Below are positions 1 to 64,000 of a DNA stretch of 64,000 nucleotides, piece by piece; position 1 is the stretch's first letter; each line of letters starts with the position of its first letter. Location: the NCBI GenBank assembly GCA_965603365.1, contig CBFDCR010000008.1:24531-88530 (forward strand), written 5' to 3'. The position numbers and the translations under genes were made by a program. Origin of the DNA: an uncultured bacterium. GTDB taxonomy: Bacteria > Acidobacteriota > Aminicenantia > UBA2199. A model generated the notes under the pieces. It worked only from the letters and a program-made list of their open reading frames with translations. It had not been told where the DNA came from and made no database searches.

Positions 1-1
1 A

Positions 2-958
2 GCCAGCGACATACGGGCCGTACACGAGCAGCACCGGTTGGTGAGAAAGCTCGAAGAACGGGCCTGTACGGACATAGGCGGCGTGGCTGTGATCGACGAT
101 ACCGAGTATCTCTACTTCATCTCGAAGTTAATTGCCGCTGCCAGGCAGAGAATCCGGATCATTATGTTCTTCATGAAGTTCGAGGATGAGGAGAAATATC
201 CCACCGAACCGATCTTTGCGGCGTTGAAGGCCGCCAAAGAGGGTGGTGTGGATATCAAGGTGATCCTTGACCGGGATGCCGAAGGGCAGGTATTCGGCTC
301 CCGGGTGATTAACGAGGAGGCATACAATTTCTTTAAGAAAAATGCCATCGACGTCACCTACGACTTCGACGAGGAGCTTACCCACACCAAACTGGTGCTG
401 GTAGACGATAAGCATCTGGTGGTGGGCAGTCATAACTGGACGGCCGGTTCTTTTTTTGCCTACGACGATAAAAGTGTCTATATCGAGTCCCCGGGGTTAG
501 CCGCAGAAGCAGGGCGGTATTTCGACCGGTTATGGACGGAGTATACCGCGGGATCAAAAGATAAATTCAAACGACTCAGGGATTTAGCCGGAATCGGTTT
601 CGGCCACACCCTGAGATTAAGGGGAGAAGGCATCCATTCCAGCCGGGATCTACTGCTTATAACCAAATTGCCGGCAGACAGAAAAGCCCTGAGCGAGAAG
701 ACAGGGATCGCCCAGGCGCTGATTCTGAAGTGGGCCAATATGGCCGATTTGATGCGTATCGAAGGGATCCATGAAGAACGGGCCTGCCTGCTGATGGAAG
801 AGATCGGGATCGGTACTGTTTCCCAATTGGCCCAACACGATCCCGAAGGCCTGCACGCCAGGATCGGTTCAATCCCCTTTGTGCCCAAGCCGCCGCTGCA
901 GAAGGTGAGCGGTTGGATCGAGCAGGCTAAGAATTTAGACAGCCTGCTCCAGCAATAA
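2..958 (+). CDS. Phospholipase D-family (single HKD, Nuc-like) protein with C-terminal DUF4332-like domain; 5'-partial
   Basis: HTKLVLVDD (HxK-x4-D) followed by GSHNWT. C-terminal DLAGIG...ADLMRIEGI...LAQ resembles DUF4332. The frame is open from base 2 (ASDIRAVHEQHRL), so the true start probably lies outside the window. Confidence 0.8.
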   Translation, partial: ASDIRAVHEQHRLVRKLEERACTDIGGVAVIDDTEYLYFISKLIAAARQRIRIIMFFMKFEDEEKYPTEPIFAALKAAKEGGVDIKVILDRDAEGQVFGSRVINEEAYNFFKKNAIDVTYDFDEELTHTKLVLVDDKHLVVGSHNWTAGSFFAYDDKSVYIESPGLAAEAGRYFDRLWTEYTAGSKDKFKRLRDLAGIGFGHTLRLRGEGIHSSRDLLLITKLPADRKALSEKTGIAQALILKWANMADLMRIEGIHEERACLLMEEIGIGTVSQLAQHDPEGLHARIGSIPFVPKPPLQKVSGWIEQAKNLDSLLQQ

Positions 959-974
959 TGGAGGAGGTGTAATC

Positions 975-1325
975 GTGTATGAATACGGAGCAGTATTGGA
1001 AAGGATCGTGGATGGCGACACCCTGGACCTCATCATAGACGTGGGTTTCAAGATGACCACCAACCAACGAATCAGGTTGGCAAACATCGACACTCCCGAG
1101 ACATTCCGCGTCAGCCGAACATCCGAAGAGTATAAGAGCGGCATCGAAGCCCGGCAGTACGTGGAAAAACGATTGGCGGATAATCAAAACAAGATGAGAA
1201 TCAAGACCTACAAGAACGTCGGCAAATACGGCCGGTACCTGGGTGAGATATGGCTGGCAGACAGCGAAATTTCCCTGAACGACGAACTTTTACAGAAAGG
1301 ATTTGCCAAAAAGTTCGAGGGTTGA
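975..1325 (+). CDS. Thermonuclease (staphylococcal nuclease-like) family protein
   Basis: IVDGDT, RIRLANIDTPE and GKYGRYLG motifs; GGAGGAGG SD before GTG; no signal peptide. Confidence 0.85.
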   Translation: MYEYGAVLERIVDGDTLDLIIDVGFKMTTNQRIRLANIDTPETFRVSRTSEEYKSGIEARQYVEKRLADNQNKMRIKTYKNVGKYGRYLGEIWLADSEISLNDELLQKGFAKKFEG

Positions 1326-1328
1326 TGT

Positions 1329-2945
1329 TTAATAGTGGGGGAAGAGGATGAGGCCGTTGGCTCTGAGGCTGCCGTTCAGGTAGTGCTCTTTGAGTTGGGG
1401 GTATTTGATTTTGCCGTTGGCGGTCAGGGGAATGGCGCGGGGCTTCAGCAGGTAGACCCGGCCCGGGGGAAACCCGAAGGTCTGTTTGAACTGCCCCACC
1501 ACTTCGATGGTGATATCCGTAAAGGTCTCCTCTTCTTGCAACCTGGATCGGTTCACATTCACCTCGATAAAGATATAGGCCTGCTCCCCTTCAGCCCCTC
1601 CCCGGTCGATGCCCACGGCCGCAGAGCGGCGGACAAAGGCTAAGGTGTCCACCCACTCCTCCACTTCCCGGGCGGCGATGTTGAATCCCCCCTGGATGAT
1701 GATGTTTTTTTTCCGCCCCACGATATAGTAATCGCCTTCGACATCCCGGTAGCCCAGGTCACCGGTGCGGATATATCCCCCTCCGGTAAACAGGGCTTTA
1801 GCGGCGGCGGGATTGTGGTAGTAACCCGCGGTGTTGGCCGTGCTCTTTACCCATATCTCGCCGACCTGGCCCGGTGCGGCCGCTCGATCACTGTTGTCCC
1901 CGCCGCCGATACGCATCCGGACATCCGGAAAGGGGCTGCCGACGGAGACACAGCCCCGGCGGTCCACCTTGATTTTTTTTCCCGGTTTGTGACTGCACAC
2001 CCCCACGGTGGCTTCGGCCAAACCGTAGGCCGGCAGCATGACATTTTGCAGTCGGAATCGTTCTTCGAAGCGGCGGATGGTGGTGGCCCGCACCGGTTCG
2101 GCGGCATTGAGGGCCACCCGCAGGCTCGACAGGTCGTAATGTTCCGGGTCCCGTATGTAGATCAGACACAAGCGGTAGGCAAAGTCCGGGGCAGCGGTAA
2201 AGGTGGCCCGCCGCTGACCGATGGTTTGCAGCCAGGTCTTCAGGTGGTTTAAACCGGTAGGCAGCACCGTTAGGTCGATGCCCAGGTAAAAGGGAACCAT
2301 GGTCATCAGGATGAGCCCCATGTCGTGGTATACCGGCAGCCAACTGACAAACACGTCTCTGCCGGTGATCTCCATACCGGTAATCATCTGCTCCAGGTTG
2401 GTGATTATATTGGCCTGGCTGATGACTACTCCCCGGGGACTGCCGGTACTGCCGGAGGTGAACTGGATCAACGCCGTATCCCGGGGGCGAATATCCGGCA
2501 AGGAGAGCCTGCTGTCCTGCCGCCCATCGGCGCTGACGGCATCTTCCACCACAAGGACCTTGCGGCCGCTCTCTGCTGCCTGCTGCTTTAACAATTGGAT
2601 TTTATCCTGGGGGAAGGTTCTGGAGATCATAATAACGGCGGCACCGCACAGATTGGCCAGCTTGATCGTGCGCTCCGGCCCCGAGCCGGGAAAAATCGGC
2701 ACGGCAATCCCACCGCCCCGCTGGACCCCGTAAAAGGCATAGAAAAACTGGGGGCTGTTGGCAATGGCCACGACGACCGGCTGTTGGTATTGCAGCCCCC
2801 CTCGGAGAAGGAAGCTGGCGCAGCGGTTGATCTGCCGCCACAGATGAGAGAAGGTGCAGGGCGGCTCGTTAAAAAAGGTAAAGGCGATTTTTTCCGGCAC
2901 CCGGGCGGTCCGGCTCTCGAGTATCTGGAGTAAAGACCTCATCAA
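1329..2945 (-). CDS. Fatty acyl-AMP ligase / AMP-binding adenylation enzyme
   Basis: QFTSGSTGSPRG, SWLPVYHDMGL, PAYGLAEAT, RTGDLG and GRKKNIII motifs; adjacent to an ACP gene. Confidence 0.85.
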   Translation of the reverse strand: MMRSLLQILESRTARVPEKIAFTFFNEPPCTFSHLWRQINRCASFLLRGGLQYQQPVVVAIANSPQFFYAFYGVQRGGGIAVPIFPGSGPERTIKLANLCGAAVIMISRTFPQDKIQLLKQQAAESGRKVLVVEDAVSADGRQDSRLSLPDIRPRDTALIQFTSGSTGSPRGVVISQANIITNLEQMITGMEITGRDVFVSWLPVYHDMGLILMTMVPFYLGIDLTVLPTGLNHLKTWLQTIGQRRATFTAAPDFAYRLCLIYIRDPEHYDLSSLRVALNAAEPVRATTIRRFEERFRLQNVMLPAYGLAEATVGVCSHKPGKKIKVDRRGCVSVGSPFPDVRMRIGGGDNSDRAAAPGQVGEIWVKSTANTAGYYHNPAAAKALFTGGGYIRTGDLGYRDVEGDYYIVGRKKNIIIQGGFNIAAREVEEWVDTLAFVRRSAAVGIDRGGAEGEQAYIFIEVNVNRSRLQEEETFTDITIEVVGQFKQTFGFPPGRVYLLKPRAIPLTANGKIKYPQLKEHYLNGSLRANGLILFPHY

Positions 2946-3169
2946 ACCAATCTCTGGATAAGGTCATGGAGCTCTCGGACGGTGCGAACCTGAGAGATTT
3001 CGGCCTCCTCAAAGGATATCCGGTATTTATCTTCCGCTGCGGCGATGATATTGACCAGGTCTGCCGATTCCGCGCCCAGGTCTTCCATAAAGCGGTCCTC
3101 GGCGGCAGCCCGACGCCGCCCCAGTTGCAGGCAGACCAATGTCTGGATCTCTTCGATTGTCACGGTCAT
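2942..3169 (-). CDS. Acyl carrier protein
   Basis: 75 aa, acidic; DLGAESADLV phosphopantetheine Ser motif; 4-bp overlap with the ligase gene. Confidence 0.85.
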   Translation of the reverse strand: MTVTIEEIQTLVCLQLGRRRAAAEDRFMEDLGAESADLVNIIAAAEDKYRISFEEAEISQVRTVRELHDLIQRLV

Positions 3170-3189
3170 TACGACGCCTCCGTTATTCG

Positions 3190-4458
3190 TTATTCTTCTA
3201 CTGCCGATTCCAGGATGGTGAAGATTTCGTCGGCAATGATTCCTGCCTGTTTGGCGTCCATATCGGAATCCAGGTAGAGGATATCCCAGCAGAGCCGGCC
3301 GTTAAATAACCTGACCTGGGCCGTATATTCGGGCCCCAGGACAAAGTTTGACACAAAGGCATGGATTTCCTGAACCTCTGTATTCCCGTAATTCCGTGCC
3401 AACGTGACCGGGCCGGTGAAACTCATGGCCGCGGCGGCCATGCGAAACGCCTTAAAGCGGAAGAGCATCCCCATCAACCGGGCGCTGAACAGATTGGCAC
3501 AAAATTTATCCCCCCTTTTAAGAGCGGCATACGTGGTATCGTTGACCTTTGCCGCCAGTTCCCAGACCGCCGGGTTCTCTTCCAGCCCCACGGTAAAGCG
3601 CATCATGGAGAAATAGCTGCCCAGGTGAAGGGCCTCTAAGGGGGGAGTCAAGTAGGGGCGGAGATCGGCCATGTGAATGTGGCGCAGGGGCAGGGGCAGG
3701 CCGTCGTAGAGATGGCGGTGCACCGCCATCAACATGGCGGCGGTCAACAGGCTGTTCAGGGTGACCCTCTTTTTCCGACAGCCCTTACCCAGGGCAGCGG
3801 TGGTCCCGCTTGCGAGTTTCAGGGGCAGGATTTTGCACTGTCCGCTGGGGTGAATGGGCGCTTTCCGCCGTCCCCTTGTACCCAGTTGGTAACGAAATTC
3901 GTCTCCCAGTTGACGCCGGAAGAAAGAGAGGGATTTCCACTTCCGCCGCAGCCCCTTGAAGGCTGGGGGAAAGAGGTCCTGTACCGGAGGCAGCAGGGGC
4001 AGCGGTTCTACCTCCCGGCAGAGGGAGAGGATTTCCGGCAAGAGGCTGGCGGCCGAGGCGGCATCCATGATGGCGTGTTGAAAGGAGAGGATGAGCTCGC
4101 TCTCTTCTTTACTGTCGGGGCCGGTAAGGTAAAAACAGCGAACCAGCGGGCCTGTGGAAACATCGAATTTACGGTTGAGTTCCTCTTCTACCACCTGCTG
4201 CCAGTGGCGGCTGCTCAAACGCGCCACCTCTTTGAGCGGTATTTCCGAAATACCATCGGAAACAAAGAAATAACGGCCCTTTTCCCGCCGGATATGAACC
4301 GTCAACAGGGGGTGACGGCGCTGCAGGGCCGAGAAAGTCGCTCTCAACATTTGGGCCGAGGGGCCGTTTTTCAACCGCAGGACGATGACCGCATTGAAGG
4401 GGAAATACTCATTGGTAGAGGCCTGGGCCGTTTCCATATTTCCCAATTGCCGTCTCAT
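3190..4458 (-). CDS. Condensation-domain / PapA5- or alcohol-acyltransferase-like protein
   Basis: RRHPLL, FDVSTGPLVR and QHAIMDAAS (HxxxD catalytic motif); located in the FAAL-ACP operon. Confidence 0.7.
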   Translation of the reverse strand: MRRQLGNMETAQASTNEYFPFNAVIVLRLKNGPSAQMLRATFSALQRRHPLLTVHIRREKGRYFFVSDGISEIPLKEVARLSSRHWQQVVEEELNRKFDVSTGPLVRCFYLTGPDSKEESELILSFQHAIMDAASAASLLPEILSLCREVEPLPLLPPVQDLFPPAFKGLRRKWKSLSFFRRQLGDEFRYQLGTRGRRKAPIHPSGQCKILPLKLASGTTAALGKGCRKKRVTLNSLLTAAMLMAVHRHLYDGLPLPLRHIHMADLRPYLTPPLEALHLGSYFSMMRFTVGLEENPAVWELAAKVNDTTYAALKRGDKFCANLFSARLMGMLFRFKAFRMAAAAMSFTGPVTLARNYGNTEVQEIHAFVSNFVLGPEYTAQVRLFNGRLCWDILYLDSDMDAKQAGIIADEIFTILESAVEE

Positions 4459-4504
4459 TTTCAGTTTACCGATTTTCCACCCCCTTTTTTGGTCCTTTAA
4501 TATT

Positions 4505-6352
4505 CTAGGCTTCTGCCAGTTGTCTGAGTTGTTCTTTCAGTCTTTTGACGGCGTCCTGGCTTAAGGAGCGATTCCCGTGATTAAGGATCAGGATAAAATA
4601 GCTCCGTTGATCCCACTCGATTTTGGTAAAATAGATATTAAAATCTTTTAATTGGCCGATCACCTGACTCAAGACCTTTTTTTGTCCGGTAATGGAGATG
4701 ATCACGATAGACCGGCTCAACTCCTTTTGATTCTTAAACTTGAAAATCACCTTTCCTGCCGTGGCACCTTTTGATTTTTCCACCACTCTGGCACATAAAC
4801 GAATCACCTCGTAGAGGACCTCAAAGGGGGTCTCAATCCGGTAGAGTTCGTCAAAATTGAAAAAGATGTCCCGCACCAGAGACATGTTAACGGAGCTCAA
4901 TTTTTCTAACAATTCACTCAAGAGCCGGAAATCGATTTCCCGAAAACCCTGGTCAAAATCCCGGATTTCGCCGTATACCTCCCGGATGATTCTTTTAAGA
5001 CCGTTAAATATATCCTTGATGGAAGAAAAATCCGATAAATTAACATTCAATTTCAGGATATCGATTTCGATGTTGTCGGTATAAAACTTGGGGGGGATGG
5101 AGGAATTGATCTCAATTCCCTGCAGCTCCTCCAGGCGGGCAATCAGGCGGTGAATTCGTTTTCCCCCCTGTTTATAGCTGACTACCACCAGTTTGATGTC
5201 AATGGAAAAATCGGTCCGTTTGTCGGCATTGATGAAAACCTGTGTCAGGTTTGTCTGCTTGAGCTCCAGTTTCAAGAAGGGAATGATGGCCCGGGCATAG
5301 TGTTCGAAGCCGCCGATGGCCTTGATAGGCAAAAACTTTTTACTGGTGGAGGTGACGATCAATTTTCGCAGCGTCTTTTCGATCCTGTGGATCACCTGCT
5401 GTTTCAGGGGTTCTCCATAACGGTCGACAATTTCGATCCGGTATACCAATATCCCTATGGGATTCACGAAACTTTTATGATGCTTGATGATATGACCGGG
5501 GACAATATAGTCCAATGTCTTTAAGAAGTCTTCAACGGAAAACAATTCCTCCTTGCAGACAAAGGTAATGCCGGTGAGTTTTTCATACTTTGTGGTGAGG
5601 TTGCCGATCTTGATCACCTCCGGGGTCCTACCGTTTTTAACCGTTTGCTGAAAGCGATAGTTGTCGATGATCAAATGGGCCAGGTCCTTAATGCGTCTCT
5701 CTTCCAGATATTCCCGGGAGCGGGAGGAGACAAACTTCAATGCCTCCCCGTCTTCACCGATAATTCTAACGAGTTCGGGACCATCACAGATCGCCTTAAT
5801 TTGTTTTACAATGTCGTTGTAGATCTCAAATTTGATGGTTTCATCTTCCAGCAGCAGATACTTGCTGCGGGTGCCGATGGCGGCATCTTTTATCTTCTTC
5901 ACCAGCTCCTTTTTCTCTCCCAAAAATTCATCGTATTCCTGCCGGCTGCTGATTTTAAAACACAGAATCATCAAGCCGATGGTTCGATCTTTGTGTTCTA
6001 CGGTAAATCCCTTTATGAACAATACATTTCGGGAGCGGTGGTGGACGATACCTAAAATGGAATTGGACATCCCGGGCCAATCTTCGGCTAAGGCTCCCAG
6101 CACAATAGTGATCGGAATCTTTTCTTTATTTCCCAGTTCCTCCAGTACAATGACCTCTTTTTTCCTGGAGTTTTCATAAATGTTGAGCAGTTGAACCAAC
6201 AATGCCCGCTGTTGAAGCAGGGGAAAAATCTGCTGCGATTTGATAATTTTATTTAAGCTGGAATCGATCTGCCTCTCGGATATCCTTAATTGCTTGGCCC
6301 TTAAGATTTTATTTAATGACTTAAGCTGTTCGCTTTTCCAGATTTCATCCAT
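4505..6352 (-). CDS. Hypothetical cytoplasmic protein with probable ACT-like domain(s)
   Basis: 615-aa ORF. LAEDWPGMSNSILGIVHHRSRNVLFIKG resembles an ACT ligand-binding loop. No catalytic motif recognised. Confidence 0.55.
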   Translation of the reverse strand: MDEIWKSEQLKSLNKILRAKQLRISERQIDSSLNKIIKSQQIFPLLQQRALLVQLLNIYENSRKKEVIVLEELGNKEKIPITIVLGALAEDWPGMSNSILGIVHHRSRNVLFIKGFTVEHKDRTIGLMILCFKISSRQEYDEFLGEKKELVKKIKDAAIGTRSKYLLLEDETIKFEIYNDIVKQIKAICDGPELVRIIGEDGEALKFVSSRSREYLEERRIKDLAHLIIDNYRFQQTVKNGRTPEVIKIGNLTTKYEKLTGITFVCKEELFSVEDFLKTLDYIVPGHIIKHHKSFVNPIGILVYRIEIVDRYGEPLKQQVIHRIEKTLRKLIVTSTSKKFLPIKAIGGFEHYARAIIPFLKLELKQTNLTQVFINADKRTDFSIDIKLVVVSYKQGGKRIHRLIARLEELQGIEINSSIPPKFYTDNIEIDILKLNVNLSDFSSIKDIFNGLKRIIREVYGEIRDFDQGFREIDFRLLSELLEKLSSVNMSLVRDIFFNFDELYRIETPFEVLYEVIRLCARVVEKSKGATAGKVIFKFKNQKELSRSIVIISITGQKKVLSQVIGQLKDFNIYFTKIEWDQRSYFILILNHGNRSLSQDAVKRLKEQLRQLAEA

Positions 6353-6544
6353 GCATGTTATTTTATATGAATATCAATGTAAAAGCAAATAAACAGAAGT
6401 CAAAAATTGTTACCATCGCCGATAAAAAACATTAAAATCGTGGGAAAATCGGGACGCTTTGTGGATCTTATTCTTCAGGATTTGCTAAAAATCGGAGAAA
6501 AATAACAAAGTTTTAATAAAAATGCTTAAAATGCAGATTATGAC

Positions 6545-6573
6545 TTGACTTTTAAACTTTTATATCTTAAAAT
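6545..6573 (+). promoter_or_regulatory. Sigma70-type promoter of the HU gene
   Basis: TTGACT (6545-6550), 17-bp spacer, TAAAAT (6568-6573), then GGAGG SD and ATG at 6592. Confidence 0.7.
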
Positions 6574-6591
6574 CTTTGCAGGGAGGAAATA

Positions 6592-6864
6592 ATGAACAAA
6601 ACGGAATTAGTCAAAGCAATTGCTGACAAGGCGAACTTGAAGGTCATTGATACCGAAAAGATGGTAAATGCCTTCATCGACATTGTATCTGACGAGTTAT
6701 CCAACAAAGGTAAAGTCACCCTGGTGGGTTTTGGCACTTTTGCCGTTTCCCACAGAAAACAGAGAACCGGTGTTAATCCCAAAACCGGTGCAAAACTTAC
6801 TATCAATGCTAAAGATGTACCGGTATTCAAACCGGGGAAGGCATTGAAAGACAGCGTTAAGTAG
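6592..6864 (+). CDS. hup: DNA-binding protein HU
   Basis: MNKTELVKAIA...VTLVGFGTF...RTGVNPKTG...PVFKPGKALKD is the classic HU signature. Confidence 0.95.
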   Translation: MNKTELVKAIADKANLKVIDTEKMVNAFIDIVSDELSNKGKVTLVGFGTFAVSHRKQRTGVNPKTGAKLTINAKDVPVFKPGKALKDSVK

Positions 6865-7069
6865 GCGTAATAACGCAACCAAATTTATTTACGGGTGGGT
6901 GGTAGGGATAAAAAAGGGGAGTCAGCCGGAAATTTTGCAGTTCCTTGAGTTCAACCGTCTCTTTTTTTCTCCCTTGCGCCAATGTCGGCATCAGGTCTCC
7001 ACCTGAATTGTTCAGGTTTCAATATGAAATGTTGAGGTTTCAAAAGGAGTGACGGTTTTGCCTGACCTT

Positions 7070-9157
7070 TTAGAAGACTTCGACTTCGGCCGACGAGGAA
7101 GCGAGCTCGACCTGCTTGCGGTCCTTTGTATAGGCACTCACATTATTGATATTAATTTTATATTCCCCTTTTTCGAAAAACTTAATCTTCAACTGTGCCA
7201 ATACCGCACTCTTACCCGAAGCGTCGGTAAACGAATAGCCCAGATCAAAGGAATCCGCGGAGACATTTTGTAAAACCCTCACCTTGTCTTTGCCCATAAA
7301 ATCGGTCTTGGCTTCCTCGATGGACGCTTTCCCGCCGCTGATCGACCCGCCTATAGATATTGTAGAAAGCGGCTCAGACGAGTTGAGCCGGATGGAAAAG
7401 ATAGAATCCCGGCCTGCCGCCACCCGGCGGCGGGATGGGGAGATGGAGACCGTGGCTTTGGACTCTCTTCGACTCTCCCTTTCGTCCCCGGAGGGGGCAA
7501 CAATCGGCTGACTGCCGTGATTGCCCTGTTCTGAATTGGTCCATATGGTGGCAATATCCAATGGTTTCATCTCCATCGTGCGAATGATCCGGGGGGTAAT
7601 GGCAAAAATGAGATCTGTCTGGGTGATGGTTTTTTGGGAACGGCCGAATAGTTTTCCCAGGATGGGTATTTTGGCCAGTGCCGGCAGACCGTCCAATGTG
7701 TCCCGTTCTTCATCCTTGATAAAACCGCCGACAATATTGGTCTCTCCCTCTTTCAGGCGGATAACATTCTCCATTTCCCTCTTACCGAATGTCGGGAATT
7801 CCCCCACATAACCGGCTATAAAGTTAACCGTCATCTTGGTCTTAAGGGTGATTTCGTTGTTGGCATGGATAAAAGGGGTGACCTTGATCTCCACGCCCAC
7901 ATTCTTGTATTGATAGGTGGTAACAGGGGTATTGTTGATGCCGCCGGCGGCAATGGACTGGAATTGGGTCTGGGGGATGGGGACTTCATCACCCACCATA
8001 AACTTGATTTCTTCATCATTGACGCCCCTGAGGTTGGGTTTGGAAATAATCCGGCTGTTGTCGTCGGTGGCCAGGAAATTGAGTGCCGCTGACGGCAGGG
8101 TGAGGTAAAAACTGACATCGTTCAACTCATCCATTCTAACGGTCGTATTGACCTGGCTGTCTGCTCCACCGGCACCGGCGGAGAGCGAGAAAAGGGTACT
8201 GCCGAAACTGGTACCGATTTTACTCAACAAATTGCGGTTGACCTCGATCATTTCGATATTGACTTCCACCTCGCCTTTCCGCTTGTCGATCTTGTAAATA
8301 AACTCCTCGATACCCTTGAGAGTATCGTCGCCGGCCTTCACGATCAGGGCGTTGAGACCTTTATCCTCCTGCACCATGATCTGCTCTTCCCGAAAGACCG
8401 TCATCACCAACTTTTTGGCGTCTTCCGCCTTAACGTTGGATAGATAAAAGACTTTGATACCCCTTAAGGCAAAGGTTCGATTTTTAAAGGTGGTATTGGG
8501 GAAAATAAGAATAGACGCACTGTCCATGACCCTATTTTTTGTATTAGAGACCATACACAATTGGTTTAATATGTCGTAAAAGCCAATATTATCGATCTCA
8601 ATAGTATAGACAAAATCCCTGAAATCTTTATCAAAGATAAAATTGACCTTGTAGGATTTGCCCAACATGTTGAAAATTTTGGTGATGGGTACACTCCGTA
8701 ATTTTAACGAAATTTTTTCACTGGTATCGACTGCTAACGAGACCGGAGGTATGATGGTCGATCTAAAAAATCTCGGTGCCTCCTCTCCGGCGATACCCAT
8801 GAATTTGTTAAGCTCCTCTTCAAGCCGTTTATTATCGGGAAAAATGGAGAGGGCGATTTTATACTCTTTAATGGCTTCATCCTTTTTGTCCATCGCCTTT
8901 AGTTTACGGGCAATTGCCAGGTGGTGATAGTAACTGTTTAACCGGGCCTGGAAGAGAAAAGTGCGAAATTCCATATTTTCGGGATGCTTCTGCACCATAT
9001 CTTGAAAGTACTTAAAGGCCCCGTCATAATTCCCCGCCCTGTAAAGCTCCAGGCCCTGCCGCATCAGCGTCGATCTCGTGGCACAACTGCCGAATAACAG
9101 CAACACCGTTGCGGCGGCAATCGTTACCAGGCCAAAAGTGTATGTTCTACTTCTCAT
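7070..9157 (-). CDS. Secretin (GspD/PilQ family) lipoprotein with N-terminal TPR and C-terminal cohesin-like domain
   Basis: Lipobox LFGSC; TPR-like N-terminus; secretin core (ISKPNLRG, YKNVGVEIKVTP, GLPALAKIPILGKLF). Confidence 0.9.
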   Translation of the reverse strand: MRSRTYTFGLVTIAAATVLLLFGSCATRSTLMRQGLELYRAGNYDGAFKYFQDMVQKHPENMEFRTFLFQARLNSYYHHLAIARKLKAMDKKDEAIKEYKIALSIFPDNKRLEEELNKFMGIAGEEAPRFFRSTIIPPVSLAVDTSEKISLKLRSVPITKIFNMLGKSYKVNFIFDKDFRDFVYTIEIDNIGFYDILNQLCMVSNTKNRVMDSASILIFPNTTFKNRTFALRGIKVFYLSNVKAEDAKKLVMTVFREEQIMVQEDKGLNALIVKAGDDTLKGIEEFIYKIDKRKGEVEVNIEMIEVNRNLLSKIGTSFGSTLFSLSAGAGGADSQVNTTVRMDELNDVSFYLTLPSAALNFLATDDNSRIISKPNLRGVNDEEIKFMVGDEVPIPQTQFQSIAAGGINNTPVTTYQYKNVGVEIKVTPFIHANNEITLKTKMTVNFIAGYVGEFPTFGKREMENVIRLKEGETNIVGGFIKDEERDTLDGLPALAKIPILGKLFGRSQKTITQTDLIFAITPRIIRTMEMKPLDIATIWTNSEQGNHGSQPIVAPSGDERESRRESKATVSISPSRRRVAAGRDSIFSIRLNSSEPLSTISIGGSISGGKASIEEAKTDFMGKDKVRVLQNVSADSFDLGYSFTDASGKSAVLAQLKIKFFEKGEYKININNVSAYTKDRKQVELASSSAEVEVF

Positions 9158-9638
9158 TTTCGTCTCCCTTCAACAAAATTTCAATGACCATAGACTCCGC
9201 TTCTACCTTAATTCCCTCTCTTCCCACCTCGACAACCTTCATTTTTTCCGTCACCATGTCTCCCTCACCCACTACAAAATATTCACCGTTGATATTCAGG
9301 AGGGCATGGCTTCTGGAATTCTTGATGATGTAGCCCTCAAACAATACGCTCTGCCGGATCTCTTCGGCTAAGTCCGCCTCGGCCTCTTCCTCCTCTTTCG
9401 GCGGGGGCGGCGGCGGGGCAAATTGCCGGGCTGCCTCTTTAGCCCCCGCTACCGGATTAAGGGGCACGGGAGAAAAAATATCCCTTTTATAGGAAAAATC
9501 TTCCACATCCTTTTTTAACAGGGAAACTTTGATGATTTCCCCATAGGCAGCGGTCACCCCTAACAGGGACAGAAAGAAGAAAAACGTGATTGAGGTTAAA
9601 AAAATGTGTTTAGCGGACAAAATAGGCCTCCATGGCAA
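9147..9638 (-). CDS. Secretion/pilus accessory protein (PilP/GspC-like position)
   Basis: N-terminal hydrophobic helix, Pro-rich linker, beta-rich C-terminus (ALLNINGEYFVVGEGD). The start may be TTG at 9620 after GGAGG. Confidence 0.55.
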   Translation of the reverse strand: MPWRPILSAKHIFLTSITFFFFLSLLGVTAAYGEIIKVSLLKKDVEDFSYKRDIFSPVPLNPVAGAKEAARQFAPPPPPPKEEEEAEADLAEEIRQSVLFEGYIIKNSRSHALLNINGEYFVVGEGDMVTEKMKVVEVGREGIKVEAESMVIEILLKGDENEK

Positions 9639-10128
9639 ATTTTCCCAACGCGGCGTTCCTGGTTTTAGTCAGATTTAGCTTATTAAGATAAACCATCCTG
9701 CCGTCTTTTTCAATATTAAAAATAAATTTTTTAATATCCCGATAAGTTCCACTCAGGTTGAAATTGAGAGAAACCCTCACAATGCCGTCAGCTAAATTTT
9801 TGATCCTGTAAGTTGTTTTAAAAGAATTTAACATATTGCCCTGGAAAATTGACTCCAACTGGTTTCGGAAATCGGAAAAGGCCGCATACTGCGTCAAATA
9901 GTCGGCCTTAAATTGGCCGTAAGTCTTCTCAATGTTTTGCCACTCTAAAACCTTCTTATCCAGTTTGGAGAACTCAGCCTCCTGGGTTCGCAGCTCCTGC
10001 AATCGATCGTCTAAATTCTGGATGGAAATTTTTTCCAGTGAGGTATAACCAAAAGAGAACAACAAAAATAGTGTGCTCATAACCAGAACCGATAAGAACA
10101 CATAGACGAGTATTTTAATGTTTCTCAT
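9610..10128 (-). CDS. PilO/GspM-like protein
   Basis: N-terminal TM, coiled coil, LSGTYRDIKKFIFNIE motif; operon position. Confidence 0.7.
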   Translation of the reverse strand: MRNIKILVYVFLSVLVMSTLFLLFSFGYTSLEKISIQNLDDRLQELRTQEAEFSKLDKKVLEWQNIEKTYGQFKADYLTQYAAFSDFRNQLESIFQGNMLNSFKTTYRIKNLADGIVRVSLNFNLSGTYRDIKKFIFNIEKDGRMVYLNKLNLTKTRNAALGKFAMEAYFVR

Positions 10129-10664
10129 TTTTGTTTTCCCATTTTTAAAGCCAGATTGGCCCGATAAAACCCTTTCACCTCGGTCTCATTGTTGACCTCA
10201 AGATTAAATCTGGCAAAACTCTTATAAGCCTCGATCAATTTGGGGAACGAATCGCTCATAATAGTGATGGAGATCTTCCCTTTATTCTCAAAATTGCAGG
10301 AAAACCTGGTAATAAAAACACCGGCTGGCAGCGACTCTTCCAGGAGGGTTAAGATTTTAATATAAGAAAATTTCTTGCGGGCAATCAGGGAATTGGCAAG
10401 TTTGACTCTCTTATCCCATTTGGACTTAATCTCTTTGATGGTCTGCTCATATTCCCTGGATTTCACTGAGATTTCCTGCAATTTTCCCTTTAACCGACCG
10501 AGTTCCTTTAAGTCTTTCTGCCTGGTTTGCCGGTCCCCGAACAGGTTTTTCATTCCCCCAAAGACAAATGCCAGTGAAATCACCAGTACCACAGCCGAAA
10601 AGAGCAAAAACTTAAAGCCATCGACTCTCTTATTTTCAGCAATATTAAATTTAAGCGTTTTCAT
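10125..10664 (-). CDS. PilN/GspL-like protein
   Basis: TM, coiled coil, LTLLEESLPAGVFIT motif; operon position. Confidence 0.7.
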   Translation of the reverse strand: MKTLKFNIAENKRVDGFKFLLFSAVVLVISLAFVFGGMKNLFGDRQTRQKDLKELGRLKGKLQEISVKSREYEQTIKEIKSKWDKRVKLANSLIARKKFSYIKILTLLEESLPAGVFITRFSCNFENKGKISITIMSDSFPKLIEAYKSFARFNLEVNNETEVKGFYRANLALKMGKQK

Positions 10665-11473
10665 CGTATTCCCGGTAAATACAGGGGGCGGTCTATATTC
10701 CCCTTTATCTCATTTATTTCCTGTTCGGCCAATCCATCCCGGATCGTCTGCAGGTCGAATTTTGAGTGGATGGCCAACAATGAATATGAGAGGGTATCCT
10801 TAGCGTAGCTGGTCTTCACAAAATTCAAGGTTTTAATAATCTCCTCCACCATGTCACTGTCCTGATCACTCCTGAATTTTCTCAGGTAATAGGGGACGAA
10901 TTTGTCTTGAAATACGATGGTGGAAAGATCTTGATCGATTTCGATCAAAAAATCCGGCGATTTCTTCCGACCGAACCTTCGGGAAGTTTTCCAGAGATGG
11001 TTCATGATCTCTATGGTGGAATTACCGATATAAATCAGTTCCAGTTGATTCTCCCGGAAAATATGTTCGATTTTCTGGAGCAAGTCTTTTTTCAATAACA
11101 CCGAAAGGACTCGATTCCGGCTTAATTTGAAATAGTGGTGCAGGTAGAGATCGATATTTTCGGGGAAGACTTTCTCAACCCGCCATTCGATTAGCTCCCG
11201 CTGTCGCTCTTCCCACAGGGGAATTTTCTCGAATTCAAAAATATTAAATACAAAATTTTCCGAATTCAAAACAATCCCCACCTGGGAATCTGCCAATTCT
11301 TTTCTGATCTCGCCCAACTCCGAAACAGCCATCTCAAAAATTGACACATCGGTCAGTGTCCCGGTTTTTTGGGCCGTGCCTTTGCCGACTTTAAAGATGT
11401 CGAGATAGTTGTCGCCGGCATAGATCACCTGAGAAGGATTCTTAAAATGAATAAATAATTCCGTCATAGCCAT
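10661..11473 (-). CDS. PilM-like protein
   Basis: Soluble protein between the ATPase and PilN-like genes; weak resemblance (ELIEWRVEKVFP). Confidence 0.55.
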   Translation of the reverse strand: MAMTELFIHFKNPSQVIYAGDNYLDIFKVGKGTAQKTGTLTDVSIFEMAVSELGEIRKELADSQVGIVLNSENFVFNIFEFEKIPLWEERQRELIEWRVEKVFPENIDLYLHHYFKLSRNRVLSVLLKKDLLQKIEHIFRENQLELIYIGNSTIEIMNHLWKTSRRFGRKKSPDFLIEIDQDLSTIVFQDKFVPYYLRKFRSDQDSDMVEEIIKTLNFVKTSYAKDTLSYSLLAIHSKFDLQTIRDGLAEQEINEIKGNIDRPLYLPGIR

Positions 11474-12999
11474 TCTTTTATGGTCACCCTGTTTAATTCT
11501 TCGATAGAGGTAATCCCGGCCTTCACCTTTTCGAGTCCATCTTTTCTCAAGGGAGCCATCCCCTGGCCCATGGCCTCCTTTTTGATCTCAGACGTCGGTT
11601 TTTTCTCCAGGATCATCTCCTTGATTTTATCCGTCAATTCCAGGATCTCACCGATGGCGGTCCGGCCGGAGTAACCAAGACCGGAACACTCCGGGCACCC
11701 CCTGGGCCGATAAATTTCCTGGGAAAAGCAATTCTTGTCGAGCCGGTTGTACGTACAATCCTTTTTACTGGGGGTGTATTTCTCCTTGCACTCCCCACAC
11801 AACACCCGTACCAGCCTCTGGGCGGCGATGCAATTTAACGAAGATATAAAACTATACGTATCGACACCCATGTGGATAAATCTGCCCAGCACGTCAAACA
11901 CGTTGTTGGCGTGCACGGTGGTGAAGACCAGGTGTCCGGTCAGGGCAGACTGGATGGCAATCTGGGCCGTCTCCGGGTCCCGGATTTCTCCCACCATGAT
12001 CTTGTCGGGATCGTGTCTCAAGATGGAACGTAAACCCCTGGCAAATGTCAATCCCTTCTTTTCATTGACCGGAATCTGGGTGATCTCGTCGATCTGGTAT
12101 TCCACCGGGTCCTCGATGGTGATAATTTTGTCCTCCGGGTTCTTGATCTCGTTGAGGGCTGCATAGAGAGTGGTGGTCTTGCCGCTGCCGGTGGGCCCGG
12201 TCACCAGGAACATGCCGTAGGGTTGGGTGATGTAATATCTGATTTTTTCCAGCAGCGAATCGGTAAATCCCAGTTGCTCTAGCCTCAATTCACCGATACT
12301 TTCGGTAATCATCTCCCGGTCTAAGACACGAATCACCGCATTCTCACCGTAGATTCCCGGCATGATGGAGACCCTGAAATCGATGGTCTTATGTTTAAAC
12401 TTCATGCGGAACCGACCGTCCTGGGGAATCCTCCTCTCGGCAATGTCCAGATCCGATATGACCTTTAAGCGGGTGATCAAGGGGGAGTGATAGATCATGT
12501 CCAGTGGATCCATGATCTGGTTCAGGATGCCGTCAATTCTGAATTTAATCATCACCGACTTGTCCTGGGCCTCTAAATGTATGTCGGAGGCCCGCTTATT
12601 GACGGCTGAAAACACGATATTGTTCAGCAGTTTAATGACGGAGTCATCCTCTTCGGTAATTTTATCGAGGGTCAGGGATTCCTCTTCGACCTCCTCGACC
12701 TTCCTCTTGACAAAAAAGCTCTCCGACTTGTCTTTCAGAACCTTGGTGAAGGTATCGCTTTTCTTTAGAATCCGCTCGATATCGTCTTTCTTGGCCCGGA
12801 AGGGTAAGGCCTTTTTGCGGATAAAGTTTTCCACGATGGTGATTTTATCCAGGTTCTCCGGATCGAACATGGCGATTTCAAGGGAATTGCCATTTTCCTT
12901 GATCGGGAAAAACAGGTTCTTGATCAAAAACTCGGCCGGGAACTTGCCCAGCAAGTCGTAATCAATTTTGACTTTTGCTAAATCCACTTCTTTTATCAT
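11464..12999 (-). CDS. GspE/PilB secretion or pilus assembly ATPase
   Basis: ASDIH, RIPQDGR, GPTGSGKTTTLY, TIEDPVEY, LRHDPDKIMVGEIRD, CGEC/CPEC zinc motif. Confidence 0.95.
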   Translation of the reverse strand: MIKEVDLAKVKIDYDLLGKFPAEFLIKNLFFPIKENGNSLEIAMFDPENLDKITIVENFIRKKALPFRAKKDDIERILKKSDTFTKVLKDKSESFFVKRKVEEVEEESLTLDKITEEDDSVIKLLNNIVFSAVNKRASDIHLEAQDKSVMIKFRIDGILNQIMDPLDMIYHSPLITRLKVISDLDIAERRIPQDGRFRMKFKHKTIDFRVSIMPGIYGENAVIRVLDREMITESIGELRLEQLGFTDSLLEKIRYYITQPYGMFLVTGPTGSGKTTTLYAALNEIKNPEDKIITIEDPVEYQIDEITQIPVNEKKGLTFARGLRSILRHDPDKIMVGEIRDPETAQIAIQSALTGHLVFTTVHANNVFDVLGRFIHMGVDTYSFISSLNCIAAQRLVRVLCGECKEKYTPSKKDCTYNRLDKNCFSQEIYRPRGCPECSGLGYSGRTAIGEILELTDKIKEMILEKKPTSEIKKEAMGQGMAPLRKDGLEKVKAGITSIEELNRVTIKEWL

Positions 13000-14204
13000 C
13001 TGACTATCCTAATGGTATTAAAAATCGGTAAATATATCGACAGCAGCATAAATAGAATGACCAGCCCCAATACAATAATAATAACCGGCTCGATCAGGGA
13101 TATAATCGTATTGATCTTGGTATCTATCGACGTTTCAAAAAAGTCGGCATTCTTATTCAATACATCCGGCAAATTACCCGATGAATCTCCCACCCGGACG
13201 ACCTCTACCATAATCTTGGGGACTTCAGCTACCTCATCCAACACCTGGGAAAGTAAGTTGCCTTCCTTGATCTTATCGGCGATATGTCGGATTTTCGAGA
13301 ACAGGTATCTGTTTGAAAAGGTCTCCACGGCAATGGCGGTGGACTCCGGAACCGGTATGCCCCCGGAAATCAAAATATTCATGGTCCGGGAAAACACGGC
13401 CATGGCGTTTTCGGTGATAATTTTGCCGATAAGGGGAATTTTCAACTTCAGGCGATCCATGATGATAATTTTGTCGTTCGCCTTTTCCAGCAGTTTGACG
13501 GCCGCAAAAACGGATATGAAAATCGCAATAAATAACAGGAAATTTCCTTTTAGAAACACGGAGGTGGAAATGAAGAACTGGGTGAAAAAGGGTAATTGGG
13601 CCTCGAAACTTTCGTAAAAGGAAGAAAACTTGGGAATCACAAATACCATGACCACGGTGACGATGCCGATCATAAAAAAGAAAAGAATCACCGGATAGGA
13701 GAGGCTGCTGACGGTCTTTCGCCTAAGGTTGGTGATTTTTTCTAGATAACCGTTGAACTTCTCAATCACCGCCTCCAGCTCCCCGCTCTTTTCCCCTGCC
13801 AGAAGCGACGAGCGGTATATCTTTTGAAACGGCAATTGGCTCGAGGCAAAGGCGTCGGAGATTTGAATGCCGTTCTGGATATCGGCCTTTGCCTGGGATA
13901 AAATCTCTCTCAAATGACCCTTCTTCATGTTGCCGACAATCACCTCTAACGCCCGGATGAACGTAATTCCCGCCTTCAACATCACAATTAACTTCTGGTT
14001 AAACAGTAAAAATTCCGAATATTTCACCTTTCGGGAGAAGATTTTAAAAAATGAAAATTGGGTGAACAAGAGCCGTTGAATGGAGATCAACTTCTCATCC
14101 GCATCTTCATAGTTCGCCCGCAGTGCCCGTTTACTATCGGCGAACAGGGTCCTGGTGGCGAAGTCACCGGCTTCATTCATAAAAGTGCATTTATAGTACG
14201 ACAT
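12996..14204 (-). CDS. GspF/PilC inner-membrane platform protein
   Basis: Duplicated GspF domains (AGEKSGELE, VGDSSGNLP, LIEPVIIIVLG...IYLPIF). Confidence 0.92.
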   Translation of the reverse strand: MSYYKCTFMNEAGDFATRTLFADSKRALRANYEDADEKLISIQRLLFTQFSFFKIFSRKVKYSEFLLFNQKLIVMLKAGITFIRALEVIVGNMKKGHLREILSQAKADIQNGIQISDAFASSQLPFQKIYRSSLLAGEKSGELEAVIEKFNGYLEKITNLRRKTVSSLSYPVILFFFMIGIVTVVMVFVIPKFSSFYESFEAQLPFFTQFFISTSVFLKGNFLLFIAIFISVFAAVKLLEKANDKIIIMDRLKLKIPLIGKIITENAMAVFSRTMNILISGGIPVPESTAIAVETFSNRYLFSKIRHIADKIKEGNLLSQVLDEVAEVPKIMVEVVRVGDSSGNLPDVLNKNADFFETSIDTKINTIISLIEPVIIIVLGLVILFMLLSIYLPIFNTIRIVR

Positions 14205-15469
14205 TAGAGAACCGACCTCCGGGGGAAATAGGATTTTAATGCTTCGGGGACAGCGATTTTCCCCTCCGTGGTTTGATAATTTTCCATAATGGCGGCCACG
14301 GTTCGTCCCACCGCCAAACCGGAACCGTTTATAGTATGAACAAATCCCTTTCTGCCCTCTTTGCCTTTAAATCTAATCCTGGCCCGCCGGGCTTGAAAAT
14401 CCTCGAAGTTGGAGCAGGAAGAAATTTCCATATAGCCGCTGCGGGCCGGCATCCAGACCTCCAGGTCATACGTCTTGGCTGCCGAAAAGGACATATCGCC
14501 GCTGCACAGCAGCACCACCCGGTAGTGTAAATTTAGCGCCTGCAAAATCGACTCTGCATCCCCGGTCAGCCCCTCCAGTTCATCATAGGAGCTTTCGGGA
14601 GCGGTAAATTTCAACAGTTCCACCTTGTTAAATTGATGCTGCCGGATAATGCCCCGCACGTCTTTGCCGTAAGAGCCGGCTTCGCTGCGAAAACAGGGGG
14701 TGTAAGCCACAAATTTCTGGGGCAAATCGCTCTCGGCCAGCACCTCGTCCCGGTAGATATTCGTCAGCGGCACTTCCGCCGTAGGCACCAGGTAAAGATT
14801 GTAGCCCTCCACCTTAAACAAATCGTCTTTAAATTTCGGCAAATTGCCGGTGCCGATCAGGCTCTCGTCGTTTACCAGGAAGGGGGGCAGCACTTCGGTA
14901 TAGCCGTTTTTCTGGGTGTGAGCCTCCAGCATAAACTGGATCAAGACCCTCTCCAGTTTGGCTAAGGTTTGAAAATAGAGGGCAAACCGGGCACCGGCTA
15001 TCTTGGCGGCCCGCTGGAAATCCAGGAGATGGTTCATCTCCCCCAACTCCCAATGGGGCCGGGGGCTAAAATCAAATTCCGGTTTCCTGCCCCACTCCCG
15101 AACCAGCCGGTTTTCCGACTCATCCTTGCCCAGCGGCACGGAGTCGTCGAATAGATTGGGAATACCCATCAGCAAATCCTGGAATTTCTCCTCTAACCCG
15201 GCCAACCCCTCTTCAATGGCGGAGATCTTCCCGGATAGGGCCACGGACTCCTCTTCAAGAGACTTTGTATCCCCATTATCGTGCTTCAATTTGCCGATCT
15301 CTTTGTTTATCTTCTTTTTCCGACTCTTTAAACTCTCCACCTCGGTAATCAACTGCCGTCTTTTCTGGTCGATTTCCTTGAAAAGAGTGGTGTCAAAGTC
15401 TACCCCCTTGGCGGTGACTTTTTGTCTGACTTCATCAAGATGATCTCGAACCAAATTTAAATCCAGCAT
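14204..15469 (-). CDS. serS: Serine--tRNA ligase
   Basis: MLDLNLVR, LVPTAEVPL, FRSEAGSYGKD, RQHQFNKVEL, EISSCSN and HTINGSGLAVGRT motifs. Confidence 0.98.
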   Translation of the reverse strand: MLDLNLVRDHLDEVRQKVTAKGVDFDTTLFKEIDQKRRQLITEVESLKSRKKKINKEIGKLKHDNGDTKSLEEESVALSGKISAIEEGLAGLEEKFQDLLMGIPNLFDDSVPLGKDESENRLVREWGRKPEFDFSPRPHWELGEMNHLLDFQRAAKIAGARFALYFQTLAKLERVLIQFMLEAHTQKNGYTEVLPPFLVNDESLIGTGNLPKFKDDLFKVEGYNLYLVPTAEVPLTNIYRDEVLAESDLPQKFVAYTPCFRSEAGSYGKDVRGIIRQHQFNKVELLKFTAPESSYDELEGLTGDAESILQALNLHYRVVLLCSGDMSFSAAKTYDLEVWMPARSGYMEISSCSNFEDFQARRARIRFKGKEGRKGFVHTINGSGLAVGRTVAAIMENYQTTEGKIAVPEALKSYFPRRSVL

Positions 15470-15562
15470 GGTAAAATTCTTATCTCGTCCCTATTTTACA
15501 TCCACTTAAATCTTGAGGGGTCATCTATTTATAATATAATTGTCACTAAAATGTCACCGCCT

Positions 15563-16369
15563 CTACCTGGTGAACCGGCTGCGCAGCCCTTCGCCGATAA
15601 AATGGAAGGCCATGATCAGGCCGAACAACACCAAACCGGGAATGACCATCAGGCCGGGCCGGTCAAACAGGTGCCCCCGGCCGGCATCCAGCAGTTGCCC
15701 TAAGGTGGGAATTTCCGGTTTTAGCCCCACCCCCAGGAAGTTGAGGCTCGATTCTGCCAGGATCACGCCGCAGATGGCCAGCGATGCCTGGATAAACAGC
15801 AGCGGCAGTATCAGCGGCAGCAGGTGAAAAAACAGGATGCGCCAGAACGAGGCATTGTAACTCTTAGCCGCCAGTATAAACTCCTGCTGCTTGTATTTCA
15901 GCACCTCCCCCCGGATGAGCCGGGCAAAGGGGCCCCAACCGGCAAAGGCTAAGACCCCGATCAGGGTATCGATCCCAGGACTTAAGAAAGAGGCCAGTGC
16001 CAGTGCCAGCAAAATCCCCGGGAAAGCCATGATGACATCCACCAGCCGCATGATGAGACCGTCAAAAAGGCCGCCGGCATAACCGGAGATCAGACCCAAT
16101 ACCGTGCCGACGGCAGCAGATAAGCCCACCGCCGCCACGCCGATCAAAAGGGAAATCCAGGCCCCGTAAACCACACAGGAGAGTACGTCCCGGCCCAGGT
16201 CGTCGGTGCCCAGCAGGTAAACAGATGAAGCCGGTTCCAGGCGGCGATCCATATCGAGTTCGATGGAGAAGTCGTATAACAGGACAACTCCCCCCATCGA
16301 CAGCAGCATGACGCCCAGCAGCCCCGTGCCGATCCCTAGCTGGATATTTTTAAGCCGCAGACACTTCAT
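15563..16369 (-). CDS. Peptide/nickel ABC transporter permease (DppC/OppC-like)
   Basis: LGTDDLGRD motif and EAA loop (EFILAAKSYNAS). Start placed at ATG 16369 after AGGA. Confidence 0.9.
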   Translation of the reverse strand: MKCLRLKNIQLGIGTGLLGVMLLSMGGVVLLYDFSIELDMDRRLEPASSVYLLGTDDLGRDVLSCVVYGAWISLLIGVAAVGLSAAVGTVLGLISGYAGGLFDGLIMRLVDVIMAFPGILLALALASFLSPGIDTLIGVLAFAGWGPFARLIRGEVLKYKQQEFILAAKSYNASFWRILFFHLLPLILPLLFIQASLAICGVILAESSLNFLGVGLKPEIPTLGQLLDAGRGHLFDRPGLMVIPGLVLFGLIMAFHFIGEGLRSRFTR

Positions 16370-17297
16370 TCTTGATCCTGGGGTCCAACAGAAAATAGGA
16401 CACATCCACCAGAAAGTTCACCATTAAATACACCGCACTCATAAACACGATGAGTCCCTGCACCATGGGATAGTCCCGGCGGTACACCGATTGGATGAGC
16501 AGGACCCCTATCCCCTGCCAGGAAAATATGGTCTCGGTGACGATGGCGCCGGTGAGCAGGAAGCCGAACTGCATGCCCATGGTGGTGATGATGGGGATCA
16601 AGGCATTTTTCAGGATGTGCCTGAAAAATATCTTCATCTCCGACAGTCCCTTAGCCCGGGCCAGCAGTACATAGGGTTTCTGGAGTTCCGTGCCCACCGA
16701 GGTACGGATGATGCGGGTCAAAGAAGCGGTCATGGACGTCCCCAGGGTCAGGGCCGGCAGCACCAGGTAACGCATCCCCTCCGAGCCCGAGACCGGCAGC
16801 CAGCCAAATGTGATGGAGAACAGCAAAATCAACAGCGGCCCTAAGAAAAAGTTAGGGATAGCCTGCCCGGCGGCGCTGAAAAAAATCACCGCCGACTCAA
16901 ATCCCGACTTCTTCTTAAAGGCCGCCGCCGTGCCCAGGGGGAAGGAGATCAGGAGAGCAATCAGCATGGCCGCCAGCGCCAGGTACACCGTATTGGGCAG
17001 GTAGTCGACAATGTTGGCGATCACCTGCCGGCGATTGTACAGCGATGTACCCAGGCTCAAATTCAGGAGATTCCGGTTGAAGTCCAGGTACTGCGCCAAC
17101 AGCGGTTTGTCCAGGTTCAATTCCCGCCGGATCCGATCCATATCTTCGACATTCTCGCCCTCCCCCAGGATGCCGATAACCGGATCCCCGGGGATCACAT
17201 GGATCAAAAAGAAGGCCGCACACCCCACCGCCCACAGCAAAAACACCAGCATCAACAGTCGTTTTACAATATAGCCTCTCAAGGGCATCCTCATCAT
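16350..17297 (-). CDS. Peptide/nickel ABC transporter permease (DppB/OppB-like)
   Basis: IPGDP, LDKPLLAQY, ARAKGLSE, ETIFSWQGIG and RDYPMVQG motifs. Confidence 0.92.
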   Translation of the reverse strand: MMRMPLRGYIVKRLLMLVFLLWAVGCAAFFLIHVIPGDPVIGILGEGENVEDMDRIRRELNLDKPLLAQYLDFNRNLLNLSLGTSLYNRRQVIANIVDYLPNTVYLALAAMLIALLISFPLGTAAAFKKKSGFESAVIFFSAAGQAIPNFFLGPLLILLFSITFGWLPVSGSEGMRYLVLPALTLGTSMTASLTRIIRTSVGTELQKPYVLLARAKGLSEMKIFFRHILKNALIPIITTMGMQFGFLLTGAIVTETIFSWQGIGVLLIQSVYRRDYPMVQGLIVFMSAVYLMVNFLVDVSYFLLDPRIKNEVSAA

Positions 17298-17318
17298 TGA
17301 CGATTACGCAGCAGTGCG

Positions 17319-18458
17319 TTACGCAAAAGTGCGTAATCTTAAATATAAAGGAAAAAAGGGATCACAGAACCCGAATCGTTCCTCCAGCTTCTCGATAATA
17401 CCGGCCTCCATCAGGCTGTTAAGCGCCCGCTGGGTGCTGGAAACCGAAGACAGACCGAATTTTTCGGCATACTCCCTGGAAAAGATACTCTCCTTCTGGT
17501 GGACCAGGGCATGCAGCACCTTGCGTTGATAAATCGTGAGCTGGTCAAATAGAGTGTGGTAATAATCGCTCTGGTTATCCAGTATCAGGGATACCGCTTT
17601 TTCCACGGTGGTCTCATCCACCTCCAGGCCCTCTTCCCTGGCCAACTGCCAGACCTGTGAGGCCAGGAATTGATTGTAATAAGGGATATTGTCGGTATAA
17701 TCCAATATCTTTTCTAAAATCCCCTCGGCAAGCGCCAATCCCCCCCTGCTGAACTCTTCCCCGATATGGTCGATCATCTCTTCTGGGGATATTTTATCTA
17801 ATTTTACGATCTTACCGATGTTATAAAAGGCCCGTTTTTTATCGGCAAACAGGTTTAGCATCAAATGGGTCTTGCTGCCCATAAACACATAGCCGATATC
17901 GTCGTGAAATTGAAGCACCGAGCGGAACTGTTTTTCCATTGTCTCCCCATTCAGCCGATTGATCTCCTGGAATTCATCCAGCACGATGACCCATTTTTCA
18001 TCTTTTCCTTTGACTTTTTTCGGCAGATCCAGTGCATCCAGCAGGGAATACTCCCTGGGCACATTGGCACTGTAGGAAAATGAGAGCACCGGCTTGCCGC
18101 TGTCGTCGAAAGTAATGCTGGGCATGATCCCCCGCACAGATGCCTTTATCCTCTTCACCGCCTTCTGGAGCGAAGGCCCCATGGCCTCCATGATCCGGGA
18201 CGCATACAACTGGATAAAATTTTCCTGCGAAAAGACCTGGTAAAAATCCAGGTATGCGGTTTTAATCCCCTGCCCTTTCAGCTCTGCCAATACTTTCAAA
18301 ATCAAGGAAGTCTTCCCGTACCTCCGGGGCGAATACAAAATAATATTGTTGCCCCCCAACAGGTCGGATTTAATCCGGGCAATCTCCCTCTGCCGGTTAA
18401 TAAAATAGCGACCACTCACCACGGTTCCATACTTAAACGGATTCATCCCCCTAATCAT
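17319..18458 (-). CDS. Archaeal-type (ATPase_2/AAA) ATP-binding protein with C-terminal winged helix
   Basis: NPFKYG, SPRRYGKT (Walker A), IVLDEFQ (Walker B), FCDPFF terminus. Start codon uncertain (18458 or 18446). Confidence 0.8.
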   Translation of the reverse strand: MIRGMNPFKYGTVVSGRYFINRQREIARIKSDLLGGNNIILYSPRRYGKTSLILKVLAELKGQGIKTAYLDFYQVFSQENFIQLYASRIMEAMGPSLQKAVKRIKASVRGIMPSITFDDSGKPVLSFSYSANVPREYSLLDALDLPKKVKGKDEKWVIVLDEFQEINRLNGETMEKQFRSVLQFHDDIGYVFMGSKTHLMLNLFADKKRAFYNIGKIVKLDKISPEEMIDHIGEEFSRGGLALAEGILEKILDYTDNIPYYNQFLASQVWQLAREEGLEVDETTVEKAVSLILDNQSDYYHTLFDQLTIYQRKVLHALVHQKESIFSREYAEKFGLSSVSSTQRALNSLMEAGIIEKLEERFGFCDPFFPLYLRLRTFA

Positions 18459-18671
18459 ATAATGATCCCCCCCTCCTGTCAACCTCCCCTCAAGCTAAAG
18501 TGAAAGCTATGGCTTGAAGATTTTTAGATCCAATTCTTTGAAAGATTAAAGATATGGATTAAAATCTTTGCCTGACCCCAATCCGTCTCAACATTTAACG
18601 TTCCCCATCCCTGCCCTTTTATTTCTTCCCCAATGCGGTGCCGACACTCTTAAACATAGCATCAACATCCT

Positions 18672-18796
18672 TTGACGCGGTGTTAACGCTCTTTGACACG
18701 ATGTAAACGCCCTTTGACGCGGTGTAAACGCTCTTTGACGCGGTGCCAACGCATTTTGACGCGATGTAAACGCCCTTTGACAGGATGCAAAGCCCT
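18672..18796. repeat. Degenerate tandem array, 6 x 21 bp (consensus TTGACGCGGTGTAAACGCCCT)
   Basis: Units start at 18672, 18693, 18714, 18735, 18756 and 18777 (last unit 20 bp); no spacers. Confidence 0.9.
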
Positions 18797-18808
18797 AAAT
18801 TTTACCTG

Positions 18809-18991
18809 TTACCTTGTTAATCCATTAAAGTATTGTTTCAATTCCGTCTTTTCAAAGTATATGACAAACAGTTGATCCCCCGCCTTGAACCGGTGACTCC
18901 TGGAGTACTGCCCATTGGTAGAACTGCCGGGAGTGACATAACTCCCGACGAGTGAAAAATAAAGATTATCTTTAAAAATATCATATGCCAA
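18809..18991 (-). CDS. Small orphan ORF between the two 21-bp arrays
   Basis: 60-aa ORF; its TTG start overlaps the 3' end of the heptad ORF; no family recognised. Confidence 0.3.
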   Translation of the reverse strand: MAYDIFKDNLYFSLVGSYVTPGSSTNGQYSRSHRFKAGDQLFVIYFEKTELKQYFNGLTR

Positions 18992-19236
18992 CGATTTCTC
19001 CGCTTATGGTAATGGTTTTGCCCCTCATGTGGATGATTTCGCCGCCCATGTGAACGGCATCGCCCTCCCCGTGGATCGTTTCGCCCGCTATGTGAACGAT
19101 TTTTCCCTTCATGTGGATGATTTCTCCCCCTATGTGAATGGTTTTGCCGCCCGTGTGAATGATTTCTCCGGCTATGTGAATGATTTTGCCCTTCATGGCA
19201 ATGATTTCGCCGCTTATGGGAATCGTTTCTCCGGTT
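18985..19236. repeat. Degenerate tandem array, 12 x 21 bp (consensus ATGTGAATGATTTCGCCGCCT); the minus frame encodes His-containing heptads
   Basis: Units every 21 bp from 18985 to 19216. The minus frame reads G-[EK]-[IT]-[IV]-H-x-x (ORF 18981-19196). Confidence 0.9.
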
Positions 19237-19271
19237 ACACTCTAAATAGGAGAGGAGCCTTATTTAGTATC

Positions 19272-20999
19272 CTAAAACAAAGCAATGAGCGTCCCAATCA
19301 AAGCAATTATCGTCCCCACGATCCATTTCCAATTCTTTTTCAGGCCATAAGCGAAATTAACTTTTACATATATTTCTCTATCCATCACAGGGTAGCTCTT
19401 TACTTTTTCGCCATATTTATCAAGATATACTATCACTGAAATTGAAGGACAAATAACTCTTTTCCCGGATCTTAACGGTGTAATTTCCCACTCCCATTGA
19501 GTATACCCACTGGAGGCAATCAACTGTTTTTTTTCACTGAGAGGCTCAATTTTAAAGTCATCCACAGATAACTCCGCTTTCATTGTAGTACTTATTTTTA
19601 GTTTTTCTATCTTTGGTATTCCCCTTCCTTTCAACCCCTTAGTTAGATCCTCCTTCAAATCTTTTGAAATACGAACTTCCACTCTTTCAGTTTCCCCCAC
19701 CCGCATCTCTTCTGGAGGATTAAATAGGATCTGGCCTATTTCTAACTGATTCAGTTCATCATCAATGATCTTGTGTGCGTCAATTTTCATTCCCCCTGAT
19801 TTTACTTTCAGATATTCCCAAATTCCCGCGTTGCTTGCAAGGGTATCAACATCGACATCCATTGAAGTATCACGGCTTCGATGCTCATCATTTTTGATCT
19901 CAGTATTGATTGCTATTTCCTCCCCAATTATCACTCCTCCTCCAACCTTTCCTATTTTCACTTTCATTTTACTTCCTTTTTTTTCAGAACTGTTAGATTC
20001 GTTTTCATCATCTCCATTTTTTCTTATCAGTTTTACTGAAACCTGTCCGTCTTTGCATTTGTTGAGGGCTCTGTCGAATTCATGGCGGTCGTCAAAGTAG
20101 GTTCGCAGATATATGGTACCTTCGGCTTTTTGGACATCAAGTTGAAAGGCCGAATATCCAATATAATAAGATCTGCCTTTGTATAGACAGCCGCTCTGGA
20201 TCAATAGGGTTTGGTTGCCGAAGTTCTGGACCAGTTCCAGGTTGGGGTCGTGGAGGTGGCCACAGAAGATGAGATCGAATTCCCGGTAGAGCATTTTTTT
20301 GGCATCGCCGAGATCATATTCGCTGAGCCAGTCTAAGGCGTGATGAAACAGGGCAATCTTAATATTACAATCCTTGATGTCCTGGAAGGCATCATAAATC
20401 TGGCGTTCGCCGATTAAAAGTTTGCCGTTATCATAGCCGTCGGCTTTGCCGGTGGCCCGCCAACTGGAGTTCAGGCAGGCGATGCCGATTTTGGCGGAGT
20501 TTTTTTGGAGTATATGGGTGGAAAATAATTTGTTGGAAGTGATCGTGTGCGTTGAGTGAAATTGACTTTTAAAGGCGTTGAAGTGGTCCAATCTTTCGAT
20601 ATGGGGAAAATCTTTTTCGATCTCTTTGTCTAAGAAAGCATTCAGGGTCTCACGGTCGATCAGTGCCGTTCTTAGACCCTCTTCGGTGATGGAGTCGATT
20701 GCTTTCATCTGCATGTCGTGGTTGCCGGGGACGATGAAAAATTCGTTCCTGGTCAGCTTCGTTTTTTGCAATAGGGGATCGATAAAGACTTCGTAAGCTC
20801 TTTTAAAATCGTCTTCTTTGTCTCCTGCTTTGACCAGATCGCCGGTGAAGAGGATGAAGTCGATGTCCGGGAAGTGGTCCAGGTCTTTCCACAGGGCATT
20901 TAAGACGATTTCGGTGTCTTTGGGTTTTGAACTGTCGTAGTGCAAATCGGATAAGTGAAGCATATTTATAACGTCTAAATTGTTAGCTTCCTTTGCCAT
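19272..20999 (-). CDS. Calcineurin-like metallophosphoesterase (copy A) fused to a beta-rich domain and C-terminal TM helix
   Basis: LHLSDLH, TGDLV, PGNHD, LFHH, CGHLH motifs; C-terminal WKWIVGTIIALIGTLIALF; GAGGTG SD. Confidence 0.88.
   Translation of the reverse strand: MAKEANNLDVINMLHLSDLHYDSSKPKDTEIVLNALWKDLDHFPDIDFILFTGDLVKAGDKEDDFKRAYEVFIDPLLQKTKLTRNEFFIVPGNHDMQMKAIDSITEEGLRTALIDRETLNAFLDKEIEKDFPHIERLDHFNAFKSQFHSTHTITSNKLFSTHILQKNSAKIGIACLNSSWRATGKADGYDNGKLLIGERQIYDAFQDIKDCNIKIALFHHALDWLSEYDLGDAKKMLYREFDLIFCGHLHDPNLELVQNFGNQTLLIQSGCLYKGRSYYIGYSAFQLDVQKAEGTIYLRTYFDDRHEFDRALNKCKDGQVSVKLIRKNGDDENESNSSEKKGSKMKVKIGKVGGGVIIGEEIAINTEIKNDEHRSRDTSMDVDVDTLASNAGIWEYLKVKSGGMKIDAHKIIDDELNQLEIGQILFNPPEEMRVGETERVEVRISKDLKEDLTKGLKGRGIPKIEKLKISTTMKAELSVDDFKIEPLSEKKQLIASSGYTQWEWEITPLRSGKRVICPSISVIVYLDKYGEKVKSYPVMDREIYVKVNFAYGLKKNWKWIVGTIIALIGTLIALF
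19851..20815. repeat. Direct repeat copy 1 (965 bp), matching 28008-28972
   Basis: Line-by-line comparison at offset 8157 showed one mismatch (19899 C vs 28056 T, synonymous Glu). About 150 bp further upstream stays alignable but has many substitutions. Confidence 0.93.
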
Positions 21000-21315
21000 A
21001 CTTCACCTCTTACTTTAATAGTATATCTTTTCATTTTATTACATTTCGCCCTGTCTCACGTTAGAAGCAAGACAAAATTATACTACATAAATATTTTGAA
21101 AAAAAGGGTTGATTTAATACACAGTAATCATGCCAGTTAGCTTATCTTTATGCGAAGCATCTAAGTGTCAGGCAAGAAGGCTGCTCCTTGAAAAACCAGA
21201 ACTTCGCCCCAGATTCAACTTTTAAACATCTGCTTTAGCGATCCTTTTTTGAAGGATGCGCTGAGTCCCAGACTGAGTATGCCATCACTCCATTACTTAA
21301 AAAATAGAAGGACAT

Positions 21316-23778
21316 TTAATTTATGTCGAGTATTTGTCTGGTCACATCGTCTACGAAGGCTTTGAGTTTTGCTTCTTTTTCTTCTCTTTTCTTTTTTTCC
21401 TCTTTTTCTTTCTCTTCGTCTTTTTCCTTCTTTTCCGGTACTTCCCATTGATTTATGGCGTCCCATAGTGTGCTTTGAAGATCTTCATCGCCAGTTCGAT
21501 AAAGTTCGACAATCAATTTCTTTAATTCATTATTCACCTTATTCTTTGAAAGATTGTCAATTACCCATTTTTCCAGATTGTTGAACAGAATTTTTTTCAA
21601 CTCTTTACGATCGCTTAGCTGGAACTTTGAAAAGCACTTTTCATATAAACCCTTTAAAAATTGAACCATTTTTTCGTTTGCTTTATCGCCCATAGTTAAT
21701 GAATTCAATAAGACATTGGAACTAAGGGAATTTTGATCTTCGTCAGATAGGTGAATTATCTTTCTACTCTCTAGCACCTGGAGGATTCCATCGGAACCCA
21801 GAAAGAACAGTACCACGATAATTTTAGTGTCTCTATTGCCCTCTTTGATCCAGTTGCTCAGTTCCGAAATAACATCGATAGGATTGATCATGATACACAA
21901 AGCCACTATCGAATATCGAACATTGGACAATAAATAATTGGTTTCTTTATACAACATATCCAGATCTTGTAGGACATCCTCTTCACTTGCCCCCCTTCTA
22001 TAAAGGATATCCAGAATATTCTCGGTCTTAAGCATTCTTTTAATTATTTCTTCCTGGATCTTTCTTAATTCTTTCATGGCAATTTTCAGATCGCGAAGCC
22101 CTATTTGTTTATAGGCAGAGATGGCTGTCCATTGAACCTTTATATTGTCACTGAGCGCCATGTTTTTCAAAAAGCCCATGCAAAAATTTTTATAATTTTC
22201 GTCTTCACTAGATAAAATTCCTTCAAATAGGTAGCCTACGTTTGCCCTAAAAAAAGATTCTTCCATATGTGCCCAGCCTCTGATAAAATGGAGGGCAATA
22301 GACTCAAGGTCGAGTTCACCTATCCTACCGATACTGTATGCGGCCAATCTCCGTAGATCCGGTTGATACGGATTCTCAACATATTCTTGTAGATAAGGAA
22401 TAAGAGTGATAAGTATTCTCCGATTGTTCTTGAAGAGGGTATTCAACAAGATTTTTTGATACATAGGATCACAGAATTCGATTACATCCGCAGAAATGAG
22501 TGTATCTCTTGTTACCTGGGCTTTACATTTCGCGAGCAGATCGCTTTCGGAAAGGGTGAAGGAGAATTCTTTATTGGGACTATAGGGAGTTATTGCTCTC
22601 AACAATTTTTTGGTGATTGCTTTATGGATTTGCTCGAAATCAAAATAAGGGACTCCGTTTATAAGAGCCAAAAATAAGGCAAATGTCCATGCCTCAAACT
22701 CTTTATTATTTTCCCCCAACTCTTTCAGGAACCAGTGCTCAACCCGTTTTTCAATACTGTTTACTTCCACGATAGCTTCATCTACCGTTTTCCCCCCTGC
22801 CAATATTTTTTCCAGATAGTTCTCAATAAACAGTGAAATCTTTGACATCCGATTAAATTTTTTAAGTATTTCAGGTAGCCTCTTTTTTAAGATGTCGGGG
22901 GCATTATTTGGATCTATTTGCCGTGAAGAGCAGAAATGTTCGAGTTTCAACTTAAAACCTTCTTTAATCAGATTATCATCGATTAGAGTCACTTCTGCCT
23001 TTATATCAAGACCGGAGACCTGGAATTCATCAAATGTATCATAATCGGCAGTAAACAAGATATATGCGTCCAGTTCCTTGAGCTTCTCTGAAAAAAATTT
23101 TGTCTGCTCCCTGGTATAAGAGGCAAAAAAATCTTGAAGCTTCAGATTGTTTCCTGAAAAGACATCCTTGAATATCAAAATTTTATTAGCCAAAACTTTA
23201 GGGTCATTGATTAAATCAAAAAGGTCAATAATTAATTCTTTAGCAACGGGCTTAACCAGTCGTACCTCATAATCTTTTTTATTTTCTTTCATGATCCGAG
23301 TTGAGAGGTACTTCGCCATAAAACATTTACCCGATTCCGGTTCTCCCACCAGGAGCAAAATCCTATTTAAGATAAGGGAAGCAAACAATTCATCGATTTT
23401 GTCAGGAGGATAGACAAAAGTCTGATAAATCTCTTCAAGAGAGTCCCCCGATATCCGAATCGTATTCGAGATCGAGAATTTTTTTATGCAAAAATTTACA
23501 CCATCTACTCCCCCTATTGCAGTTATATTATTAATATTATTTTTTGTTTCATAATTGATCTGTTGCGCTATAGTTGTATCTCTTCCTACTTGTCCGACGC
23601 CTACATCAAAGCCTGATTGACTCGATTGTTTTTCATCTCCGGCTGAACTAACCGTATCGGTCTTCTCTGTTTCTTTCGCCTCAGACGATTGTCGCGGCGG
23701 TTCAACTCTTTCTTCCTGGACATCCGGGTCACAACTTTCTGGATTTTCGGTGCCTTGTTTATCTTGCTCTTTTGACAT
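21316..23778 (-). CDS. P-loop NTPase (STAND/NLR-like) with disordered N-terminus and C-terminal ARM/HEAT-like repeats
   Basis: Walker A LLVGEPESGKC and Walker B-like ILIFKD. Helical repeats such as RRLAAYSIGRIGE, RANVGYLF and VQWTAISAYKQIG. Charged tail. Confidence 0.7.
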   Translation of the reverse strand: MSKEQDKQGTENPESCDPDVQEERVEPPRQSSEAKETEKTDTVSSAGDEKQSSQSGFDVGVGQVGRDTTIAQQINYETKNNINNITAIGGVDGVNFCIKKFSISNTIRISGDSLEEIYQTFVYPPDKIDELFASLILNRILLLVGEPESGKCFMAKYLSTRIMKENKKDYEVRLVKPVAKELIIDLFDLINDPKVLANKILIFKDVFSGNNLKLQDFFASYTREQTKFFSEKLKELDAYILFTADYDTFDEFQVSGLDIKAEVTLIDDNLIKEGFKLKLEHFCSSRQIDPNNAPDILKKRLPEILKKFNRMSKISLFIENYLEKILAGGKTVDEAIVEVNSIEKRVEHWFLKELGENNKEFEAWTFALFLALINGVPYFDFEQIHKAITKKLLRAITPYSPNKEFSFTLSESDLLAKCKAQVTRDTLISADVIEFCDPMYQKILLNTLFKNNRRILITLIPYLQEYVENPYQPDLRRLAAYSIGRIGELDLESIALHFIRGWAHMEESFFRANVGYLFEGILSSEDENYKNFCMGFLKNMALSDNIKVQWTAISAYKQIGLRDLKIAMKELRKIQEEIIKRMLKTENILDILYRRGASEEDVLQDLDMLYKETNYLLSNVRYSIVALCIMINPIDVISELSNWIKEGNRDTKIIVVLFFLGSDGILQVLESRKIIHLSDEDQNSLSSNVLLNSLTMGDKANEKMVQFLKGLYEKCFSKFQLSDRKELKKILFNNLEKWVIDNLSKNKVNNELKKLIVELYRTGDEDLQSTLWDAINQWEVPEKKEKDEEKEKEEKKKREEKEAKLKAFVDDVTRQILDIN

Positions 23779-23796
23779 CTTAGATCCCTCCCTATT

Positions 23797-25005
23797 TTAC
23801 TGTGCAGCTTCGAATTCGGTTTTGACATCTTCTAGTATCGTTCTAAATCTTTTAATTCGTTCTATGCGATCTAGAGTAAAAATTTTTCGATGTTCCACTG
23901 TGTACCTTTCCAGTCGCTTAAGTTGCTGCTCAATCACTTCGAAATCTGCTTTTTCCTCACGATATGTTTCACCCATAATCTGAGTTACAATGGCGAGCAT
24001 TTCCCTTTTATCTTCATTGTTGCATCCAGAGTTTCTAATATCGTTCATAATTCCCATAAGAATCTTTCTAAGATCCCCCGAAGATCCTGATTCGCCGATA
24101 TCCAAATTCTTTTGCATTTCATCAACTATTGGAATACTTCGAGGATTGCCCAGGTTTTGGGGGGTGGAGAAATGCTCCCGCACCACTCCCATAAAAGCAT
24201 CCATAGATTTTGTAAATTTTTCAGGATTATCAACATTTTTAGCCAGTTGTTCTACGGCAACGGGGAATTGTTCGTATGTTTTATTTATCGCTTCTGAGGC
24301 ACTCTCCATTCTCTTAAGCATCAACTCATGAGCTTTGGCTTCTAACTCTTCTTCTCTTTTTGCCTTTGCCTTCTCTTTATTTAAGGCATCTAGCGCCTTT
24401 TCGACATCATGCTTATCGCCCGCCTTGTCCAACTCCAGGTCGCCTTCTGAAAGGGTATGGTGCATGACAATCTTTTCAATACTTATTCCATAGTTATCTG
24501 CAATGTGTCGAATACTTTTTAAAGATTTCTCAGACAAAATGATATCTTCGATTTCGTCGAAACGGGATTTCACATCATCGATTGTAATCTTGCTCTTCTT
24601 GATATTGACCCTGAACTGACTCTCCATTTCATTCCAGATGAGTCGCAGGGGATCATCCCGAAACCGGACAGCTAAGGGTCCTGGATTGGATACCTGGAAG
24701 TAGACTCTACAACTAAGGGTAAAATTCTTGTGCTGGGTCGGTAACATAAAGGTGGAACTTCTATCAAAGCTGAGGTTGGGATTGGCATTTACCGCATAGG
24801 CAACATAATTGCGGTTTAGAGAGAGAAACCCGGTTTTTATGGGTTTGCCATCCTCACCTTTTGACGGCTTACCGTCCTCATTTAGAATTTTATAAAGGGT
24901 CTTTGAGTCCTTTTTTTCCTTAAAAATAACAACTCTATAACCCTGCCTCGGTACAGGGGCGACATTGGGTTTTAAAACCCCAAAAGATTCGGTTAAATTT
25001 TCCAT
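23797..25005 (-). CDS. SPFH/band-7-like protein with coiled coil, no TM
   Basis: FTLSCRVYFQVSNP, DDPLRLIW and NYGISIEKIV match the SPFH core; followed by an Ala/Glu/Lys coiled coil. Confidence 0.6.
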   Translation of the reverse strand: MENLTESFGVLKPNVAPVPRQGYRVVIFKEKKDSKTLYKILNEDGKPSKGEDGKPIKTGFLSLNRNYVAYAVNANPNLSFDRSSTFMLPTQHKNFTLSCRVYFQVSNPGPLAVRFRDDPLRLIWNEMESQFRVNIKKSKITIDDVKSRFDEIEDIILSEKSLKSIRHIADNYGISIEKIVMHHTLSEGDLELDKAGDKHDVEKALDALNKEKAKAKREEELEAKAHELMLKRMESASEAINKTYEQFPVAVEQLAKNVDNPEKFTKSMDAFMGVVREHFSTPQNLGNPRSIPIVDEMQKNLDIGESGSSGDLRKILMGIMNDIRNSGCNNEDKREMLAIVTQIMGETYREEKADFEVIEQQLKRLERYTVEHRKIFTLDRIERIKRFRTILEDVKTEFEAAQ

Positions 25006-25006
25006 T

Positions 25007-25990
25007 TTACTTCTCCTTATTTTTGTTCTTTCTTGCTATATCTTCAATTATTTTTTTAATTTGACTGGCGATGTCTTTTAAATGATTTAATTTAACCTTG
25101 AGATCTATTTTAAGTAATTGTTTCGCCGCGTGGTCCCAATAGTTAACATATTTTTTGTCTATTTCGGGAAAATGACCTTTACCTCTCGACTTTGTATTTT
25201 GCGAGGATTGAGTGGTTTCCCTTGACACAAAGAAAAACAAATTTCTATCGCTGATCTGGAGTTCAAATTCCTCAAGCAACCTTTCGGCCAGGGTCAGGTA
25301 ATAACTATCGATCAAGCTTTTGAGCTTGTCTATCATGGAAAAGTCTGTATTTTTGTCCCTCTCCTCAGCATGGAATTTTACAGCGTGTATTTGTTCCAGA
25401 ACATTCGCCAGTTTCTCTACCTTTTTTTTCAATTGCTCAAACTTTACGGTATCCATCTCTCGATGGAATAATTTTTCTATTTCCTGGCGGCAGATGAATA
25501 AGTTCAACTCTGCCTTATGGGTTTGTCTTTTTTCGAGATATCCCCGACTGCTTTCCTGCAAATCGGCGATTACTTTTTGGGTTGTTGTATCAACAAATAG
25601 AGGTGCCCCGGTAAGCTCGTTCAGTTCATCAATCAATTCTTGTACTGCGTCATACCGCTTGATCATCGGTAAAGTCATTTCCAAATCTTTGATGATGATT
25701 TCCGCTTCCCTGATTTTTTTTACTGCTTTTTTGAATTCTACCCTTTCGACGTTTCGCAGTATCTCACCAAGGATATCGTCAAAACGGATCAATTCCTGGA
25801 GGCGAAAACGGCGTAAACACTCCCTCTCGCCGCTAAATTGAGCAGATCGGGTGGACAGGTTATCGATTTCTTGAGTCAACAGGTATGATACCCGGCTATC
25901 GTTATACCAGCCGTTTTGCCAGCGCCACAAAGTTTTTTCAAGGATAAAATCGGTTTTACTTCTAGAATGTCTGTGCTGCCGATTCATCAT
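25007..25990 (-). CDS. Hypothetical alpha-helical protein
   Basis: 327-aa ORF overlapping the MotB-like gene by 29 bp; ends 1 bp before the SPFH gene start. Confidence 0.75.
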   Translation of the reverse strand: MMNRQHRHSRSKTDFILEKTLWRWQNGWYNDSRVSYLLTQEIDNLSTRSAQFSGERECLRRFRLQELIRFDDILGEILRNVERVEFKKAVKKIREAEIIIKDLEMTLPMIKRYDAVQELIDELNELTGAPLFVDTTTQKVIADLQESSRGYLEKRQTHKAELNLFICRQEIEKLFHREMDTVKFEQLKKKVEKLANVLEQIHAVKFHAEERDKNTDFSMIDKLKSLIDSYYLTLAERLLEEFELQISDRNLFFFVSRETTQSSQNTKSRGKGHFPEIDKKYVNYWDHAAKQLLKIDLKVKLNHLKDIASQIKKIIEDIARKNKNKEK

Positions 25991-26678
25991 GGTTCTCTTT
26001 CATCTCTTTTTCGAGATCACTGAAATATACCACCCGGATCTCGATTCGTCGATTCAATGCCCTACCTTCTGTTGTGTCATTCGATGCTACAGGCTTTTGG
26101 TCGGCATAGCCATTGGCCGAGAAAAGACTACTTTCCAGATGAACAAATTCTTCTTCAATAAACCAATGGAAAAACTTCACCACATTGATGGCCCTTTGGG
26201 CGGACAGTTCCCAATTGGAGGCAAACTCCTCTCTCAGGCGACCGGAAATCTGCACATTGTCGGTATGACCTTCCACCTGGATTTGTTTGAATTTTGCCTT
26301 TTCTTCAGCCCAATCAAAAATGAGTATCAGGCTGGCAAGCAGATGTTTGCCGCGTTTTAAGAGTTTTGCATCTCCCGATTTAAACAGTATTTCGCTGCTG
26401 AAGGTAATCTGCTGCAAATTGCCGTGTGTTACGATTTTGATTGTTCCCTCTTTTATTTCAGCCGCGAATGCCCGGGTAAGTTCTTCAACGAATTCTTCCT
26501 GGCAGGATCTCACCCGCAGCATCTCAAACGCTTCGGTATTTAAAATGAGCCTCAAGAAGGCAATGAGAAAAAATATCATCAAAATTGAAACAAACACATC
26601 GATAAATCCAGGCCAGAAATTTACGCCTCTGTCTGGAGAAGACGTATTGGTCTTATCTTTTATAAATTCCATCAGCAT
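25962..26678 (-). CDS. MotB/ZorB-like protein (TM with conserved Asp plus OmpA-like peptidoglycan-binding domain)
   Basis: FWPGFIDVFVSILMIFF TM; IQVEGHTD, NWELSAQRA and NRRIEI OmpA motifs. Confidence 0.88.
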   Translation of the reverse strand: MLMEFIKDKTNTSSPDRGVNFWPGFIDVFVSILMIFFLIAFLRLILNTEAFEMLRVRSCQEEFVEELTRAFAAEIKEGTIKIVTHGNLQQITFSSEILFKSGDAKLLKRGKHLLASLILIFDWAEEKAKFKQIQVEGHTDNVQISGRLREEFASNWELSAQRAINVVKFFHWFIEEEFVHLESSLFSANGYADQKPVASNDTTEGRALNRRIEIRVVYFSDLEKEMKENHDESAAQTF

Positions 26679-27943
26679 CCTACCAATAAGATAATCAAAA
26701 AAATAATCGCCAATGCTGCGGTGGCGGCGATGTATTTATTATTAAATAAGGAACTCAAGGAGGGTACAATTACTACCAATCCCTTTTCCTTGATTCTCAT
26801 GATCCGGTTGACCTCTTTAGAAAAGGTCTCCTGCTGCTTTCTCATCACGTCTATAAGGGAATTGATTTCCTCTTTCGCTACTTTACCCTGTCCTTTCATA
26901 GCTTCTACCATCTTCGGCCACTGATCCACGATGCCTATAATCGATTCATTGGTCTTTTTGAGCAGCGTGAGCACCCCTTCAAAATTTCGCGATGCTTCTC
27001 TCTTGGTGATATCCCGTACTTCATCCACGATGGTCTTAAAAGAGCCTTGAATGGTACTTAAATTTTCGATAGTATCCTTGTTCTGGGTTATAATGAACTC
27101 TAAGTTATCGAATGAATCTTGGAGATGTATAGCAATATTCTCCAGGGGATGCTCGCTCTGGACAGGCGGAACTGTTACCGGGATTAACTTTTCAACGGTG
27201 AAGTTCTCCAGTTTATGCAAGAAAGCGGTTTGGTTCCGCTGAATACGAAAGTTCAGATATATACATATTATGGTGGTTAATATTCCCACGATACTGGTGG
27301 AAAAGGCGGTTTTTATTCCCTGAAAAACGGTTTCCATGTTGGCGATTGAAGACTTTAAACCGGAAATAGAAAATGTGAGAGCATTGGGGTTGGGCAGCAG
27401 CATACTGATTTTCGTAACCATAAAGGCCAGGCCGATAAAGGTGCCAAATAGACCCAATATCATGGCCAAATCCCTGGAGAATCCCGGAAGAGTAACCCCC
27501 AGCCTCGATGCTTCAGAAGTCAGGGCATCTTGTTGTAGAAAGTCGGCACTAATTTTGACCCGGTATTTTCGCAATCTCTCAATGGTGTCCAGCCTTTTAT
27601 AGATAATACTCTTTCGCGTCACTCCTTCCTGGAGGTCTCTAATATTCATCAACAGGTCAGGGATCTCCTCTTTTCTTCCATCCTCCTTCGCTTCTTCGGT
27701 ATTGACGGATTCTAATGGTGCTCTCAGACGGGAAAGTTTTTCATCGACTTTACGCTCTACCTTTTTTAGTGTACGTTTCTCACGCTTTCTATACCGCTTG
27801 ATCGTGTGCCGACTGACCAATAAGGTGACAAATAACAGAAGAAAAATCACCGAGTTAATGGCAATGCAAAACTCGTTGGGGAACAGAAATTGCCGTAAAT
27901 CATTTAAAATGGGCAGAATGAAAGTTATTATCTCGTTTTCCAT
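26672..27943 (-). CDS. MotA/TolQ/ExbB (ZorA-like) channel protein with helical tail and extra C-terminal hydrophobic helix
   Basis: TM1, then ILGLFGTFIGL and GIKTAFSTSIVG motifs. Start at ATG 27943 after GGAGAGG, 1 bp after the MPE stop. Confidence 0.85.
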   Translation of the reverse strand: MENEIITFILPILNDLRQFLFPNEFCIAINSVIFLLLFVTLLVSRHTIKRYRKREKRTLKKVERKVDEKLSRLRAPLESVNTEEAKEDGRKEEIPDLLMNIRDLQEGVTRKSIIYKRLDTIERLRKYRVKISADFLQQDALTSEASRLGVTLPGFSRDLAMILGLFGTFIGLAFMVTKISMLLPNPNALTFSISGLKSSIANMETVFQGIKTAFSTSIVGILTTIICIYLNFRIQRNQTAFLHKLENFTVEKLIPVTVPPVQSEHPLENIAIHLQDSFDNLEFIITQNKDTIENLSTIQGSFKTIVDEVRDITKREASRNFEGVLTLLKKTNESIIGIVDQWPKMVEAMKGQGKVAKEEINSLIDVMRKQQETFSKEVNRIMRIKEKGLVVIVPSLSSLFNNKYIAATAALAIIFLIILLVGC

Positions 27944-27944
27944 T

Positions 27945-29156
27945 TTACCTCTCCAATTTTTTTTTGATATATCCCCCAACCTCTACTTCTTCACCAACAG
28001 TGCCGATATCGACATCCATTGAAGTATCACGGCTTCGATGCTCATCATTTTTGATTTCAGTATTGATTGCTATTTCCTCCCCAATTATCACTCCTCCTCC
28101 AACCTTTCCTATTTTCACTTTCATTTTACTTCCTTTTTTTTCAGAACTGTTAGATTCGTTTTCATCATCTCCATTTTTTCTTATCAGTTTTACTGAAACC
28201 TGTCCGTCTTTGCATTTGTTGAGGGCTCTGTCGAATTCATGGCGGTCGTCAAAGTAGGTTCGCAGATATATGGTACCTTCGGCTTTTTGGACATCAAGTT
28301 GAAAGGCCGAATATCCAATATAATAAGATCTGCCTTTGTATAGACAGCCGCTCTGGATCAATAGGGTTTGGTTGCCGAAGTTCTGGACCAGTTCCAGGTT
28401 GGGGTCGTGGAGGTGGCCACAGAAGATGAGATCGAATTCCCGGTAGAGCATTTTTTTGGCATCGCCGAGATCATATTCGCTGAGCCAGTCTAAGGCGTGA
28501 TGAAACAGGGCAATCTTAATATTACAATCCTTGATGTCCTGGAAGGCATCATAAATCTGGCGTTCGCCGATTAAAAGTTTGCCGTTATCATAGCCGTCGG
28601 CTTTGCCGGTGGCCCGCCAACTGGAGTTCAGGCAGGCGATGCCGATTTTGGCGGAGTTTTTTTGGAGTATATGGGTGGAAAATAATTTGTTGGAAGTGAT
28701 CGTGTGCGTTGAGTGAAATTGACTTTTAAAGGCGTTGAAGTGGTCCAATCTTTCGATATGGGGAAAATCTTTTTCGATCTCTTTGTCTAAGAAAGCATTC
28801 AGGGTCTCACGGTCGATCAGTGCCGTTCTTAGACCCTCTTCGGTGATGGAGTCGATTGCTTTCATCTGCATGTCGTGGTTGCCGGGGACGATGAAAAATT
28901 CGTTCCTGGTCAGCTTCGTTTTTTGCAATAGGGGATCGATAAAGACTTCGTAAGCTCTTTTAAAATCGTCTTTTTTGTCTCCAATTTTTACCAGGTCGCC
29001 GGTGAAGAGGATGAGGTCGATGTTTGGGAAGTGGTCCAGGTCTTTCCACAGGGCATCTAAGACGATTTGGGTGTCTTTGGGTTTTGAACTGTCGTAGTGG
29101 AGATCGGAGAGGTGGAGAATGTTTATCTCCGATGTTTTGGTCTTATTATCTGTCAT
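27945..29156 (-). CDS. Calcineurin-like metallophosphoesterase (copy B) with C-terminal two-repeat Gly/Val/Ile motif
   Basis: Same five MPE motifs as copy A; AGGAGG SD; last 59 aa contain two 18-aa pseudo-repeats. Confidence 0.88.
   Translation of the reverse strand: MTDNKTKTSEINILHLSDLHYDSSKPKDTQIVLDALWKDLDHFPNIDLILFTGDLVKIGDKKDDFKRAYEVFIDPLLQKTKLTRNEFFIVPGNHDMQMKAIDSITEEGLRTALIDRETLNAFLDKEIEKDFPHIERLDHFNAFKSQFHSTHTITSNKLFSTHILQKNSAKIGIACLNSSWRATGKADGYDNGKLLIGERQIYDAFQDIKDCNIKIALFHHALDWLSEYDLGDAKKMLYREFDLIFCGHLHDPNLELVQNFGNQTLLIQSGCLYKGRSYYIGYSAFQLDVQKAEGTIYLRTYFDDRHEFDRALNKCKDGQVSVKLIRKNGDDENESNSSEKKGSKMKVKIGKVGGGVIIGEEIAINTEIKNDEHRSRDTSMDVDIGTVGEEVEVGGYIKKKLER
28008..28972. repeat. Direct repeat copy 2 (965 bp), matching 19851-20815
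   Basis: See copy 1. Confidence 0.93.
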
Positions 29157-29197
29157 TTTTTGCCTCCTGAAGTTTGGTGGGGGGAGAGAAGGAAGGG

Positions 29198-29234
29198 GCC
29201 AGGCCCTCCAGGGGGGGCCTGGGAAGGGCCTGGC
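29198..29234. terminator. GC-rich hairpin (possible terminator or REP-like element)
   Basis: GCCAGGCCCT-CCAGG-GGGGG-CCTGG-GA-AGGGCCTGGC: 10-bp plus 5-bp stem. T-rich run only on the + side. Confidence 0.45.
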
Positions 29235-29285
29235 TTTGTTGGGTTTGTTCTTTCCCCCTTTAATATAAATATCATGGGTCTCCCT

Positions 29286-31451
29286 TTATTTGTCTATTGT
29301 TTGTTGGATTTCATCGAGCAGGGGGGCTACTTTGTCTTCGGCTGAGACTTCCCGGGCTTTGGTCTGGATGAGGGTGTACATTTTGGTGACGGTGGCTTTG
29401 GGGGTTTCGGGGGCGAAGTTGCGGAGGATCTTGGCGAGGCGAACGACTTCGGCGGGGCTCATGACTGTTTTTTCGTTTACGATTTCGCTGGTTTTCCGGA
29501 AGTTGGGCTGCTTTTTGAAGAAGCGCTGGCTCTCCCGTTTGGCGGCGATCAGGTCGTAGTGGGGTTTGAGGACCGGGTTGTTGACGGCGGCGGCGATGAT
29601 CTCGTTGCCCTTTTCCAGGTGCTCGCCGCCGATGGCTAAGGCCAGGATGGTGTCGGGGTTGGAGAAGATCCTGAGGGCGGCCCTGGCGTGGTCGTCGTCT
29701 TTGGGCGGGGTGACCATCAGGCCGGCGCTGCCGGCAATCCTGATTTGGACCCCTTCGAAGTCCCAGCGGAGCTCCAGCAGGACGCGGTAGTAGCCGGAGG
29801 TGGGAAACAGGGGGCCTTCGGTGCCCCACAGCAGGGTGACCGAATGGCTGAGGAAGTCGGCCGGCTGGAGTTCCTGGGGCATGACATCGCGGGTGTAGCG
29901 GATGATGGTGGCAAAATCCTGGGCAGAACCCAGGGGATCTATTACCCGGCCGGACACGTGACCGGTCTTCATGCTGAGGCTGCCGGGCACCAGTCTGGGT
30001 TTATCGGAGCGGTTGGTAAGGGTGAAATTGATGCGCACCGGTGCGCCGATGGGTACGATTTCGTGCAGCGGCGAGACGCGGAGTTCCAGGCCCTCGGCCT
30101 CCACCACCTCGTCCCGGACATTGACCGGCAGGCGGTCGTGGGGAGTGCCGAAGGAGACGCCGCCGGGACGGATGGCGATATCCGGCAGGTGACAGAGCAG
30201 CCGGATATCCCTGGGGGAGAAGGACCACTCGACATTGTGGGGAAACCGCTGCGGCGGTGCGGCGTTGTGGGCGATCTGGACCGTCTTCTGCATGATGTAG
30301 TTTTCGTAGGGGTTGTCGGGATGGTAGAGCATCATGGCGTGGCCGATCTCGTGGATGGCGGTGCGGATGTAGGGGATCTGGCATTCGCCAAAAGGTTTTT
30401 GTTTGCACTCGCCCCAGCACGCCTCATCGGGAAAGACCACCTGAGAGGCGATGGCTGCACCCTCACGGGGGATGTCGTTGACGCCGCTGATGGTGTTGTC
30501 GTACATGACGCCGAAGGCCTCGTCGTCCAATTTGCGCACCGCCAGGAGATGGTAGTGCCACTGCTTATCCAGGTCGACGGTCTCCCGGTATTTTAACATC
30601 TTCTGGTGCAGCTCGGCATTGGACCAACTGTAATCTTCTGGTTCTTCCACGTCGTCATTGCTGATATTGACGCTGACCTGCCAGCCGGCCCCATGAAAGA
30701 CCGCTTCCCAATGGCCCTGGTGTTTATCGTAAGGAGAGTTGGCCGCCGGGACCCGGTCGATCTCGATCACCGCCTGGCGCAGGTAGGGGGAGATGCGGAC
30801 CATCATCAGTTGTCCCAGCACGATACCGGAGCCGGTCTGGATGTCGCCGCGCCAGTAGTGGATGCCGTCGGGGCCGGTGGAAAATTTGACGGCGGCGCTC
30901 AGGGGATCGCCCCGACCCCAGGTACGGCGGGCATAATCGAACCGGTAGGGTTCCATCTCCAGTACGATACTCTCACCCCCCCCGGGTTCCTGGCACAGGC
31001 GGGTGACCCGCAGGTAGTAGGCGTACTGCTGGCGGGGAAATACGGGGATATCGTGGTGGCGGTCATCCTGGTCTGAGAAAGAGGGGCAAAAGGTGGGGGA
31101 CTGGCAAAAGTCCTTTTTGTAAAGGTCGCCGCTGGCCATCATGGCGGCTCCGCTGCGCTGGATGCGCAGGCTGCCTTCGTATTGAAACCGGGCAGGGGTA
31201 TGCAGCGAGGTGGGGATTAGGCGGATGTAGTAGCAGCCGCCGGGCAATACTTTCGGCTGCGAAGCCCTGGCGGAATCCTGGGTCGATTGATCCGGCGGCG
31301 GCATGTCCAGCGGCTCGGGCAGGGGCGGCAGTCCGCTGTCGCTGCCGCGGATCTTCCGTTCGCCGCTGGCCGTTAACACATCATGATAATTTTGATTGGC
31401 CGACTCTGTCGACTCACCGGTACAACCGTTTAAACACTGTTCGTCTTCCAT
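29286..31451 (-). CDS. Metzincin-like zinc metallopeptidase domain protein
   Basis: HEIGHAMMLYH (HExxHxxxxxH) and downstream NYIM Met-turn; no signal peptide; AGGAGG SD. Confidence 0.7.
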   Translation of the reverse strand: MEDEQCLNGCTGESTESANQNYHDVLTASGERKIRGSDSGLPPLPEPLDMPPPDQSTQDSARASQPKVLPGGCYYIRLIPTSLHTPARFQYEGSLRIQRSGAAMMASGDLYKKDFCQSPTFCPSFSDQDDRHHDIPVFPRQQYAYYLRVTRLCQEPGGGESIVLEMEPYRFDYARRTWGRGDPLSAAVKFSTGPDGIHYWRGDIQTGSGIVLGQLMMVRISPYLRQAVIEIDRVPAANSPYDKHQGHWEAVFHGAGWQVSVNISNDDVEEPEDYSWSNAELHQKMLKYRETVDLDKQWHYHLLAVRKLDDEAFGVMYDNTISGVNDIPREGAAIASQVVFPDEACWGECKQKPFGECQIPYIRTAIHEIGHAMMLYHPDNPYENYIMQKTVQIAHNAAPPQRFPHNVEWSFSPRDIRLLCHLPDIAIRPGGVSFGTPHDRLPVNVRDEVVEAEGLELRVSPLHEIVPIGAPVRINFTLTNRSDKPRLVPGSLSMKTGHVSGRVIDPLGSAQDFATIIRYTRDVMPQELQPADFLSHSVTLLWGTEGPLFPTSGYYRVLLELRWDFEGVQIRIAGSAGLMVTPPKDDDHARAALRIFSNPDTILALAIGGEHLEKGNEIIAAAVNNPVLKPHYDLIAAKRESQRFFKKQPNFRKTSEIVNEKTVMSPAEVVRLAKILRNFAPETPKATVTKMYTLIQTKAREVSAEDKVAPLLDEIQQTIDK

Positions 31452-31466
31452 TTTTAAAACCTCCTG

Positions 31467-31937
31467 TTATGTTTCCCCGGGTGATTGGGCCGGCCATTGG
31501 TCGTCATCGGCAACGGTAATATAGTCTTCGGTTCTGGGGCGGATGAAGGGGGACTGACTGGGGATGGTCATCTTGAGTTCCCAGGTGGGCGGGCCCGGCG
31601 GGATGCGCAGGAGTGTGCGCCCGCCCTGGTGGAGGAGGGTGGCTTCGCCGATCAGGGAGAAGCGGAAATCCAGGAAAGCGGGCAGATCCAGGACGCAGTA
31701 ATGCCGCAGGTGACCGGGACCGCTCACCACCGAGATGTGCAGGTAATCGTCTGCCTCCGCCGGTTTGATGCCGCGGGTGAGGGAACTGTTGGAACTGATA
31801 ATGTGGGCGCTGCGGTTGGCGTGATGGTAGACATTGATATCCCGCTTCTCCTTGACCAGTCGGTTCTGCACGGTGATATCGATGGCTGCCGCTGCCGATG
31901 GTTTGACCATGGTTTCATCTCCCGGGAATTCGTTCAT
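31467..31937 (-). CDS. Hypothetical protein, paralog of 31960-32415
   Basis: Shares LPxxxDFxFS and RTLLRIPPGPPTWELKM motifs with the neighbouring gene. Confidence 0.7.
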   Translation of the reverse strand: MNEFPGDETMVKPSAAAAIDITVQNRLVKEKRDINVYHHANRSAHIISSNSSLTRGIKPAEADDYLHISVVSGPGHLRHYCVLDLPAFLDFRFSLIGEATLLHQGGRTLLRIPPGPPTWELKMTIPSQSPFIRPRTEDYITVADDDQWPAQSPGET

Positions 31938-31959
31938 TTTTCATCCACGCTGTCCTCTT

Positions 31960-32415
31960 TCAGGTGTCCTGTTTCTGGATAACGATTTCCCTCCTGGCAG
32001 TCTGGACCCGGCGGGCAATCTCCTGGGTATCCTTGTCCAGATCGCGATTTTCCTTTACCAGCCAATCGGCAAATTGAACGGCATATTTACTGAATCTGTC
32101 GCCGCTCTCATCCTCGCCGGCGGATACCGGGTTGCCGGTGGGATCGGTAGGCGAAGGACCCGGCGAATTCATGACCTTTAATTTCCATTGGGGGGCGGAG
32201 GGCGGCACCTTGATAATGGTCCGGGTATCCCGAATCTCTATAGAAGAGATCGGTATCCCTTTACCGTTTTCCGTTACCGAAGAGAGCTGCAGATCGCATG
32301 ACAGCGGCAGGGTGACTTTGAACTTGCCGGTGTCGAGATCATCCAGGATGATTTCCAGGGGATCGCTCCCCACCCCTCTTTCGTCGATTACCACATTTCC
32401 CTTTTGTTCAGACAT
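31960..32415 (-). CDS. Hypothetical protein, paralog of 31467-31937
   Basis: LPLSCDLQLS and RTIIKVPPSAPQWKLKV; GGAGG SD. Confidence 0.7.
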   Translation of the reverse strand: MSEQKGNVVIDERGVGSDPLEIILDDLDTGKFKVTLPLSCDLQLSSVTENGKGIPISSIEIRDTRTIIKVPPSAPQWKLKVMNSPGPSPTDPTGNPVSAGEDESGDRFSKYAVQFADWLVKENRDLDKDTQEIARRVQTARREIVIQKQDT

Positions 32416-32480
32416 TTGTTACCTCCATTGTTAATTTTTTTAACCGTTTTCCATGTTTCCATGTCCCACGATCTGGCGCT

Positions 32481-32546
32481 ATTGTAGCGGAAGCGGAGGC
32501 GGGGAATCTATCACATATGATAAAAATACTATAAAAATGGATAAAA
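32481..32546 (-). promoter_or_regulatory. Putative activator-dependent promoter with TTTTATC direct repeats 21 bp apart
   Basis: GATAAAA at 32519-32525 and 32540-32546 (+ strand); minus-strand -10 TACAAT at 32481-32486; poor -35. Confidence 0.45.
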
Positions 32547-32583
32547 TTTCAGAAGTTTAAGAATCCGGGACTTATTTCCCCAA

Positions 32584-32615
32584 TCATTCCATTATTCCAA
32601 CATTCCAATATTCCA
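32584..32615. repeat. 4 x 8-bp repeat (NNATTCCA)
   Basis: ATTCCA at 32586, 32594, 32602 and 32610. Confidence 0.7.
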
Positions 32616-32622
32616 GGCCTTG

Positions 32623-35600
32623 CTATATCGTTGCCTTTCCCAGGTAGACGGAGGGGAGTCGGTGAAACTTTTCCCGGAAACACCTGGTAAAGTAGGCGGA
32701 GCTGGAGAAACCCACTTCAAAGGCCACGTCGGTGACGGTGCCGAAGTTGGCTTCCAGCAACCTTACCGCCCGTTTGAGGCGGTAGGAGCGGATAAAATCG
32801 GTGGCGGTCTCGCCGGAGAGGGCCAGGATCTTCTTGTTCAGGGTGACCCGGCTGATGTCCATCTTCTCACTTAAGGCCTCCACGTTGAGATCGGGATCGG
32901 ACAACTCTTTTTCTATGATTTTATGCAATTGTTTCAGGAAGCGCTGGTCGATGGAGGAGATCTTGATCTCTTCGGGCTGCAGCAGCATCTGCCGCTGGAT
33001 CTTCTCCTGCAGTTGGCGGCGCAGGTCGATGAGATTTTTGATACGGCTGAGCAATAGCCTGGTATTGAAGGGTTTGGTGATGTAATCGTCGGCCCCGGTC
33101 TCTAAGCCCTGGATCTGGCTGCCCTGGGAGGCTTTGGCGGTGAGCAGGATGATGGGGATGTGGCTGGTCTTAAAATCGGTCTTGAGTGTCCGGCACAGTT
33201 CGTAACCGTCGACTTCGGGCATCATGATGTCGCTGACGATGAGATCCGGCATGGCCTCGAGGGCCTGATGAATTCCGGCGCGGCCGTCTTCGGCCTCCAC
33301 CACGGTGTAGCGGGATTCGATGGACTCGCGGATGAACCGGCGCATCTGGGGGTTGTCCTCCACCACCAGCACGGTGGGGCGGCCGGTATCCTGACGGCTC
33401 TCCCCACATTCGCCGGGGATCTCTTCTTCAAGCACGGCTCCCGCCTGTATTCGTTCGTAGCCCCCGGTTCCAGGGGATTCTGCGGCGATGTCGTCGGGCT
33501 GGAGGTGGGCTTTTCCCAGGGGAAAGCGGAGGATAAATTCGCTGCCGCTGTCTTCGCCGCCCTCCTTGCTGTGGACGTCTATCTTGCCGTGATGGAGGGC
33601 CACCAGTTCCCGGGTCAGGGCCAGGCCGATGCCGCTGCCGCTTCTCTTGTGTTTCCGCCGGTAAGACTCATGGGACTCTACCTGGTAGAAGCGGTCGAAA
33701 ATATGGGCCAACTGTTCTTTGGCAATGCCGATGCCGGTATCCCGCACCGAAATTTCCAGTGAGCCGGCGGGAAAGTCCTCTCCCGGCTCCATGACCTGTT
33801 TGACCGAAACGACGATGTCTCCCCCGTCGGGGGTAAATTTGACGGCATTGGAAAGGAGATTGCCGAATATTTCTTCCATCTTTTCGGCATCGAAGTAGAG
33901 GGTAATGGGCTCGGCCGGGCCCTGGAATCTCAGGTTCAGTCCACTTTGCCGGGCCAGGTGCTCGAAGGAAGAGAGGATGCCTCTTAAAAAAGAGACAATA
34001 TCCTGGGGCGCGGCGGTAAGCTTCATCTTGCCGCTGTCGATGCGGGAGAGATCCAGCAGCCGGTTGATGAGGGTGAGCAGGCGGTGGGCGTTTTGGTGCA
34101 TAAGGTCGAGCCTGTTTTTGGTCTCCTCCGGTAGATGACCGGAGAGCAGGCGCTCCAGTGGGCCGATGATCAGGGTTAAGGGGGTGCGGAACTCATGGGA
34201 GATGTTGGCGAAGAACCGGGACTTGGCATGATCCAGTTCTTTCAATTTTTCCGCCTGGTCTATAAGCAGGCGGGTCTGTTTTTCCAGTTTTTGGTTCTTT
34301 TCATGGATCTCCCGGGCCCGTTCTTTGACCACCTGTTCCAGTTTTTGTTTTTCCAGTTTCAGCTTCATGGAGCGCCACCTGACCGATAAGAACACGGTCA
34401 GGAAGAACAGCAGTACATAGAGCACAAAGGCCCACCAGGTGAGATACCAGGGGGGACGGACTTTGAAGCGGAATATTGCTTCGCGGCTTAGAAGGCCGTA
34501 CACGTTGCGGGCCGATACCCGGAAGGTGTAGGTACCGGCGTCCAGGTTGGTGTAGTCCACCTGGTTGGCCCGCTGCCAGTCGGACCAGTGGCGGTCGTAG
34601 CCCTCCAGGAGACAGCGGTACCGGGTCCGGCTCTCGTCCTCGAAAAAGGGGGCGGCGAACTCGAAGCGAAGGTTCCTGTTTTTATAGTCAAACACCGGCA
34701 GGGGATGTGAAGCTGCCGGGGCAATACGGAAGTCGTGAAATTGAGGGGCACCGTTTACCGATACCCGCCGGATGACGGCATAATACTCCTGTTCATAATC
34801 TTTGGTTACACCCGGGCTGTAACGGATTAATCCCTCATGACTGGCAAACCAGGTCACCTTATCCAGGGGGTCGGGGTAGATGTCATTGACCTGGGCACTG
34901 ACAGGAATCCGGGCCAGTGGTTTCTCCTCTACGGCATAGGTGTGGTTTGGTTGAAGGACGGCCCGGTAATTCTGGCCGTTGGCATGAAGCCAGATGGAAC
35001 GCTGCCGGTCTTCCCTGACCCGGAAGACCTTGCGCAAACCGCCGGAGAACTCCTTGCCCAGGGTGTCGTCCGCTGTCATCGTGTCTTTCTCGTCGTCGTA
35101 ACGAAACACCCCGTTGGCGGTGGCAAACATCACATGCCCACCGGCCCAACAAACCTGTATCTCACCGGGGGGAAGTTTTTGGGCGGCACCGTACCGGGTA
35201 ATACGGTAATCCGAAGTATTGCCGATGCCGGCAAAATCGACTTTAATCACCCCCGAGGGCAGGACCCCCAGCCACAGACGCCCCTGCCGGTCTTCGGCGA
35301 TGGAGCGAACTTGCTGGTCTACCTCTTTATATTGATACTCTACCGGCCAGCGAATCTCAGCCCGATTGGGATCTCGATACAGCGCGATGAGGGTATCCCG
35401 CATCCCCGCCCATATACGGTTTGGGTCTTGCCTGGAGCGGTGCAAAACGAGGGCGTGGATTCCGCTGATATCCCGGATGCTGCTGCCTTCGATCTGGAAA
35501 ATCCCGACATCGGTGGCAGCCAGCAGCGATTTATCGGTGGAGAGCAGAGACCAGCACGCACTGGCTATGCCGGCAACAGGCCTGAATTTATCCTCCGCTG

Positions 35601-36759
35601 CCCCCAGGTAAAACAGACCCTGGCTGGTGCCCACATACAGTCCGCTGCCGTGACGGGTCACCGAATATACCAGGCCGGGTAAATCGTAGTGATCTTCATC
35701 GTAGACGGCAAGGGGGGATAAATACTCAATTTTTGCCAGCCCCCTATCCAGTGCGGCCCACAAGTTGCCCTGGGCATCCTCGAACACATACTTGGCGTTG
35801 TTATCCGGCAGGCCGACGTCTTTGTCAAACCGGTATTTTATATTCCCCTGGATATCGGTAATAACCAGGCCACCCCGCAGGGTCACCATGGCCAGGTGGC
35901 CCGGCGAGCGGGCTAAGCCGATGCCGTGGCTGGCCCTCTTTTCCTCCAAATAGGCGGCGACTTCGGTGGTAAAAGACCTCACCCCTTTACCGTCATAGAT
36001 GAAGAATCCCTCTTCCCGGGTGCCGATCAGCAATTTTTCCCCGGAACCATCGTAAGGGGCCATCATAAACACCGTCTTTATGGAGGCAAAGCGTTCACCC
36101 CCGGGGATGAGGCTGAAGGAATCGTTGTCCAGTTGCAGGAGCCCCACACTGCGCTGGTTGATGAAGTATTTTTCCCCGCAGGTAAAGGAGCCGTTGAATT
36201 TGTCCGCTTTTCCCTGTTTCGCTGCCAATGCCACCGTCATCTGCTGCCGTGCCGGGTGCCAGCGGAATAAATAGCGGGAGGTTCTAAAGAAGACGCCGTC
36301 GGCGATGGCGTGGGTCTTCCAGACGCTGCCGAAATTTCTCTTACCCCGATCAATATGTGCCAGCAGGGAGATATACTCCAACTGCCCCTGGGGGGACGGT
36401 TCCAGGTATCCCAGCTCGTCGACGCCGCCCACAAAGATGGTCCCGGCATCATCGACGGCTATGGAGCGGGCCGTCTGGTTGGGTATCATGATGGTTCTCC
36501 AGGATACGCCGTCGTACTCCAGTACGCCGCCATGGTTGGCCGCATACATGATGCCCCGCCGGTCCTGGACGATGCACCAGTTCTGGGGCTGGAGTATGTA
36601 GACTTCCGGGGAATAGTTCTTAAAATATTTCAAGCCGGGGGCCTCTCCATATAGAGAGCCGCAGCCGACGGTTCCCCAGATTAACCCCACCAACAGGCAT
36701 GTCCCTAAAACAGCCGCTTTTCCCGGCCGCTCCCGTCGTGTTTGAACAACTCTATCCAT
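32623..36759 (-). CDS. Hybrid two-component sensor kinase / response regulator (propeller, Y_Y_Y, HisKA, HATPase, REC, AraC HTH)
   Basis: YTNLDAGTYTF, PPWYLTWWA TM, ISHEFRTPL, DTGIGI, GSGIGL, VVEDN/DIMMP/KPF, VAFEVGFSSSAYF. Confidence 0.95.
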   Translation of the reverse strand: MDRVVQTRRERPGKAAVLGTCLLVGLIWGTVGCGSLYGEAPGLKYFKNYSPEVYILQPQNWCIVQDRRGIMYAANHGGVLEYDGVSWRTIMIPNQTARSIAVDDAGTIFVGGVDELGYLEPSPQGQLEYISLLAHIDRGKRNFGSVWKTHAIADGVFFRTSRYLFRWHPARQQMTVALAAKQGKADKFNGSFTCGEKYFINQRSVGLLQLDNDSFSLIPGGERFASIKTVFMMAPYDGSGEKLLIGTREEGFFIYDGKGVRSFTTEVAAYLEEKRASHGIGLARSPGHLAMVTLRGGLVITDIQGNIKYRFDKDVGLPDNNAKYVFEDAQGNLWAALDRGLAKIEYLSPLAVYDEDHYDLPGLVYSVTRHGSGLYVGTSQGLFYLGAAEDKFRPVAGIASACWSLLSTDKSLLAATDVGIFQIEGSSIRDISGIHALVLHRSRQDPNRIWAGMRDTLIALYRDPNRAEIRWPVEYQYKEVDQQVRSIAEDRQGRLWLGVLPSGVIKVDFAGIGNTSDYRITRYGAAQKLPPGEIQVCWAGGHVMFATANGVFRYDDEKDTMTADDTLGKEFSGGLRKVFRVREDRQRSIWLHANGQNYRAVLQPNHTYAVEEKPLARIPVSAQVNDIYPDPLDKVTWFASHEGLIRYSPGVTKDYEQEYYAVIRRVSVNGAPQFHDFRIAPAASHPLPVFDYKNRNLRFEFAAPFFEDESRTRYRCLLEGYDRHWSDWQRANQVDYTNLDAGTYTFRVSARNVYGLLSREAIFRFKVRPPWYLTWWAFVLYVLLFFLTVFLSVRWRSMKLKLEKQKLEQVVKERAREIHEKNQKLEKQTRLLIDQAEKLKELDHAKSRFFANISHEFRTPLTLIIGPLERLLSGHLPEETKNRLDLMHQNAHRLLTLINRLLDLSRIDSGKMKLTAAPQDIVSFLRGILSSFEHLARQSGLNLRFQGPAEPITLYFDAEKMEEIFGNLLSNAVKFTPDGGDIVVSVKQVMEPGEDFPAGSLEISVRDTGIGIAKEQLAHIFDRFYQVESHESYRRKHKRSGSGIGLALTRELVALHHGKIDVHSKEGGEDSGSEFILRFPLGKAHLQPDDIAAESPGTGGYERIQAGAVLEEEIPGECGESRQDTGRPTVLVVEDNPQMRRFIRESIESRYTVVEAEDGRAGIHQALEAMPDLIVSDIMMPEVDGYELCRTLKTDFKTSHIPIILLTAKASQGSQIQGLETGADDYITKPFNTRLLLSRIKNLIDLRRQLQEKIQRQMLLQPEEIKISSIDQRFLKQLHKIIEKELSDPDLNVEALSEKMDISRVTLNKKILALSGETATDFIRSYRLKRAVRLLEANFGTVTDVAFEVGFSSSAYFTRCFREKFHRLPSVYLGKATI

Positions 36760-36968
36760 TCTTCACACTCTCTACCTTTTTTAATAAACCATTTTAAAAG
36801 AATTCTCTTCTTATTTCAATAGGCCCCCTTCCTGAAGACGAGCGGGGCGGCAGAAAGGGTTAGGGGGTGATATAGCGGTAACTGGCTACTTTGCCGTTTT
36901 TCAGTTTAACCATCACCGGGGTAAGGACGCTGTGGATGTGCTCGTAGAAGTCCACTCTTTTCAACCGT

Positions 36969-38033
36969 TCACTTTTTGTCTTTTTCATCTTTAAACCGGT
37001 AGATGTTGATGACCGCCTCGTCCGCCTCTTCATCATAGCTGGGATTGCCGTTTCTGAAAAAGTAATATTTGCCGTCACGGGAAGCCAGCAGGAGATCGTC
37101 GGTGAAAACCGTTCGTTCCAGTTTGAAATTGTCGGCGTTGTAAAACAGCAGGGCGAATCTCTTCAGCTTTTCAGAGCAAGTCCTGATCTGTATCACCAGC
37201 CAGTGGCCCTCGATCAAGGCATTGACGATACGGGAATAACTGGTCTTCCAGAAGTACTGTTCTTTACGGAAATCTGCGGTGCTGCCAGGTTGGAATTTTC
37301 CCGGTAAGGAGTAGTGATCTTTGGGCATGGGCTTGTAATAGTCTGGGGTCTCCAATTGTACCTCTCTTTCTACCTTCAACTCTGTGGGAGAGATGATCCT
37401 CAGGTGCAGCCTGTTTTCAATCAGGAAATAAACCTTGTTTTTATACAAAGCCAGATAGGAATCCATGCGGTGGTATTTATTGGGCCTGGGAAAGACCTCC
37501 TCCACCATGTTTTTAATAAATTTCCCTTCGGACGAATATACCTTGAGGTAATATACCTTGAACTCTTTACTTTTGGGGCCATAATAGCTTCCGAAGCCGG
37601 AAAAGTACCACTTCTCATCATAAAATAGACTGTCATATACAGCAAATGCCCTATGGCCCATCTGTTTCCAGATGGTTTTTTTCCAGGTATATTTGCCGTT
37701 TTTCTTTTCAAATACCTTGAGCTTGCCGACGGCGCCTTCCACCACCAGATCGTTGTTATCGAGTATAAATATGGTATAGTATCCGTCCAGGTCTCCAGGT
37801 CCCTGGCCGTAAGGCCCCAGTTCGTTTATGCCCTTAGCATTAATGACCATGCAGCCGGGTATGGAAAAACCGGCAACCAAATCGCCGTCTTTGTCCACCG
37901 CGGCATCGAAAAAATACCTGCCAAAGATCTGGTCCCCGGTGTATTTTTGAATCAATTCAAATCTTTTTTCACCATAAACAAAACCGCTCAATACAAAGAT
38001 GATCAAAAGTGAGGATACGAGACATCGTTTCAT
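36969..38033 (-). CDS. Secreted 6-bladed beta-propeller-like protein
   Basis: Signal peptide MKRCLVSSLLIIFVLSGFVYG after an AAGGAG SD; GPYGQGPGDL NHL-like blade motif. Confidence 0.7.
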   Translation of the reverse strand: MKRCLVSSLLIIFVLSGFVYGEKRFELIQKYTGDQIFGRYFFDAAVDKDGDLVAGFSIPGCMVINAKGINELGPYGQGPGDLDGYYTIFILDNNDLVVEGAVGKLKVFEKKNGKYTWKKTIWKQMGHRAFAVYDSLFYDEKWYFSGFGSYYGPKSKEFKVYYLKVYSSEGKFIKNMVEEVFPRPNKYHRMDSYLALYKNKVYFLIENRLHLRIISPTELKVEREVQLETPDYYKPMPKDHYSLPGKFQPGSTADFRKEQYFWKTSYSRIVNALIEGHWLVIQIRTCSEKLKRFALLFYNADNFKLERTVFTDDLLLASRDGKYYFFRNGNPSYDEEADEAVINIYRFKDEKDKK

Positions 38034-38086
38034 TCCAGACTCCTTTTTTATAGATAAACACAACAAGGCTCTTCATGTATTATTTA

Positions 38087-38269
38087 TTAGTTTATTCGAC
38101 CGCACCAGCAATATGGCGGCCAATAATCACAAATACAGGCGGGTAATCCCATTGGGCCCTCAACATCGAATCCAGGGGCATAGCCGATACCGGCTTTAAC
38201 TGGCCAATATATTAAAACTACCAGAACGGCCAGCAAAGCAATGATCAGGATGATCTTTTTCTTTTTCAC
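38087..38269 (-). CDS. Small secreted Cys-rich peptide (60 aa)
   Basis: AAGGAGGT SD, then GTG at 38269: MKKKKIILIIALLAVLVVLIYWPVKA-GIGYAPGFDVEGPMGLPACICDYWPPYCWCGRIN. Confidence 0.7.
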   Translation of the reverse strand: MKKKKIILIIALLAVLVVLIYWPVKAGIGYAPGFDVEGPMGLPACICDYWPPYCWCGRIN

Positions 38270-38915
38270 GACACCTCCTTTTGCGCTTTCTTTAAATCGT
38301 TTAGGGTTTCCTTGTATATGAATTTGGAAAGAGCCTTGTTGTGTTCTTTCCATTGTTGGATATAAATATAGTTTCTATTTAGCCGCAGCATGGTAAATTT
38401 TACCATTTCCAATTTTTTGTTGTCAAGCTCATCCGGCACATCGTTAAGTTCTGCCCATTGCCAGCAAGATAAAAAAACGGTACACCCGAAAAGTCTCTCT
38501 ATAAATATTTGCCTACCTGTGATTCAAAAACTAAAAAGAGATCGAGGCGACCCTCTCGTTTGCCGTTAATCTTACCGCCGAGGACATCAAGTCATTGTAC
38601 CTGCTGGGAGACAAATCCCTGGCCTTTACGGTGTTGCGGGCTGCGATGCCATTGCCGAGGATCTGGGCAAGAGGTTTGATTATGCCCGGGAATCTGAGAA
38701 GACTGAGGAAGAGGACACAGAGGCCGAAGTTATAGAGCCGCAGCGAAAAGTGATGATCTTAATTGGGATTAAAAGGCAGGAGAACCGGGAACGGCGACGG
38801 CAGTGCGGGGAATTAGGGGGAAGGCACTGTGAGGCTGCGAATGAAGCTGGAAAAGAGGTGGTGGACAAAACTCTTTGCAAGTGAAACTTTTTGAAAAAAA
38901 TAGAGTATTTTTTAT

Positions 38916-41135
38916 ATGAAGATTCTATCACTCCTGTTTATTGTTTTGATTTTCATTTACGCGGTACATGGTGAAGCCGAAACAACGGTAAAACAAACCA
39001 TCAGAGTGTTGAAACCGGTTGTGGCAAAGGTCCCCCCCCAAATTGACGGCCTCCTGGATGACGAGGTCTGGAAGGCGGGGCCGCTGGTGGATGATATTTT
39101 TATCACCTATAATCCCCTGGACGGCGATGTGCTGCCCCAGAAGACCCAGGTCTGGATGGCCTACGATCCGGACAACCTCTATTTTGCTTTTTACTGTTTC
39201 GATACAGAGGCGGCGAAGATCAAGACGTCGGTCACCAAGAGGGATAACCTGTGGAATGACGATTGGGTGGGCCTGGGGTTAGATGCCAACGGCAATCGGC
39301 AGAGCCTTTATGAACTCTTTGTAAATCCCAGCGGTATGCAGGGGGACTTATTTAATACCCCGGCCAGCGGTGAAAACGGTGCGCCGGACTGGGTGTGGTA
39401 CAGCTCTGGCCAGGTCGTCGACGACGGCTACATTGTCGAAATCAAGCTCCCCCTCAAGAGCATTCGGTTTAAGAGCGGTAAGGATGTCGGGTTAAATGTG
39501 CTGTTCTGGCGGAGGATCAGCCGCCTGGGCATGAGTGGTGCCTGGCCGGCCATCGATCCGGGCCAGGGGATAATCAATTCAACCACAAAGGTTGTTTACG
39601 GGAAGCTGGATCATCAATTAAAACTCGAGTTCCTGCCCTCCCTGACCTACAACTCTATCTGGGACAGGCAAAGCCCGGCAGCCTGGTCCGCCCCGGACGA
39701 TACGGCGGAAATCGGCCTCAGCGCCAAATATGGTATTACGTCCTCCATTACCGTGGAGGCAACCGTAAATCCCGATTTCAGCCAGGTGGAGAGCGATGAG
39801 TTCCAGGTGGTGGCGAACCGCAGATATCCCATTTTCTACAGTGAGAAGCGGCCGTTTTTCATGGAGGCCGGCGACCTGTTCGACCTGGCGGGACCCGGTG
39901 AAAACATGCTGACTACCGTACATACCCGCAAGATCGTCGACCCGGCCTGGGGGGCCAGGCTGACCGGCGAAATCGGCAAGACTTCCTTTGGCTTTTTAGC
40001 AGCCGGTGACGAATGGGCGGGACGGGAGTTTGAGGCCGGCGAGATCAATCCCTACCGGGGGAAAAACGCCGACTTCCGGATAGGCCGGGGAAAGCTCAGC
40101 CTGGGGGACGGCAATTACATCGGGGCCCTCTACAGCGGCCGCGAACTGGGGGACCAATATAACCGGGCAATCGGGACCGATCTTACCTTTCGCTTCTGGG
40201 GGAACCATGCCCTGGAGGCGAGCTATATCTACAGCTTTTCCAATGATCCGGCCGGTGTCGGCAAGTATGAAGGCGGGGCCTTGAGCGCAGAATATAATTA
40301 TTCTACCCGCTCCTTTTATGGAGAGTTGGTGGTCGAGCATTTCGCCAGGGACTTCAGGATGGACACGGCTTTTTATAACCGTACCGGTATTGCCTCGGTG
40401 GAGGCCTACCTGTCGCCGAGGTTTTTCCCCAACAAAGAGAAGCTCCCCTGGTTTCATCGATTTGCCCCCTATATTTACGCTTCTCACCTGCACGATACGG
40501 TTACCAAGATGGACGACAACGACCTTATGATCGGGGTGGATTCACAATTTACCAAACAGGGATACCTTTCCCTCTATTACAAAATAATCGACGAGGAAAG
40601 CTGGGCTGGCCAGACCTTCAGGAAAGGGGGGATCGGCGGCAGCACGGGCATCCAGTTGAGCAAATGGCTCAACCTGCACACCTGCTTCGATCTGGACAAA
40701 CAGATATATTACGATAAGGAAAACCCTTTCTCAGGAGACCGGTTTCGGCTTCATACGGCCATTACGCTTCAGCCCAACGACAAATTCTCTCAATACTTCT
40801 CTTACGGGTATACCGATTTTGACCGCCATTCTAACGGCGAGGATATTTATGATTATCATATATTCCTATCCCGTACCACCTACCAATTTAACAAGTACCT
40901 ATTCATAAGGGCCTTAATCCAATATGACAGCTACCAGGAGATGGTGCTGTCGGATCTTTTGGCCTCATTTACCCTCATCCCCGGCACGGTCGTACACCTG
41001 GGTTACGGTTCATTGCATGAGAACCGGCAGTGGAACCCCCTCAGACGGGAGTGGGAAGCGAATATTGGCCCGGGAAAATACTACCAGACCACCCAGAGTT
41101 TTTTCTTAAAGGTCAGCTACCTGATCTCCTTCTAA
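38916..41135 (+). CDS. CBM9-like sugar-binding domain plus DUF5916-like outer-membrane protein
   Basis: Signal peptide; PQIDGLLDDEVW, NPSGMQGD, NPDFSQVESD and EKRPFFME motifs; C-terminal FLKVSYL. Confidence 0.8.
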   Translation: MKILSLLFIVLIFIYAVHGEAETTVKQTIRVLKPVVAKVPPQIDGLLDDEVWKAGPLVDDIFITYNPLDGDVLPQKTQVWMAYDPDNLYFAFYCFDTEAAKIKTSVTKRDNLWNDDWVGLGLDANGNRQSLYELFVNPSGMQGDLFNTPASGENGAPDWVWYSSGQVVDDGYIVEIKLPLKSIRFKSGKDVGLNVLFWRRISRLGMSGAWPAIDPGQGIINSTTKVVYGKLDHQLKLEFLPSLTYNSIWDRQSPAAWSAPDDTAEIGLSAKYGITSSITVEATVNPDFSQVESDEFQVVANRRYPIFYSEKRPFFMEAGDLFDLAGPGENMLTTVHTRKIVDPAWGARLTGEIGKTSFGFLAAGDEWAGREFEAGEINPYRGKNADFRIGRGKLSLGDGNYIGALYSGRELGDQYNRAIGTDLTFRFWGNHALEASYIYSFSNDPAGVGKYEGGALSAEYNYSTRSFYGELVVEHFARDFRMDTAFYNRTGIASVEAYLSPRFFPNKEKLPWFHRFAPYIYASHLHDTVTKMDDNDLMIGVDSQFTKQGYLSLYYKIIDEESWAGQTFRKGGIGGSTGIQLSKWLNLHTCFDLDKQIYYDKENPFSGDRFRLHTAITLQPNDKFSQYFSYGYTDFDRHSNGEDIYDYHIFLSRTTYQFNKYLFIRALIQYDSYQEMVLSDLLASFTLIPGTVVHLGYGSLHENRQWNPLRREWEANIGPGKYYQTTQSFFLKVSYLISF

Positions 41136-41155
41136 TAAATACCCTCTCTACTTTT

Positions 41156-42907
41156 CTATTTTTTCTCCAGTTTTTTCAGTATCTCCTTGCCATTGTCGTT
41201 TTGGGGATTCAGTTCCAGGGACTTTTTATAATTTTTGATGGCCAACTTCTTATTTCCCGCGGTCATGTAGGCTTCCGCCAGGCTGTCGTAGGTATTCCAG
41301 GCCTCGGGGTAAAATTCCACATTCAATTTGAAAACTTCAATGGCGGCTTTCACCTTTTTTCTCTGCAGCAGTTCATAGCCAAACCGGTTCAGCATCGCCT
41401 CCTTCAGTTCCTCCCGGTTACTCTTCCAGAAGCTGCGGCACTGCCTGACCATCCCCACAATACCATTTTCCATCAGGGATTGCTCCAGGACTATGGTATA
41501 GCGGGCCTCCCTCTCCCAGGGGAAGGCGGCGGGGTTTCGCTTAAGGGCCTGTTGATAATTTTCCCCGGCCAATTTTTTGTTTCCCTGCCGGGCGTAGGCC
41601 CCGCCCAGGTTGTGGTAGACCATCCAGTGCTGTGGGTGCTCGTTTACGTTGATCTTGAAGACCTCGATGGCCTCCTTCAGCTTGCCGGCCAACATGAGCC
41701 GGTTGGCCAGCATATCCAGCTCTTCCCGGTCGATATAATAGGTCTCCGGGTTTCCGGATTTGGCCTGCTGAAAGTCGGTGACGGCTGCCCCGATGCCCTC
41801 TTTTTCGATTGCCTGTTCCAGGCGTTCCGCCAGGGATTGGCGGATGTTTGTTAGACTGTCGGACTCCTTTTGGGGCTTAAGGCTGCCGGAATCGATCAAT
41901 TTTACCGACAGTTCCAGCACCCTGTCCGTCTTATTTTCAATATCCGCCTTTGAATTGGTCTGCCTTAAGTCCGGCGGTATGCCGATGCCCTCCCAGCAGA
42001 AGCCGTTCTGATCCGTAAACAATTTATAGGAAACCGAAAATCCCCAGCCGTTGGGAAGTTGATCCCGGTAGACATCGGCGTAACAGCCGGAGGTAAAATC
42101 TCCCAGCACGGTGACATGGGGGATGACCCGCATGGCCAGGGTGAAATTGTCGGCTGCGCTGACCGAGTGGCGGTGGGTCAGGAGAATCACCGTTTTGTTG
42201 AATTGGTGCGGCCCGTCCGGTTCTACATACCAGTACCGGGGTGGGGTGAAGTCGTCGTGATTCTTGCCGCTGCGAATACGGGTGATCATATACAACCGTT
42301 TGCGGTCGGCAAAGCGATCGGCAATCAGTTTACCCACCCGGTCGTCGCCGCCGCCATTTTGCCGCACATCCACCACTATTCCCCGGGCCTCCTTGAACTC
42401 CTCGATGATCTCATCGATGGCTTCCCGGCTCTGTTCCAGGAATCCGAAGCCCCGGAAATGGAAATAACCGATGGTATCGCTGAGCCAGCCGTAGGTAAAA
42501 ATATTTCTCACCCCGGTCTTAAATTTCTCCTTTAAATATTTGCTCTTAATGAGGTCGAGGGAAAAATCCTCCATTTTCAGGTCCCTCAAGATACCGGAGG
42601 TAAAGCGTTTTTGGGGCGTGATCAGTCGGACATGGTTGTCGTTCAGATGGCCCAGCATGTTTGACATGACGGTAAACAGTTCATCCTCGGTTGTCCGGGG
42701 CGTCACCTGTGGACGGTAGATTTTGTACAGGGCGTCCCAATCCACCCGTTTGGCACCAAAAATAGCGTAGTTCCGGTCAAAGGTTTTCCATAAATGTTCA
42801 AAGTTCTCTTCCGGGTCGTTGTTTGCCTGGGCATTCAGTTCAACATTTGTTTGAATCCCCACCAAAAAGATACCAAGAGTCAATAAAAAAATCAGTTTTT
42901 TCATCAC
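41156..42907 (-). CDS. S41-family peptidase with C-terminal TPRs
   Basis: Signal peptide; VDVRQNGGG, SVSAADNF (catalytic Ser), EGIGIPPD; TPRs such as NTYDSLAEAY. Confidence 0.9.
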   Translation of the reverse strand: MMKKLIFLLTLGIFLVGIQTNVELNAQANNDPEENFEHLWKTFDRNYAIFGAKRVDWDALYKIYRPQVTPRTTEDELFTVMSNMLGHLNDNHVRLITPQKRFTSGILRDLKMEDFSLDLIKSKYLKEKFKTGVRNIFTYGWLSDTIGYFHFRGFGFLEQSREAIDEIIEEFKEARGIVVDVRQNGGGDDRVGKLIADRFADRKRLYMITRIRSGKNHDDFTPPRYWYVEPDGPHQFNKTVILLTHRHSVSAADNFTLAMRVIPHVTVLGDFTSGCYADVYRDQLPNGWGFSVSYKLFTDQNGFCWEGIGIPPDLRQTNSKADIENKTDRVLELSVKLIDSGSLKPQKESDSLTNIRQSLAERLEQAIEKEGIGAAVTDFQQAKSGNPETYYIDREELDMLANRLMLAGKLKEAIEVFKINVNEHPQHWMVYHNLGGAYARQGNKKLAGENYQQALKRNPAAFPWEREARYTIVLEQSLMENGIVGMVRQCRSFWKSNREELKEAMLNRFGYELLQRKKVKAAIEVFKLNVEFYPEAWNTYDSLAEAYMTAGNKKLAIKNYKKSLELNPQNDNGKEILKKLEKK

Positions 42908-42914
42908 AATCTCC

Positions 42915-43927
42915 TTATATTTTGAAAGAGAGGCCCAGTTTGAGGCGGAAGCCGGAGAGGTCGAGGTCGAAATCTTCGGCGGCGCCAGCCAGGCCGTCGT
43001 AGTAGACCGTGGGTCTATGAAATTGGAACTGGCCCCAGTAGACCTGGGCCTTGACCGCCTCCATGACCCAATCGCCCTGCCAGTAGCCGTTGTAGCTTTC
43101 GTGCCGCCACTCTATCCCCTGGAAGTGAAGGCAGGTGGCAAACAGCGGGCCGCCGCCCAAAAAGCCCTCCAGTTGCCAGACACCTCTGGACCGGGTGGTC
43201 AGATGAAGACCCACCATGGGGGCATAACCCTTGACCGACAGGGTGTAGTCGAAATAGCGCCAGTCGTCGCGGTACTGGTCGTAAAACCGGAGGTAATCGT
43301 AGCGCACGGCCCGCACCTCCACATCGTTAATCGTCCTGGTCCGGTACTGCACATCCTCGGCCGGGACGACCACGAAAAACAGCGTGTAGGAGGCCACCTC
43401 CCGTTCGCTGTCCAGCACCCAGGCCTGAACCGGCCCGGACACCGGTTCCACCAGACCGGAGCCGAGGCAGCGGAAAGGGCTGCTGCCGTGCACGTTGATG
43501 AAGATCCGGTGCCGGGCCAGTTCGTGGGGGGTGTTGAGGGTGGGAAATATCTCTTCATTGCCGATTCCCTCGATATCGTTGACATCCGGCGAAAACCGGG
43601 GGTAACCCTGGGGTAAATCCAGGCGGTAGGTCATCTCTATGGTATGATCCATATTTTCGGCGGGGTGCCGCTGAAATTCCAGGGCCTTCTGGCTGGAGCC
43701 GTCGAACTCGACGATCCGGACGTCAGCCGGATCGGCAAAATCCAGAACTTCGCCGTCCAGGCGGATCAGGTGGAGGGGCTGGCCGCGAACCGCCGGGTCG
43801 AAGTGGATCAGCGGCTGCGTCTGGCCGGGTCGCATCTGGAAGGTCACCTCTGCCGGGCCGGGTCACAGGCGGCAAACAGCGCCAGCACCAGGCCCACGGC
43901 TACACATAGGGTTTTTAATATTCTCAT
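42915..43927 (-). pseudogene. Predicted lipoprotein gene with a single-base frameshift after the signal peptide (or sequencing error)
   Basis: ATG at 43927 gives MRILKTLCVAVGLVLALFAA-C-DPARQR*. One extra C in the CCC run (43855-43857) joins this to the 310-aa ORF for a 337-aa product. Confidence 0.65.
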
Positions 43928-44054
43928 TGTCCTCACTCCAGGATGGTTATGTCTCATGACTTTACCTGTATTAATATACTGCTGTCGGCCCAAAAAGTTT
44001 TTTTGGCCCCACACCATTAAACAACCGATCCCCCCTCCCGGTTGACCTATTCAC

Positions 44055-44083
44055 TTGCTTTTTTAGGCCGGATCGTGGATAAT
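44055..44083 (+). promoter_or_regulatory. Putative sigma70 promoter
   Basis: TTGCTT, 17 bp, GATAAT, followed by an AGGAGG SD before ATG 44107. Confidence 0.5.
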
Positions 44084-44106
44084 GAAGGTATAGGAGGAAT
44101 CGAGAA

Positions 44107-44661
44107 ATGAAAAGAATCTTTTGGGTTTTGACATGGATTTCAGTGGTTTTTATCTTTTTTCCCTCTCTTTTATGGGGCGGGCAGCCGGGGGAGTTAAAAT
44201 TGGAAACTAAGGAGGTGGCGGCCGGGCCATTTCCTGCCAGAGAGGAGGCGCTGAAGAAATATGGAGGCCGGTTGCCGGAGGACCTGGAGATCGTGGAGAC
44301 CGATATGAGACGAATGGAGCCTGGCTATTATGTGGTGAAGGTCGATTCTCTGATAACGACCTCAGACCTCGAGAGGGTGATGAAGACCCAGGATCAGTGG
44401 GGCCAGCCAGCCATTGCCCTGACATATACCGACGAGGCCGCCGGAAGAATGAAGCGATATACGGCCCAAAATATCGGTAAAAAATTGGCCCTCCTTCTGG
44501 ACCATAAGATTGTGCTGGCGGCTACTATCCAGGATGTGATTTCCAGAGATGCCGTCATAGCCGGCAGGTTTACCAGCGAAGAGATGGATCAAATCGTCAG
44601 CCAGTTGAGATCGACCATACTTCGCCAACACCGGCAAGAGAATCCCCATCGGCCTGAATGA
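44107..44661 (+). CDS. Stand-alone SecDF periplasmic head-subdomain protein
   Basis: Signal/TM; GQPAIALTYTDEAA, TAQNIGKKLALLLD and AVIAGRFTSEE resemble the SecD P1 head. Confidence 0.75.
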   Translation: MKRIFWVLTWISVVFIFFPSLLWGGQPGELKLETKEVAAGPFPAREEALKKYGGRLPEDLEIVETDMRRMEPGYYVVKVDSLITTSDLERVMKTQDQWGQPAIALTYTDEAAGRMKRYTAQNIGKKLALLLDHKIVLAATIQDVISRDAVIAGRFTSEEMDQIVSQLRSTILRQHRQENPHRPE

Positions 44662-44705
44662 GTCAATGAAGCGGCTGTTGACAGCAAGGGGACGACAGCG
44701 ATCTC

Positions 44706-46367
44706 TTATTTTTCCCGGAGGGGGCGCAGCCGGTGCAGTTGGGATTCCACCCGGAAGAATTTGTACTTTTTGTATTCCACCACGGTATCGACGAGTACCG
44801 ACTTGCTGCCCTCTTCATCCACATAGGCCTCCTGGACACAGCAGCGGCTGGGGAAGCGGATGCCGTTCTTCTCATAATCGTAATCGATGGTAAACGTAAT
44901 GGCCGGGGTCTTTCCGGTGGATTCGGAAATCCGTTCCACGATATCGGTAATGCCCATGGATTTGGGGCTCCAGTCGATCCTTAAGATACTGAAATCGTCT
45001 TTCCGAATCCAGGCCCGGCCAAACAGGGCGTTTTCAGCCGCCGGCTCCAGGGGAATGCTCTCCACGATAACAACCGGTACGCCTTTGTACTCCTCTTCAG
45101 CCACGATTTTGTAATCGTGGCGGGACTGCCAGTAGATGCTGAACAGCCCGCTGGGACCAAACACCGGTTTTCCGAACCGGTAGGCGACGCTCAGCAATCT
45201 GGCGTTTTTGAGCCGGTAGGCCCGGTTGTCCCGGCGCAGCAGTATCCGGGTCTCCTTAATCCCGTCTTCATCCTGGATCAACTGGTAGTCATAACGATAG
45301 ATATGGGTCTTGAGGCCGGTTCTCCTCTTCCGGTCAAAGGCGTGCCATTTCAGCCGGCCGCCGGTCATGGAATAGTCGATGGTCTCCTCGATGTGCTCGA
45401 TGCAGACGTAATAGAGGGCGCTGCCATTCAAGGCGGTGCAGTATTGGCCGGTGTTTTTCAGGATCTTTCGGAGTTGGTCGCGGCTGGTCTTTTCCGGCGG
45501 CGACATGGGCAGCCGTTCTCTCTCCTTAATGCAGCGGAGCCGGTTGTGGCTGTATGCCTCCTTCCAGGGGTAATTAAAATGTTTTAGCAGGTATTCATAT
45601 TCGCCGATGGCCTTGATATAATTCGCCCGGGCCAGGCGCAGTTTCCCCTGCTGTTTCCATTGGTCGGCCAAAAGGCCGTATACCAGGGCCCTGTCGCCGG
45701 AGTGTCCGGCTCTCTCAAAGCAGGAGAGGGCCTTCAATATCTGTCCATCCTGGTGCAGCGCCTCGGCCAACACACGGTAACTCTCCTGCCGATCCACCCC
45801 TGTCTGCTGCCGGCAAAACTCTTCTGCCCCGGCAAAATTTCTCGCCCCAATCATTTCATTGAGTCTCCACAACTCAAGGTTTTCCTGATCCAGTTGGAAA
45901 TGACAGGCCACCGGGACCTCCCCTCGAATCCGGCCGTTGATATCTTTATAGACGAGAATTCCGAGTTCCGGGCTGTTCAGCGGCAAATTGTTTTCGAGTC
46001 GAAAGTTTTTTAAACGGTCGATCCAGTTCTTCGTAATATACTGCCGGTGCATGGCGGGCAGGGGCAGTTGGAAGGTGCCCAGATCGGCGATGATCTCCTC
46101 CTGCGTATTGTAAAGTACCAGGTGAACACCCTGCTTTATCCCGGCGCTTGCCAGAATGTCATTTACGGGAGTCAGGGCTACCTGAAAGGCCCTGGCCTTC
46201 ATCACCCGGAAGCCGGCGGACCGGGGACTGGGGAACGGGACAGGCCGGAGCGGTTCCCCGGCATCCAACTGGAAAATCAGCGCCCTTATCCCCTGGTCGG
46301 CAGAAAGGGTACATAAACAAGCCCAGGCACAGATCACGCAGATCACGATCCAACCGACTCTCTTCAT
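44706..46367 (-). CDS. Secreted hypothetical protein with TPR-like segment and C-terminal beta-rich domain
   Basis: Signal peptide; helical repeats; GRAWIRKDDFSILRI and GIRFPS motifs. Confidence 0.7.
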   Translation of the reverse strand: MKRVGWIVICVICAWACLCTLSADQGIRALIFQLDAGEPLRPVPFPSPRSAGFRVMKARAFQVALTPVNDILASAGIKQGVHLVLYNTQEEIIADLGTFQLPLPAMHRQYITKNWIDRLKNFRLENNLPLNSPELGILVYKDINGRIRGEVPVACHFQLDQENLELWRLNEMIGARNFAGAEEFCRQQTGVDRQESYRVLAEALHQDGQILKALSCFERAGHSGDRALVYGLLADQWKQQGKLRLARANYIKAIGEYEYLLKHFNYPWKEAYSHNRLRCIKERERLPMSPPEKTSRDQLRKILKNTGQYCTALNGSALYYVCIEHIEETIDYSMTGGRLKWHAFDRKRRTGLKTHIYRYDYQLIQDEDGIKETRILLRRDNRAYRLKNARLLSVAYRFGKPVFGPSGLFSIYWQSRHDYKIVAEEEYKGVPVVIVESIPLEPAAENALFGRAWIRKDDFSILRIDWSPKSMGITDIVERISESTGKTPAITFTIDYDYEKNGIRFPSRCCVQEAYVDEEGSKSVLVDTVVEYKKYKFFRVESQLHRLRPLREK

Positions 46368-47189
46368 GCCTACTCCTTATGCCCCAGTTAAAGCAACTTT
46401 AATGCCAGAATTCAGGCATGAACGGCGTCCCATATTTGTTACACGCCGACATGCCAACCAGAGCCCTACCTTCAGTATAATATATTTGAAAACTCCCCAT
46501 TATAACATACCGGTACTCACTCTTGCGATAAACAAAATTATGGAATTTGCATCTAATAACCTTGAAACGCTTCGACAACTCTCCCATCACCCCATAGATT
46601 ATTTTTTTCGCTCCATGGGGGCTTGCATTTTCAAAAAGTATTCTGTATTATTTTCAACAATTAAATGGAAGATGGCTATCGTTATACAACAATTTATTGT
46701 TTATAGCGATAGCCCCCTAAGAAAAAAACTCTGAAAGAGAATCAAGAATAGAAAAATCAACACCCGGATATCATAAAGCCTGAATTTTTACCTCTTCATT
46801 ACGAATACCTACAATTACAAAGACATACAATCCTCTGTAATTTAACACCATAACTCAACTATAAGAGGTTGGAGTTACAATTGATTTCATTTTTGGAATT
46901 ATACCACAATTACCATTCTATTTTCACTGATAGTATTGCATATAAATTGTTTTATCATGCGGTATACAGGTTATTCCCTAACTTTATTTTGTTTTAGATT
47001 TAATGATATTATTAGCCATCTATGTATCAAATTATTTTTCTAAAAAACGTAATAAAACCTTTTAAAAGTTGAAATTTAATTAGGGTCAAATTCTTTAGAA
47101 TTGAACAGCCCTGCAATATCTACAGAGTTTTGCACACCACTTTGGGCGACGTTTTACTATCCCGTGTATACTGCTTACTACCAGAACGT

Positions 47190-47762
47190 TTATCGGAGCC
47201 AGCCGGGCGGGACACCCGCTTTTCGGGCCTTGTCGGCTAAGTCGTTCAGCTCATTCTTCAATGACTGTAACCGCTGTTTGTTTTCCTCCATGGCGCTGTT
47301 CATTCGATCCAACCGCTCTTTCAACCTTGTCTTCTCCAACGGCAAATCCATGTTGAAATACTGGGTGGTCAGGCTGTTGATGGTCAGTTGGTCGATTTCG
47401 ATCTTCTGCTCCAATTCGCCAACCTGGCTGTCCAGCCGGTTTCTTAGATTTTGCCAGTATTCCTGGGTCTTCTGGACATCCTCTTCTTTCTTCCCTCTTG
47501 ATGATGCACGCTTCGATTGGCCCTCTTCTGACTCTTGCTCACTGCCGGGATTTCCCTGCATCTGGATAAAGGTGTATCTCTTCTTGGGCTTTACATCCGT
47601 GATACTCTTCTTACCTGGTTTCAATTTTGTGAGATTTAATTTCTTCCGTCGTTCCTTTTCCTTTTTTTGCAGCTCCGCCAGGTCTACGCTCTGGCCGTAA
47701 AGACCGGAAAAGCTTACGTTAAATGTAAATAATAAACAAAATAAAAGGATTATATTTTTCAT
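47190..47762 (-). CDS. Secreted/periplasmic coiled-coil hypothetical protein
   Basis: Signal peptide; charged coiled coil; C-terminal ARKAGVPPGWLR; 4-bp overlap with the OmpA gene. Confidence 0.75.
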   Translation of the reverse strand: MKNIILLFCLLFTFNVSFSGLYGQSVDLAELQKKEKERRKKLNLTKLKPGKKSITDVKPKKRYTFIQMQGNPGSEQESEEGQSKRASSRGKKEEDVQKTQEYWQNLRNRLDSQVGELEQKIEIDQLTINSLTTQYFNMDLPLEKTRLKERLDRMNSAMEENKQRLQSLKNELNDLADKARKAGVPPGWLR

Positions 47763-48994
47763 TTTCCTATAACCTGAATGCTTACCAATCGGTTCTTTCG
47801 CCTCTCCGCCTCACTGGTATTGTCAAAGGGAGCCTCCTTTTCGCCGTAATAGTAGGTTTGAAAGAATTTTTCGTCGATGCTGTATTGGCTGGAGAGAAAT
47901 TCCTTCACCATTTCCACTCGCTTCTGAGAGAGTTCCAAATTATGTTCCAGGCCGCCGATACTGCAGGTATATCCTTTCAAGATGATAATAAACTCGGATT
48001 TATCCTGAATGAAAGCATGGATTTGATCAAAATCCTGTTTGTACATTGGAGCGATGTCAAAGCTGTCAATTTCAAATAAAATATTCTTCTCCAACACCTC
48101 TTCGCCTACCTCTGCCTCTTCGGTCTTTTCCGTGGGATCCACCATCGGGATCTGGTCCTCCCGGGCAAGGAGTTCCTCGGCCTCTACGGGCAGCAGCGCA
48201 ACCCGGTCACCCAATTCAACCGGGTATGCCACCTCTAAAATTTTAACCGTGGAATTGGTGTTTTGGGGATTAACCACAATCCCCACCCCAAATATCAGGG
48301 GCGGCAGATTTTTTTTGAAGATCCGGTAAAATAGCACAAAGTCCCCTTTTTTTAATACGGCCTTTCCCAGGTCAACGGCGATGAAATCGTCGTCACCAGA
48401 GGTTTTCTTATCAATTCCGATGTACAAATCATTGTATACCACCCGGCCTTCCACTTCAGATTCCGGAAGCCCGCATTTTTTGTAATCGACTCGTTTCTTG
48501 AATACCGTCTGCTCTTTTTTGTATGGCAGCAGCATCTCGCCCAGTTGAACCGGATTGCAGCCCTGTTTTAAGGTAACGGTGGCTCTATCTTCAAAGAGAC
48601 AGGTAACCTCTGCCAGGGATTTGTTTAAATAGTAAGTCCCCAGGCTCTTAGCGGAAAAGGGATTGGGAATCTTTTTGCCTTTATGAACCACCAGGAAGAT
48701 ATCTCCCTCGCCAATACCATCCCGGGCACCTTTGTTGATATACAGCCTCTCCCCATCGCTAAATTCGGTTCTTCCCTGGTGCAAAAGCACTCGATCCTCT
48801 GCTCCCACAATGACGATCTCTTTTTTTATATTTCGTCCGATAAAGAAACTACAGTTTAAATCCGTTTCCGAAATCAAAAGTTCCTCTTCCTGGTACAAAT
48901 AAGCCTTCTTGATGTCGTATCTCTTCTGGGGCGTCTGGGAAAAAAGGTTGGCAGCCGCCGCCACAAAAATTAAAAAGACTAAAACATTTTTCAT
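47759..48994 (-). CDS. OmpA-family protein with N-terminal beta-rich (FlgT-C-like) domains
   Basis: Signal peptide from ATG 48994 (GGGAG SD); ILFEIDS, LKGYTC, NLELSQKRV, NRLVSI. Confidence 0.85.
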   Translation of the reverse strand: MKNVLVFLIFVAAAANLFSQTPQKRYDIKKAYLYQEEELLISETDLNCSFFIGRNIKKEIVIVGAEDRVLLHQGRTEFSDGERLYINKGARDGIGEGDIFLVVHKGKKIPNPFSAKSLGTYYLNKSLAEVTCLFEDRATVTLKQGCNPVQLGEMLLPYKKEQTVFKKRVDYKKCGLPESEVEGRVVYNDLYIGIDKKTSGDDDFIAVDLGKAVLKKGDFVLFYRIFKKNLPPLIFGVGIVVNPQNTNSTVKILEVAYPVELGDRVALLPVEAEELLAREDQIPMVDPTEKTEEAEVGEEVLEKNILFEIDSFDIAPMYKQDFDQIHAFIQDKSEFIIILKGYTCSIGGLEHNLELSQKRVEMVKEFLSSQYSIDEKFFQTYYYGEKEAPFDNTSEAERRKNRLVSIQVIGK

Positions 48995-49226
48995 TTTCGT
49001 CTCCCAATCATCATATTCCAATGGCATGATGTTCTTCATTACAAGACTTTAATAAACCAAAATAACGGTTTTGTCAAGTTTTTCGGGTTTTTGCCGTCAT
49101 TTTGCCGGAAAATGTTGCCCCCAGGAAGCACAGTGAAGATATTTTAGCCAAAAAAATTGACAGATCGGGGAAATTATAGTAAAAATAATGAGGCGTTGAA
49201 AGTAAAATTTGCAAAGAGGATATTTA

Positions 49227-50660
49227 ATGTCTAAACGAATTGTGGAGTACCCTGTACCGCTTGCCTACAGACAGATTCTTAAAGATAAATCCAGCGGCGA
49301 ATTGATCATCAGGGGAGAACATTTTACCAAGAATATATTTTTTATCGAAGGCAAGCTGGCCTTTGCCAGAACGACCGTTATTCAGGAAAGGTTGGGCGAG
49401 ATCTTATTTAAGCTGGGAAAAATCAATCAGGAACAATTTTTAAACATACACAAATTGTTAGAGGGCAAAAAAGAGAAATTGGGACAAATATTGATGAAGG
49501 AGAAAATATTAACCCAGAAGGATCTCTTTTTTGGACTCCTTTTCCAGATCAGGACCATTGCCCTGTCGGCATTTTCACTTACTTCCGGTGAATGGGCCTT
49601 TACCACCGGCATACCGGAGATACCGGAAGACTCAAAATTCGGTATTGAACTGCCGGGCATCATCATCGAAGGGGTGGCAAAATTGACCAACTTCGCCTAT
49701 TACAAAAACAGGTTTTATGACTTTGCCCCCCAGGTGGTGGAGATCCCCGATTCTACAGAAAATGGGCTCTCCCCGGCCGATCAAAAATTCTTAAAAGAGT
49801 TGGTGGGTTTCCACAATGTCGGCTGCCCACAAATCGTCCGGCAGTTAAATTTAGATGAGAACGTTTTCTGGAGGAAGGCGACCCTTTTCTATCTTTTAAA
49901 TATCATCGAGTGTAAGGAACTGGCAGTGGATACTGTGCTGGATAAAAATATCGAGGAGATGTTGGAGCTATACGAAAAACTGATACCCCAGAAAATGGGT
50001 CACTACGAATTATTTGGATTGGAGGAGACGGCCTCCCCGGAGGAGATCAAGGCGGTCTATTTCGATTATGCCAAGAAATTCCATCCCGACAGGATCTCCA
50101 GTGCTCCCGACCCCGACATCAAGGAAAAGGCCAATTTTGTCTTTGCCGCCATCAACAAGGCTTACGATACTCTCAGCAGCGAAGAGAAGAGGAAAGAGTA
50201 CGATGCCAAAGGGTATAAAGAGGATTCCGGCGACGACAAAATCCGGGAAAACCTGGTGGAGAAGGCACGCATCCTGTACCGTAAGGCCAAGACCCTATAC
50301 AACGAACTGCGCTACTGGGAAGCCTCCAGCCTGTTGGAGGAGGCGGTCAGGCTGGACCCCTATAAATCGAGCTATTTTTTACTGCTGGGTCTAAGCCAGA
50401 TGAATATCCCGGACCTCAAGCGGGCGGCAGAACGGAATCTTCAGAAAACCATCGAATTGGAACCGCTGAATGCCGAGCCCTATGCGGCTCTGGGCATGCT
50501 GTTTTTGTCCGAGGGTCTGAAAAACCGTGCCGAAGGGTTTTTCCGGAAGGCCCTCTCTATTGACCCTGACCATGTGCTGGCCCGGAAAAGACTTCAGGAA
50601 ATCAAAAAGGGACCCGCCAAAAAGAAGGGACTCTTTTCCTCTTTCAAAAAAAAGAAATAA
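49227..50660 (+). CDS. DUF4388-like / DnaJ-domain / TPR protein
   Basis: RLGEILFKLG N-terminus; YELFGL...KKFHPDR J-domain; C-terminal TPRs; GAGGA SD before ATG 49227. Confidence 0.85.
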   Translation: MSKRIVEYPVPLAYRQILKDKSSGELIIRGEHFTKNIFFIEGKLAFARTTVIQERLGEILFKLGKINQEQFLNIHKLLEGKKEKLGQILMKEKILTQKDLFFGLLFQIRTIALSAFSLTSGEWAFTTGIPEIPEDSKFGIELPGIIIEGVAKLTNFAYYKNRFYDFAPQVVEIPDSTENGLSPADQKFLKELVGFHNVGCPQIVRQLNLDENVFWRKATLFYLLNIIECKELAVDTVLDKNIEEMLELYEKLIPQKMGHYELFGLEETASPEEIKAVYFDYAKKFHPDRISSAPDPDIKEKANFVFAAINKAYDTLSSEEKRKEYDAKGYKEDSGDDKIRENLVEKARILYRKAKTLYNELRYWEASSLLEEAVRLDPYKSSYFLLLGLSQMNIPDLKRAAERNLQKTIELEPLNAEPYAALGMLFLSEGLKNRAEGFFRKALSIDPDHVLARKRLQEIKKGPAKKKGLFSSFKKKK

Positions 50661-50661
50661 A

Positions 50662-52320
50662 TTACGATTCTATCTTTAACTCACGGTACATGATTGTTTT
50701 GATCCTACCGACGACTTCCTGGACTTCCCTGAAGAGAGTTTGCGATTTTTGGGCCAGGTCGGCCTTAAATTCTTCGTCTTCGATGCCTTCCAGGTTGATC
50801 ATCACGTTGTAGAGGGCACCCTCGGCCGCGGCTGCTGCGGCTAAGCCGCCGACCCCGGCGTCGGACAGGGAGTTGCGATTGCCCCTATCCGCCGCCGCCA
50901 ACGCCAATTGGGCAGCCTCTCTGGTCTTTTCCAGTACCGAAAAGGGGATGAGGGTGGCCTCTTTGGTGGCCTCTTGAATTTTCTGATTGCGGATTTCCTG
51001 TTCTTCTTCGCTCTTCCTGGGCAGGGAAAAGGCAGCCATGATTTTATTAAAGGCATCGGTGTCCTTGTCGATGGCCTCCAGGAAAAAATCCTTTAAATGT
51101 TGGGCCGCCTCGGCGGTCTCGATCATCTCCTCCCGCACGTTCTTGTAGGCCTTCTTGCTGTAGGTCAGATTGCCCACCATGGCACTCAGGCCAGCCGACA
51201 GGCTGCCGTTTAGGGCGGCGACGCTGCCGCCGCCGGGGGCGGGTGAATCGGAGGCCAATTCATCGGCGAATTCCACCAGATCCATGGCAGCCAGGCGCCC
51301 TTTGGCTTTGAAGCGATACTCGATGATCTTGTGTTCGGGATTGAATTCCGAGACCTCATTTAATCCCAGGGTCTGAGCGGCCACCCGGATTAACTCCCCC
51401 TCGGATACACCGGTGGAGACACCCAGCTTTCCCAGGAAATGCCGGCCGGTCTCCAAAACCGCTTGCAAGGGGATCAAGCCCACCAGCTCGCTGCCGGTTA
51501 CCCGGGCCCCGAATTCGTTGGCAAAGCGCTCGGCCTCCTCGAATACCCGGTAAAGGGGGGTGATCTTGTAATTGAGCAGGTTAACGGAAATCTGGGCCAT
51601 GTCGTATTCGTCGATATACCAGCCCACGGCCCGAACCGCCTTCAATGTCCCGGCTACCTGCTCTTTTTCGCCGGTCTCCTTGTCTTTGACCATGCGCCCC
51701 TTCTCCCGGATCCGTTTGGCAATTTTATTGGCGATCCTGGTGCTGCGGGTATTGAGATTCACGTTGTAGGCGATCAGGAACTCCCGAGCCCCGGTGACGG
51801 TGGCGCCGGCGCCGGGATTAAAGACCGGCTCGCCGAAATTGGGTCGGTACTTTTCCTGCTTGAGTTTTTCCGGCAGCGCCTCGTACTCTCCTTCCCGGAT
51901 GTAGGCCAGGCTGCGCCGCTCTTCGCTTGAGGCCGCCTCCTCATACAGGTAAACCGGGATCTTCAATTCTTCAGCCACCCTCTGGCCCAATTTTTTGGCA
52001 ATCTCAACGCACTCCTGCATGGTCACTCCGGAGACCGGTACAAAGGGACACACATCGGTGGCCCCCATGCGGGGGTGGGCGCCGCTGTGTTTGGACATTT
52101 CAATTAATTCCGCGGCCTTTTTGATGGCCTGAAACGCCGCCTCTTCAACCCCTTCGGGGGAGCCGGCAAAGGTCACCACCGTTCGATTGGTGTCTTTGCC
52201 GGGGTCTACGTCCAAAAGCACCACATTTTCGACCTTCTCTATTTCGTCGGTAATTTTTTTTACGATGGCTAAATCTCGCCCTTCTGAAAAGTTGGGAACA
52301 CATTCGACGATTTTATTCAT
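50662..52320 (-). CDS. ftcD: Glutamate formimidoyltransferase / formiminotetrahydrofolate cyclodeaminase
   Basis: IVECVPNFSEGR, HPRMGATDVCPFVP, APGGGSVAA; ATGA overlap with the trmD stop. Confidence 0.95.
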   Translation of the reverse strand: MNKIVECVPNFSEGRDLAIVKKITDEIEKVENVVLLDVDPGKDTNRTVVTFAGSPEGVEEAAFQAIKKAAELIEMSKHSGAHPRMGATDVCPFVPVSGVTMQECVEIAKKLGQRVAEELKIPVYLYEEAASSEERRSLAYIREGEYEALPEKLKQEKYRPNFGEPVFNPGAGATVTGAREFLIAYNVNLNTRSTRIANKIAKRIREKGRMVKDKETGEKEQVAGTLKAVRAVGWYIDEYDMAQISVNLLNYKITPLYRVFEEAERFANEFGARVTGSELVGLIPLQAVLETGRHFLGKLGVSTGVSEGELIRVAAQTLGLNEVSEFNPEHKIIEYRFKAKGRLAAMDLVEFADELASDSPAPGGGSVAALNGSLSAGLSAMVGNLTYSKKAYKNVREEMIETAEAAQHLKDFFLEAIDKDTDAFNKIMAAFSLPRKSEEEQEIRNQKIQEATKEATLIPFSVLEKTREAAQLALAAADRGNRNSLSDAGVGGLAAAAAAEGALYNVMINLEGIEDEEFKADLAQKSQTLFREVQEVVGRIKTIMYRELKIES

Positions 52321-52967
52321 GCTCTTCTCCTTTTTTGATTTTTTATTCTCCATTCCGTGATTTCTTTGTGGTTTCCCGACAGCAAAACCTCCGGGACCGC
52401 TAAGCCCCTGAAATCCCGGGGCTGGGTATACTGGGGAAAGGCCAATTGATTTTCCGTATAAAAGGAGTCGGTCTGGACCGATTCGGGATTTCCCACCACC
52501 CCGTCGATAATGCGGCTTACACTCTCGATGACCGCTTCCGCCGCGACTTCGCCTCCCATCAGCACATATTCACCTAAGGAAATTTCCTCGTCCACTCGTT
52601 CCTCGATCACCCGCTGGTCCACCCCTTCATACCGTCCGCACACCAGTATTAGGTGGGAGTATGCGGCCAGTTGCCCGACCTTTTTCTGGCTGAGGGGGCG
52701 GCCGTAGGCGGAAAACAGGATGACCCGTCCAGCTTGCCGCCCTTTGACAAAATCGATGGCATTGAACAGGGGTTCCGGTTTCATGACCATTCCCGCTCCG
52801 CCGCCGAAGGGCCGGTCATCGACTTTCCGATGCTTATCCGTGGTAAATTCTCTGAGGTCATAGACATCGACCCCGATTAATTTATCTTTGGTGGCCCTGG
52901 CGATTAGGCCGAATTGAATGAAGTTACGGATCATATCGGGAAAAATCGAAATGACTGAAAACCTCAT
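52317..52967 (-). CDS. trmD: tRNA (guanine-N1)-methyltransferase
   Basis: VDDRPFGGGAGM, LVCGRYEGVDQR, GEYVLMGGE, EVLLSGNH. Confidence 0.97.
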   Translation of the reverse strand: MRFSVISIFPDMIRNFIQFGLIARATKDKLIGVDVYDLREFTTDKHRKVDDRPFGGGAGMVMKPEPLFNAIDFVKGRQAGRVILFSAYGRPLSQKKVGQLAAYSHLILVCGRYEGVDQRVIEERVDEEISLGEYVLMGGEVAAEAVIESVSRIIDGVVGNPESVQTDSFYTENQLAFPQYTQPRDFRGLAVPEVLLSGNHKEITEWRIKNQKRRRA

Positions 52968-53458
52968 CGGTTTAAGTCCCTCAAACCTTCGGGGGGATCC
53001 AGAACAATCGTTCGAGCCCCCCAGTCGATCTGCTTCACAATCTCCTCGTGAAAAGGCACATCGATCACTTCACCGTTTGCTTCCACTTCGATGAGAGGGT
53101 TCAACCCGGAGTCTTTGATACTTTTAACCGTCCCCCATAACCGGCCGTCGGTATCCTTTACGATGAAATGGACGAGAGAGTTTTCCTGCCGATCGTTGGG
53201 GGCTTCACCCTCCATGAACAAGGAGCAATCGACAATCTTATAGGCGTCGGCAATGGAGTCGAAATGACTCAATTTCAACACTATACTCCCCTTTATTTCC
53301 TTCACATATTCAACGTTTTGCCTTAAACTGTGCCTTTTTGAAGTTAGTATAATCTGCCCCCCCTCCTTAAACAGCTTCGCATCCAGCCCGGGGGATGGCA
53401 TTAAAACAACTTCCCCCTTGTTACCCCTGGTTTTTAGTACTCTTCCAAGAAAGATCAA
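52964..53458 (-). CDS. rimM: Ribosome maturation factor RimM
   Basis: GRVLKTRGNKGEV and PRC-barrel (DPPEGL); operon position. Confidence 0.9.
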   Translation of the reverse strand: MIFLGRVLKTRGNKGEVVLMPSPGLDAKLFKEGGQIILTSKRHSLRQNVEYVKEIKGSIVLKLSHFDSIADAYKIVDCSLFMEGEAPNDRQENSLVHFIVKDTDGRLWGTVKSIKDSGLNPLIEVEANGEVIDVPFHEEIVKQIDWGARTIVLDPPEGLRDLNR

Positions 53459-53464
53459 TCGTTG

Positions 53465-53707
53465 TTACTGCTCGTAACGCTCGATAATCTCCAGGTTGTA
53501 CCTTCTTCTTTGCTTCATTCCTGACGCCGCGAGAATGGTTCTGATGGCTCTGGCGGTCCTCCCCTGCTTCCCGATTACTTTACCAAGATCTGTTTGGGCT
53601 ACTCTCAATTCCAGGATTGTGGTTTGCTCTCCGTCAATCTGAGTAACCGAGACCTCATCAGGATTGTCAACCAATGACTTGCACACAGTTTCTACCAGGT
53701 CTTTCAC
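53465..53707 (-). CDS. khpA: KH-domain RNA-binding protein KhpA
   Basis: [25 protein letters not shown]. Confidence 0.92.
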
Positions 53708-53717
53708 GATCGCCTCC

Positions 53718-53960
53718 TTAATTATCGGGTTTAACTTTCTTTAATAACGATTTAACTGTTTGAGATGGTCTTGCTCCTTTTTTAAGCCATCCGTTGTATT
53801 TATCGATATCGATTTTTATATCCACTGGATCTACCATGGGGTTATAATATCCCAGATAATCGATATTGCGGGATTCTCTCGGTTTCTGCTTATCTATGGC
53901 CACGATTCTGTAAAATGGCCGATGTTTTGTACCTGCTCGTGTCAGTCGAATAGCAACCAT
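53718..53960 (-). CDS. rpsP: 30S ribosomal protein S16
   Basis: [10 protein letters not shown]...PFYRIV...LGYYNP...GARPSQTV. Confidence 0.97.
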
Positions 53961-53992
53961 TTTTGTCTGCTCCTCTTACGTAAAATGTTAAT

Positions 53993-55324
53993 TTACATCA
54001 TTTTAGGTAAAAAGTCAAATTTTTTCAACATCTTTCTAAAAAAGGGCTTTTTCATGTATTTTTTGATTTCAAAATAGTTTTTCAACAGTTGATTCACCTC
54101 CTGCACGCTGCGGCCGCTGCCTCTGGCTATCCGCAGCCGCCGCCTGCCGTTGATGATCTTCGGGTTATCCCGTTCCTTTTTGGTCATGGAGTTGATGATG
54201 GCGATTAGATATCTGACCCGGTTGTCGTCCAGATTCATATTATTCATCGGCGCGTTAAAGCCCATGTTGGGCATCATGCCCATGATTTCGCTCAATGAAC
54301 CCATCTTTTGCATCTGCCGCAGTTGCACCCCGAAGTCGTCTAAGGTAAACTCGTTGCGCAGCAGCCGCTGGGTCATGATCTCCGCCTGTTTTTCGTCAAA
54401 CTCCTTTTCCGCCTTTTCGATGAGGGTTAACACGTCCCCCATGCCTAAGATTTTGGCGGCCAGCCGGTCGGGGTAGAATTTCTGAAAATCGGCATATTTT
54501 TCCCCCACTCCGATAAAGGTGATGGGTTTGCCGGTGACACTCACGATCGACAGCGCCGCCCCGCCCCGGGCATCGGCATCCAGTTTGGTCAGGATAATTG
54601 AATTAATGCCGATCTGCTCATGAAAACTCACCGCCGAGTTGACCGCGTCCTGGCCGGTCAGGGCATCGGCCACAAATATCACCTCCGGCGGGTTCAGGCT
54701 CTTCTTCACCTGTCTCAACTCCTCCATCAACTGGTCGTCCACATGGAGCCGGCCGGCGGTATCGGCGATCACGTAATCGTAGCCGTACTCCTTCGAGGAC
54801 TTGATCAGTGCCTTCACGATTCTTTTCAGATCTTTGCCGTCGTGGCCATAATAGTGTACCCTCACCTCTCTGGCAATGGCCTCCAACTGCTCGGCTGCCG
54901 CCAGTCGCTTTAAATCCAGGGAACAGAGAACGGACGATTTGCCCTGCTCTTTGAGGTAATGGGCCAGCTTACCGGCAGTGGTGGTCTTGCCCGTGCCCTG
55001 CAGCCCCACCAGCATAATGACGGTGGGTTTGCTGGGGGCTTCGTTTAAGTCTTTGTCGGTGGAGCCCAGCATCTCTTCCAATTCGGTTTTGACGATCTTG
55101 ACCACCTGCTGGTAGGGAGTGAGACTCTCCTGCACCTCTTTGCCCAGAGCTTTTTCACGGATGTTTTCGATAAATCTCTTGACCACCTTGAAGTTGACGT
55201 CCGCTTCCAGCAGGGACAATTTGATCTCCCGCAGGGCGGTCTTCATGTTGTCTTCGGTGATCTTGGCCTCACCCTTGAGGTAGCGCATCACCTTATTGAA
55301 TTTTCCACTTAGATTCTCTAACAT
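53993..55324 (-). CDS. ffh: Signal recognition particle protein Ffh
   Basis: LLEADVN, GLQGTGKTT, DTAGR, TKLDADARGG, RIARGSG. Confidence 0.98.
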   Translation of the reverse strand: MLENLSGKFNKVMRYLKGEAKITEDNMKTALREIKLSLLEADVNFKVVKRFIENIREKALGKEVQESLTPYQQVVKIVKTELEEMLGSTDKDLNEAPSKPTVIMLVGLQGTGKTTTAGKLAHYLKEQGKSSVLCSLDLKRLAAAEQLEAIAREVRVHYYGHDGKDLKRIVKALIKSSKEYGYDYVIADTAGRLHVDDQLMEELRQVKKSLNPPEVIFVADALTGQDAVNSAVSFHEQIGINSIILTKLDADARGGAALSIVSVTGKPITFIGVGEKYADFQKFYPDRLAAKILGMGDVLTLIEKAEKEFDEKQAEIMTQRLLRNEFTLDDFGVQLRQMQKMGSLSEIMGMMPNMGFNAPMNNMNLDDNRVRYLIAIINSMTKKERDNPKIINGRRRLRIARGSGRSVQEVNQLLKNYFEIKKYMKKPFFRKMLKKFDFLPKMM

Positions 55325-55503
55325 TTTTTATCCTGGCCACATTTTATCATAAACGTTCCCCAAAGCCCAGCCCCTTTGAGCGTACCCGGGCAGTTCTTCT
55401 CTAACTCATCCCCCAACCCCTTCTGGGTGAGTTGAAAATTGTAGAAAAACTGAAGTATTTTTAAAATTAGAATTGCTTGAGCATACACGTTCGGTCTTAA
55501 AAG

Positions 55504-56895
55504 CTATTTCACTTCCTCTTTAATGCGGGCCTTAGCCCAGGTGCCCCGCAGATACCAGAGAAAGATCATCAGGAAACCCAAAAAATTGGAACCGAACATG
55601 CCCCACCAGATGCCGTTGGCCCCCCGTAAATCGGTCGGCCCACCGAATATGACCATGGAGATCAGGTAAACCAGGGGTATGCGGAACAACCAGATGCGGG
55701 ACAGGTTGGTCACCATGACCGGCACCGTAAAACCGGCCCCCTGAAAGGCGCCGCTGAACACCGTGATGGCCGCGAAAAACACCACCGACGGCGCAATGAT
55801 GTAGAACATGGTGTTGCCGATCTGGTGTACCAACGGGTCGTTGGGGATGAAAAAAACGGTAATCGACCTGCCCCCCAGGGCCATCAACGCCATGGCCGGG
55901 ACAATGATCAACAGGATTAGATGGACCCCTTTCAGAATCGCGCTCTTTGCCCGTTTTATATTCTCGGCCCCTAAGTTCTGACCCACGATGGCGGTCACCG
56001 CCTGGGATATACCCATGGCCGGCATCATGAAAAAATGGACCGCCCGCATGGCTATGCCGTAGGCCGAGATCACCGGGGTGCCGAAGCGGTTGACGATGCC
56101 CATCAGCACCAAAAATCCCAGCGAAGTCCCGGACATGCCCACCGCGGCGGGGGCGCCGATTTTAAAGATCATTGAAAATAAGCGGAAATCCGGCTTTAAG
56201 TGTCGCAGGCTCAATTTAATGCCCTTCCGGCCGGAAAAAAACAGCCACATCCCTACTGCCGAGGCCGCACCCCGGGAGAGGATGGTCGTTAAGGCCGCAC
56301 CCTTAACCCCTAAGGCCGGGAAGCCCAGCCAACCGAAGATTAACAGCGGGTCCAGTACGACGTTGATGACGGCCGATAGCAATTCCAGTTTTAAGGGGGA
56401 TTTGGTGTCCCCGTATCCACTCATCACCGAATAATAGACAAAGAAGGGGAAGGCCAGGGGCATACCCATCACCATGATGCGGTAATAGTCCAGGGTTTGG
56501 GCAAAGGTGTCGGCCGGAGTTTTCAGCAGACGAAGAAACTCCTCGTCCAGGGCCAGCCCCACCAGCACGAACATCGCCGCAAAAGCCAGCAGATAGGTCA
56601 ACAGGTTGCCGGTGACCGTATGCACCCGTTCCTTTTCACCGGAACCGGTATACTGGGAGACTAAGGCGGTACCGGCTAGAGAGAAGCCGATGCCGATGGA
56701 CAGGATGAAGAATATGATATTGAACGATATCACCGGCGCCGACAGGGCGCTGCGGCCCAGTTTGCCCAGCCAGAAGGTGTCGGCCAGATTGTACAGGGTC
56801 TGAACCGCCGATCCTATGGCCAGCGGGTAACCCAGCCTGATGATGGTGCGGTACATATTGCCCGACAGCAGGTCAATTTTCGTATCTTTGCTCAT
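55504..56895 (-). CDS. MATE-family efflux transporter
   Basis: About 12 TM; YNLADTFWLG, LDPLLIFG, VGQNLGA. Confidence 0.92.
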   Translation of the reverse strand: MSKDTKIDLLSGNMYRTIIRLGYPLAIGSAVQTLYNLADTFWLGKLGRSALSAPVISFNIIFFILSIGIGFSLAGTALVSQYTGSGEKERVHTVTGNLLTYLLAFAAMFVLVGLALDEEFLRLLKTPADTFAQTLDYYRIMVMGMPLAFPFFVYYSVMSGYGDTKSPLKLELLSAVINVVLDPLLIFGWLGFPALGVKGAALTTILSRGAASAVGMWLFFSGRKGIKLSLRHLKPDFRLFSMIFKIGAPAAVGMSGTSLGFLVLMGIVNRFGTPVISAYGIAMRAVHFFMMPAMGISQAVTAIVGQNLGAENIKRAKSAILKGVHLILLIIVPAMALMALGGRSITVFFIPNDPLVHQIGNTMFYIIAPSVVFFAAITVFSGAFQGAGFTVPVMVTNLSRIWLFRIPLVYLISMVIFGGPTDLRGANGIWWGMFGSNFLGFLMIFLWYLRGTWAKARIKEEVK

Positions 56896-57104
56896 AGTTT
56901 GCCATTATAATATAAATCCTTCCCCATGAAAAGAGAAGAAACAAACCTAGATTTCCCATCAAAGTTTTCTTTGTACCCTGAATTGCTAATTTGCTTCATT
57001 TATCGACGGACAGTATCGGAAATGCGTTTGATTTTTTCATTTTTCATACTCCTGTTTGTATGAATTTAGCCTGATTACCTGACATTTTCAAGACAAATCC
57101 GGAT

Positions 57105-57485
57105 TTAAGTAAATACCTCCCTGTTGTATGTTTTAGTTTCTTTATCAATATTGCAATAGGCATTGTAATTGTGTATGGCATTATCTGACGGAAAAAAATA
57201 ACTGCGACCCTTGCGGAAACGACCGCATATATCTATCTTTCTCTTATTCAAAAACCGCCCTTCGCAGTGACCAGGAACCGTACATAAGCCTTTGTCTAAT
57301 TCAAGGTACTCAATATCCGACACACTGTCTCCCCCTAAAACGTTGAGCGATAATATACTCAAAAGTATTTGCGAATCAAGCCACCCTTGATCGCCTGTGC
57401 GAACTCTAAGCCGATTGTCTGCAAATTTAAATAAGCCAATCTTTTTGGACAGCTCCAATATAGGTAGTAAACCGGAGTAGCGAAT
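57105..57485 (-). mobile_element. IS1380-family transposase N-terminal remnant (pseudogene)
   Basis: SGLLPILELSKKIGL...GDQGWLDSQ...LNVLGGDSVSDI...DKGL matches IS1380-type N-termini; truncated at about 125 aa with no DDE core. Confidence 0.7.
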
Positions 57486-57573
57486 CGCCTTGCTTGATTT
57501 TTTGGGGGGACATGTTAAAATTCTCTTTGCATGAAACAGGTTACTTTGATGCCTCTAAATAGGAGAAAAATGG

Positions 57574-58467
57574 ATGAAGCAAGAGAGTCGATTTAAAGTC
57601 TGGTTCCGGCAGATTCGGGGGCCTTTTCTGGTTCTCCCCATTGCCCTGGTGTTGATCGGTGTGGCCGCGGCCTATAGGCAGGGCATCCGCCATTGTGGTC
57701 ATGCACTGCTGCTGCTTTTAGGCGTCATATTGACCCATGTGTCGGTCAATCTATTTAATGAGATTTCCGATTATAAAACCCGGATCGATGAGTCCACCAC
57801 CCCCACCCCCTTCAGCGGCGGCAGCGGTATGCTGCAGGCAGGCAAGACTTCCGTTTCCTCGGTAACGGTTGCCGCTTACACTACCATGGCCATCGCTGCC
57901 GTCATCGGTCTCTATTTTTGTCTGATCAGCGGCTGGCTGATTCTGATTTTTATGGCCTTCGGCGCGGTGGCCATTCGCTTTTATACCAGCCACCTGGCCA
58001 GATGGCTGGTGGGGGAGTTATTTTGCGGCCTGGCCCTGGGCACCTTTGTGGTACTGGGGGTATACTATGCCTTAACGGGCCGGTTGACCATCGAGATCAT
58101 CTTGATCTCCATTCCCCCGGGCATTCTCACCTTGCTGCTGCTGTTTTTAAACGAATTTCCCGATGCCGAAGCCGATGAGAGAGGGGGGCGTCACCATCTG
58201 ATTATCCACTTCGGCAAGAGAAGGGGGGCGGTGATCTATGCCGTGATCCTGGCGTTACTGTACATCGTGATACTGCTGGTTCCCTTCGTCTCGGACGCAC
58301 CCTACACGACTTTGATTGCCCTGCTCACCATGCCCCTGGCCCTGAAAGCCTCCTCCATCACCCTGAAACATTACGACGACACCGCCAAACTGGTCCCCGC
58401 CTTGGGCCTGAACGTCGGCATCGTCATCTTCACCGACCTCCTCCTCGCCCTCGCCTACTTCCTGTAG
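57574..58467 (+). CDS. UbiA-family prenyltransferase (MenA-like)
   Basis: NLFNEISDY, FSGGSG, NEFPDAEAD; multiple TM. Confidence 0.88.
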   Translation: MKQESRFKVWFRQIRGPFLVLPIALVLIGVAAAYRQGIRHCGHALLLLLGVILTHVSVNLFNEISDYKTRIDESTTPTPFSGGSGMLQAGKTSVSSVTVAAYTTMAIAAVIGLYFCLISGWLILIFMAFGAVAIRFYTSHLARWLVGELFCGLALGTFVVLGVYYALTGRLTIEIILISIPPGILTLLLLFLNEFPDAEADERGGRHHLIIHFGKRRGAVIYAVILALLYIVILLVPFVSDAPYTTLIALLTMPLALKASSITLKHYDDTAKLVPALGLNVGIVIFTDLLLALAYFL

Positions 58468-58545
58468 GTCTCCATTGATTAATGAGGAATAAATTTGATA
58501 TTACGCCTCTTCTATGATATAAAATACCCGTGCATAGGGTGAACA

Positions 58546-59694
58546 ATGGATCACATTGAATTGCAAGAAATCATCGTTAAAGGCGAAGACTCGCGTCATC
58601 AATTTAAGGAGAATATTCATAGTGCCGATCAACTGGCCCAGGAGATGGTAGCATTTTCCAATAGTCTGGGGGGAACCATTATAATCGGTATAACCGATCG
58701 CAGTGAGGTAAAAGGTTTGACGGATAAGGATATTCGCCGACTCAACCAGTTGGTTGCCAATGTCGCTACCGAGAATGTTAAACCCCAGATATTTCCCGAA
58801 ACAGAAATTGTCAACTATGAAAAAAAGAAACTCTTATTGGTTCATATTCCTTATGGGGCCAATAAACCTTATTGCACCCACAAGGGCATTTTTTTTACCC
58901 GATCCGGTTCTGATAAGAGGAAGGTCTCTCAGGATGAGTTAAAACGTTTGTTCCAGGAGTCAGGTAAACTGTATGCCGATGAAATGATTTTTAAGGAGGC
59001 TGATTTTAGGGATATAGATCTGGAACTTTTCAGGGATTTTTATCAGCGGAAGTATGGGGAACCTTTTGAAGCGGAAGATCAGTTGGTCCAGACCTTTGAA
59101 AATTTGAACCTCGCCTCCGGAGGCTGTCTGAATCTCTCCGGCATCTTGCTGTTTACCAGGAACCCCATGAAGTATTTCCCCTTAAGCCAGATCATCGCCG
59201 TATCATTTTTTGGCACCGATATAGCCGGCAGTAAATTCCGGGACAGCGAAAACATAGAGGGCAACCTCAAAAAACTCTACCACGACGGCCTGGCATTTTT
59301 AATGCGGAACATCAAAAAAATACAGAATGGACAAAATTTCAACAGCCCCGGAATTCCCGAAGTCCCACCAGTCGTTTTTGAGGAGTTACTCATCAATGCC
59401 CTGATCCACCGGGACTATTTTTTAAGCAGCAACATCCGCCTGCTGATTTTTGACGACCGTATTGAAATCGTCAGTCCCGGCAAACTTCACAACAACCTGA
59501 CGGTGGAGAAGATCAAGAGGGGGGTGGCCATCAAGCGCAACCATACCCTGGCCTCCTTTGCCTTTGACATTATCCCTTACCGGGGCATCGGCAGCGGTAT
59601 CCTCCGGGCCTTAAAACACTACCCCCACATCGACTTTGATAACGATGTGGAACTGGACCAATTTAAAGCCATCATCCACCGCCCCCCAGAATAA
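58546..59694 (+). CDS. AlbA_2 (Schlafen-like) domain plus RecG C-terminal-like ATP-binding protein
   Basis: GEDSRHQFKE, AFSNSLGG, ELLINALIHRDY, RIEIVSPG, GSGI. Confidence 0.85.
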   Translation: MDHIELQEIIVKGEDSRHQFKENIHSADQLAQEMVAFSNSLGGTIIIGITDRSEVKGLTDKDIRRLNQLVANVATENVKPQIFPETEIVNYEKKKLLLVHIPYGANKPYCTHKGIFFTRSGSDKRKVSQDELKRLFQESGKLYADEMIFKEADFRDIDLELFRDFYQRKYGEPFEAEDQLVQTFENLNLASGGCLNLSGILLFTRNPMKYFPLSQIIAVSFFGTDIAGSKFRDSENIEGNLKKLYHDGLAFLMRNIKKIQNGQNFNSPGIPEVPPVVFEELLINALIHRDYFLSSNIRLLIFDDRIEIVSPGKLHNNLTVEKIKRGVAIKRNHTLASFAFDIIPYRGIGSGILRALKHYPHIDFDNDVELDQFKAIIHRPPE

Positions 59695-59722
59695 AATATT
59701 TTGAGGATAAAAATGCAAATTC

Positions 59723-60331
59723 TTAACTTTTTGAAATATCGCAGCCCCATGGTTTAAATTTTGTAAACCATCCAGCTTTTTCCCTGGGCTCTGCTTCTCC
59801 TTTTTTTTTCCATTTGTAATCAATATAACCTCTTTCTTTTTTAAAAACTTCTTTCATAAAGTCTCGTTTACTGGCATCAATTCCTTCATCAGTTGGATGG
59901 ATTAATATTTTTCCTTTTCCATTCATCACAGCCAAATAACCTGTTTTCGCAATTTTACCGAATCCTGGATCAAGAATAATTTTTCTTATCCTTTCAATCG
60001 CTTCTTTTTCGCTTAACACTTCCTTATCATATAGGTTATAGTTATATTCAACAAGGCTCTTGGTTTTTTCTGAAATAGATCTTAAATAATTTTCCACAGA
60101 AGCATTTATAGTGGATTCCAGAAGATATAAAGTAGAATCGGTTATCTGTTGTAATTCATTGTCAATGTAGGCTTCAATGTTTTTCTTGAATGTAAAATAA
60201 GTAGCCAATCCTACTCCCAAAATGATGGCGAGGCTGGACATACCTAAAATGGACATTATTTTCTTAGAAAAGCTTAAATTTTTGAACATACGAGCTACCT
60301 TTCCAGAACCGTAGAATATCTTTTGGCTCAT
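59723..60331 (-). pseudogene. Cache-domain sensor N-terminal fragment, truncated
   Basis: GGAGGT SD; TM; GYLAVMNGKGKILIHP; stops right after FKPWG with no second TM or output domain. Confidence 0.65.
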
Positions 60332-60693
60332 TCCGTACCTCCATGCTGCGTTGGTATAAATAGGCCGAAAAGCCCTCCATCTCCTAGTACAGGATATGTT
60401 ATTTAACTTTCCAGCCAGTTCATCTCTCTAGGAGACAAAGTTTAATGTTTAGAGAAAATAATACAAAGTCAAGAAAAAAATGTCAAGTATATTTCAGTCA
60501 AAAATTTTAATAAATACATAGAAGATCTCGTAGCCGTCACACTTGGGGGTGACATTCTTCCCTTTTCCCGACCTTTTAGAAAGCATGGTACGTTCGTACA
60601 GGCAACTGTCGATTAATCAGGGGTAGGAATCCTGAAAAGTTGGATTTGTGGGCAGGGATAATGGGGAAAAACCTGGAATTTGGGGAATTGGGA

Positions 60694-60833
60694 GACCGCA
60701 TTGCCACTTTAAGGACCTTTTTACCACTCTGTAGACACTTTCGTGCTTATGGAGACCATTTCGTGCCTGAGACGACCATGCTGCCACTTTGAAGACCATT
60801 TTGTCCTTAAGGCGACCATTGTGCCACTATTTT
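60694..60833. repeat. Degenerate tandem array, 7 x 20 bp (GACCAT...CCACTT...)
   Basis: GAC(C/A) at 60694, 60714, 60734, 60754, 60774, 60794 and 60814; inverted copy GGTCTTTAAAGTGG at 60884-60897. Confidence 0.8.
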
Positions 60834-60949
60834 CACATCTATGGTCTTTAAAAGATCCCAATCTTGCTATTTTTCAGAAAAAAGGTCTTTAAAGTGGTAT
60901 GACTATTGTATATTATTTAATCTTGAAGACATAAACAGAAAAATGTGTG

Positions 60950-61081
60950 ATGAAAGACGTAGGCGAACGATTAAGAGAGTTGAGGGAGCGATTCTCGATT
61001 AGTGGATTTATTTACAAGGAGAGGAAATCTATCTCTGGCTCAATTATGCAGGAAAAAAAGCAAGCAGCAGCAACTATTTGA
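60950..61081 (+). pseudogene. XRE/Cro-type HTH N-terminal remnant
   Basis: MKDVGERLRELRE, then unrelated sequence and a stop at 43 aa. Confidence 0.5.
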
Positions 61082-61431
61082 GTTTAAATCGCAAAGAAAA
61101 ATATATTAAGTTAAAATTTTCTCAAATTTTCAGTGGGTTTGGCCAAAACTTTTATCGATTATTTTTTTTGATTTTATTGGTGATATCATTATTTTGGATT
61201 TTATATGGGGTCACTGGAACAGTTATTTATAAAGATTCTAAAAGTGTGCTCCAACTACTCTCGCTTGATTTACTTTATTTTTCTTTTACTAATTTTTTTG
61301 GTTGTTCTGTGGATAACATTGTAGTTTCGGGAGTTTTAGGAAAAATAATCGGTTCATTAGAATTATTTTTCGGATTTTTAAGTTTGGCTTATCTGGTGAA
61401 TGTATTTCTTAGATCATGGTATAGCGATTGA
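61003..61431 (+). pseudogene. Two-TM ion-channel-like (Ion_trans_2) C-terminal fragment
   Basis: Frame open from 61003; TM - LYFSFTNFFG pore-like helix - TM (IIGSLELFFGFLSLAYLV); lacks an N-terminus. Confidence 0.55.
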
Positions 61432-61477
61432 CAATTTAGGGCTAATATGTATTTTTTTGTCTAAGCTGATTGGCATT

Positions 61478-61507
61478 TTGATTGGGGGGTGGGGTTAATG
61501 GTATAAT
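61478..61507 (+). promoter_or_regulatory. Extended -10 promoter of dus
   Basis: TTGATT, 18 bp, with TGG-TATAAT ending 6 nt before ATG 61514. Confidence 0.6.
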
Positions 61508-61513
61508 GGGGGG

Positions 61514-62443
61514 ATGTTGAGGATTGGGAATCTGGATGTTGGGTATCGGGCGATGCTGGCGCCTATGGCCGGGTTGACGGATATTGTCTTTCGCCGTCTG
61601 CTGGATGAGATCGGTGGGGTGGGCTTGATGGTGACCGAGATGATCTCTGCCGAAGGACTCCGGCGGCGAACCTTTAAGACCATGGAGATGCTCCGTTCCT
61701 TTGAGTCTAAGACCCCCCAGTTCATTCAATTGTTCGGCAGTGAACCCGAATCCCTGGCCGAAGCGGCCCAATTGGTGGAACATGAGACCCACTTTGCCGG
61801 TATCGACCTCAACATGGGCTGTCCGGCAGGAAAGGTAAACAAGAGAGGCGCCGGCGCGATGCTGCTGCAAGAGCCGGAGAAGATCGGGAAAATGGTAAGG
61901 GCCGTGCGCCGCAGCACCCGTTTGCCGTTGACGGTGAAGATCCGGCTGGGATACTCGAAGGTCAATGTCCTGGAGGTCGTCCGCATCCTGGAGGTTGAAG
62001 GGGTGGATGCGGTTACCGTTCATTTCAGATTGAAAAATCAAGGCTATGGCGCAAAGGCCGACTGGAGTCTTGCCCCCCTTATCAAGGAGAAGATTAAAAC
62101 GGTTTTAATCGGCAACGGGGATATCATGTCGGCCCAGGAAGGGCGGGAGAAGTCAAACATTGTGGACGGGATCATGATCGGCAGAGGGGCCATTGCCAAT
62201 CCCTTTATCTTTCAGGAAATTGCCGGGCTGAATCCGACTGTCTCGCAAAGAGCGTCGGCAGTGAAACGGTTGACAGAGTTGATTGCCGAGTACTATGAAC
62301 CGGCTCTCCGGCTGGGCCGGATTAAGGCCTTGACGAGGTTTCTGGTCTCCCGGCGAGCCGGTTCTAAAAAAATACGTCAGCAGATTTATCGTGCCGCCGA
62401 GTTTGATGAGACCATAAAGTACTTTGGTGAGTTATTTCAGTGA
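61514..62443 (+). CDS. dus: tRNA-dihydrouridine synthase (DusB-like)
   Basis: LAPMAGLTD, QLFGSEP, DLNMGCP, VKIRLG, GNGDI, MIGRGA. Confidence 0.95.
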   Translation: MLRIGNLDVGYRAMLAPMAGLTDIVFRRLLDEIGGVGLMVTEMISAEGLRRRTFKTMEMLRSFESKTPQFIQLFGSEPESLAEAAQLVEHETHFAGIDLNMGCPAGKVNKRGAGAMLLQEPEKIGKMVRAVRRSTRLPLTVKIRLGYSKVNVLEVVRILEVEGVDAVTVHFRLKNQGYGAKADWSLAPLIKEKIKTVLIGNGDIMSAQEGREKSNIVDGIMIGRGAIANPFIFQEIAGLNPTVSQRASAVKRLTELIAEYYEPALRLGRIKALTRFLVSRRAGSKKIRQQIYRAAEFDETIKYFGELFQ

Positions 62444-62601
62444 AAAATACCTGCCGATTGTCTTTAAAAAAGTTCCAACCTGATGTATAATAGTAATATG
62501 GACAAATGGTTAAAAACAAGTTTTTTCAGCCATCGCCGTCGAACTCTTTTCTTTGAAAATATATTGCTTGCCGGAGGCTGTGATTTTCGATTATTAAAGA
62601 G

Positions 62602-64000
62602 ATGAGGAAATATATTTTCTATCTGGCCGCAGCGGCCCTCTTTCTTTTCTCCGCCGCAATCATGCGGGGCGAACATCATATTCGTTTTAAAGGGATCTCC
62701 CTCGAGGGCGGTCAGTGCCACAGCGTGGTGACGGCTATCTTCCAGGATCAGCGGGGTTTTATGTGGTTTGGTACGAGGGATGGCCTGTGTCGCTATGACG
62801 GTTATCGTTTTACGTCGTATAAAAATGAACCCTACGATGCCAGGACCATCTCGAATAATTATATTACTTCCATTGCCGAGAATCATTCCGGCACCCTCTG
62901 GATCGGCACCAATGGCGGGGGACTCAATCGCTTTGATCGGCAGAAGGAGACGTTTTCCAGTTACAGGCATGATCCCGGAGATCCCCGCACTATAAGCTGC
63001 GATTGGGTGAGGGCGTTATTTACCGACAGTTCCGGTTCTCTGTGGGTGGGGACAGACCGCGGTCTGGATAAACTTTTGGCCGGCGAGTTTATCCATTACA
63101 GCCGCGATCCGGTTCACTGCATTTATGAATCTCCCTCCATGAAGGATACTCTCTGGATCGGTACGGCCGGTAAGGGGCTCATTAAATTTGGCATGGCTGG
63201 CGGGGCCTCTACCCGCTACCGCCACGATCGGCAAAACCCTCTAAGTATCGGCTCGAATGATATCACGTCGATTTGTGAAGATACGGCCGATGCCCTGTGG
63301 ATCGGGAACGAAACCCACGGCCTGGATCGCCTGGATGTAAAGGGTGAAACATTCAGCCATTATAACCTCCCCGATGACCGGGTGATGTGCCTTCATAAAG
63401 ATCGTGACGGGGTGTTGTGGATCGGCACCGACGGCGGTGGTTTATGTTACCTCAGCCGGGACGGCAAAGGAGAGATAACCTTTACCCATTTCAAGTTTAA
63501 TCCCCTCCGGCCCGATGGTTTACGTCACAACGAGGTGTTGTGCCTGTATGAAGATAGGGGGAAGGTGTTGTGGATCGGCACCGACGGCAGGGGTCTCTCC
63601 TACTGCCGGAAATTGCCTTTTCTCCTCTATGAAAAAAATCCCACCCTCGCCAACGGCCTGAATTGCAACGATGTGTTTGCCTTGCTGGAAGATCGGCAGG
63701 GTCATATATGGGTCGGTACCGATGAGGGGGGGCTCAATCGTTATGATCCCCGGGACAAGACATTCACATATTACCGTCACTCCCCCGACGACCGCCGCAG
63801 CCTCAGCCATGATGAAGTGTTGTCCCTGTGTGAAGATCGAGCCGGCCTCATCTGGGTCGGTACAGATGGCGGCGGTCTCAACCGCTTCGACCCCGTAACC
63901 AATGAATTTACCCGGTATCGGCCGAACCCGGCCGATACCGATAGTATAAGCGGTGCCTTTGTCTGTACCATCATTGAAGATAGAGATGGACTACTCTGGA
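62602..64000 (+). CDS. Two-component regulator propeller (Reg_prop) sensor protein, 3'-partial
   Basis: Not in the ORF track because it runs off the window. ATG 62602: MRKYIFYLAAAALFLFS, then repeated QDQRGFMWFGTRDGL / LWIGTNGGGLNRFD blades. Confidence 0.88.
   Translation, partial: MRKYIFYLAAAALFLFSAAIMRGEHHIRFKGISLEGGQCHSVVTAIFQDQRGFMWFGTRDGLCRYDGYRFTSYKNEPYDARTISNNYITSIAENHSGTLWIGTNGGGLNRFDRQKETFSSYRHDPGDPRTISCDWVRALFTDSSGSLWVGTDRGLDKLLAGEFIHYSRDPVHCIYESPSMKDTLWIGTAGKGLIKFGMAGGASTRYRHDRQNPLSIGSNDITSICEDTADALWIGNETHGLDRLDVKGETFSHYNLPDDRVMCLHKDRDGVLWIGTDGGGLCYLSRDGKGEITFTHFKFNPLRPDGLRHNEVLCLYEDRGKVLWIGTDGRGLSYCRKLPFLLYEKNPTLANGLNCNDVFALLEDRQGHIWVGTDEGGLNRYDPRDKTFTYYRHSPDDRRSLSHDEVLSLCEDRAGLIWVGTDGGGLNRFDPVTNEFTRYRPNPADTDSISGAFVCTIIEDRDGLLW

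Follow-up and report, generated by a model that had tools for sequence, protein, structure and literature searches.

A Zorya-like motor operon with an SPFH-fold protein, an NLR-like NTPase and interchangeable effectors as a candidate family of anti-phage or conflict systems

A six-gene operon and its relatives

We analysed a 64,000-nt stretch of DNA, hereafter the window, from an uncultured bacterium (GCA_965603365.1 CBFDCR010000008.1:24531-88530). An operon of six ORFs, all on the minus strand, occupies positions 21316-29156. We list its genes in 5'-to-3' order, followed by three copies of a short motif and a second effector gene:

27945..29156, minus strand: effector MPE-B, 403 aa
26672..27943, minus strand: ZorA-like protein, 423 aa; ATG start, with a TTG 36 nt upstream also open
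25962..26678, minus strand: ZorB-like protein, 238 aa
25007..25990, minus strand: protein X, 327 aa
23797..25005, minus strand: protein Y (SPFH), 402 aa
21316..23778, minus strand: NLR-like NTPase, 820 aa
28056..28127, minus strand: motif copy R1, MPE-B residues 344-367, KMKVKIGKVGGGVIIGEEIAINTE
27966..28025, minus strand: motif copy R2, MPE-B residues 378-397, TSMDVDIGTVGEEVEVGGYI
23536..23613, minus strand: motif copy N0, NTPase residues 56-81, GFDVGVGQVGRDTTIAQQINYETKNN
19272..20999, minus strand: MPE-A, second effector paralogue, 575 aa

The junctions between successive genes measure +1, -7, -29, +1 and +18 nt, so that the six co-oriented genes with these gaps and overlaps described in the initial annotation match the ORF coordinates exactly. 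The operon has a GC content of 0.38-0.44 against 0.50-0.60 in its flanks, forming a low-GC island in which a second STAND gene also lies. We rejected two further candidates for membership of the cassette: upstream genes at 29286-32415, which are kept only in a syntenic relative (L002), and 21-nt arrays, which are restricted to the window and its nearest relative.

Related loci, retrieved with an alignment of the ZorA-like protein as query, keep the order ZorA-like, ZorB-like, X, Y, NTPase in 19 of 19 cases across at least four phyla (Bacteroidota, Acidobacteriota, Cyanobacteriota (Gastranaerophilales) and Gemmatimonadota). Because this five-gene order recurs in every locus, the association of the genes is far beyond chance, and the expectation that they co-occur elsewhere is borne out. 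The cassette is nevertheless very rare, occurring in 1 of 401 genomes sampled in the phylum. In one locus (L003) it adjoins a short-pAgo APAZ gene and a CAP12-type TIR gene, and in another (L004) a Gp49/HigB-like gene. It is absent from the system models of PADLOC and NCBIfam, from other databases and from the searchable literature; the locus matched no described system, in agreement with its first description as a distinct system that PADLOC would hit partially at most.

The ZorA-like protein carries the GLFGT and TAFSTS motifs initially reported for it, and has hydrophobic helices at residues 25-43, 159-177, 210-228 and 405-423, the third and fourth separated by a helical stretch of about 170 aa. 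A collection of 5.8 billion proteins contains only 12 relatives. The protein matches Pfam MotA_ExbB below threshold (E 5e-3), PADLOC ZorA at E ~2e-5, where a genuine ZorA gets 1e-44, and NCBIfam ZorA_2 at 25 bits against a cut-off of 100. If ZorA is defined by recognition in Zorya models together with a long C-terminal cytoplasmic coiled-coil tail, this protein falls outside the definition. Comparison of its family profile with PDB sequences returned coiled-coil noise and a weak, uninformative MotA/ExbB match (E 0.11). Profile-profile alignment of its TM2-TM3 core, however, scored 95.7% in hhalign against genuine ZorA (E 1e-8), and 62% against the genome's own ExbB/TolQ.

The ZorB-like protein has one transmembrane helix followed by an OmpA-type peptidoglycan-binding domain (Pfam OmpA, 2.5e-12), matches PADLOC ZorB1 over its full length (3.5e-28), and aligns full length with genuine ZorB (hhalign 98.4%). 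W22, P23 and D27 are invariant across 19 loci, as are the OmpA peptidoglycan-binding motifs, which upholds the transmembrane Asp and OmpA domain first read in this protein; it is MotB-like, with a transmembrane Asp and a C-terminal peptidoglycan-binding domain, as a ZorB is defined. By these profile comparisons the motor is closer to genuine ZorAB than to the ExbB/TolQ of the same genome, and the initial view of it as Zorya-like and not Ton/Tol-like stands. Among the six proteins and their neighbours, PADLOC and NCBIfam models gave no match to the Zorya partners ZorC-G, and the operon itself gave no helicase or HNH match either, again as first stated for it.

Protein X is a soluble, all-helical protein by prediction, present in 18 of 18 loci and seen only alongside motor genes; it has no known domain or relative in Pfam, PDB, PADLOC or NCBIfam. 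Protein Y likewise has no match in Pfam, NCBIfam or PADLOC, and its assignment to the SPFH fold, proposed initially, held but could be confirmed only by a structure model. A model of Y from a two-sequence alignment reached a pLDDT of 50; a full HMMER scan gave 108 clusters and a usable alignment, from 64 sequences of which AlphaFold2 produced a model at pLDDT 90. The best Foldseek matches of this model in the PDB were stomatin, prohibitin, HflK/C, erlin and flotillin (E ~1e-7, probability 1.0), together with FliL, and 13 of the 64 Y-family members match Band_7. The predicted architecture is an SPFH domain, a helix of about 70 residues and a C-terminal helical bundle, so that the modelled Y has the alpha/beta domain and ensuing long coiled-coil helix of SPFH proteins. 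No hydrophobic segment that could serve as an N-terminal membrane anchor was found in Y, which is predicted to be cytoplasmic. Some relatives of Y are fused to CHAT or TIR domains, linking Y to effectors, and in one locus (L087) a TIR-fused Y-type SPFH domain occurs apart from the rest of the cassette.

The NTPase consists of a disordered N-terminus with one copy of the motif, an nSTAND3-type P-loop domain with Walker A (GEPESGK145) and Walker B (ILIFKD) sequences, and HEAT repeats. Its own match to nSTAND3 (1e-4, 22.3 bits) does not reach the gathering threshold of 27.2, but 14 of 18 orthologues match the family. The combination of a P-loop NTPase, a repeat sensor and an N-terminal effector or adaptor region makes it STAND/NLR-like, and the initial call of a STAND-like NTPase with a repeat sensor is well founded. 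Its closest relatives (42-53% identity) are paired with Y in the absence of motor or X, and for this reason the motor is perhaps an accessory input and not the sensor. The initial annotation held up wherever it could be tested, its domain calls included, but missed that the SPFH-NTPase pair also exists without a motor.

Interchangeable effectors and a short motif common to effector and NTPase

MPE-B is a calcineurin-like metallophosphoesterase (Pfam Metallophos, 2e-16) with all catalytic motifs intact (DLH18, GD53, GNHD92 and GHLH247). It matches the N-terminal 300 of 1027 positions of PADLOC PDC-S60 (2e-65) and the N-terminal 283 of 994 positions of NCBIfam DS8_antiphage (2e-38; 131.6 bits against a cut-off of 790). 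The first gene was originally read as a phosphoesterase effector, and the homology of its MPE domain to the effector domain of the validated defence protein DS-8 supports this. That reading did not extend to the interchangeability of the effector: the 5'-most genes of 18 loci, that of the window among them, include ones for CHAT (5 loci), TIR_2 (5), Metallophos (2), DUF4062 (2), trypsin (1) and EAD11 (1). The first gene is swappable, and MPE is one among several alternatives.

The paralogue MPE-A shares 95% protein identity with MPE-B across 390 aa, and 916 nt of their DNA are identical. MPE-A keeps the catalytic domain and R1, has lost R2, and has gained about 180 aa and a C-terminal membrane anchor (predicted transmembrane segment, residues 557-575). 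A terminator-like hairpin at 21212-21196 lies between the operon and MPE-A, and a TAATTTTG box about 70 nt upstream of the MPE-A ATG; MPE-A is probably transcribed from a promoter of its own.

The effector and the NTPase share a motif of some 18-25 residues, rich in G, N and Q with alternating hydrophobics, of which the MPE-B tail has two copies and the NTPase N-terminus one. R1 and R2 flank a charged 10-residue linker, R1 aligns gap-free with 13 other instances, and N0 is conserved in 17 NTPase homologues. We built a motif profile from 17 NTPase N-termini only, with no effector sequences, and ran it on 2,231 ORFs: five of seven predefined effectors ranked in the top 8 non-NTPase proteins, with hits at R1/R2 (hypergeometric p 2.7e-12). 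Cognate effector-NTPase pairs scored higher than non-cognate ones (permutation p 8e-5), and a G to N change between the window and its relative L001 occurs in both effector and NTPase, a co-variation. Simple local alignment gave a modest signal (Fisher p 0.004), with low-complexity acidic stretches dominating the alignments, and placed the motif at chance level in the CHAT and TIR clades. Profiles built for each of these clades were likewise negative for CHAT-clade (L005-L009) and TIR-clade (L011-L017) effectors, so that the motif coupling is demonstrated within the window's clade only. Elsewhere the motif occurs internally in a Y-CHAT fusion, N-terminally in a CHAT protein and C-terminally in a ROCO GTPase, and four motor-less loci (L086, L094-L096) combine Y and NTPase with CHAT or trypsin effectors that bear it. 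The presence of effector and NTPase had been recognised from the outset; their tie by a common short motif had not.

By analogy with known systems, the link between effector and NTPase looks like an amyloid-signalling-type motif. Given the match between this MPE domain and that of DS-8, the effector looks to have been split from its NLR, and then re-linked to it through the motif.

A possible route from motor to effector

The established features of the locus are its gene content and order, the swapping of effectors, a motor with Zorya-like affinities, an SPFH fold in Y and, within the window's clade, the sharing of the motif. Our preferred reading, held with about even confidence, is that the locus represents an undescribed anti-phage or conflict family with a five-gene core, an interchangeable 5' effector and a portable linking motif; the defence function is inferred from domain content and genomic context. 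In the core, X would serve as a helical adaptor and Y as an SPFH scaffold in the cytoplasm, alongside a peptidoglycan-anchored ion-driven stator and the nSTAND3/HEAT NTPase. The stator may sense the envelope perturbation caused by infection, as proposed for Zorya, or the HEAT repeats may bind a phage product, or both. The signal could then pass to the NTPase via the cytoplasmic tail of the ZorA-like protein, then X and a membrane-associated platform of SPFH oligomers. As in STAND biology generally, NTP-dependent oligomerisation of the NTPase would gather its N-terminal motifs, and the anatomy of the motif suggests that these could template the two-copy motif of the effector into a beta-solenoid or amyloid-like fold, recruiting and activating the phosphoesterase in the manner of Bab/Agp and BASS/HET-s-type signalling. 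The MPE might finally cleave nucleic acid or a nucleotide, halting phage or cell. Amyloid formation by the cassette motif is suggested here by analogy alone.

The motif may instead be a plain docking peptide that tethers effectors, for example by adding a beta-strand to the SPFH ring, the HEAT repeats or X, with no amyloid templating. We regard this as possible if doubtful: what the motif copies show is similarity of sequence and position, and the position is flexible, as in the Y-CHAT fusion, the CHAT N-terminus and the ROCO GTPase C-terminus, but a common receptor site would not require a copy in the NTPase, a motif common to receptor and effector, in tandem pseudo-repeats on the latter, is the hallmark of templated folds, and the G/N/Q-rich alternating pattern suits beta-arch motifs. 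It is also conceivable, but unlikely, that the unit is Y, NTPase and motif-tagged effector, with the ZorAB-like pair and X a separable accessory or a hitch-hiking independent system. The four motor-less loci, which lack ZorA-like, ZorB-like and X, and the solitary TIR-fused SPFH domain of L087 are what this modularity would produce; against it, all loci with a ZorA-like gene carry the other four core genes, ordered and tightly packed, in at least four phyla, X is never found apart from the motor, and the motor genes sit inside the unit, flanked by the effector gene on their 5' side and the NTPase gene on their 3' side. That the operon serves envelope-stress or microdomain maintenance, or developmental or kin-recognition cell death, and not phage defence, is improbable: SPFH proteins and MotAB/TolQR-type complexes do housekeeping in the envelope, SPFH-like FliL is a normal partner of flagellar stators and fungal NLR/amyloid systems serve allorecognition, but conflict systems typically have such interchangeable CHAT, TIR, MPE and trypsin domains and a STAND NTPase, the cassette is rare, patchily distributed and spread by horizontal transfer, in a low-GC island, and the locus has neighbouring defence genes and an MPE from a clade that includes validated defence proteins.

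Returning to the anti-phage or conflict family, a more far-reaching version, which we put forward as speculation with little expectation that it holds in full, is a new class of membrane-coupled NLR immunity, in which an ion-driven, wall-anchored 5:2 stator would detect envelope disturbance by phage and signal mechanically through its tail and X to a cytoplasmic SPFH ring, which would license the NTPase to nucleate a prion-like fold that passes to tagged effectors. If so, this fold would reach MPE, CHAT, TIR, trypsin and even a ROCO GTPase, and one bacterial system would unite rotary mechanosensing with amyloid signal amplification. To our knowledge Zorya is the sole defence using a stator-like motor, and the signal route from motor to effector is still unclear; because the motor is here paired with well-understood parts (a STAND NTPase, an SPFH protein and modular effectors), its coupling to effectors could be dissected genetically, and the SPFH-NTPase core with and without a motor offers a natural comparison of the motor's contribution. 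Bacterial amyloid-type signalling has, as far as we know, been shown for Bab/Agp only; the cassette would extend it to a membrane system of several components, and to a DS-8-family enzyme as effector.

Comparison with known systems

Zorya systems combine a ZorA/ZorB ion-driven motor with ZorC/ZorD (type I), ZorE (type II) or ZorF/ZorG (type III). The cassette resembles them in both motor subunits: A belongs to the MotA/ExbB family and continues beyond TM3 as a helical extension into the cytoplasm, and B is of MotB type, with the essential Asp in its transmembrane helix and an OmpA-like domain for peptidoglycan binding. As in Zorya, the motor genes adjoin each other and are paired with soluble cytoplasmic partners. 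The cassette differs in that its A subunit misses every Zorya model threshold and has a tail of about 170 aa ending in a hydrophobic helix, whereas ZorA has a long free C-terminal coiled coil that is thought essential; in place of any of ZorC-G, moreover, the motor is accompanied by X, an SPFH protein, a STAND NTPase and an effector that varies between loci.

SPFH proteins assemble into rings or cages at membranes, and SPFH-like FliL forms rings around flagellar stators. Unlike FliL with MotAB, or the cages of HflK/C, stomatin and flotillin, the cassette has no flagellar context, and Y lacks a transmembrane segment and bears a distinct helical bundle at its C-terminus; the common ground is an SPFH-fold protein encoded with a stator-type 5:2 motor.

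Amyloid-type motifs function in phage defence in Bab/Agp of E. coli (BASS11). Published BASS/HRAM motifs are about 20-25 aa, G/N/Q-rich with alternating hydrophobics, and are present twice, as pseudo-repeats, in the effector and once in the NLR. In the window's clade the cassette likewise has the same beta-prone, G/N/Q-rich motif of about 20-25 aa at the effector C-terminus and the NLR-like N-terminus, as in BASS, Bab/Agp and HET-S/NWD2-type HRAM; its effector has two pseudo-repeats joined by a variable linker, and its NLR-like protein a single copy. Published BASS pairs are adjacent, in contrast to the cassette effector and NTPase genes, between which four conserved genes intervene in all motor-containing loci; the effector is a metallophosphoesterase, and the receptor is nSTAND3/HEAT and not NACHT or NB-ARC with TPR/WD40. 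An "all-in-one" fusion of the same effector type to a STAND NTPase, a further BASS-like trait, exists in DS-8.

DS-8 is a validated single-protein MPE-NACHT anti-phage defence in which both domains are essential (DefensePredictor, Science 2026). MPE-B is not itself a DS-8, which has MPE and NACHT in one polypeptide and scores above the NCBIfam equivalog cut-off: the cassette's MPE is a separate polypeptide, its NTPase belongs to another STAND family, and four more core proteins are present. The two systems nonetheless share a homologous metallophosphatase effector domain and a STAND-type NTPase as its controller.

Cassette and genomic setting

The cassette consists of six tightly packed minus-strand genes. 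The junctions between their open reading frames (+1, -7, -29, +1 and +18 nt) are identical to those claimed in the initial annotation for a co-oriented block.

Genes of the cassette
27945-29156, minus strand: metallophosphoesterase (MPE, here also MPE-B), 403 aa
26672-27943, minus strand: ZorA-like motor protein (A subunit), 423 aa counted from ATG
25962-26678, minus strand: ZorB-like motor protein (B subunit), 238 aa
25007-25990, minus strand: protein X, 327 aa
23797-25005, minus strand: protein Y (SPFH), 402 aa
21316-23778, minus strand: NTPase (nSTAND3/HEAT), 820 aa

The block lies in a low-GC island (0.38-0.44, vs 0.50-0.60 in its flanks), and a terminator-like hairpin lies at 21212-21196, past the end of the NTPase gene. 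The cassette is present in a single copy in the window's genome and is rare, this genome being the sole match among 401 sampled from the phylum.

Several further features surround it. A second STAND-type ATPase gene occupies the island edge (17319-18482; Pfam ATPase_2/nSTAND1; PADLOC PDC-S27, 3e-9). Three co-oriented genes (29286-32415; 151, 156 and 721 aa), none with a Pfam match, separate the cassette from a hybrid two-component sensor; their arrangement recurs in the syntenic locus L002 (5523-8767) and is absent from the other loci. Downstream of MPE-A, a second metallophosphoesterase paralogue, are two arrays of 21-nt tandem repeats (18628-18812 and 18993-19237). Of these, the second recurs in L001 alone (6886-7108), the nearest relative, where it adjoins the cassette. 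A putative ORF on the operon strand (18981-19196) would give 71 aa of GxIIHxG heptads.

Conserved core genes and an exchangeable effector

In a collection of 5.8 billion proteins, protein Y had one close relative, on whose contig the operon is repeated, and the ZorA-like protein had 12 relatives. Nineteen loci emerged from the contigs of the ZorA-like relatives and a scan across 185,579 species genomes; they belong to Thermoanaerobaculia (Acidobacteriota), Gastranaerophilales, Longimicrobium and Saprospiraceae or come from metagenomes. Every locus keeps the order ZorA-like, ZorB-like, X, Y, NTPase to the limits of its contig (phmmer, jackhmmer), so the neighbourhood conservation that the initial annotation had proposed as a check was found. 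The upstream gene varies (n = 18, window included): CHAT in 5, TIR_2 in 5, Metallophos in 2, DUF4062 in 2, and trypsin and EAD11 in 1 each. The cassette therefore combines five core genes with an effector that can be exchanged, and its composition, synteny and effector modularity are evident from the loci themselves. In locus L003 (182-5477, 17229-21251) the cassette sits within a defence island that holds a short-pAgo APAZ gene (Aga_REase-PNTD, 3e-52) and RelA_SpoT/PDC-S33, Exo_endo_phos and CAP12-type TIR genes; its neighbour in L004 is a Gp49/HigB-like gene, and the defence-type neighbour in the window is a PDC-S27-like STAND gene.

The window's effector is a Pfam Metallophos match (2e-16) in which every catalytic motif is intact (DLH18, GD53, GNHD92, GHLH247). 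Its first ~300 residues match PADLOC PDC-S60 (2e-65) and NCBIfam DS8_antiphage (2e-38), in each case over the N-terminal third of the model only. DS-8 is a validated single-protein defence combining a metallophosphatase with a NACHT NTPase, and mutants showed both domains to be essential (PMC13092281).

MPE-A (19272-20999, minus strand) shares 916 nt with MPE-B at 100% identity (nt +184 to +1099), which indicates recent gene conversion or assembly collapse; the two differ at their 5' ends and 3' tails. Of the two tail motifs described below, MPE-A has retained R1 and lost R2, and it has gained ~180 aa and a C-terminal membrane anchor.

Within the core, Pfam, PDB, PADLOC and NCBIfam held nothing related to protein X. 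Family models likewise gave no match for protein Y, and no transmembrane segment was found in it; when 1.84 billion representatives were scanned in full with HMMER, 108 related clusters were recovered. An AlphaFold2 model of Y from a 64-sequence alignment (pLDDT 90) had stomatin, prohibitin, HflK/C, erlin, flotillin and FliL as top Foldseek matches in the PDB (E ~1e-7, probability 1.0), and Pfam Band_7 matched 13 of the 64 family members. We regard the SPFH fold predicted by this model as established, as the initial annotation had it. The N-terminus of Y (residues 1-5, MxNLT) is near-invariant across the 64 sequences (M1, N3, T5), a start unusual among cytoplasmic SPFH proteins. The STAND-like assignment of the NTPase also holds: Walker A and B motifs are present, and nSTAND3, below threshold in the window protein, is matched by 14 of 18 orthologues. 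HEAT repeats occupy its C-terminal half.

A motif common to effector and NTPase

The MPE tail contains two similar segments, R1 (KMKVKIGKVGGGVIIGEEIAINTE) and R2 (SMDVDIGTVGEEVEVGGYI), and the N-terminus of the NTPase contains one (N0, GFDVGVGQVGRDTTIAQQI). In L001 the motif is altered jointly in the upstream gene (LDIKVNTIKGDAVIAELI) and the NTPase (SDVNNISGNATIAQQI). Simple alignment statistics for this sharing were moderately convincing at most, with no signal in either the CHAT or the TIR clade. The decisive evidence came from a profile for which 17 NTPase homologues supplied their N-terminal motif and no other protein was used. It was searched against all 2,231 ORFs from the window and 21 loci; the top matches outside the NTPases were effector segments located at R1/R2 positions.

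Matches to the NTPase motif profile
L086, Y-CHAT fusion: residues 213-236
L001, upstream gene: C-terminus
MPE-B, MPE-A and L002 MPE: R1
R2 copies
ROCO GTPase: C-terminus

Five of seven predefined effectors were among the profile's top eight proteins (p 2.7e-12), and 13 instances align without gaps to h-x-h-x-h-[GNDK]-x-h-x-G-x-[AV]-x-h-[GA]-x-x-I, with the L086 ROCO C-terminus added to these 13 by eye. For the window's clade we count motif sharing as demonstrated at the level of sequence.

Published amyloid-signalling motifs of bacteria and fungi (BASS/HRAM) are about 20-25 residues long and G/N/Q-rich, with two pseudo-repeats and a variable linker in the effector, one copy in the NLR-like receptor, and an "all-in-one" fusion counterpart. 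The window motif matches this anatomy in copy number, linker, length and composition, and DS-8 is the corresponding fusion counterpart of its effector/NTPase pair. In Bab/Agp, a motif of this kind drives abortive-infection defence in E. coli. By analogy, the window motif may form amyloid.

Motor, mechanism and relation to Zorya

For the ZorB-like protein, the PADLOC ZorB1 match (3.5e-28) spans the whole protein and Pfam OmpA matches too; W22, P23, Asp27 and the peptidoglycan-binding motifs GHTD...NWELS...NRRIE are invariant in the 19 loci. Matches of the ZorA-like protein are weak throughout (MotA_ExbB, E 5e-3; PADLOC ZorA, 2e-5; NCBIfam ZorA_2, 25 bits against a cut-off of 100); its hydrophobic helices are at 25-43, 159-177 (GLFGT), 210-228 (TAFSTS) and 405-423, the last two separated by ~170 helical residues. 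Our yardstick was L088, a locus of the same phylum that encodes a genuine type I Zorya pair (ZorA1 1e-44, ZorB1 2e-64). The ZorA-like family HMM gave the L088 ZorA 32-33 bits, vs 8.5 bits for the best of the ExbB/TolQ paralogues in the window's genome. In hhalign the A subunit reached 95.7% to ZorA (E 1e-8; TM2-TM3 only) vs 62% to ExbB, and the B subunit 98.4% to ZorB over its full length. Because of these scores we place the motor nearer to Zorya than to the Ton/Tol energisers, in agreement with the initial annotation. It failed every Zorya threshold applied to it, and on these comparisons it is a separate, divergent family beside Zorya.

The closest NTPase homologues (42-53% identity; L086, 1-12844, and L094, L095 and L096, around 7300-14000) adjoin a Y homologue and have no ZorA-like, ZorB-like or X gene beside them. 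Their companions are CHAT, trypsin, a ROCO (LRR-Roc-COR) GTPase and giant VWA-Tubulin_2 proteins, and the motif recurs at the CHAT N-terminus, inside the Y-CHAT fusion, at the ROCO C-terminus and in small proteins; TIR fusions of Y-type SPFH domains also occur. Because these closest relatives are motor-less, Y and the NTPase are the deeper core, with the motor and X marking one branch, and on a rival reading the motor may thus be an accessory input module.

Our best reading, to which we would give about an even chance as a whole, is that infection is sensed by the Zorya-like stator, by the HEAT domain or by both. From there the signal would pass from the ZorA-like tail through X and the SPFH platform to the NTPase, whose oligomerised N-terminal motifs would template the effector tail and so activate the phosphoesterase. 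We infer the defence role of the cassette, as we do the direction of the signal, amyloid templating and the MPE substrate. As the initial annotation had anticipated, the locus lies outside described systems: PADLOC 2.0, NCBIfam 2026, Pfam and every searchable paper lack a description of it. Three types of Zorya are recognised in published work, none with SPFH or STAND partners.

Follow-up and report, generated by a model that had tools for sequence, protein, structure and literature searches.

A short repeat shared by a P-loop NTPase and a calcineurin-like phosphoesterase in a ZorAB-like operon, a candidate adaptor of the amyloid-signalling type

Amyloid-like templating by short sequence tags switches on cell-death enzymes in bacteria as well as in fungi. 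In the fungal HET-s/NWD2 system, the two repeats of the effector correspond to two β-solenoid rungs per molecule, and the loop between them is variable. For the bacterial motifs BASS1 and BASS3, the formation of fibrils and prions has been shown experimentally in bacteria. HET-s/NWD2 combines one copy on the receptor with two copies on the effector, and certain pairs of BASS1 and BASS6 do likewise (Dyrka et al. 2020, bioRxiv 10.1101/2020.01.06.895854). Furthermore, the Bab/Agp pair of E. coli ECOR25 represents a BASS11 antiphage defence, and BASS11 is reported together with CHAT, TIR, EAD7, NACHT, and NB-ARC proteins (Ibarlosa et al. 2024, bioRxiv 10.1101/2024.11.07.622273). Calcineurin-like phosphoesterases, caspase/CHAT, and trypsin are listed among the effectors of NTP-dependent conflict systems (Kaur, Burroughs, Iyer, Aravind, eLife 2020 and 2021; PMC7159879, PMC8195603).

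Within the window (i.e., the whole stretch of 64,000 nucleotides that was analysed), which comes from an uncultivated sediment bacterium, a minus-strand operon encodes, in this order, a metallophosphoesterase (MPE-B), a ZorA-like protein, a ZorB-like protein, a 327-aa protein, a 402-aa protein, and a P-loop NTPase (Table 1). The initial annotation had reported three similar 18-aa peptides, one in the NTPase (R0) and two at the C-terminus of MPE-B (R1 and R2), and translation of the minus strand gives exactly these peptides. Its description of R0 as N-terminal stands insofar as there is one copy in the N-terminal region, but R0 does not lie at the extreme N-terminus, as it is preceded by approximately 56 acidic, disordered residues. 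The tag is rich in glycine, valine, and isoleucine, with alternating hydrophobic residues and Gly turns; several Lys, Glu, and Asp residues, as well as Pro in some copies, count against an amyloid reading. Since the likeness extends a few residues beyond position 18 (IAQQINYETKN versus IGEEIAINTEIKN), the repeat unit is nearer to 25 aa. Across five aligned modules, the linker between R1 and R2 is constant in length and its first half (IA-I/V-NTE-I/F-K) is conserved, and the repeat spacing is a constant 35 residues; in alignment A2, the linker falls within the gap-free core, and N28 is invariant.

Table 1. Positions of the operon genes, the tag copies, and the MPE-B paralogue within the window.
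Feature	Position	Strand	Remarks
MPE-A, 575-aa paralogue of MPE-B	19272..20999	minus	98.3% nt identity to MPE-B, codons 11-383
P-loop NTPase, 820 aa, receptor-like component	21316..23778	minus	weak Pfam nSTAND3 match, 1.2e-4, below cut-off
R0, single receptor-side tag copy, FDVGVGQVGRDTTIAQQI	23557-23610	minus	aa 57-74 of NTPase
402-aa 'MENLT...' protein	23797..25005	minus	always directly upstream of NTPase
327-aa helical protein, conserved in operon	25007..25990	minus	46% identity to L005 314-aa protein
ZorB/MotB-like protein, OmpA-type peptidoglycan-binding domain	25962..26678	minus	PADLOC ZorB 3.5e-28; Pfam OmpA 2.5e-12
ZorA/MotA-like membrane protein	26672..27943	minus	PADLOC ZorA best 2.1e-5; Pfam MotA_ExbB 0.0047
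MPE-B, 403-aa calcineurin-like metallophosphoesterase, effector	27945..29156	minus	Pfam Metallophos E = 2.2e-16
R2, second effector-side tag copy, MDVDIGTVGEEVEVGGYI	27966-28019	minus	aa 380-397 of MPE-B, stop codon six residues on
R1-R2 linker, 17 aa, AINTEIKNDEHRSRDTS	28020-28070	minus	between R1 and R2 in MPE-B
R1, first effector-side tag copy, MKVKIGKVGGGVIIGEEI	28071-28124	minus	aa 345-362 of MPE-B

The 18-position pattern matches only 4 sites in the six frames of the 5.3-Mb genome, namely R0, R1, R2, and the R1 copy of the paralogue MPE-A. Because this pattern had been defined after the fact, three independent tests were run. For the shuffle controls, either aa 1-100 of the NTPase or only the G/V/I-rich aa 55-100 were shuffled, and ungapped scores against R1 and R2 were determined: the observed score was equalled in 0.08-0.2% of trials for R1, in 0.02-0.1% for R2, and for both together in 0/5000 shuffles. 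The similarity of the peptides, as it had been claimed, therefore outlasts shuffled G/V/I-rich controls (P <= 0.002 each). When the 18 residues of R0 were permuted in register, the observed score was reached in 0/50000 cases, and when the MPE-B tail was aligned locally, with gaps, to aa 1-250 of the NTPase, R2 was paired with R0 (P = 0.0015). Furthermore, a profile built from the effector-side repeats of other loci alone, containing neither window nor NTPase sequence, was searched against the six-frame genome (4.4 million residues) and returned MPE-B R1, MPE-A R1, and NTPase R0 as its top three domains, with the E-value of R0 alone being weak (1.5). The motif is genuine and does not arise by chance.

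In homologous operons, both partners have retained it, in line with the paired occurrence proposed in the initial annotation: besides the present locus, this includes L005+L003 (two contig ends from the same sample, overlapping within the homologue of the 402-aa protein), where the MPE copies read MTVNIGKISGKTNVGETI and FDLKIGEVNGPVNAGKHI and the NTPase copy QKIDIEKIEGDTDIAQVI, as well as L065, where the upstream gene ends in ...LDIKVNTIKGDAVIAELIKTRSES and the NTPase copy reads FKSDVNNISGNATIAQQI. Three complete syntenic operons with the tag on both partners are thus at hand. On the receptor side, the NTPase homologues P0002-P0007 and P0010, which are 44-76% identical, have an equivalent of R0 in the corresponding place, while in the three NTPase homologues found in related genomes the N-terminal motifs have diverged, with no clear matching tag in neighbouring genes. 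On the effector side, the motif is kept in seven loci. A search of effectors adjoining the same NTPase family found the two-repeat module on CHAT proteases as well, at the N-terminus as R1-loop-R2 in L002, L066, and P0134 and internally in L001, where a Roco GTPase additionally carries one C-terminal tag copy; the same contig as L001 also encodes an MPE with two tag copies (L004). Between MPE-B (aa 323-402) and the L001 CHAT protein (aa 194-271), the module is significant by BLAST (42% identity, E = 7e-12), and it is mobile between effector classes. No ZorAB-like pair was recognised in the stretch read of the CHAT-effector loci L002, L066, and L014, and L002 and L066 retain the tag despite this. 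Proteases are frequent neighbours across the loci (CHAT, trypsin, and a metzincin-like 721-aa protein).

The catalytic domain of MPE-B spans about aa 11-325 and is followed by a tail (aa 326-403) that is predicted to be disordered. MPE-B matches the first 300 of 1027 positions of the PADLOC profile PDC-S60 (E = 2.3e-65) as well as the PADLOC 'Effector/Endonuclease' profile (2.5e-25), and five homologues show no variation at the metal-binding residues D18, H20, D54, N93, H94, H219/H220, H248, and H250. Its paralogue MPE-A has kept R1 (19914-19967) but only the first four residues of R2, beyond which it diverges to form a β-rich domain ending in a TM helix. Among MPE relatives at a greater distance, the same C-terminal position is taken by EAD7 (P0084), or bDLD1 is found at the N-terminus (P0109), and the tag occupies the site where MPE relatives carry known adaptors. 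Homologues with 32-41% identity run on into a G-x4-GKT P-loop domain, representing a fused 'all-in-one' form, with weak Pfam matches of the P-loop part to NACHT, nSTAND_NTPase4, nSTAND2, AAA_16, and ATPase_2. In the near relative L006, the upstream genes are kept (721-aa protein 94% and MPE domain 83% identical), and both the MPE tail and the downstream genes are different; the MPE tail therefore goes with its partner.

For the NTPase, AlphaFold2 (mean pLDDT 70) predicts a disordered segment (aa 1-98), a P-loop domain (~100-290), and a helical plus winged-helix part, followed by C-terminal ARM/HEAT-like repeats. The Walker A residues G145, G150, and K151 are invariant. Foldseek matches include NOD2, Cdc6/Orc1, TRIP13, AVAST5, importin-alpha, and PP2A-A, none of them with a TM-score far from a low ~0.2, and no NB-ARC or NACHT match above the cut-off was obtained with Pfam. 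The receptor would accordingly be described as weakly STAND/AAA+-like in its predicted architecture, and not as a proven NACHT or NB-ARC NLR.

The ZorAB-like operon context recognised in the initial annotation was borne out, with a clear ZorB-type match (E = 3.5e-28) and a ZorA-type match of 2e-5 only. A Zorya system proper was rejected, as none of the eight proteins compared with PADLOC matches a ZorC, D, E, F, or G profile. The start codon of the ZorA-like gene is likely the ATG at 27943 (MENEIITF...) rather than the TTG at 27979: the protein is 68% identical to a 416-aa protein of L005 from residue 13 onward, and the L065 homologue begins with MEKEIITF. The 327-aa protein, which has a same-sized counterpart at the same place in L065, lacks significant Pfam or PADLOC matches, and the 402-aa protein lacks a Pfam match. 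Homologues of the latter adjoin the NTPase in L001, L002, L005/L003, L012, L014, L065, and L066, and one L001 protein joins a counterpart of its first 200 aa (45% identity, E = 8e-52) to the R1-R2 module and CHAT. Neither the 402-aa nor the 327-aa protein contains a copy of the tag.

Comparisons of the tag regions with Pfam revealed no HET-s, RHIM, EAD, or Death-like match and no amyloid-motif family even at E <= 10, and comparison with PDB sequences gave no match. The suggested comparison with HET-s and RHIM therefore placed the tag in neither family; membership in HET-s/HRAM was rejected for the MPE-B tail and the NTPase N-terminus alike. An assignment as a globular EAD/bDLD adaptor was also dismissed, as neither MPE-B nor the NTPase yields such a match and disorder is predicted for the tail. 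As regards BASS, to which the motif had been likened, the tag is no clear member of BASS1-10, while a 10-residue core weakly resembles BASS4 (pattern used: Q-x-[IV]-[LF]-x-N-V-x-V-G-G-N-[LI]-T-x-G-D-I-T-Q). In hhalign, this similarity covers 10 columns only (V-G-G-[DN]-h-x-I-[AG]; probability 37%, P = 3.6e-4), with P >= 0.04 for BASS1, 2, 3, 5, 6, 7, and 10, and the BASS4 profile scores only 1.4-3.5 bits on R0, R1, and R2. The BASS4 pairing of a Bell-domain protein with NB-ARC/NACHT in Cyanobacteria does not apply either, given a Metallophos effector, a receptor without NB-ARC/NACHT match above the cut-off, and an Aminicenantes MAG as the nearest named relative of the locus. Both tag regions are predicted to be disordered in the monomer (AlphaFold2 pLDDT 23-31 in the NTPase and ~27 in the MPE-B tail, the latter from a model built on five sequences only).

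The motif is thus shared, conserved on both partners, modular, and predicted to be disordered, and the computational checks put forward in the initial annotation turned out in its favour. As one receptor copy is combined with two effector copies and this recurs in related operons, the layout matches that of HET-s/NWD2 and bacterial BASS signalling. With a little better than even confidence, we lean towards the short tag acting as a homotypic adaptor in the manner of amyloid signalling, which would connect a sensor NTPase of STAND/AAA+-like type to effectors encoded by separate genes; its amyloid or prion nature we infer solely from layout and composition. By reference to NWD2/HET-S and Bab/Agp, aa 1-98 of the NTPase and aa 326-403 of the phosphoesterase would be disordered at rest. 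Upon activation, oligomerisation of the NTPase could, by analogy, bring R0 copies side by side into a stacked β-arch (cross-β) nucleus, which may then template R1-loop-R2 of MPE-B, with two rungs per molecule. The phosphoesterase, presumably a nuclease or nucleotide phosphodiesterase, would thereby be concentrated or activated, leading to growth stop or cell death as in analogous systems. The ZorA/ZorB-like proton-channel pair and the 327-aa and 402-aa proteins probably provide the activating signal at the envelope or control its passage, and NTPases of this family may drive CHAT proteases via the same module in sister loci.

While the loop of HET-s is variable, that of R1-R2 is fixed in length and partly conserved, and therefore the module could be a small defined fold. 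The tag would then be a non-amyloid stoichiometric adaptor, in which R0 would add a β-strand to R1 and R2 or in between them, giving a small defined hetero-oligomer that resembles EAD or Death-like pairs without a self-propagating polymer. This is rather unlikely in our view, although it would suit the globular EAD7 and bDLD1 that related MPEs carry in its place, as well as a tag family that is cross-compatible between loci instead of locus-specific (own-locus versus other-locus comparison of R0 and effector repeats not significant, 177/720 permutations equalling the observed sum). However, AlphaFold2 predicts no fold for either tag region, neither Pfam nor PDB provides a match, and composition, length, hydrophobic alternation with Gly turns, and the one-versus-two copy number are traits of amyloid signalling motifs. 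We regard it as distinctly improbable that the tag serves as a short linear docking motif by which NTPase and effectors attach separately to a third component, e.g., the 402-aa protein or the ZorAB-like envelope complex, instead of to one another: the constant association of the 402-aa protein with the NTPase, its fusion to the R1-R2 module and CHAT in L001, and the tag copy ending the Roco GTPase of that locus would fit such a role, but it leaves the copy-number asymmetry unexplained, the 402-aa and 327-aa proteins are devoid of tag copies, and L002 and L066 keep the tag though lacking a recognised ZorAB-like pair in the stretch read. Finally, the shortness of the motif, the weak profile E-values of R0 alone, and the frequent protease neighbours could point to a chance resemblance of G/V/I-rich low-complexity linkers or to a mere protease recognition site, in either case without adaptor role, but this very improbable explanation is already largely refuted by the shuffle tests, by the conserved position of the motif in NTPase homologues and its presence on effectors in seven loci, and by the BLAST-significant module shared between MPE and CHAT proteins, and the operon of this locus encodes no protease.

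The favoured amyloid-type adaptor shares several features with BASS1-10 (Dyrka et al. 2020), i.e., a ~20-25-aa G/V/I/N-rich motif at the effector terminus and in the N-terminal region of a large NTPase from the same operon, a single receptor copy with an effector that is sometimes a two-copy pseudorepeat, an effector domain that also exists fused to the NTPase, and CHAT as a listed alternative effector. Unlike in BASS1-10, the effector is a calcineurin-like phosphoesterase, the receptor is no proven NACHT or NB-ARC protein, and the host appears to be an Aminicenantes-type bacterium instead of a filamentous actinobacterium or cyanobacterium. Moreover, BASS motifs are mostly confined to the first 30 residues, whereas R0 lies inside a long N-terminal segment predicted to be disordered, and 57% of BASS collinear pairs are within <=10 bp, whereas MPE-B and the NTPase are separated by four genes including the ZorAB-like pair, at a distance of ~4.2 kb that is still inside the 5-kb window of Dyrka et al. 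As in HET-s/NWD2, one repeat on the receptor side faces two at the effector C-terminus, here of 18-25 aa with a 17-aa spacer, but the sequences are unrelated, an enzyme takes the role of the pore-forming HeLo domain as effector, and the genes form a bacterial operon. Bab/Agp also combines an effector and a sensor sharing a motif of amyloid type, with adjacent genes and a role in defence, and shows that amyloid motifs work in unicellular bacteria. Conflict systems based on EAD or Death-like domains likewise couple STAND-type NTPases to separate effectors through matching adaptors, which are globular (~60-105 aa), unlike the short repeat described here, which is predicted to be disordered. With Zorya, the operon has a MotA/MotB-like pair in common, but the ZorA-like protein is short (~423 aa) and its companions are an MPE, the 327-aa and 402-aa proteins, and a STAND-like NTPase. 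The initial annotation had not recognised the motif or the effector pairing as described, and this agrees with a motif that is no clear member of BASS1-10 and with the absence of MPE from the effectors that Dyrka et al. 2020 and Ibarlosa et al. 2024 list alongside bacterial amyloid motifs. While amyloid-type signalling between receptor and effector is already known, the motif family (judged against BASS1-10), the first pairing with an MPE, the NTPase without a NACHT match above the cut-off, and the Zorya-like operon context in an Aminicenantes-type genome are new.

Translation of the minus strand reproduced exactly the three 18-aa peptides that the initial annotation had reported. R1 and R2 lie in the C-terminal tail of the operon's calcineurin-like metallophosphoesterase (MPE), MPE-B, with the claimed 17-aa linker between them and the last residue of R2 six before the stop codon, while R0 is located in the N-terminal region of the NTPase, internally and away from its extreme N-terminus (see table). 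In six frames of the 5.3-Mb genome, the 18-position pattern occurred, besides R0, R1, and R2, only in the R1 copy of the paralogue MPE-A. Since this pattern had been defined after seeing the three peptides, independent significance tests were performed. The similarity holds against shuffled G/V/I-rich controls: when the NTPase N-terminus was shuffled, also with shuffling confined to the G/V/I-rich residues 55-100, ≤0.2% of shuffles scored as high in register against R1 or R2 as the native sequence, and both scores were jointly matched in none of 5000 NTPase N-terminus shuffles. Likewise, permuted R0 did not reach the observed score in any of 50000 trials, and when the final 60 residues of MPE-B were aligned locally, with gaps allowed, to residues 1-250 of the NTPase, R2 was matched to R0 (P = 0.0015). 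An effector-side profile, built from the repeats of other loci only and searched against the 4.4 million residues of the genome, returned R1 of MPE-B, R1 of MPE-A, and R0 as its top three domains, R0 alone being weak (E = 1.5); for an NTPase-side-only motif profile, the MPE repeats were absent from the top 14 genome matches.

Coordinates of the operon genes and tag copies in the window, and of tagged or candidate features in comparison loci (L numbers)
Feature	Position	Strand	Remark
MPE-B, 403 aa	27945..29156	minus	metallophosphoesterase
R1 (MPE-B aa 345-362)	28071-28124	minus	
R2 (MPE-B aa 380-397)	27966-28019	minus	
ZorA-like protein	26672..27943	minus	weak ZorA match, 2e-5
ZorB-like protein	25962..26678	minus	clear ZorB match, 3.5e-28
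327-aa protein	25007..25990	minus	
402-aa protein	23797..25005	minus	
NTPase, 820 aa	21316..23778	minus	
R0 (NTPase aa 57-74)	23557-23610	minus	
MPE-A, 575 aa	19272..20999	minus	second phosphoesterase, beyond gap after NTPase
NTPase with R0	L001+L004 contig		
MPE with two repeats	L001+L004 contig		
Roco GTPase (LRR-Roc-COR)	L001:6234-8543		one C-terminal tag copy, FNVNIENIFGPATIGQQIKKEYRK; two genes upstream of tagged NTPase
827-aa fusion protein	L001:13795-16278		402-like N-terminal 200 aa, R1-loop-R2 module, CHAT
Second-class MPE tail and next-gene N-terminus	L017:672-4284		
Second-class MPE tail and next-gene N-terminus	L018:7977-11659		
Second-class MPE tail and next-gene N-terminus	L006:10001-13934		

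The phosphoesterase domain of MPE-B is well recognized (Pfam, 2.2e-16), and its metal-binding residues are all invariant among five homologues; the protein covers the first 300 of the 1027 positions of the PADLOC candidate PDC-S60 and also matches the PADLOC model "Effector/Endonuclease". The proposed ZorAB-like context was borne out, clearly for the ZorB-like and weakly for the ZorA-like protein, and PADLOC profiles revealed no Zorya components beyond these two in the operon. The start codon of the ZorA-like gene is probably the ATG at 27943 (MENEIITF...), as in homologues, rather than an upstream TTG (region 27941-27979), and with this start the overlap with the end of MPE-B disappears. For the NTPase, the Pfam match to nSTAND3 is weak, and the AlphaFold2 model (mean pLDDT 70) places a P-loop domain, a helical and winged-helix part, and ARM/HEAT-like repeats behind a disordered N-terminus (residues 1-98). 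Foldseek searches with this model yielded only generic AAA+/STAND and ARM-repeat matches of low TM-score (NOD2, Cdc6/Orc1, TRIP13, AVAST5, and repeats of importin or PP2A). Because of this combination, the NTPase is predicted to be STAND/AAA+-like by its layout, Pfam giving no NACHT or NB-ARC match above the cut-off.

The NTPase family is rare, with 12 clusters among 5.8 billion proteins, and a search with its alignment found no homologue in one-genome-per-species contigs. NTPase homologues of 44-76% identity carry a motif at the same site (e.g., IDADIGLVGGDAEIAENI, VSADIKTVGRDAKVAQTM, SNYNIGSVGDNAEIAQEI, FKSDVNNISGNATIAQQI), and the MPE homologues P0025, P0028, P0031, and P0032, each about 400 aa long, carry two C-terminal copies with the same 35-residue spacing. 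Two further complete operons with this operon's gene order retain the motif on both partners. One of these is split between two contig ends from one sample (L005 and L003; JGI 3300082323), which overlap by approximately 33 residues of the homologue of the 402-aa protein and, when joined, make up a single operon with synteny to the window; the other, L065, begins within the upstream gene, whose last repeat is visible. Immediately after its NTPase gene, the joined operon has a gene with a TIR domain, encoded on the other strand. Homologues of the NTPase were also identified in 3 of 40 related genomes, where the N-terminal motifs have diverged and the neighboring CHAT and trypsin proteins contain no clear or convincing matching tag. 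Tag profiles likewise detected no additional copy in 47 MPE loci of named genomes. At one locus of a related genome (L012:1965-5502), a 242-aa CHAT protein begins with MTSIHNTNTGNGNIAGLSAKGSITIIQGSQ, and the overlapping next gene (951 aa) encodes ...NNTDLHAGGDISIINQHY near its N-terminus; these may constitute another, different tag pair.

Co-occurrence of the tag beside neighboring NTPases extends to a second effector class. In L002 and L066, CHAT proteases with an R1-loop-R2 N-terminus follow the NTPase, which at every such CHAT-type locus is preceded by a homologue of the 402-aa protein. Furthermore, L001 and L004 form one contig encoding several tagged proteins (see table), and its 827-aa fusion physically links the 402-aa protein family to the tag system. 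Because BLASTP alone aligns residues 323-402 of MPE-B with residues 194-271 of this CHAT protein (E = 7e-12), the module is a portable unit common to different effector classes. Among 1.84 billion representative proteins, a module profile matched six at E ≤ 0.001, five of them credible: four CHAT-type proteins or N-terminal CHAT fragments and one MPE. The sixth, a Calx-beta-type repeat protein, was rejected as a repeat artefact.

With respect to partner specificity, covariation between R0 and the effector repeats of the same locus was not significant across six loci (177 of 720 permutations reached the observed sum), and the tag behaves as a single cross-compatible family. Only in the window and L065, the two closest operons, is a parallel change from G-x-V-G to N-x-I-x-G seen on both partners, and this is anecdotal.

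Upstream of the MPE, a conserved block encodes a hybrid sensor kinase, a 151-aa, a 156-aa, and a 721-aa protein. L005, L006, and L018 contain all of it, MPE included, and the L016 and L017 sequences capture part of it. In the window (29286-36759), the genes ahead of the MPE encode a hybrid sensor kinase, two small paralogous proteins, and a metzincin-like 721-aa protein. Between L006 and the window, the 721-aa protein is 94% and the MPE domain 83% identical, while the MPE tail differs, as do the downstream genes, which in L006 encode a 922-aa protein, a 765-aa protein, and another MotA/OmpA pair. Since the genes after the MPE differ among loci, the position behind the conserved block looks like a variable defence slot. 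The L006 comparison shows that the MPE tail goes with the partner. A second tail class, ending in ...Q-[VI]-x-I-x-x-[VL]-x-G-N-V-N, was compared with the N-terminus of the next gene, whose products (801-922 aa) are without a P-loop; the tail (e.g., ...DCQIDKQVIIEKVDGNVNM) resembles that N-terminus (e.g., ...APINTQVIIQELTQ). Alignments within the same locus were each marginal (P = 0.066 for L018, 0.105 for L017, and 0.126 for L006), a trial over longer sequence stretches for L006 gave P = 0.36, and in L016 the gene downstream of the MPE is unrelated (P = 0.98). This is no more than suggestive; a further tag pair may exist on this MPE effector family. Among more distant MPE relatives, some have a C-terminal EAD7 or an N-terminal bDLD1, and others run straight into a P-loop NTPase. 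Because relatives exchange tail and partner together, carry these domains, or are fused to an NTPase, R1 and R2 occupy an adaptor position. The dichotomy between "split with tag" and "all-in-one" architectures described for amyloid-signalling NLR systems (Dyrka et al. 2020, bioRxiv 10.1101/2020.01.06.895854) is present among MPE relatives as well.

The genes for the ZorAB-like pair and the NTPase are flanked by direct repeats of 1119 bp with 98.3% identity (19851-20969 and 28008-29126), corresponding to codons 11-383 of MPE-A and MPE-B. As the repeat ends four codons into R2, MPE-A keeps R1, followed by a different, beta-rich and TM-anchored C-terminus.

Taken together, the tag very probably acts as an adaptor of the homotypic kind, shared by this NTPase family and its effectors and coupling the two. 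As to its nature, the tail of MPE-B (residues 326-403) is predicted to be disordered (pLDDT about 27, from an alignment of five sequences), and neither tag region has a Pfam or PDB match, even at E = 10; the constant length and partial conservation of the module loop would be consistent with a small defined fold as well. On balance, by analogy we favor as the most likely reading an amyloid-type adaptor resembling fungal HET-s/NWD2, within a conserved operon containing a Zorya-like stator pair, in which the single copy on the STAND-like NTPase would template the two-copy module on separately encoded effectors, the MPE in the window and CHAT proteins in other loci. More speculatively, and rather doubtfully, the six-gene operon could represent an undescribed defence system: an envelope-anchored proton-channel complex would sense perturbation and relay it to the NTPase, which would fire the phosphoesterase, or in sister loci the CHAT protease, through prion-like templating by a new amyloid motif family. 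If true, Zorya-type sensing would thereby be combined with amyloid signalling in a lineage for which multicellularity is not known. A single receptor family whose partners, MPE, CHAT, and possibly Roco proteins, share a portable 55-aa module provides a natural test set, and because a close relative kept the MPE domain and exchanged both tail and downstream partners, the rules of tag-partner specificity are directly testable. Given the rarity of the module, the importance of the finding lies in the mechanism, not in how widespread the system is.

Among catalogued amyloid motifs (BASS1-10 instances from Table S2 of Dyrka et al. 2020), profile-profile comparison aligned the tag with BASS4, over the 10-column core V-G-G-[DN]-h-x-I-[AG] only (probability 37%, P = 3.6e-4), compared to P ≥ 0.04 for BASS1, 2, 3, 5, 6, 7, and 10. 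BASS4 is thus the nearest of the eight catalogued families compared, the tag being at most a candidate member; its Bell and NB-ARC context is absent from the window locus. BASS11 is the motif of Bab/Agp, an antiphage system from E. coli (Ibarlosa et al. 2024, bioRxiv 10.1101/2024.11.07.622273). Calcineurin-like phosphoesterases are known effectors of STAND conflict systems (PMC7159879, PMC8195603), and in agreement with the initial annotation, which did not recognize this pairing as described, metallophosphoesterases are absent from the amyloid-motif effectors of Dyrka et al. 2020 and Ibarlosa et al. 2024. BASS motifs were first described in filamentous Actinobacteria and Cyanobacteria (Dyrka et al. 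2020); the kinase, two small genes, 721-aa protein, and MPE are syntenic with a Candidatus Aminicenantes bacterium MAG (35-62% identity), and if this host is correct, the system lies outside those groups. Amyloid templating as a switch is established for fungal NLRs, filamentous-bacterial Bell/NLR pairs, and one E. coli antiphage system. The locus described here would extend it to an enzymatic phosphoesterase effector and to a receptor family other than NACHT and NB-ARC, add a motif family missing from the published catalogue, place amyloid signalling in one operon with a Zorya-like stator pair, and bring it to an uncultivated Aminicenantes-type lineage.
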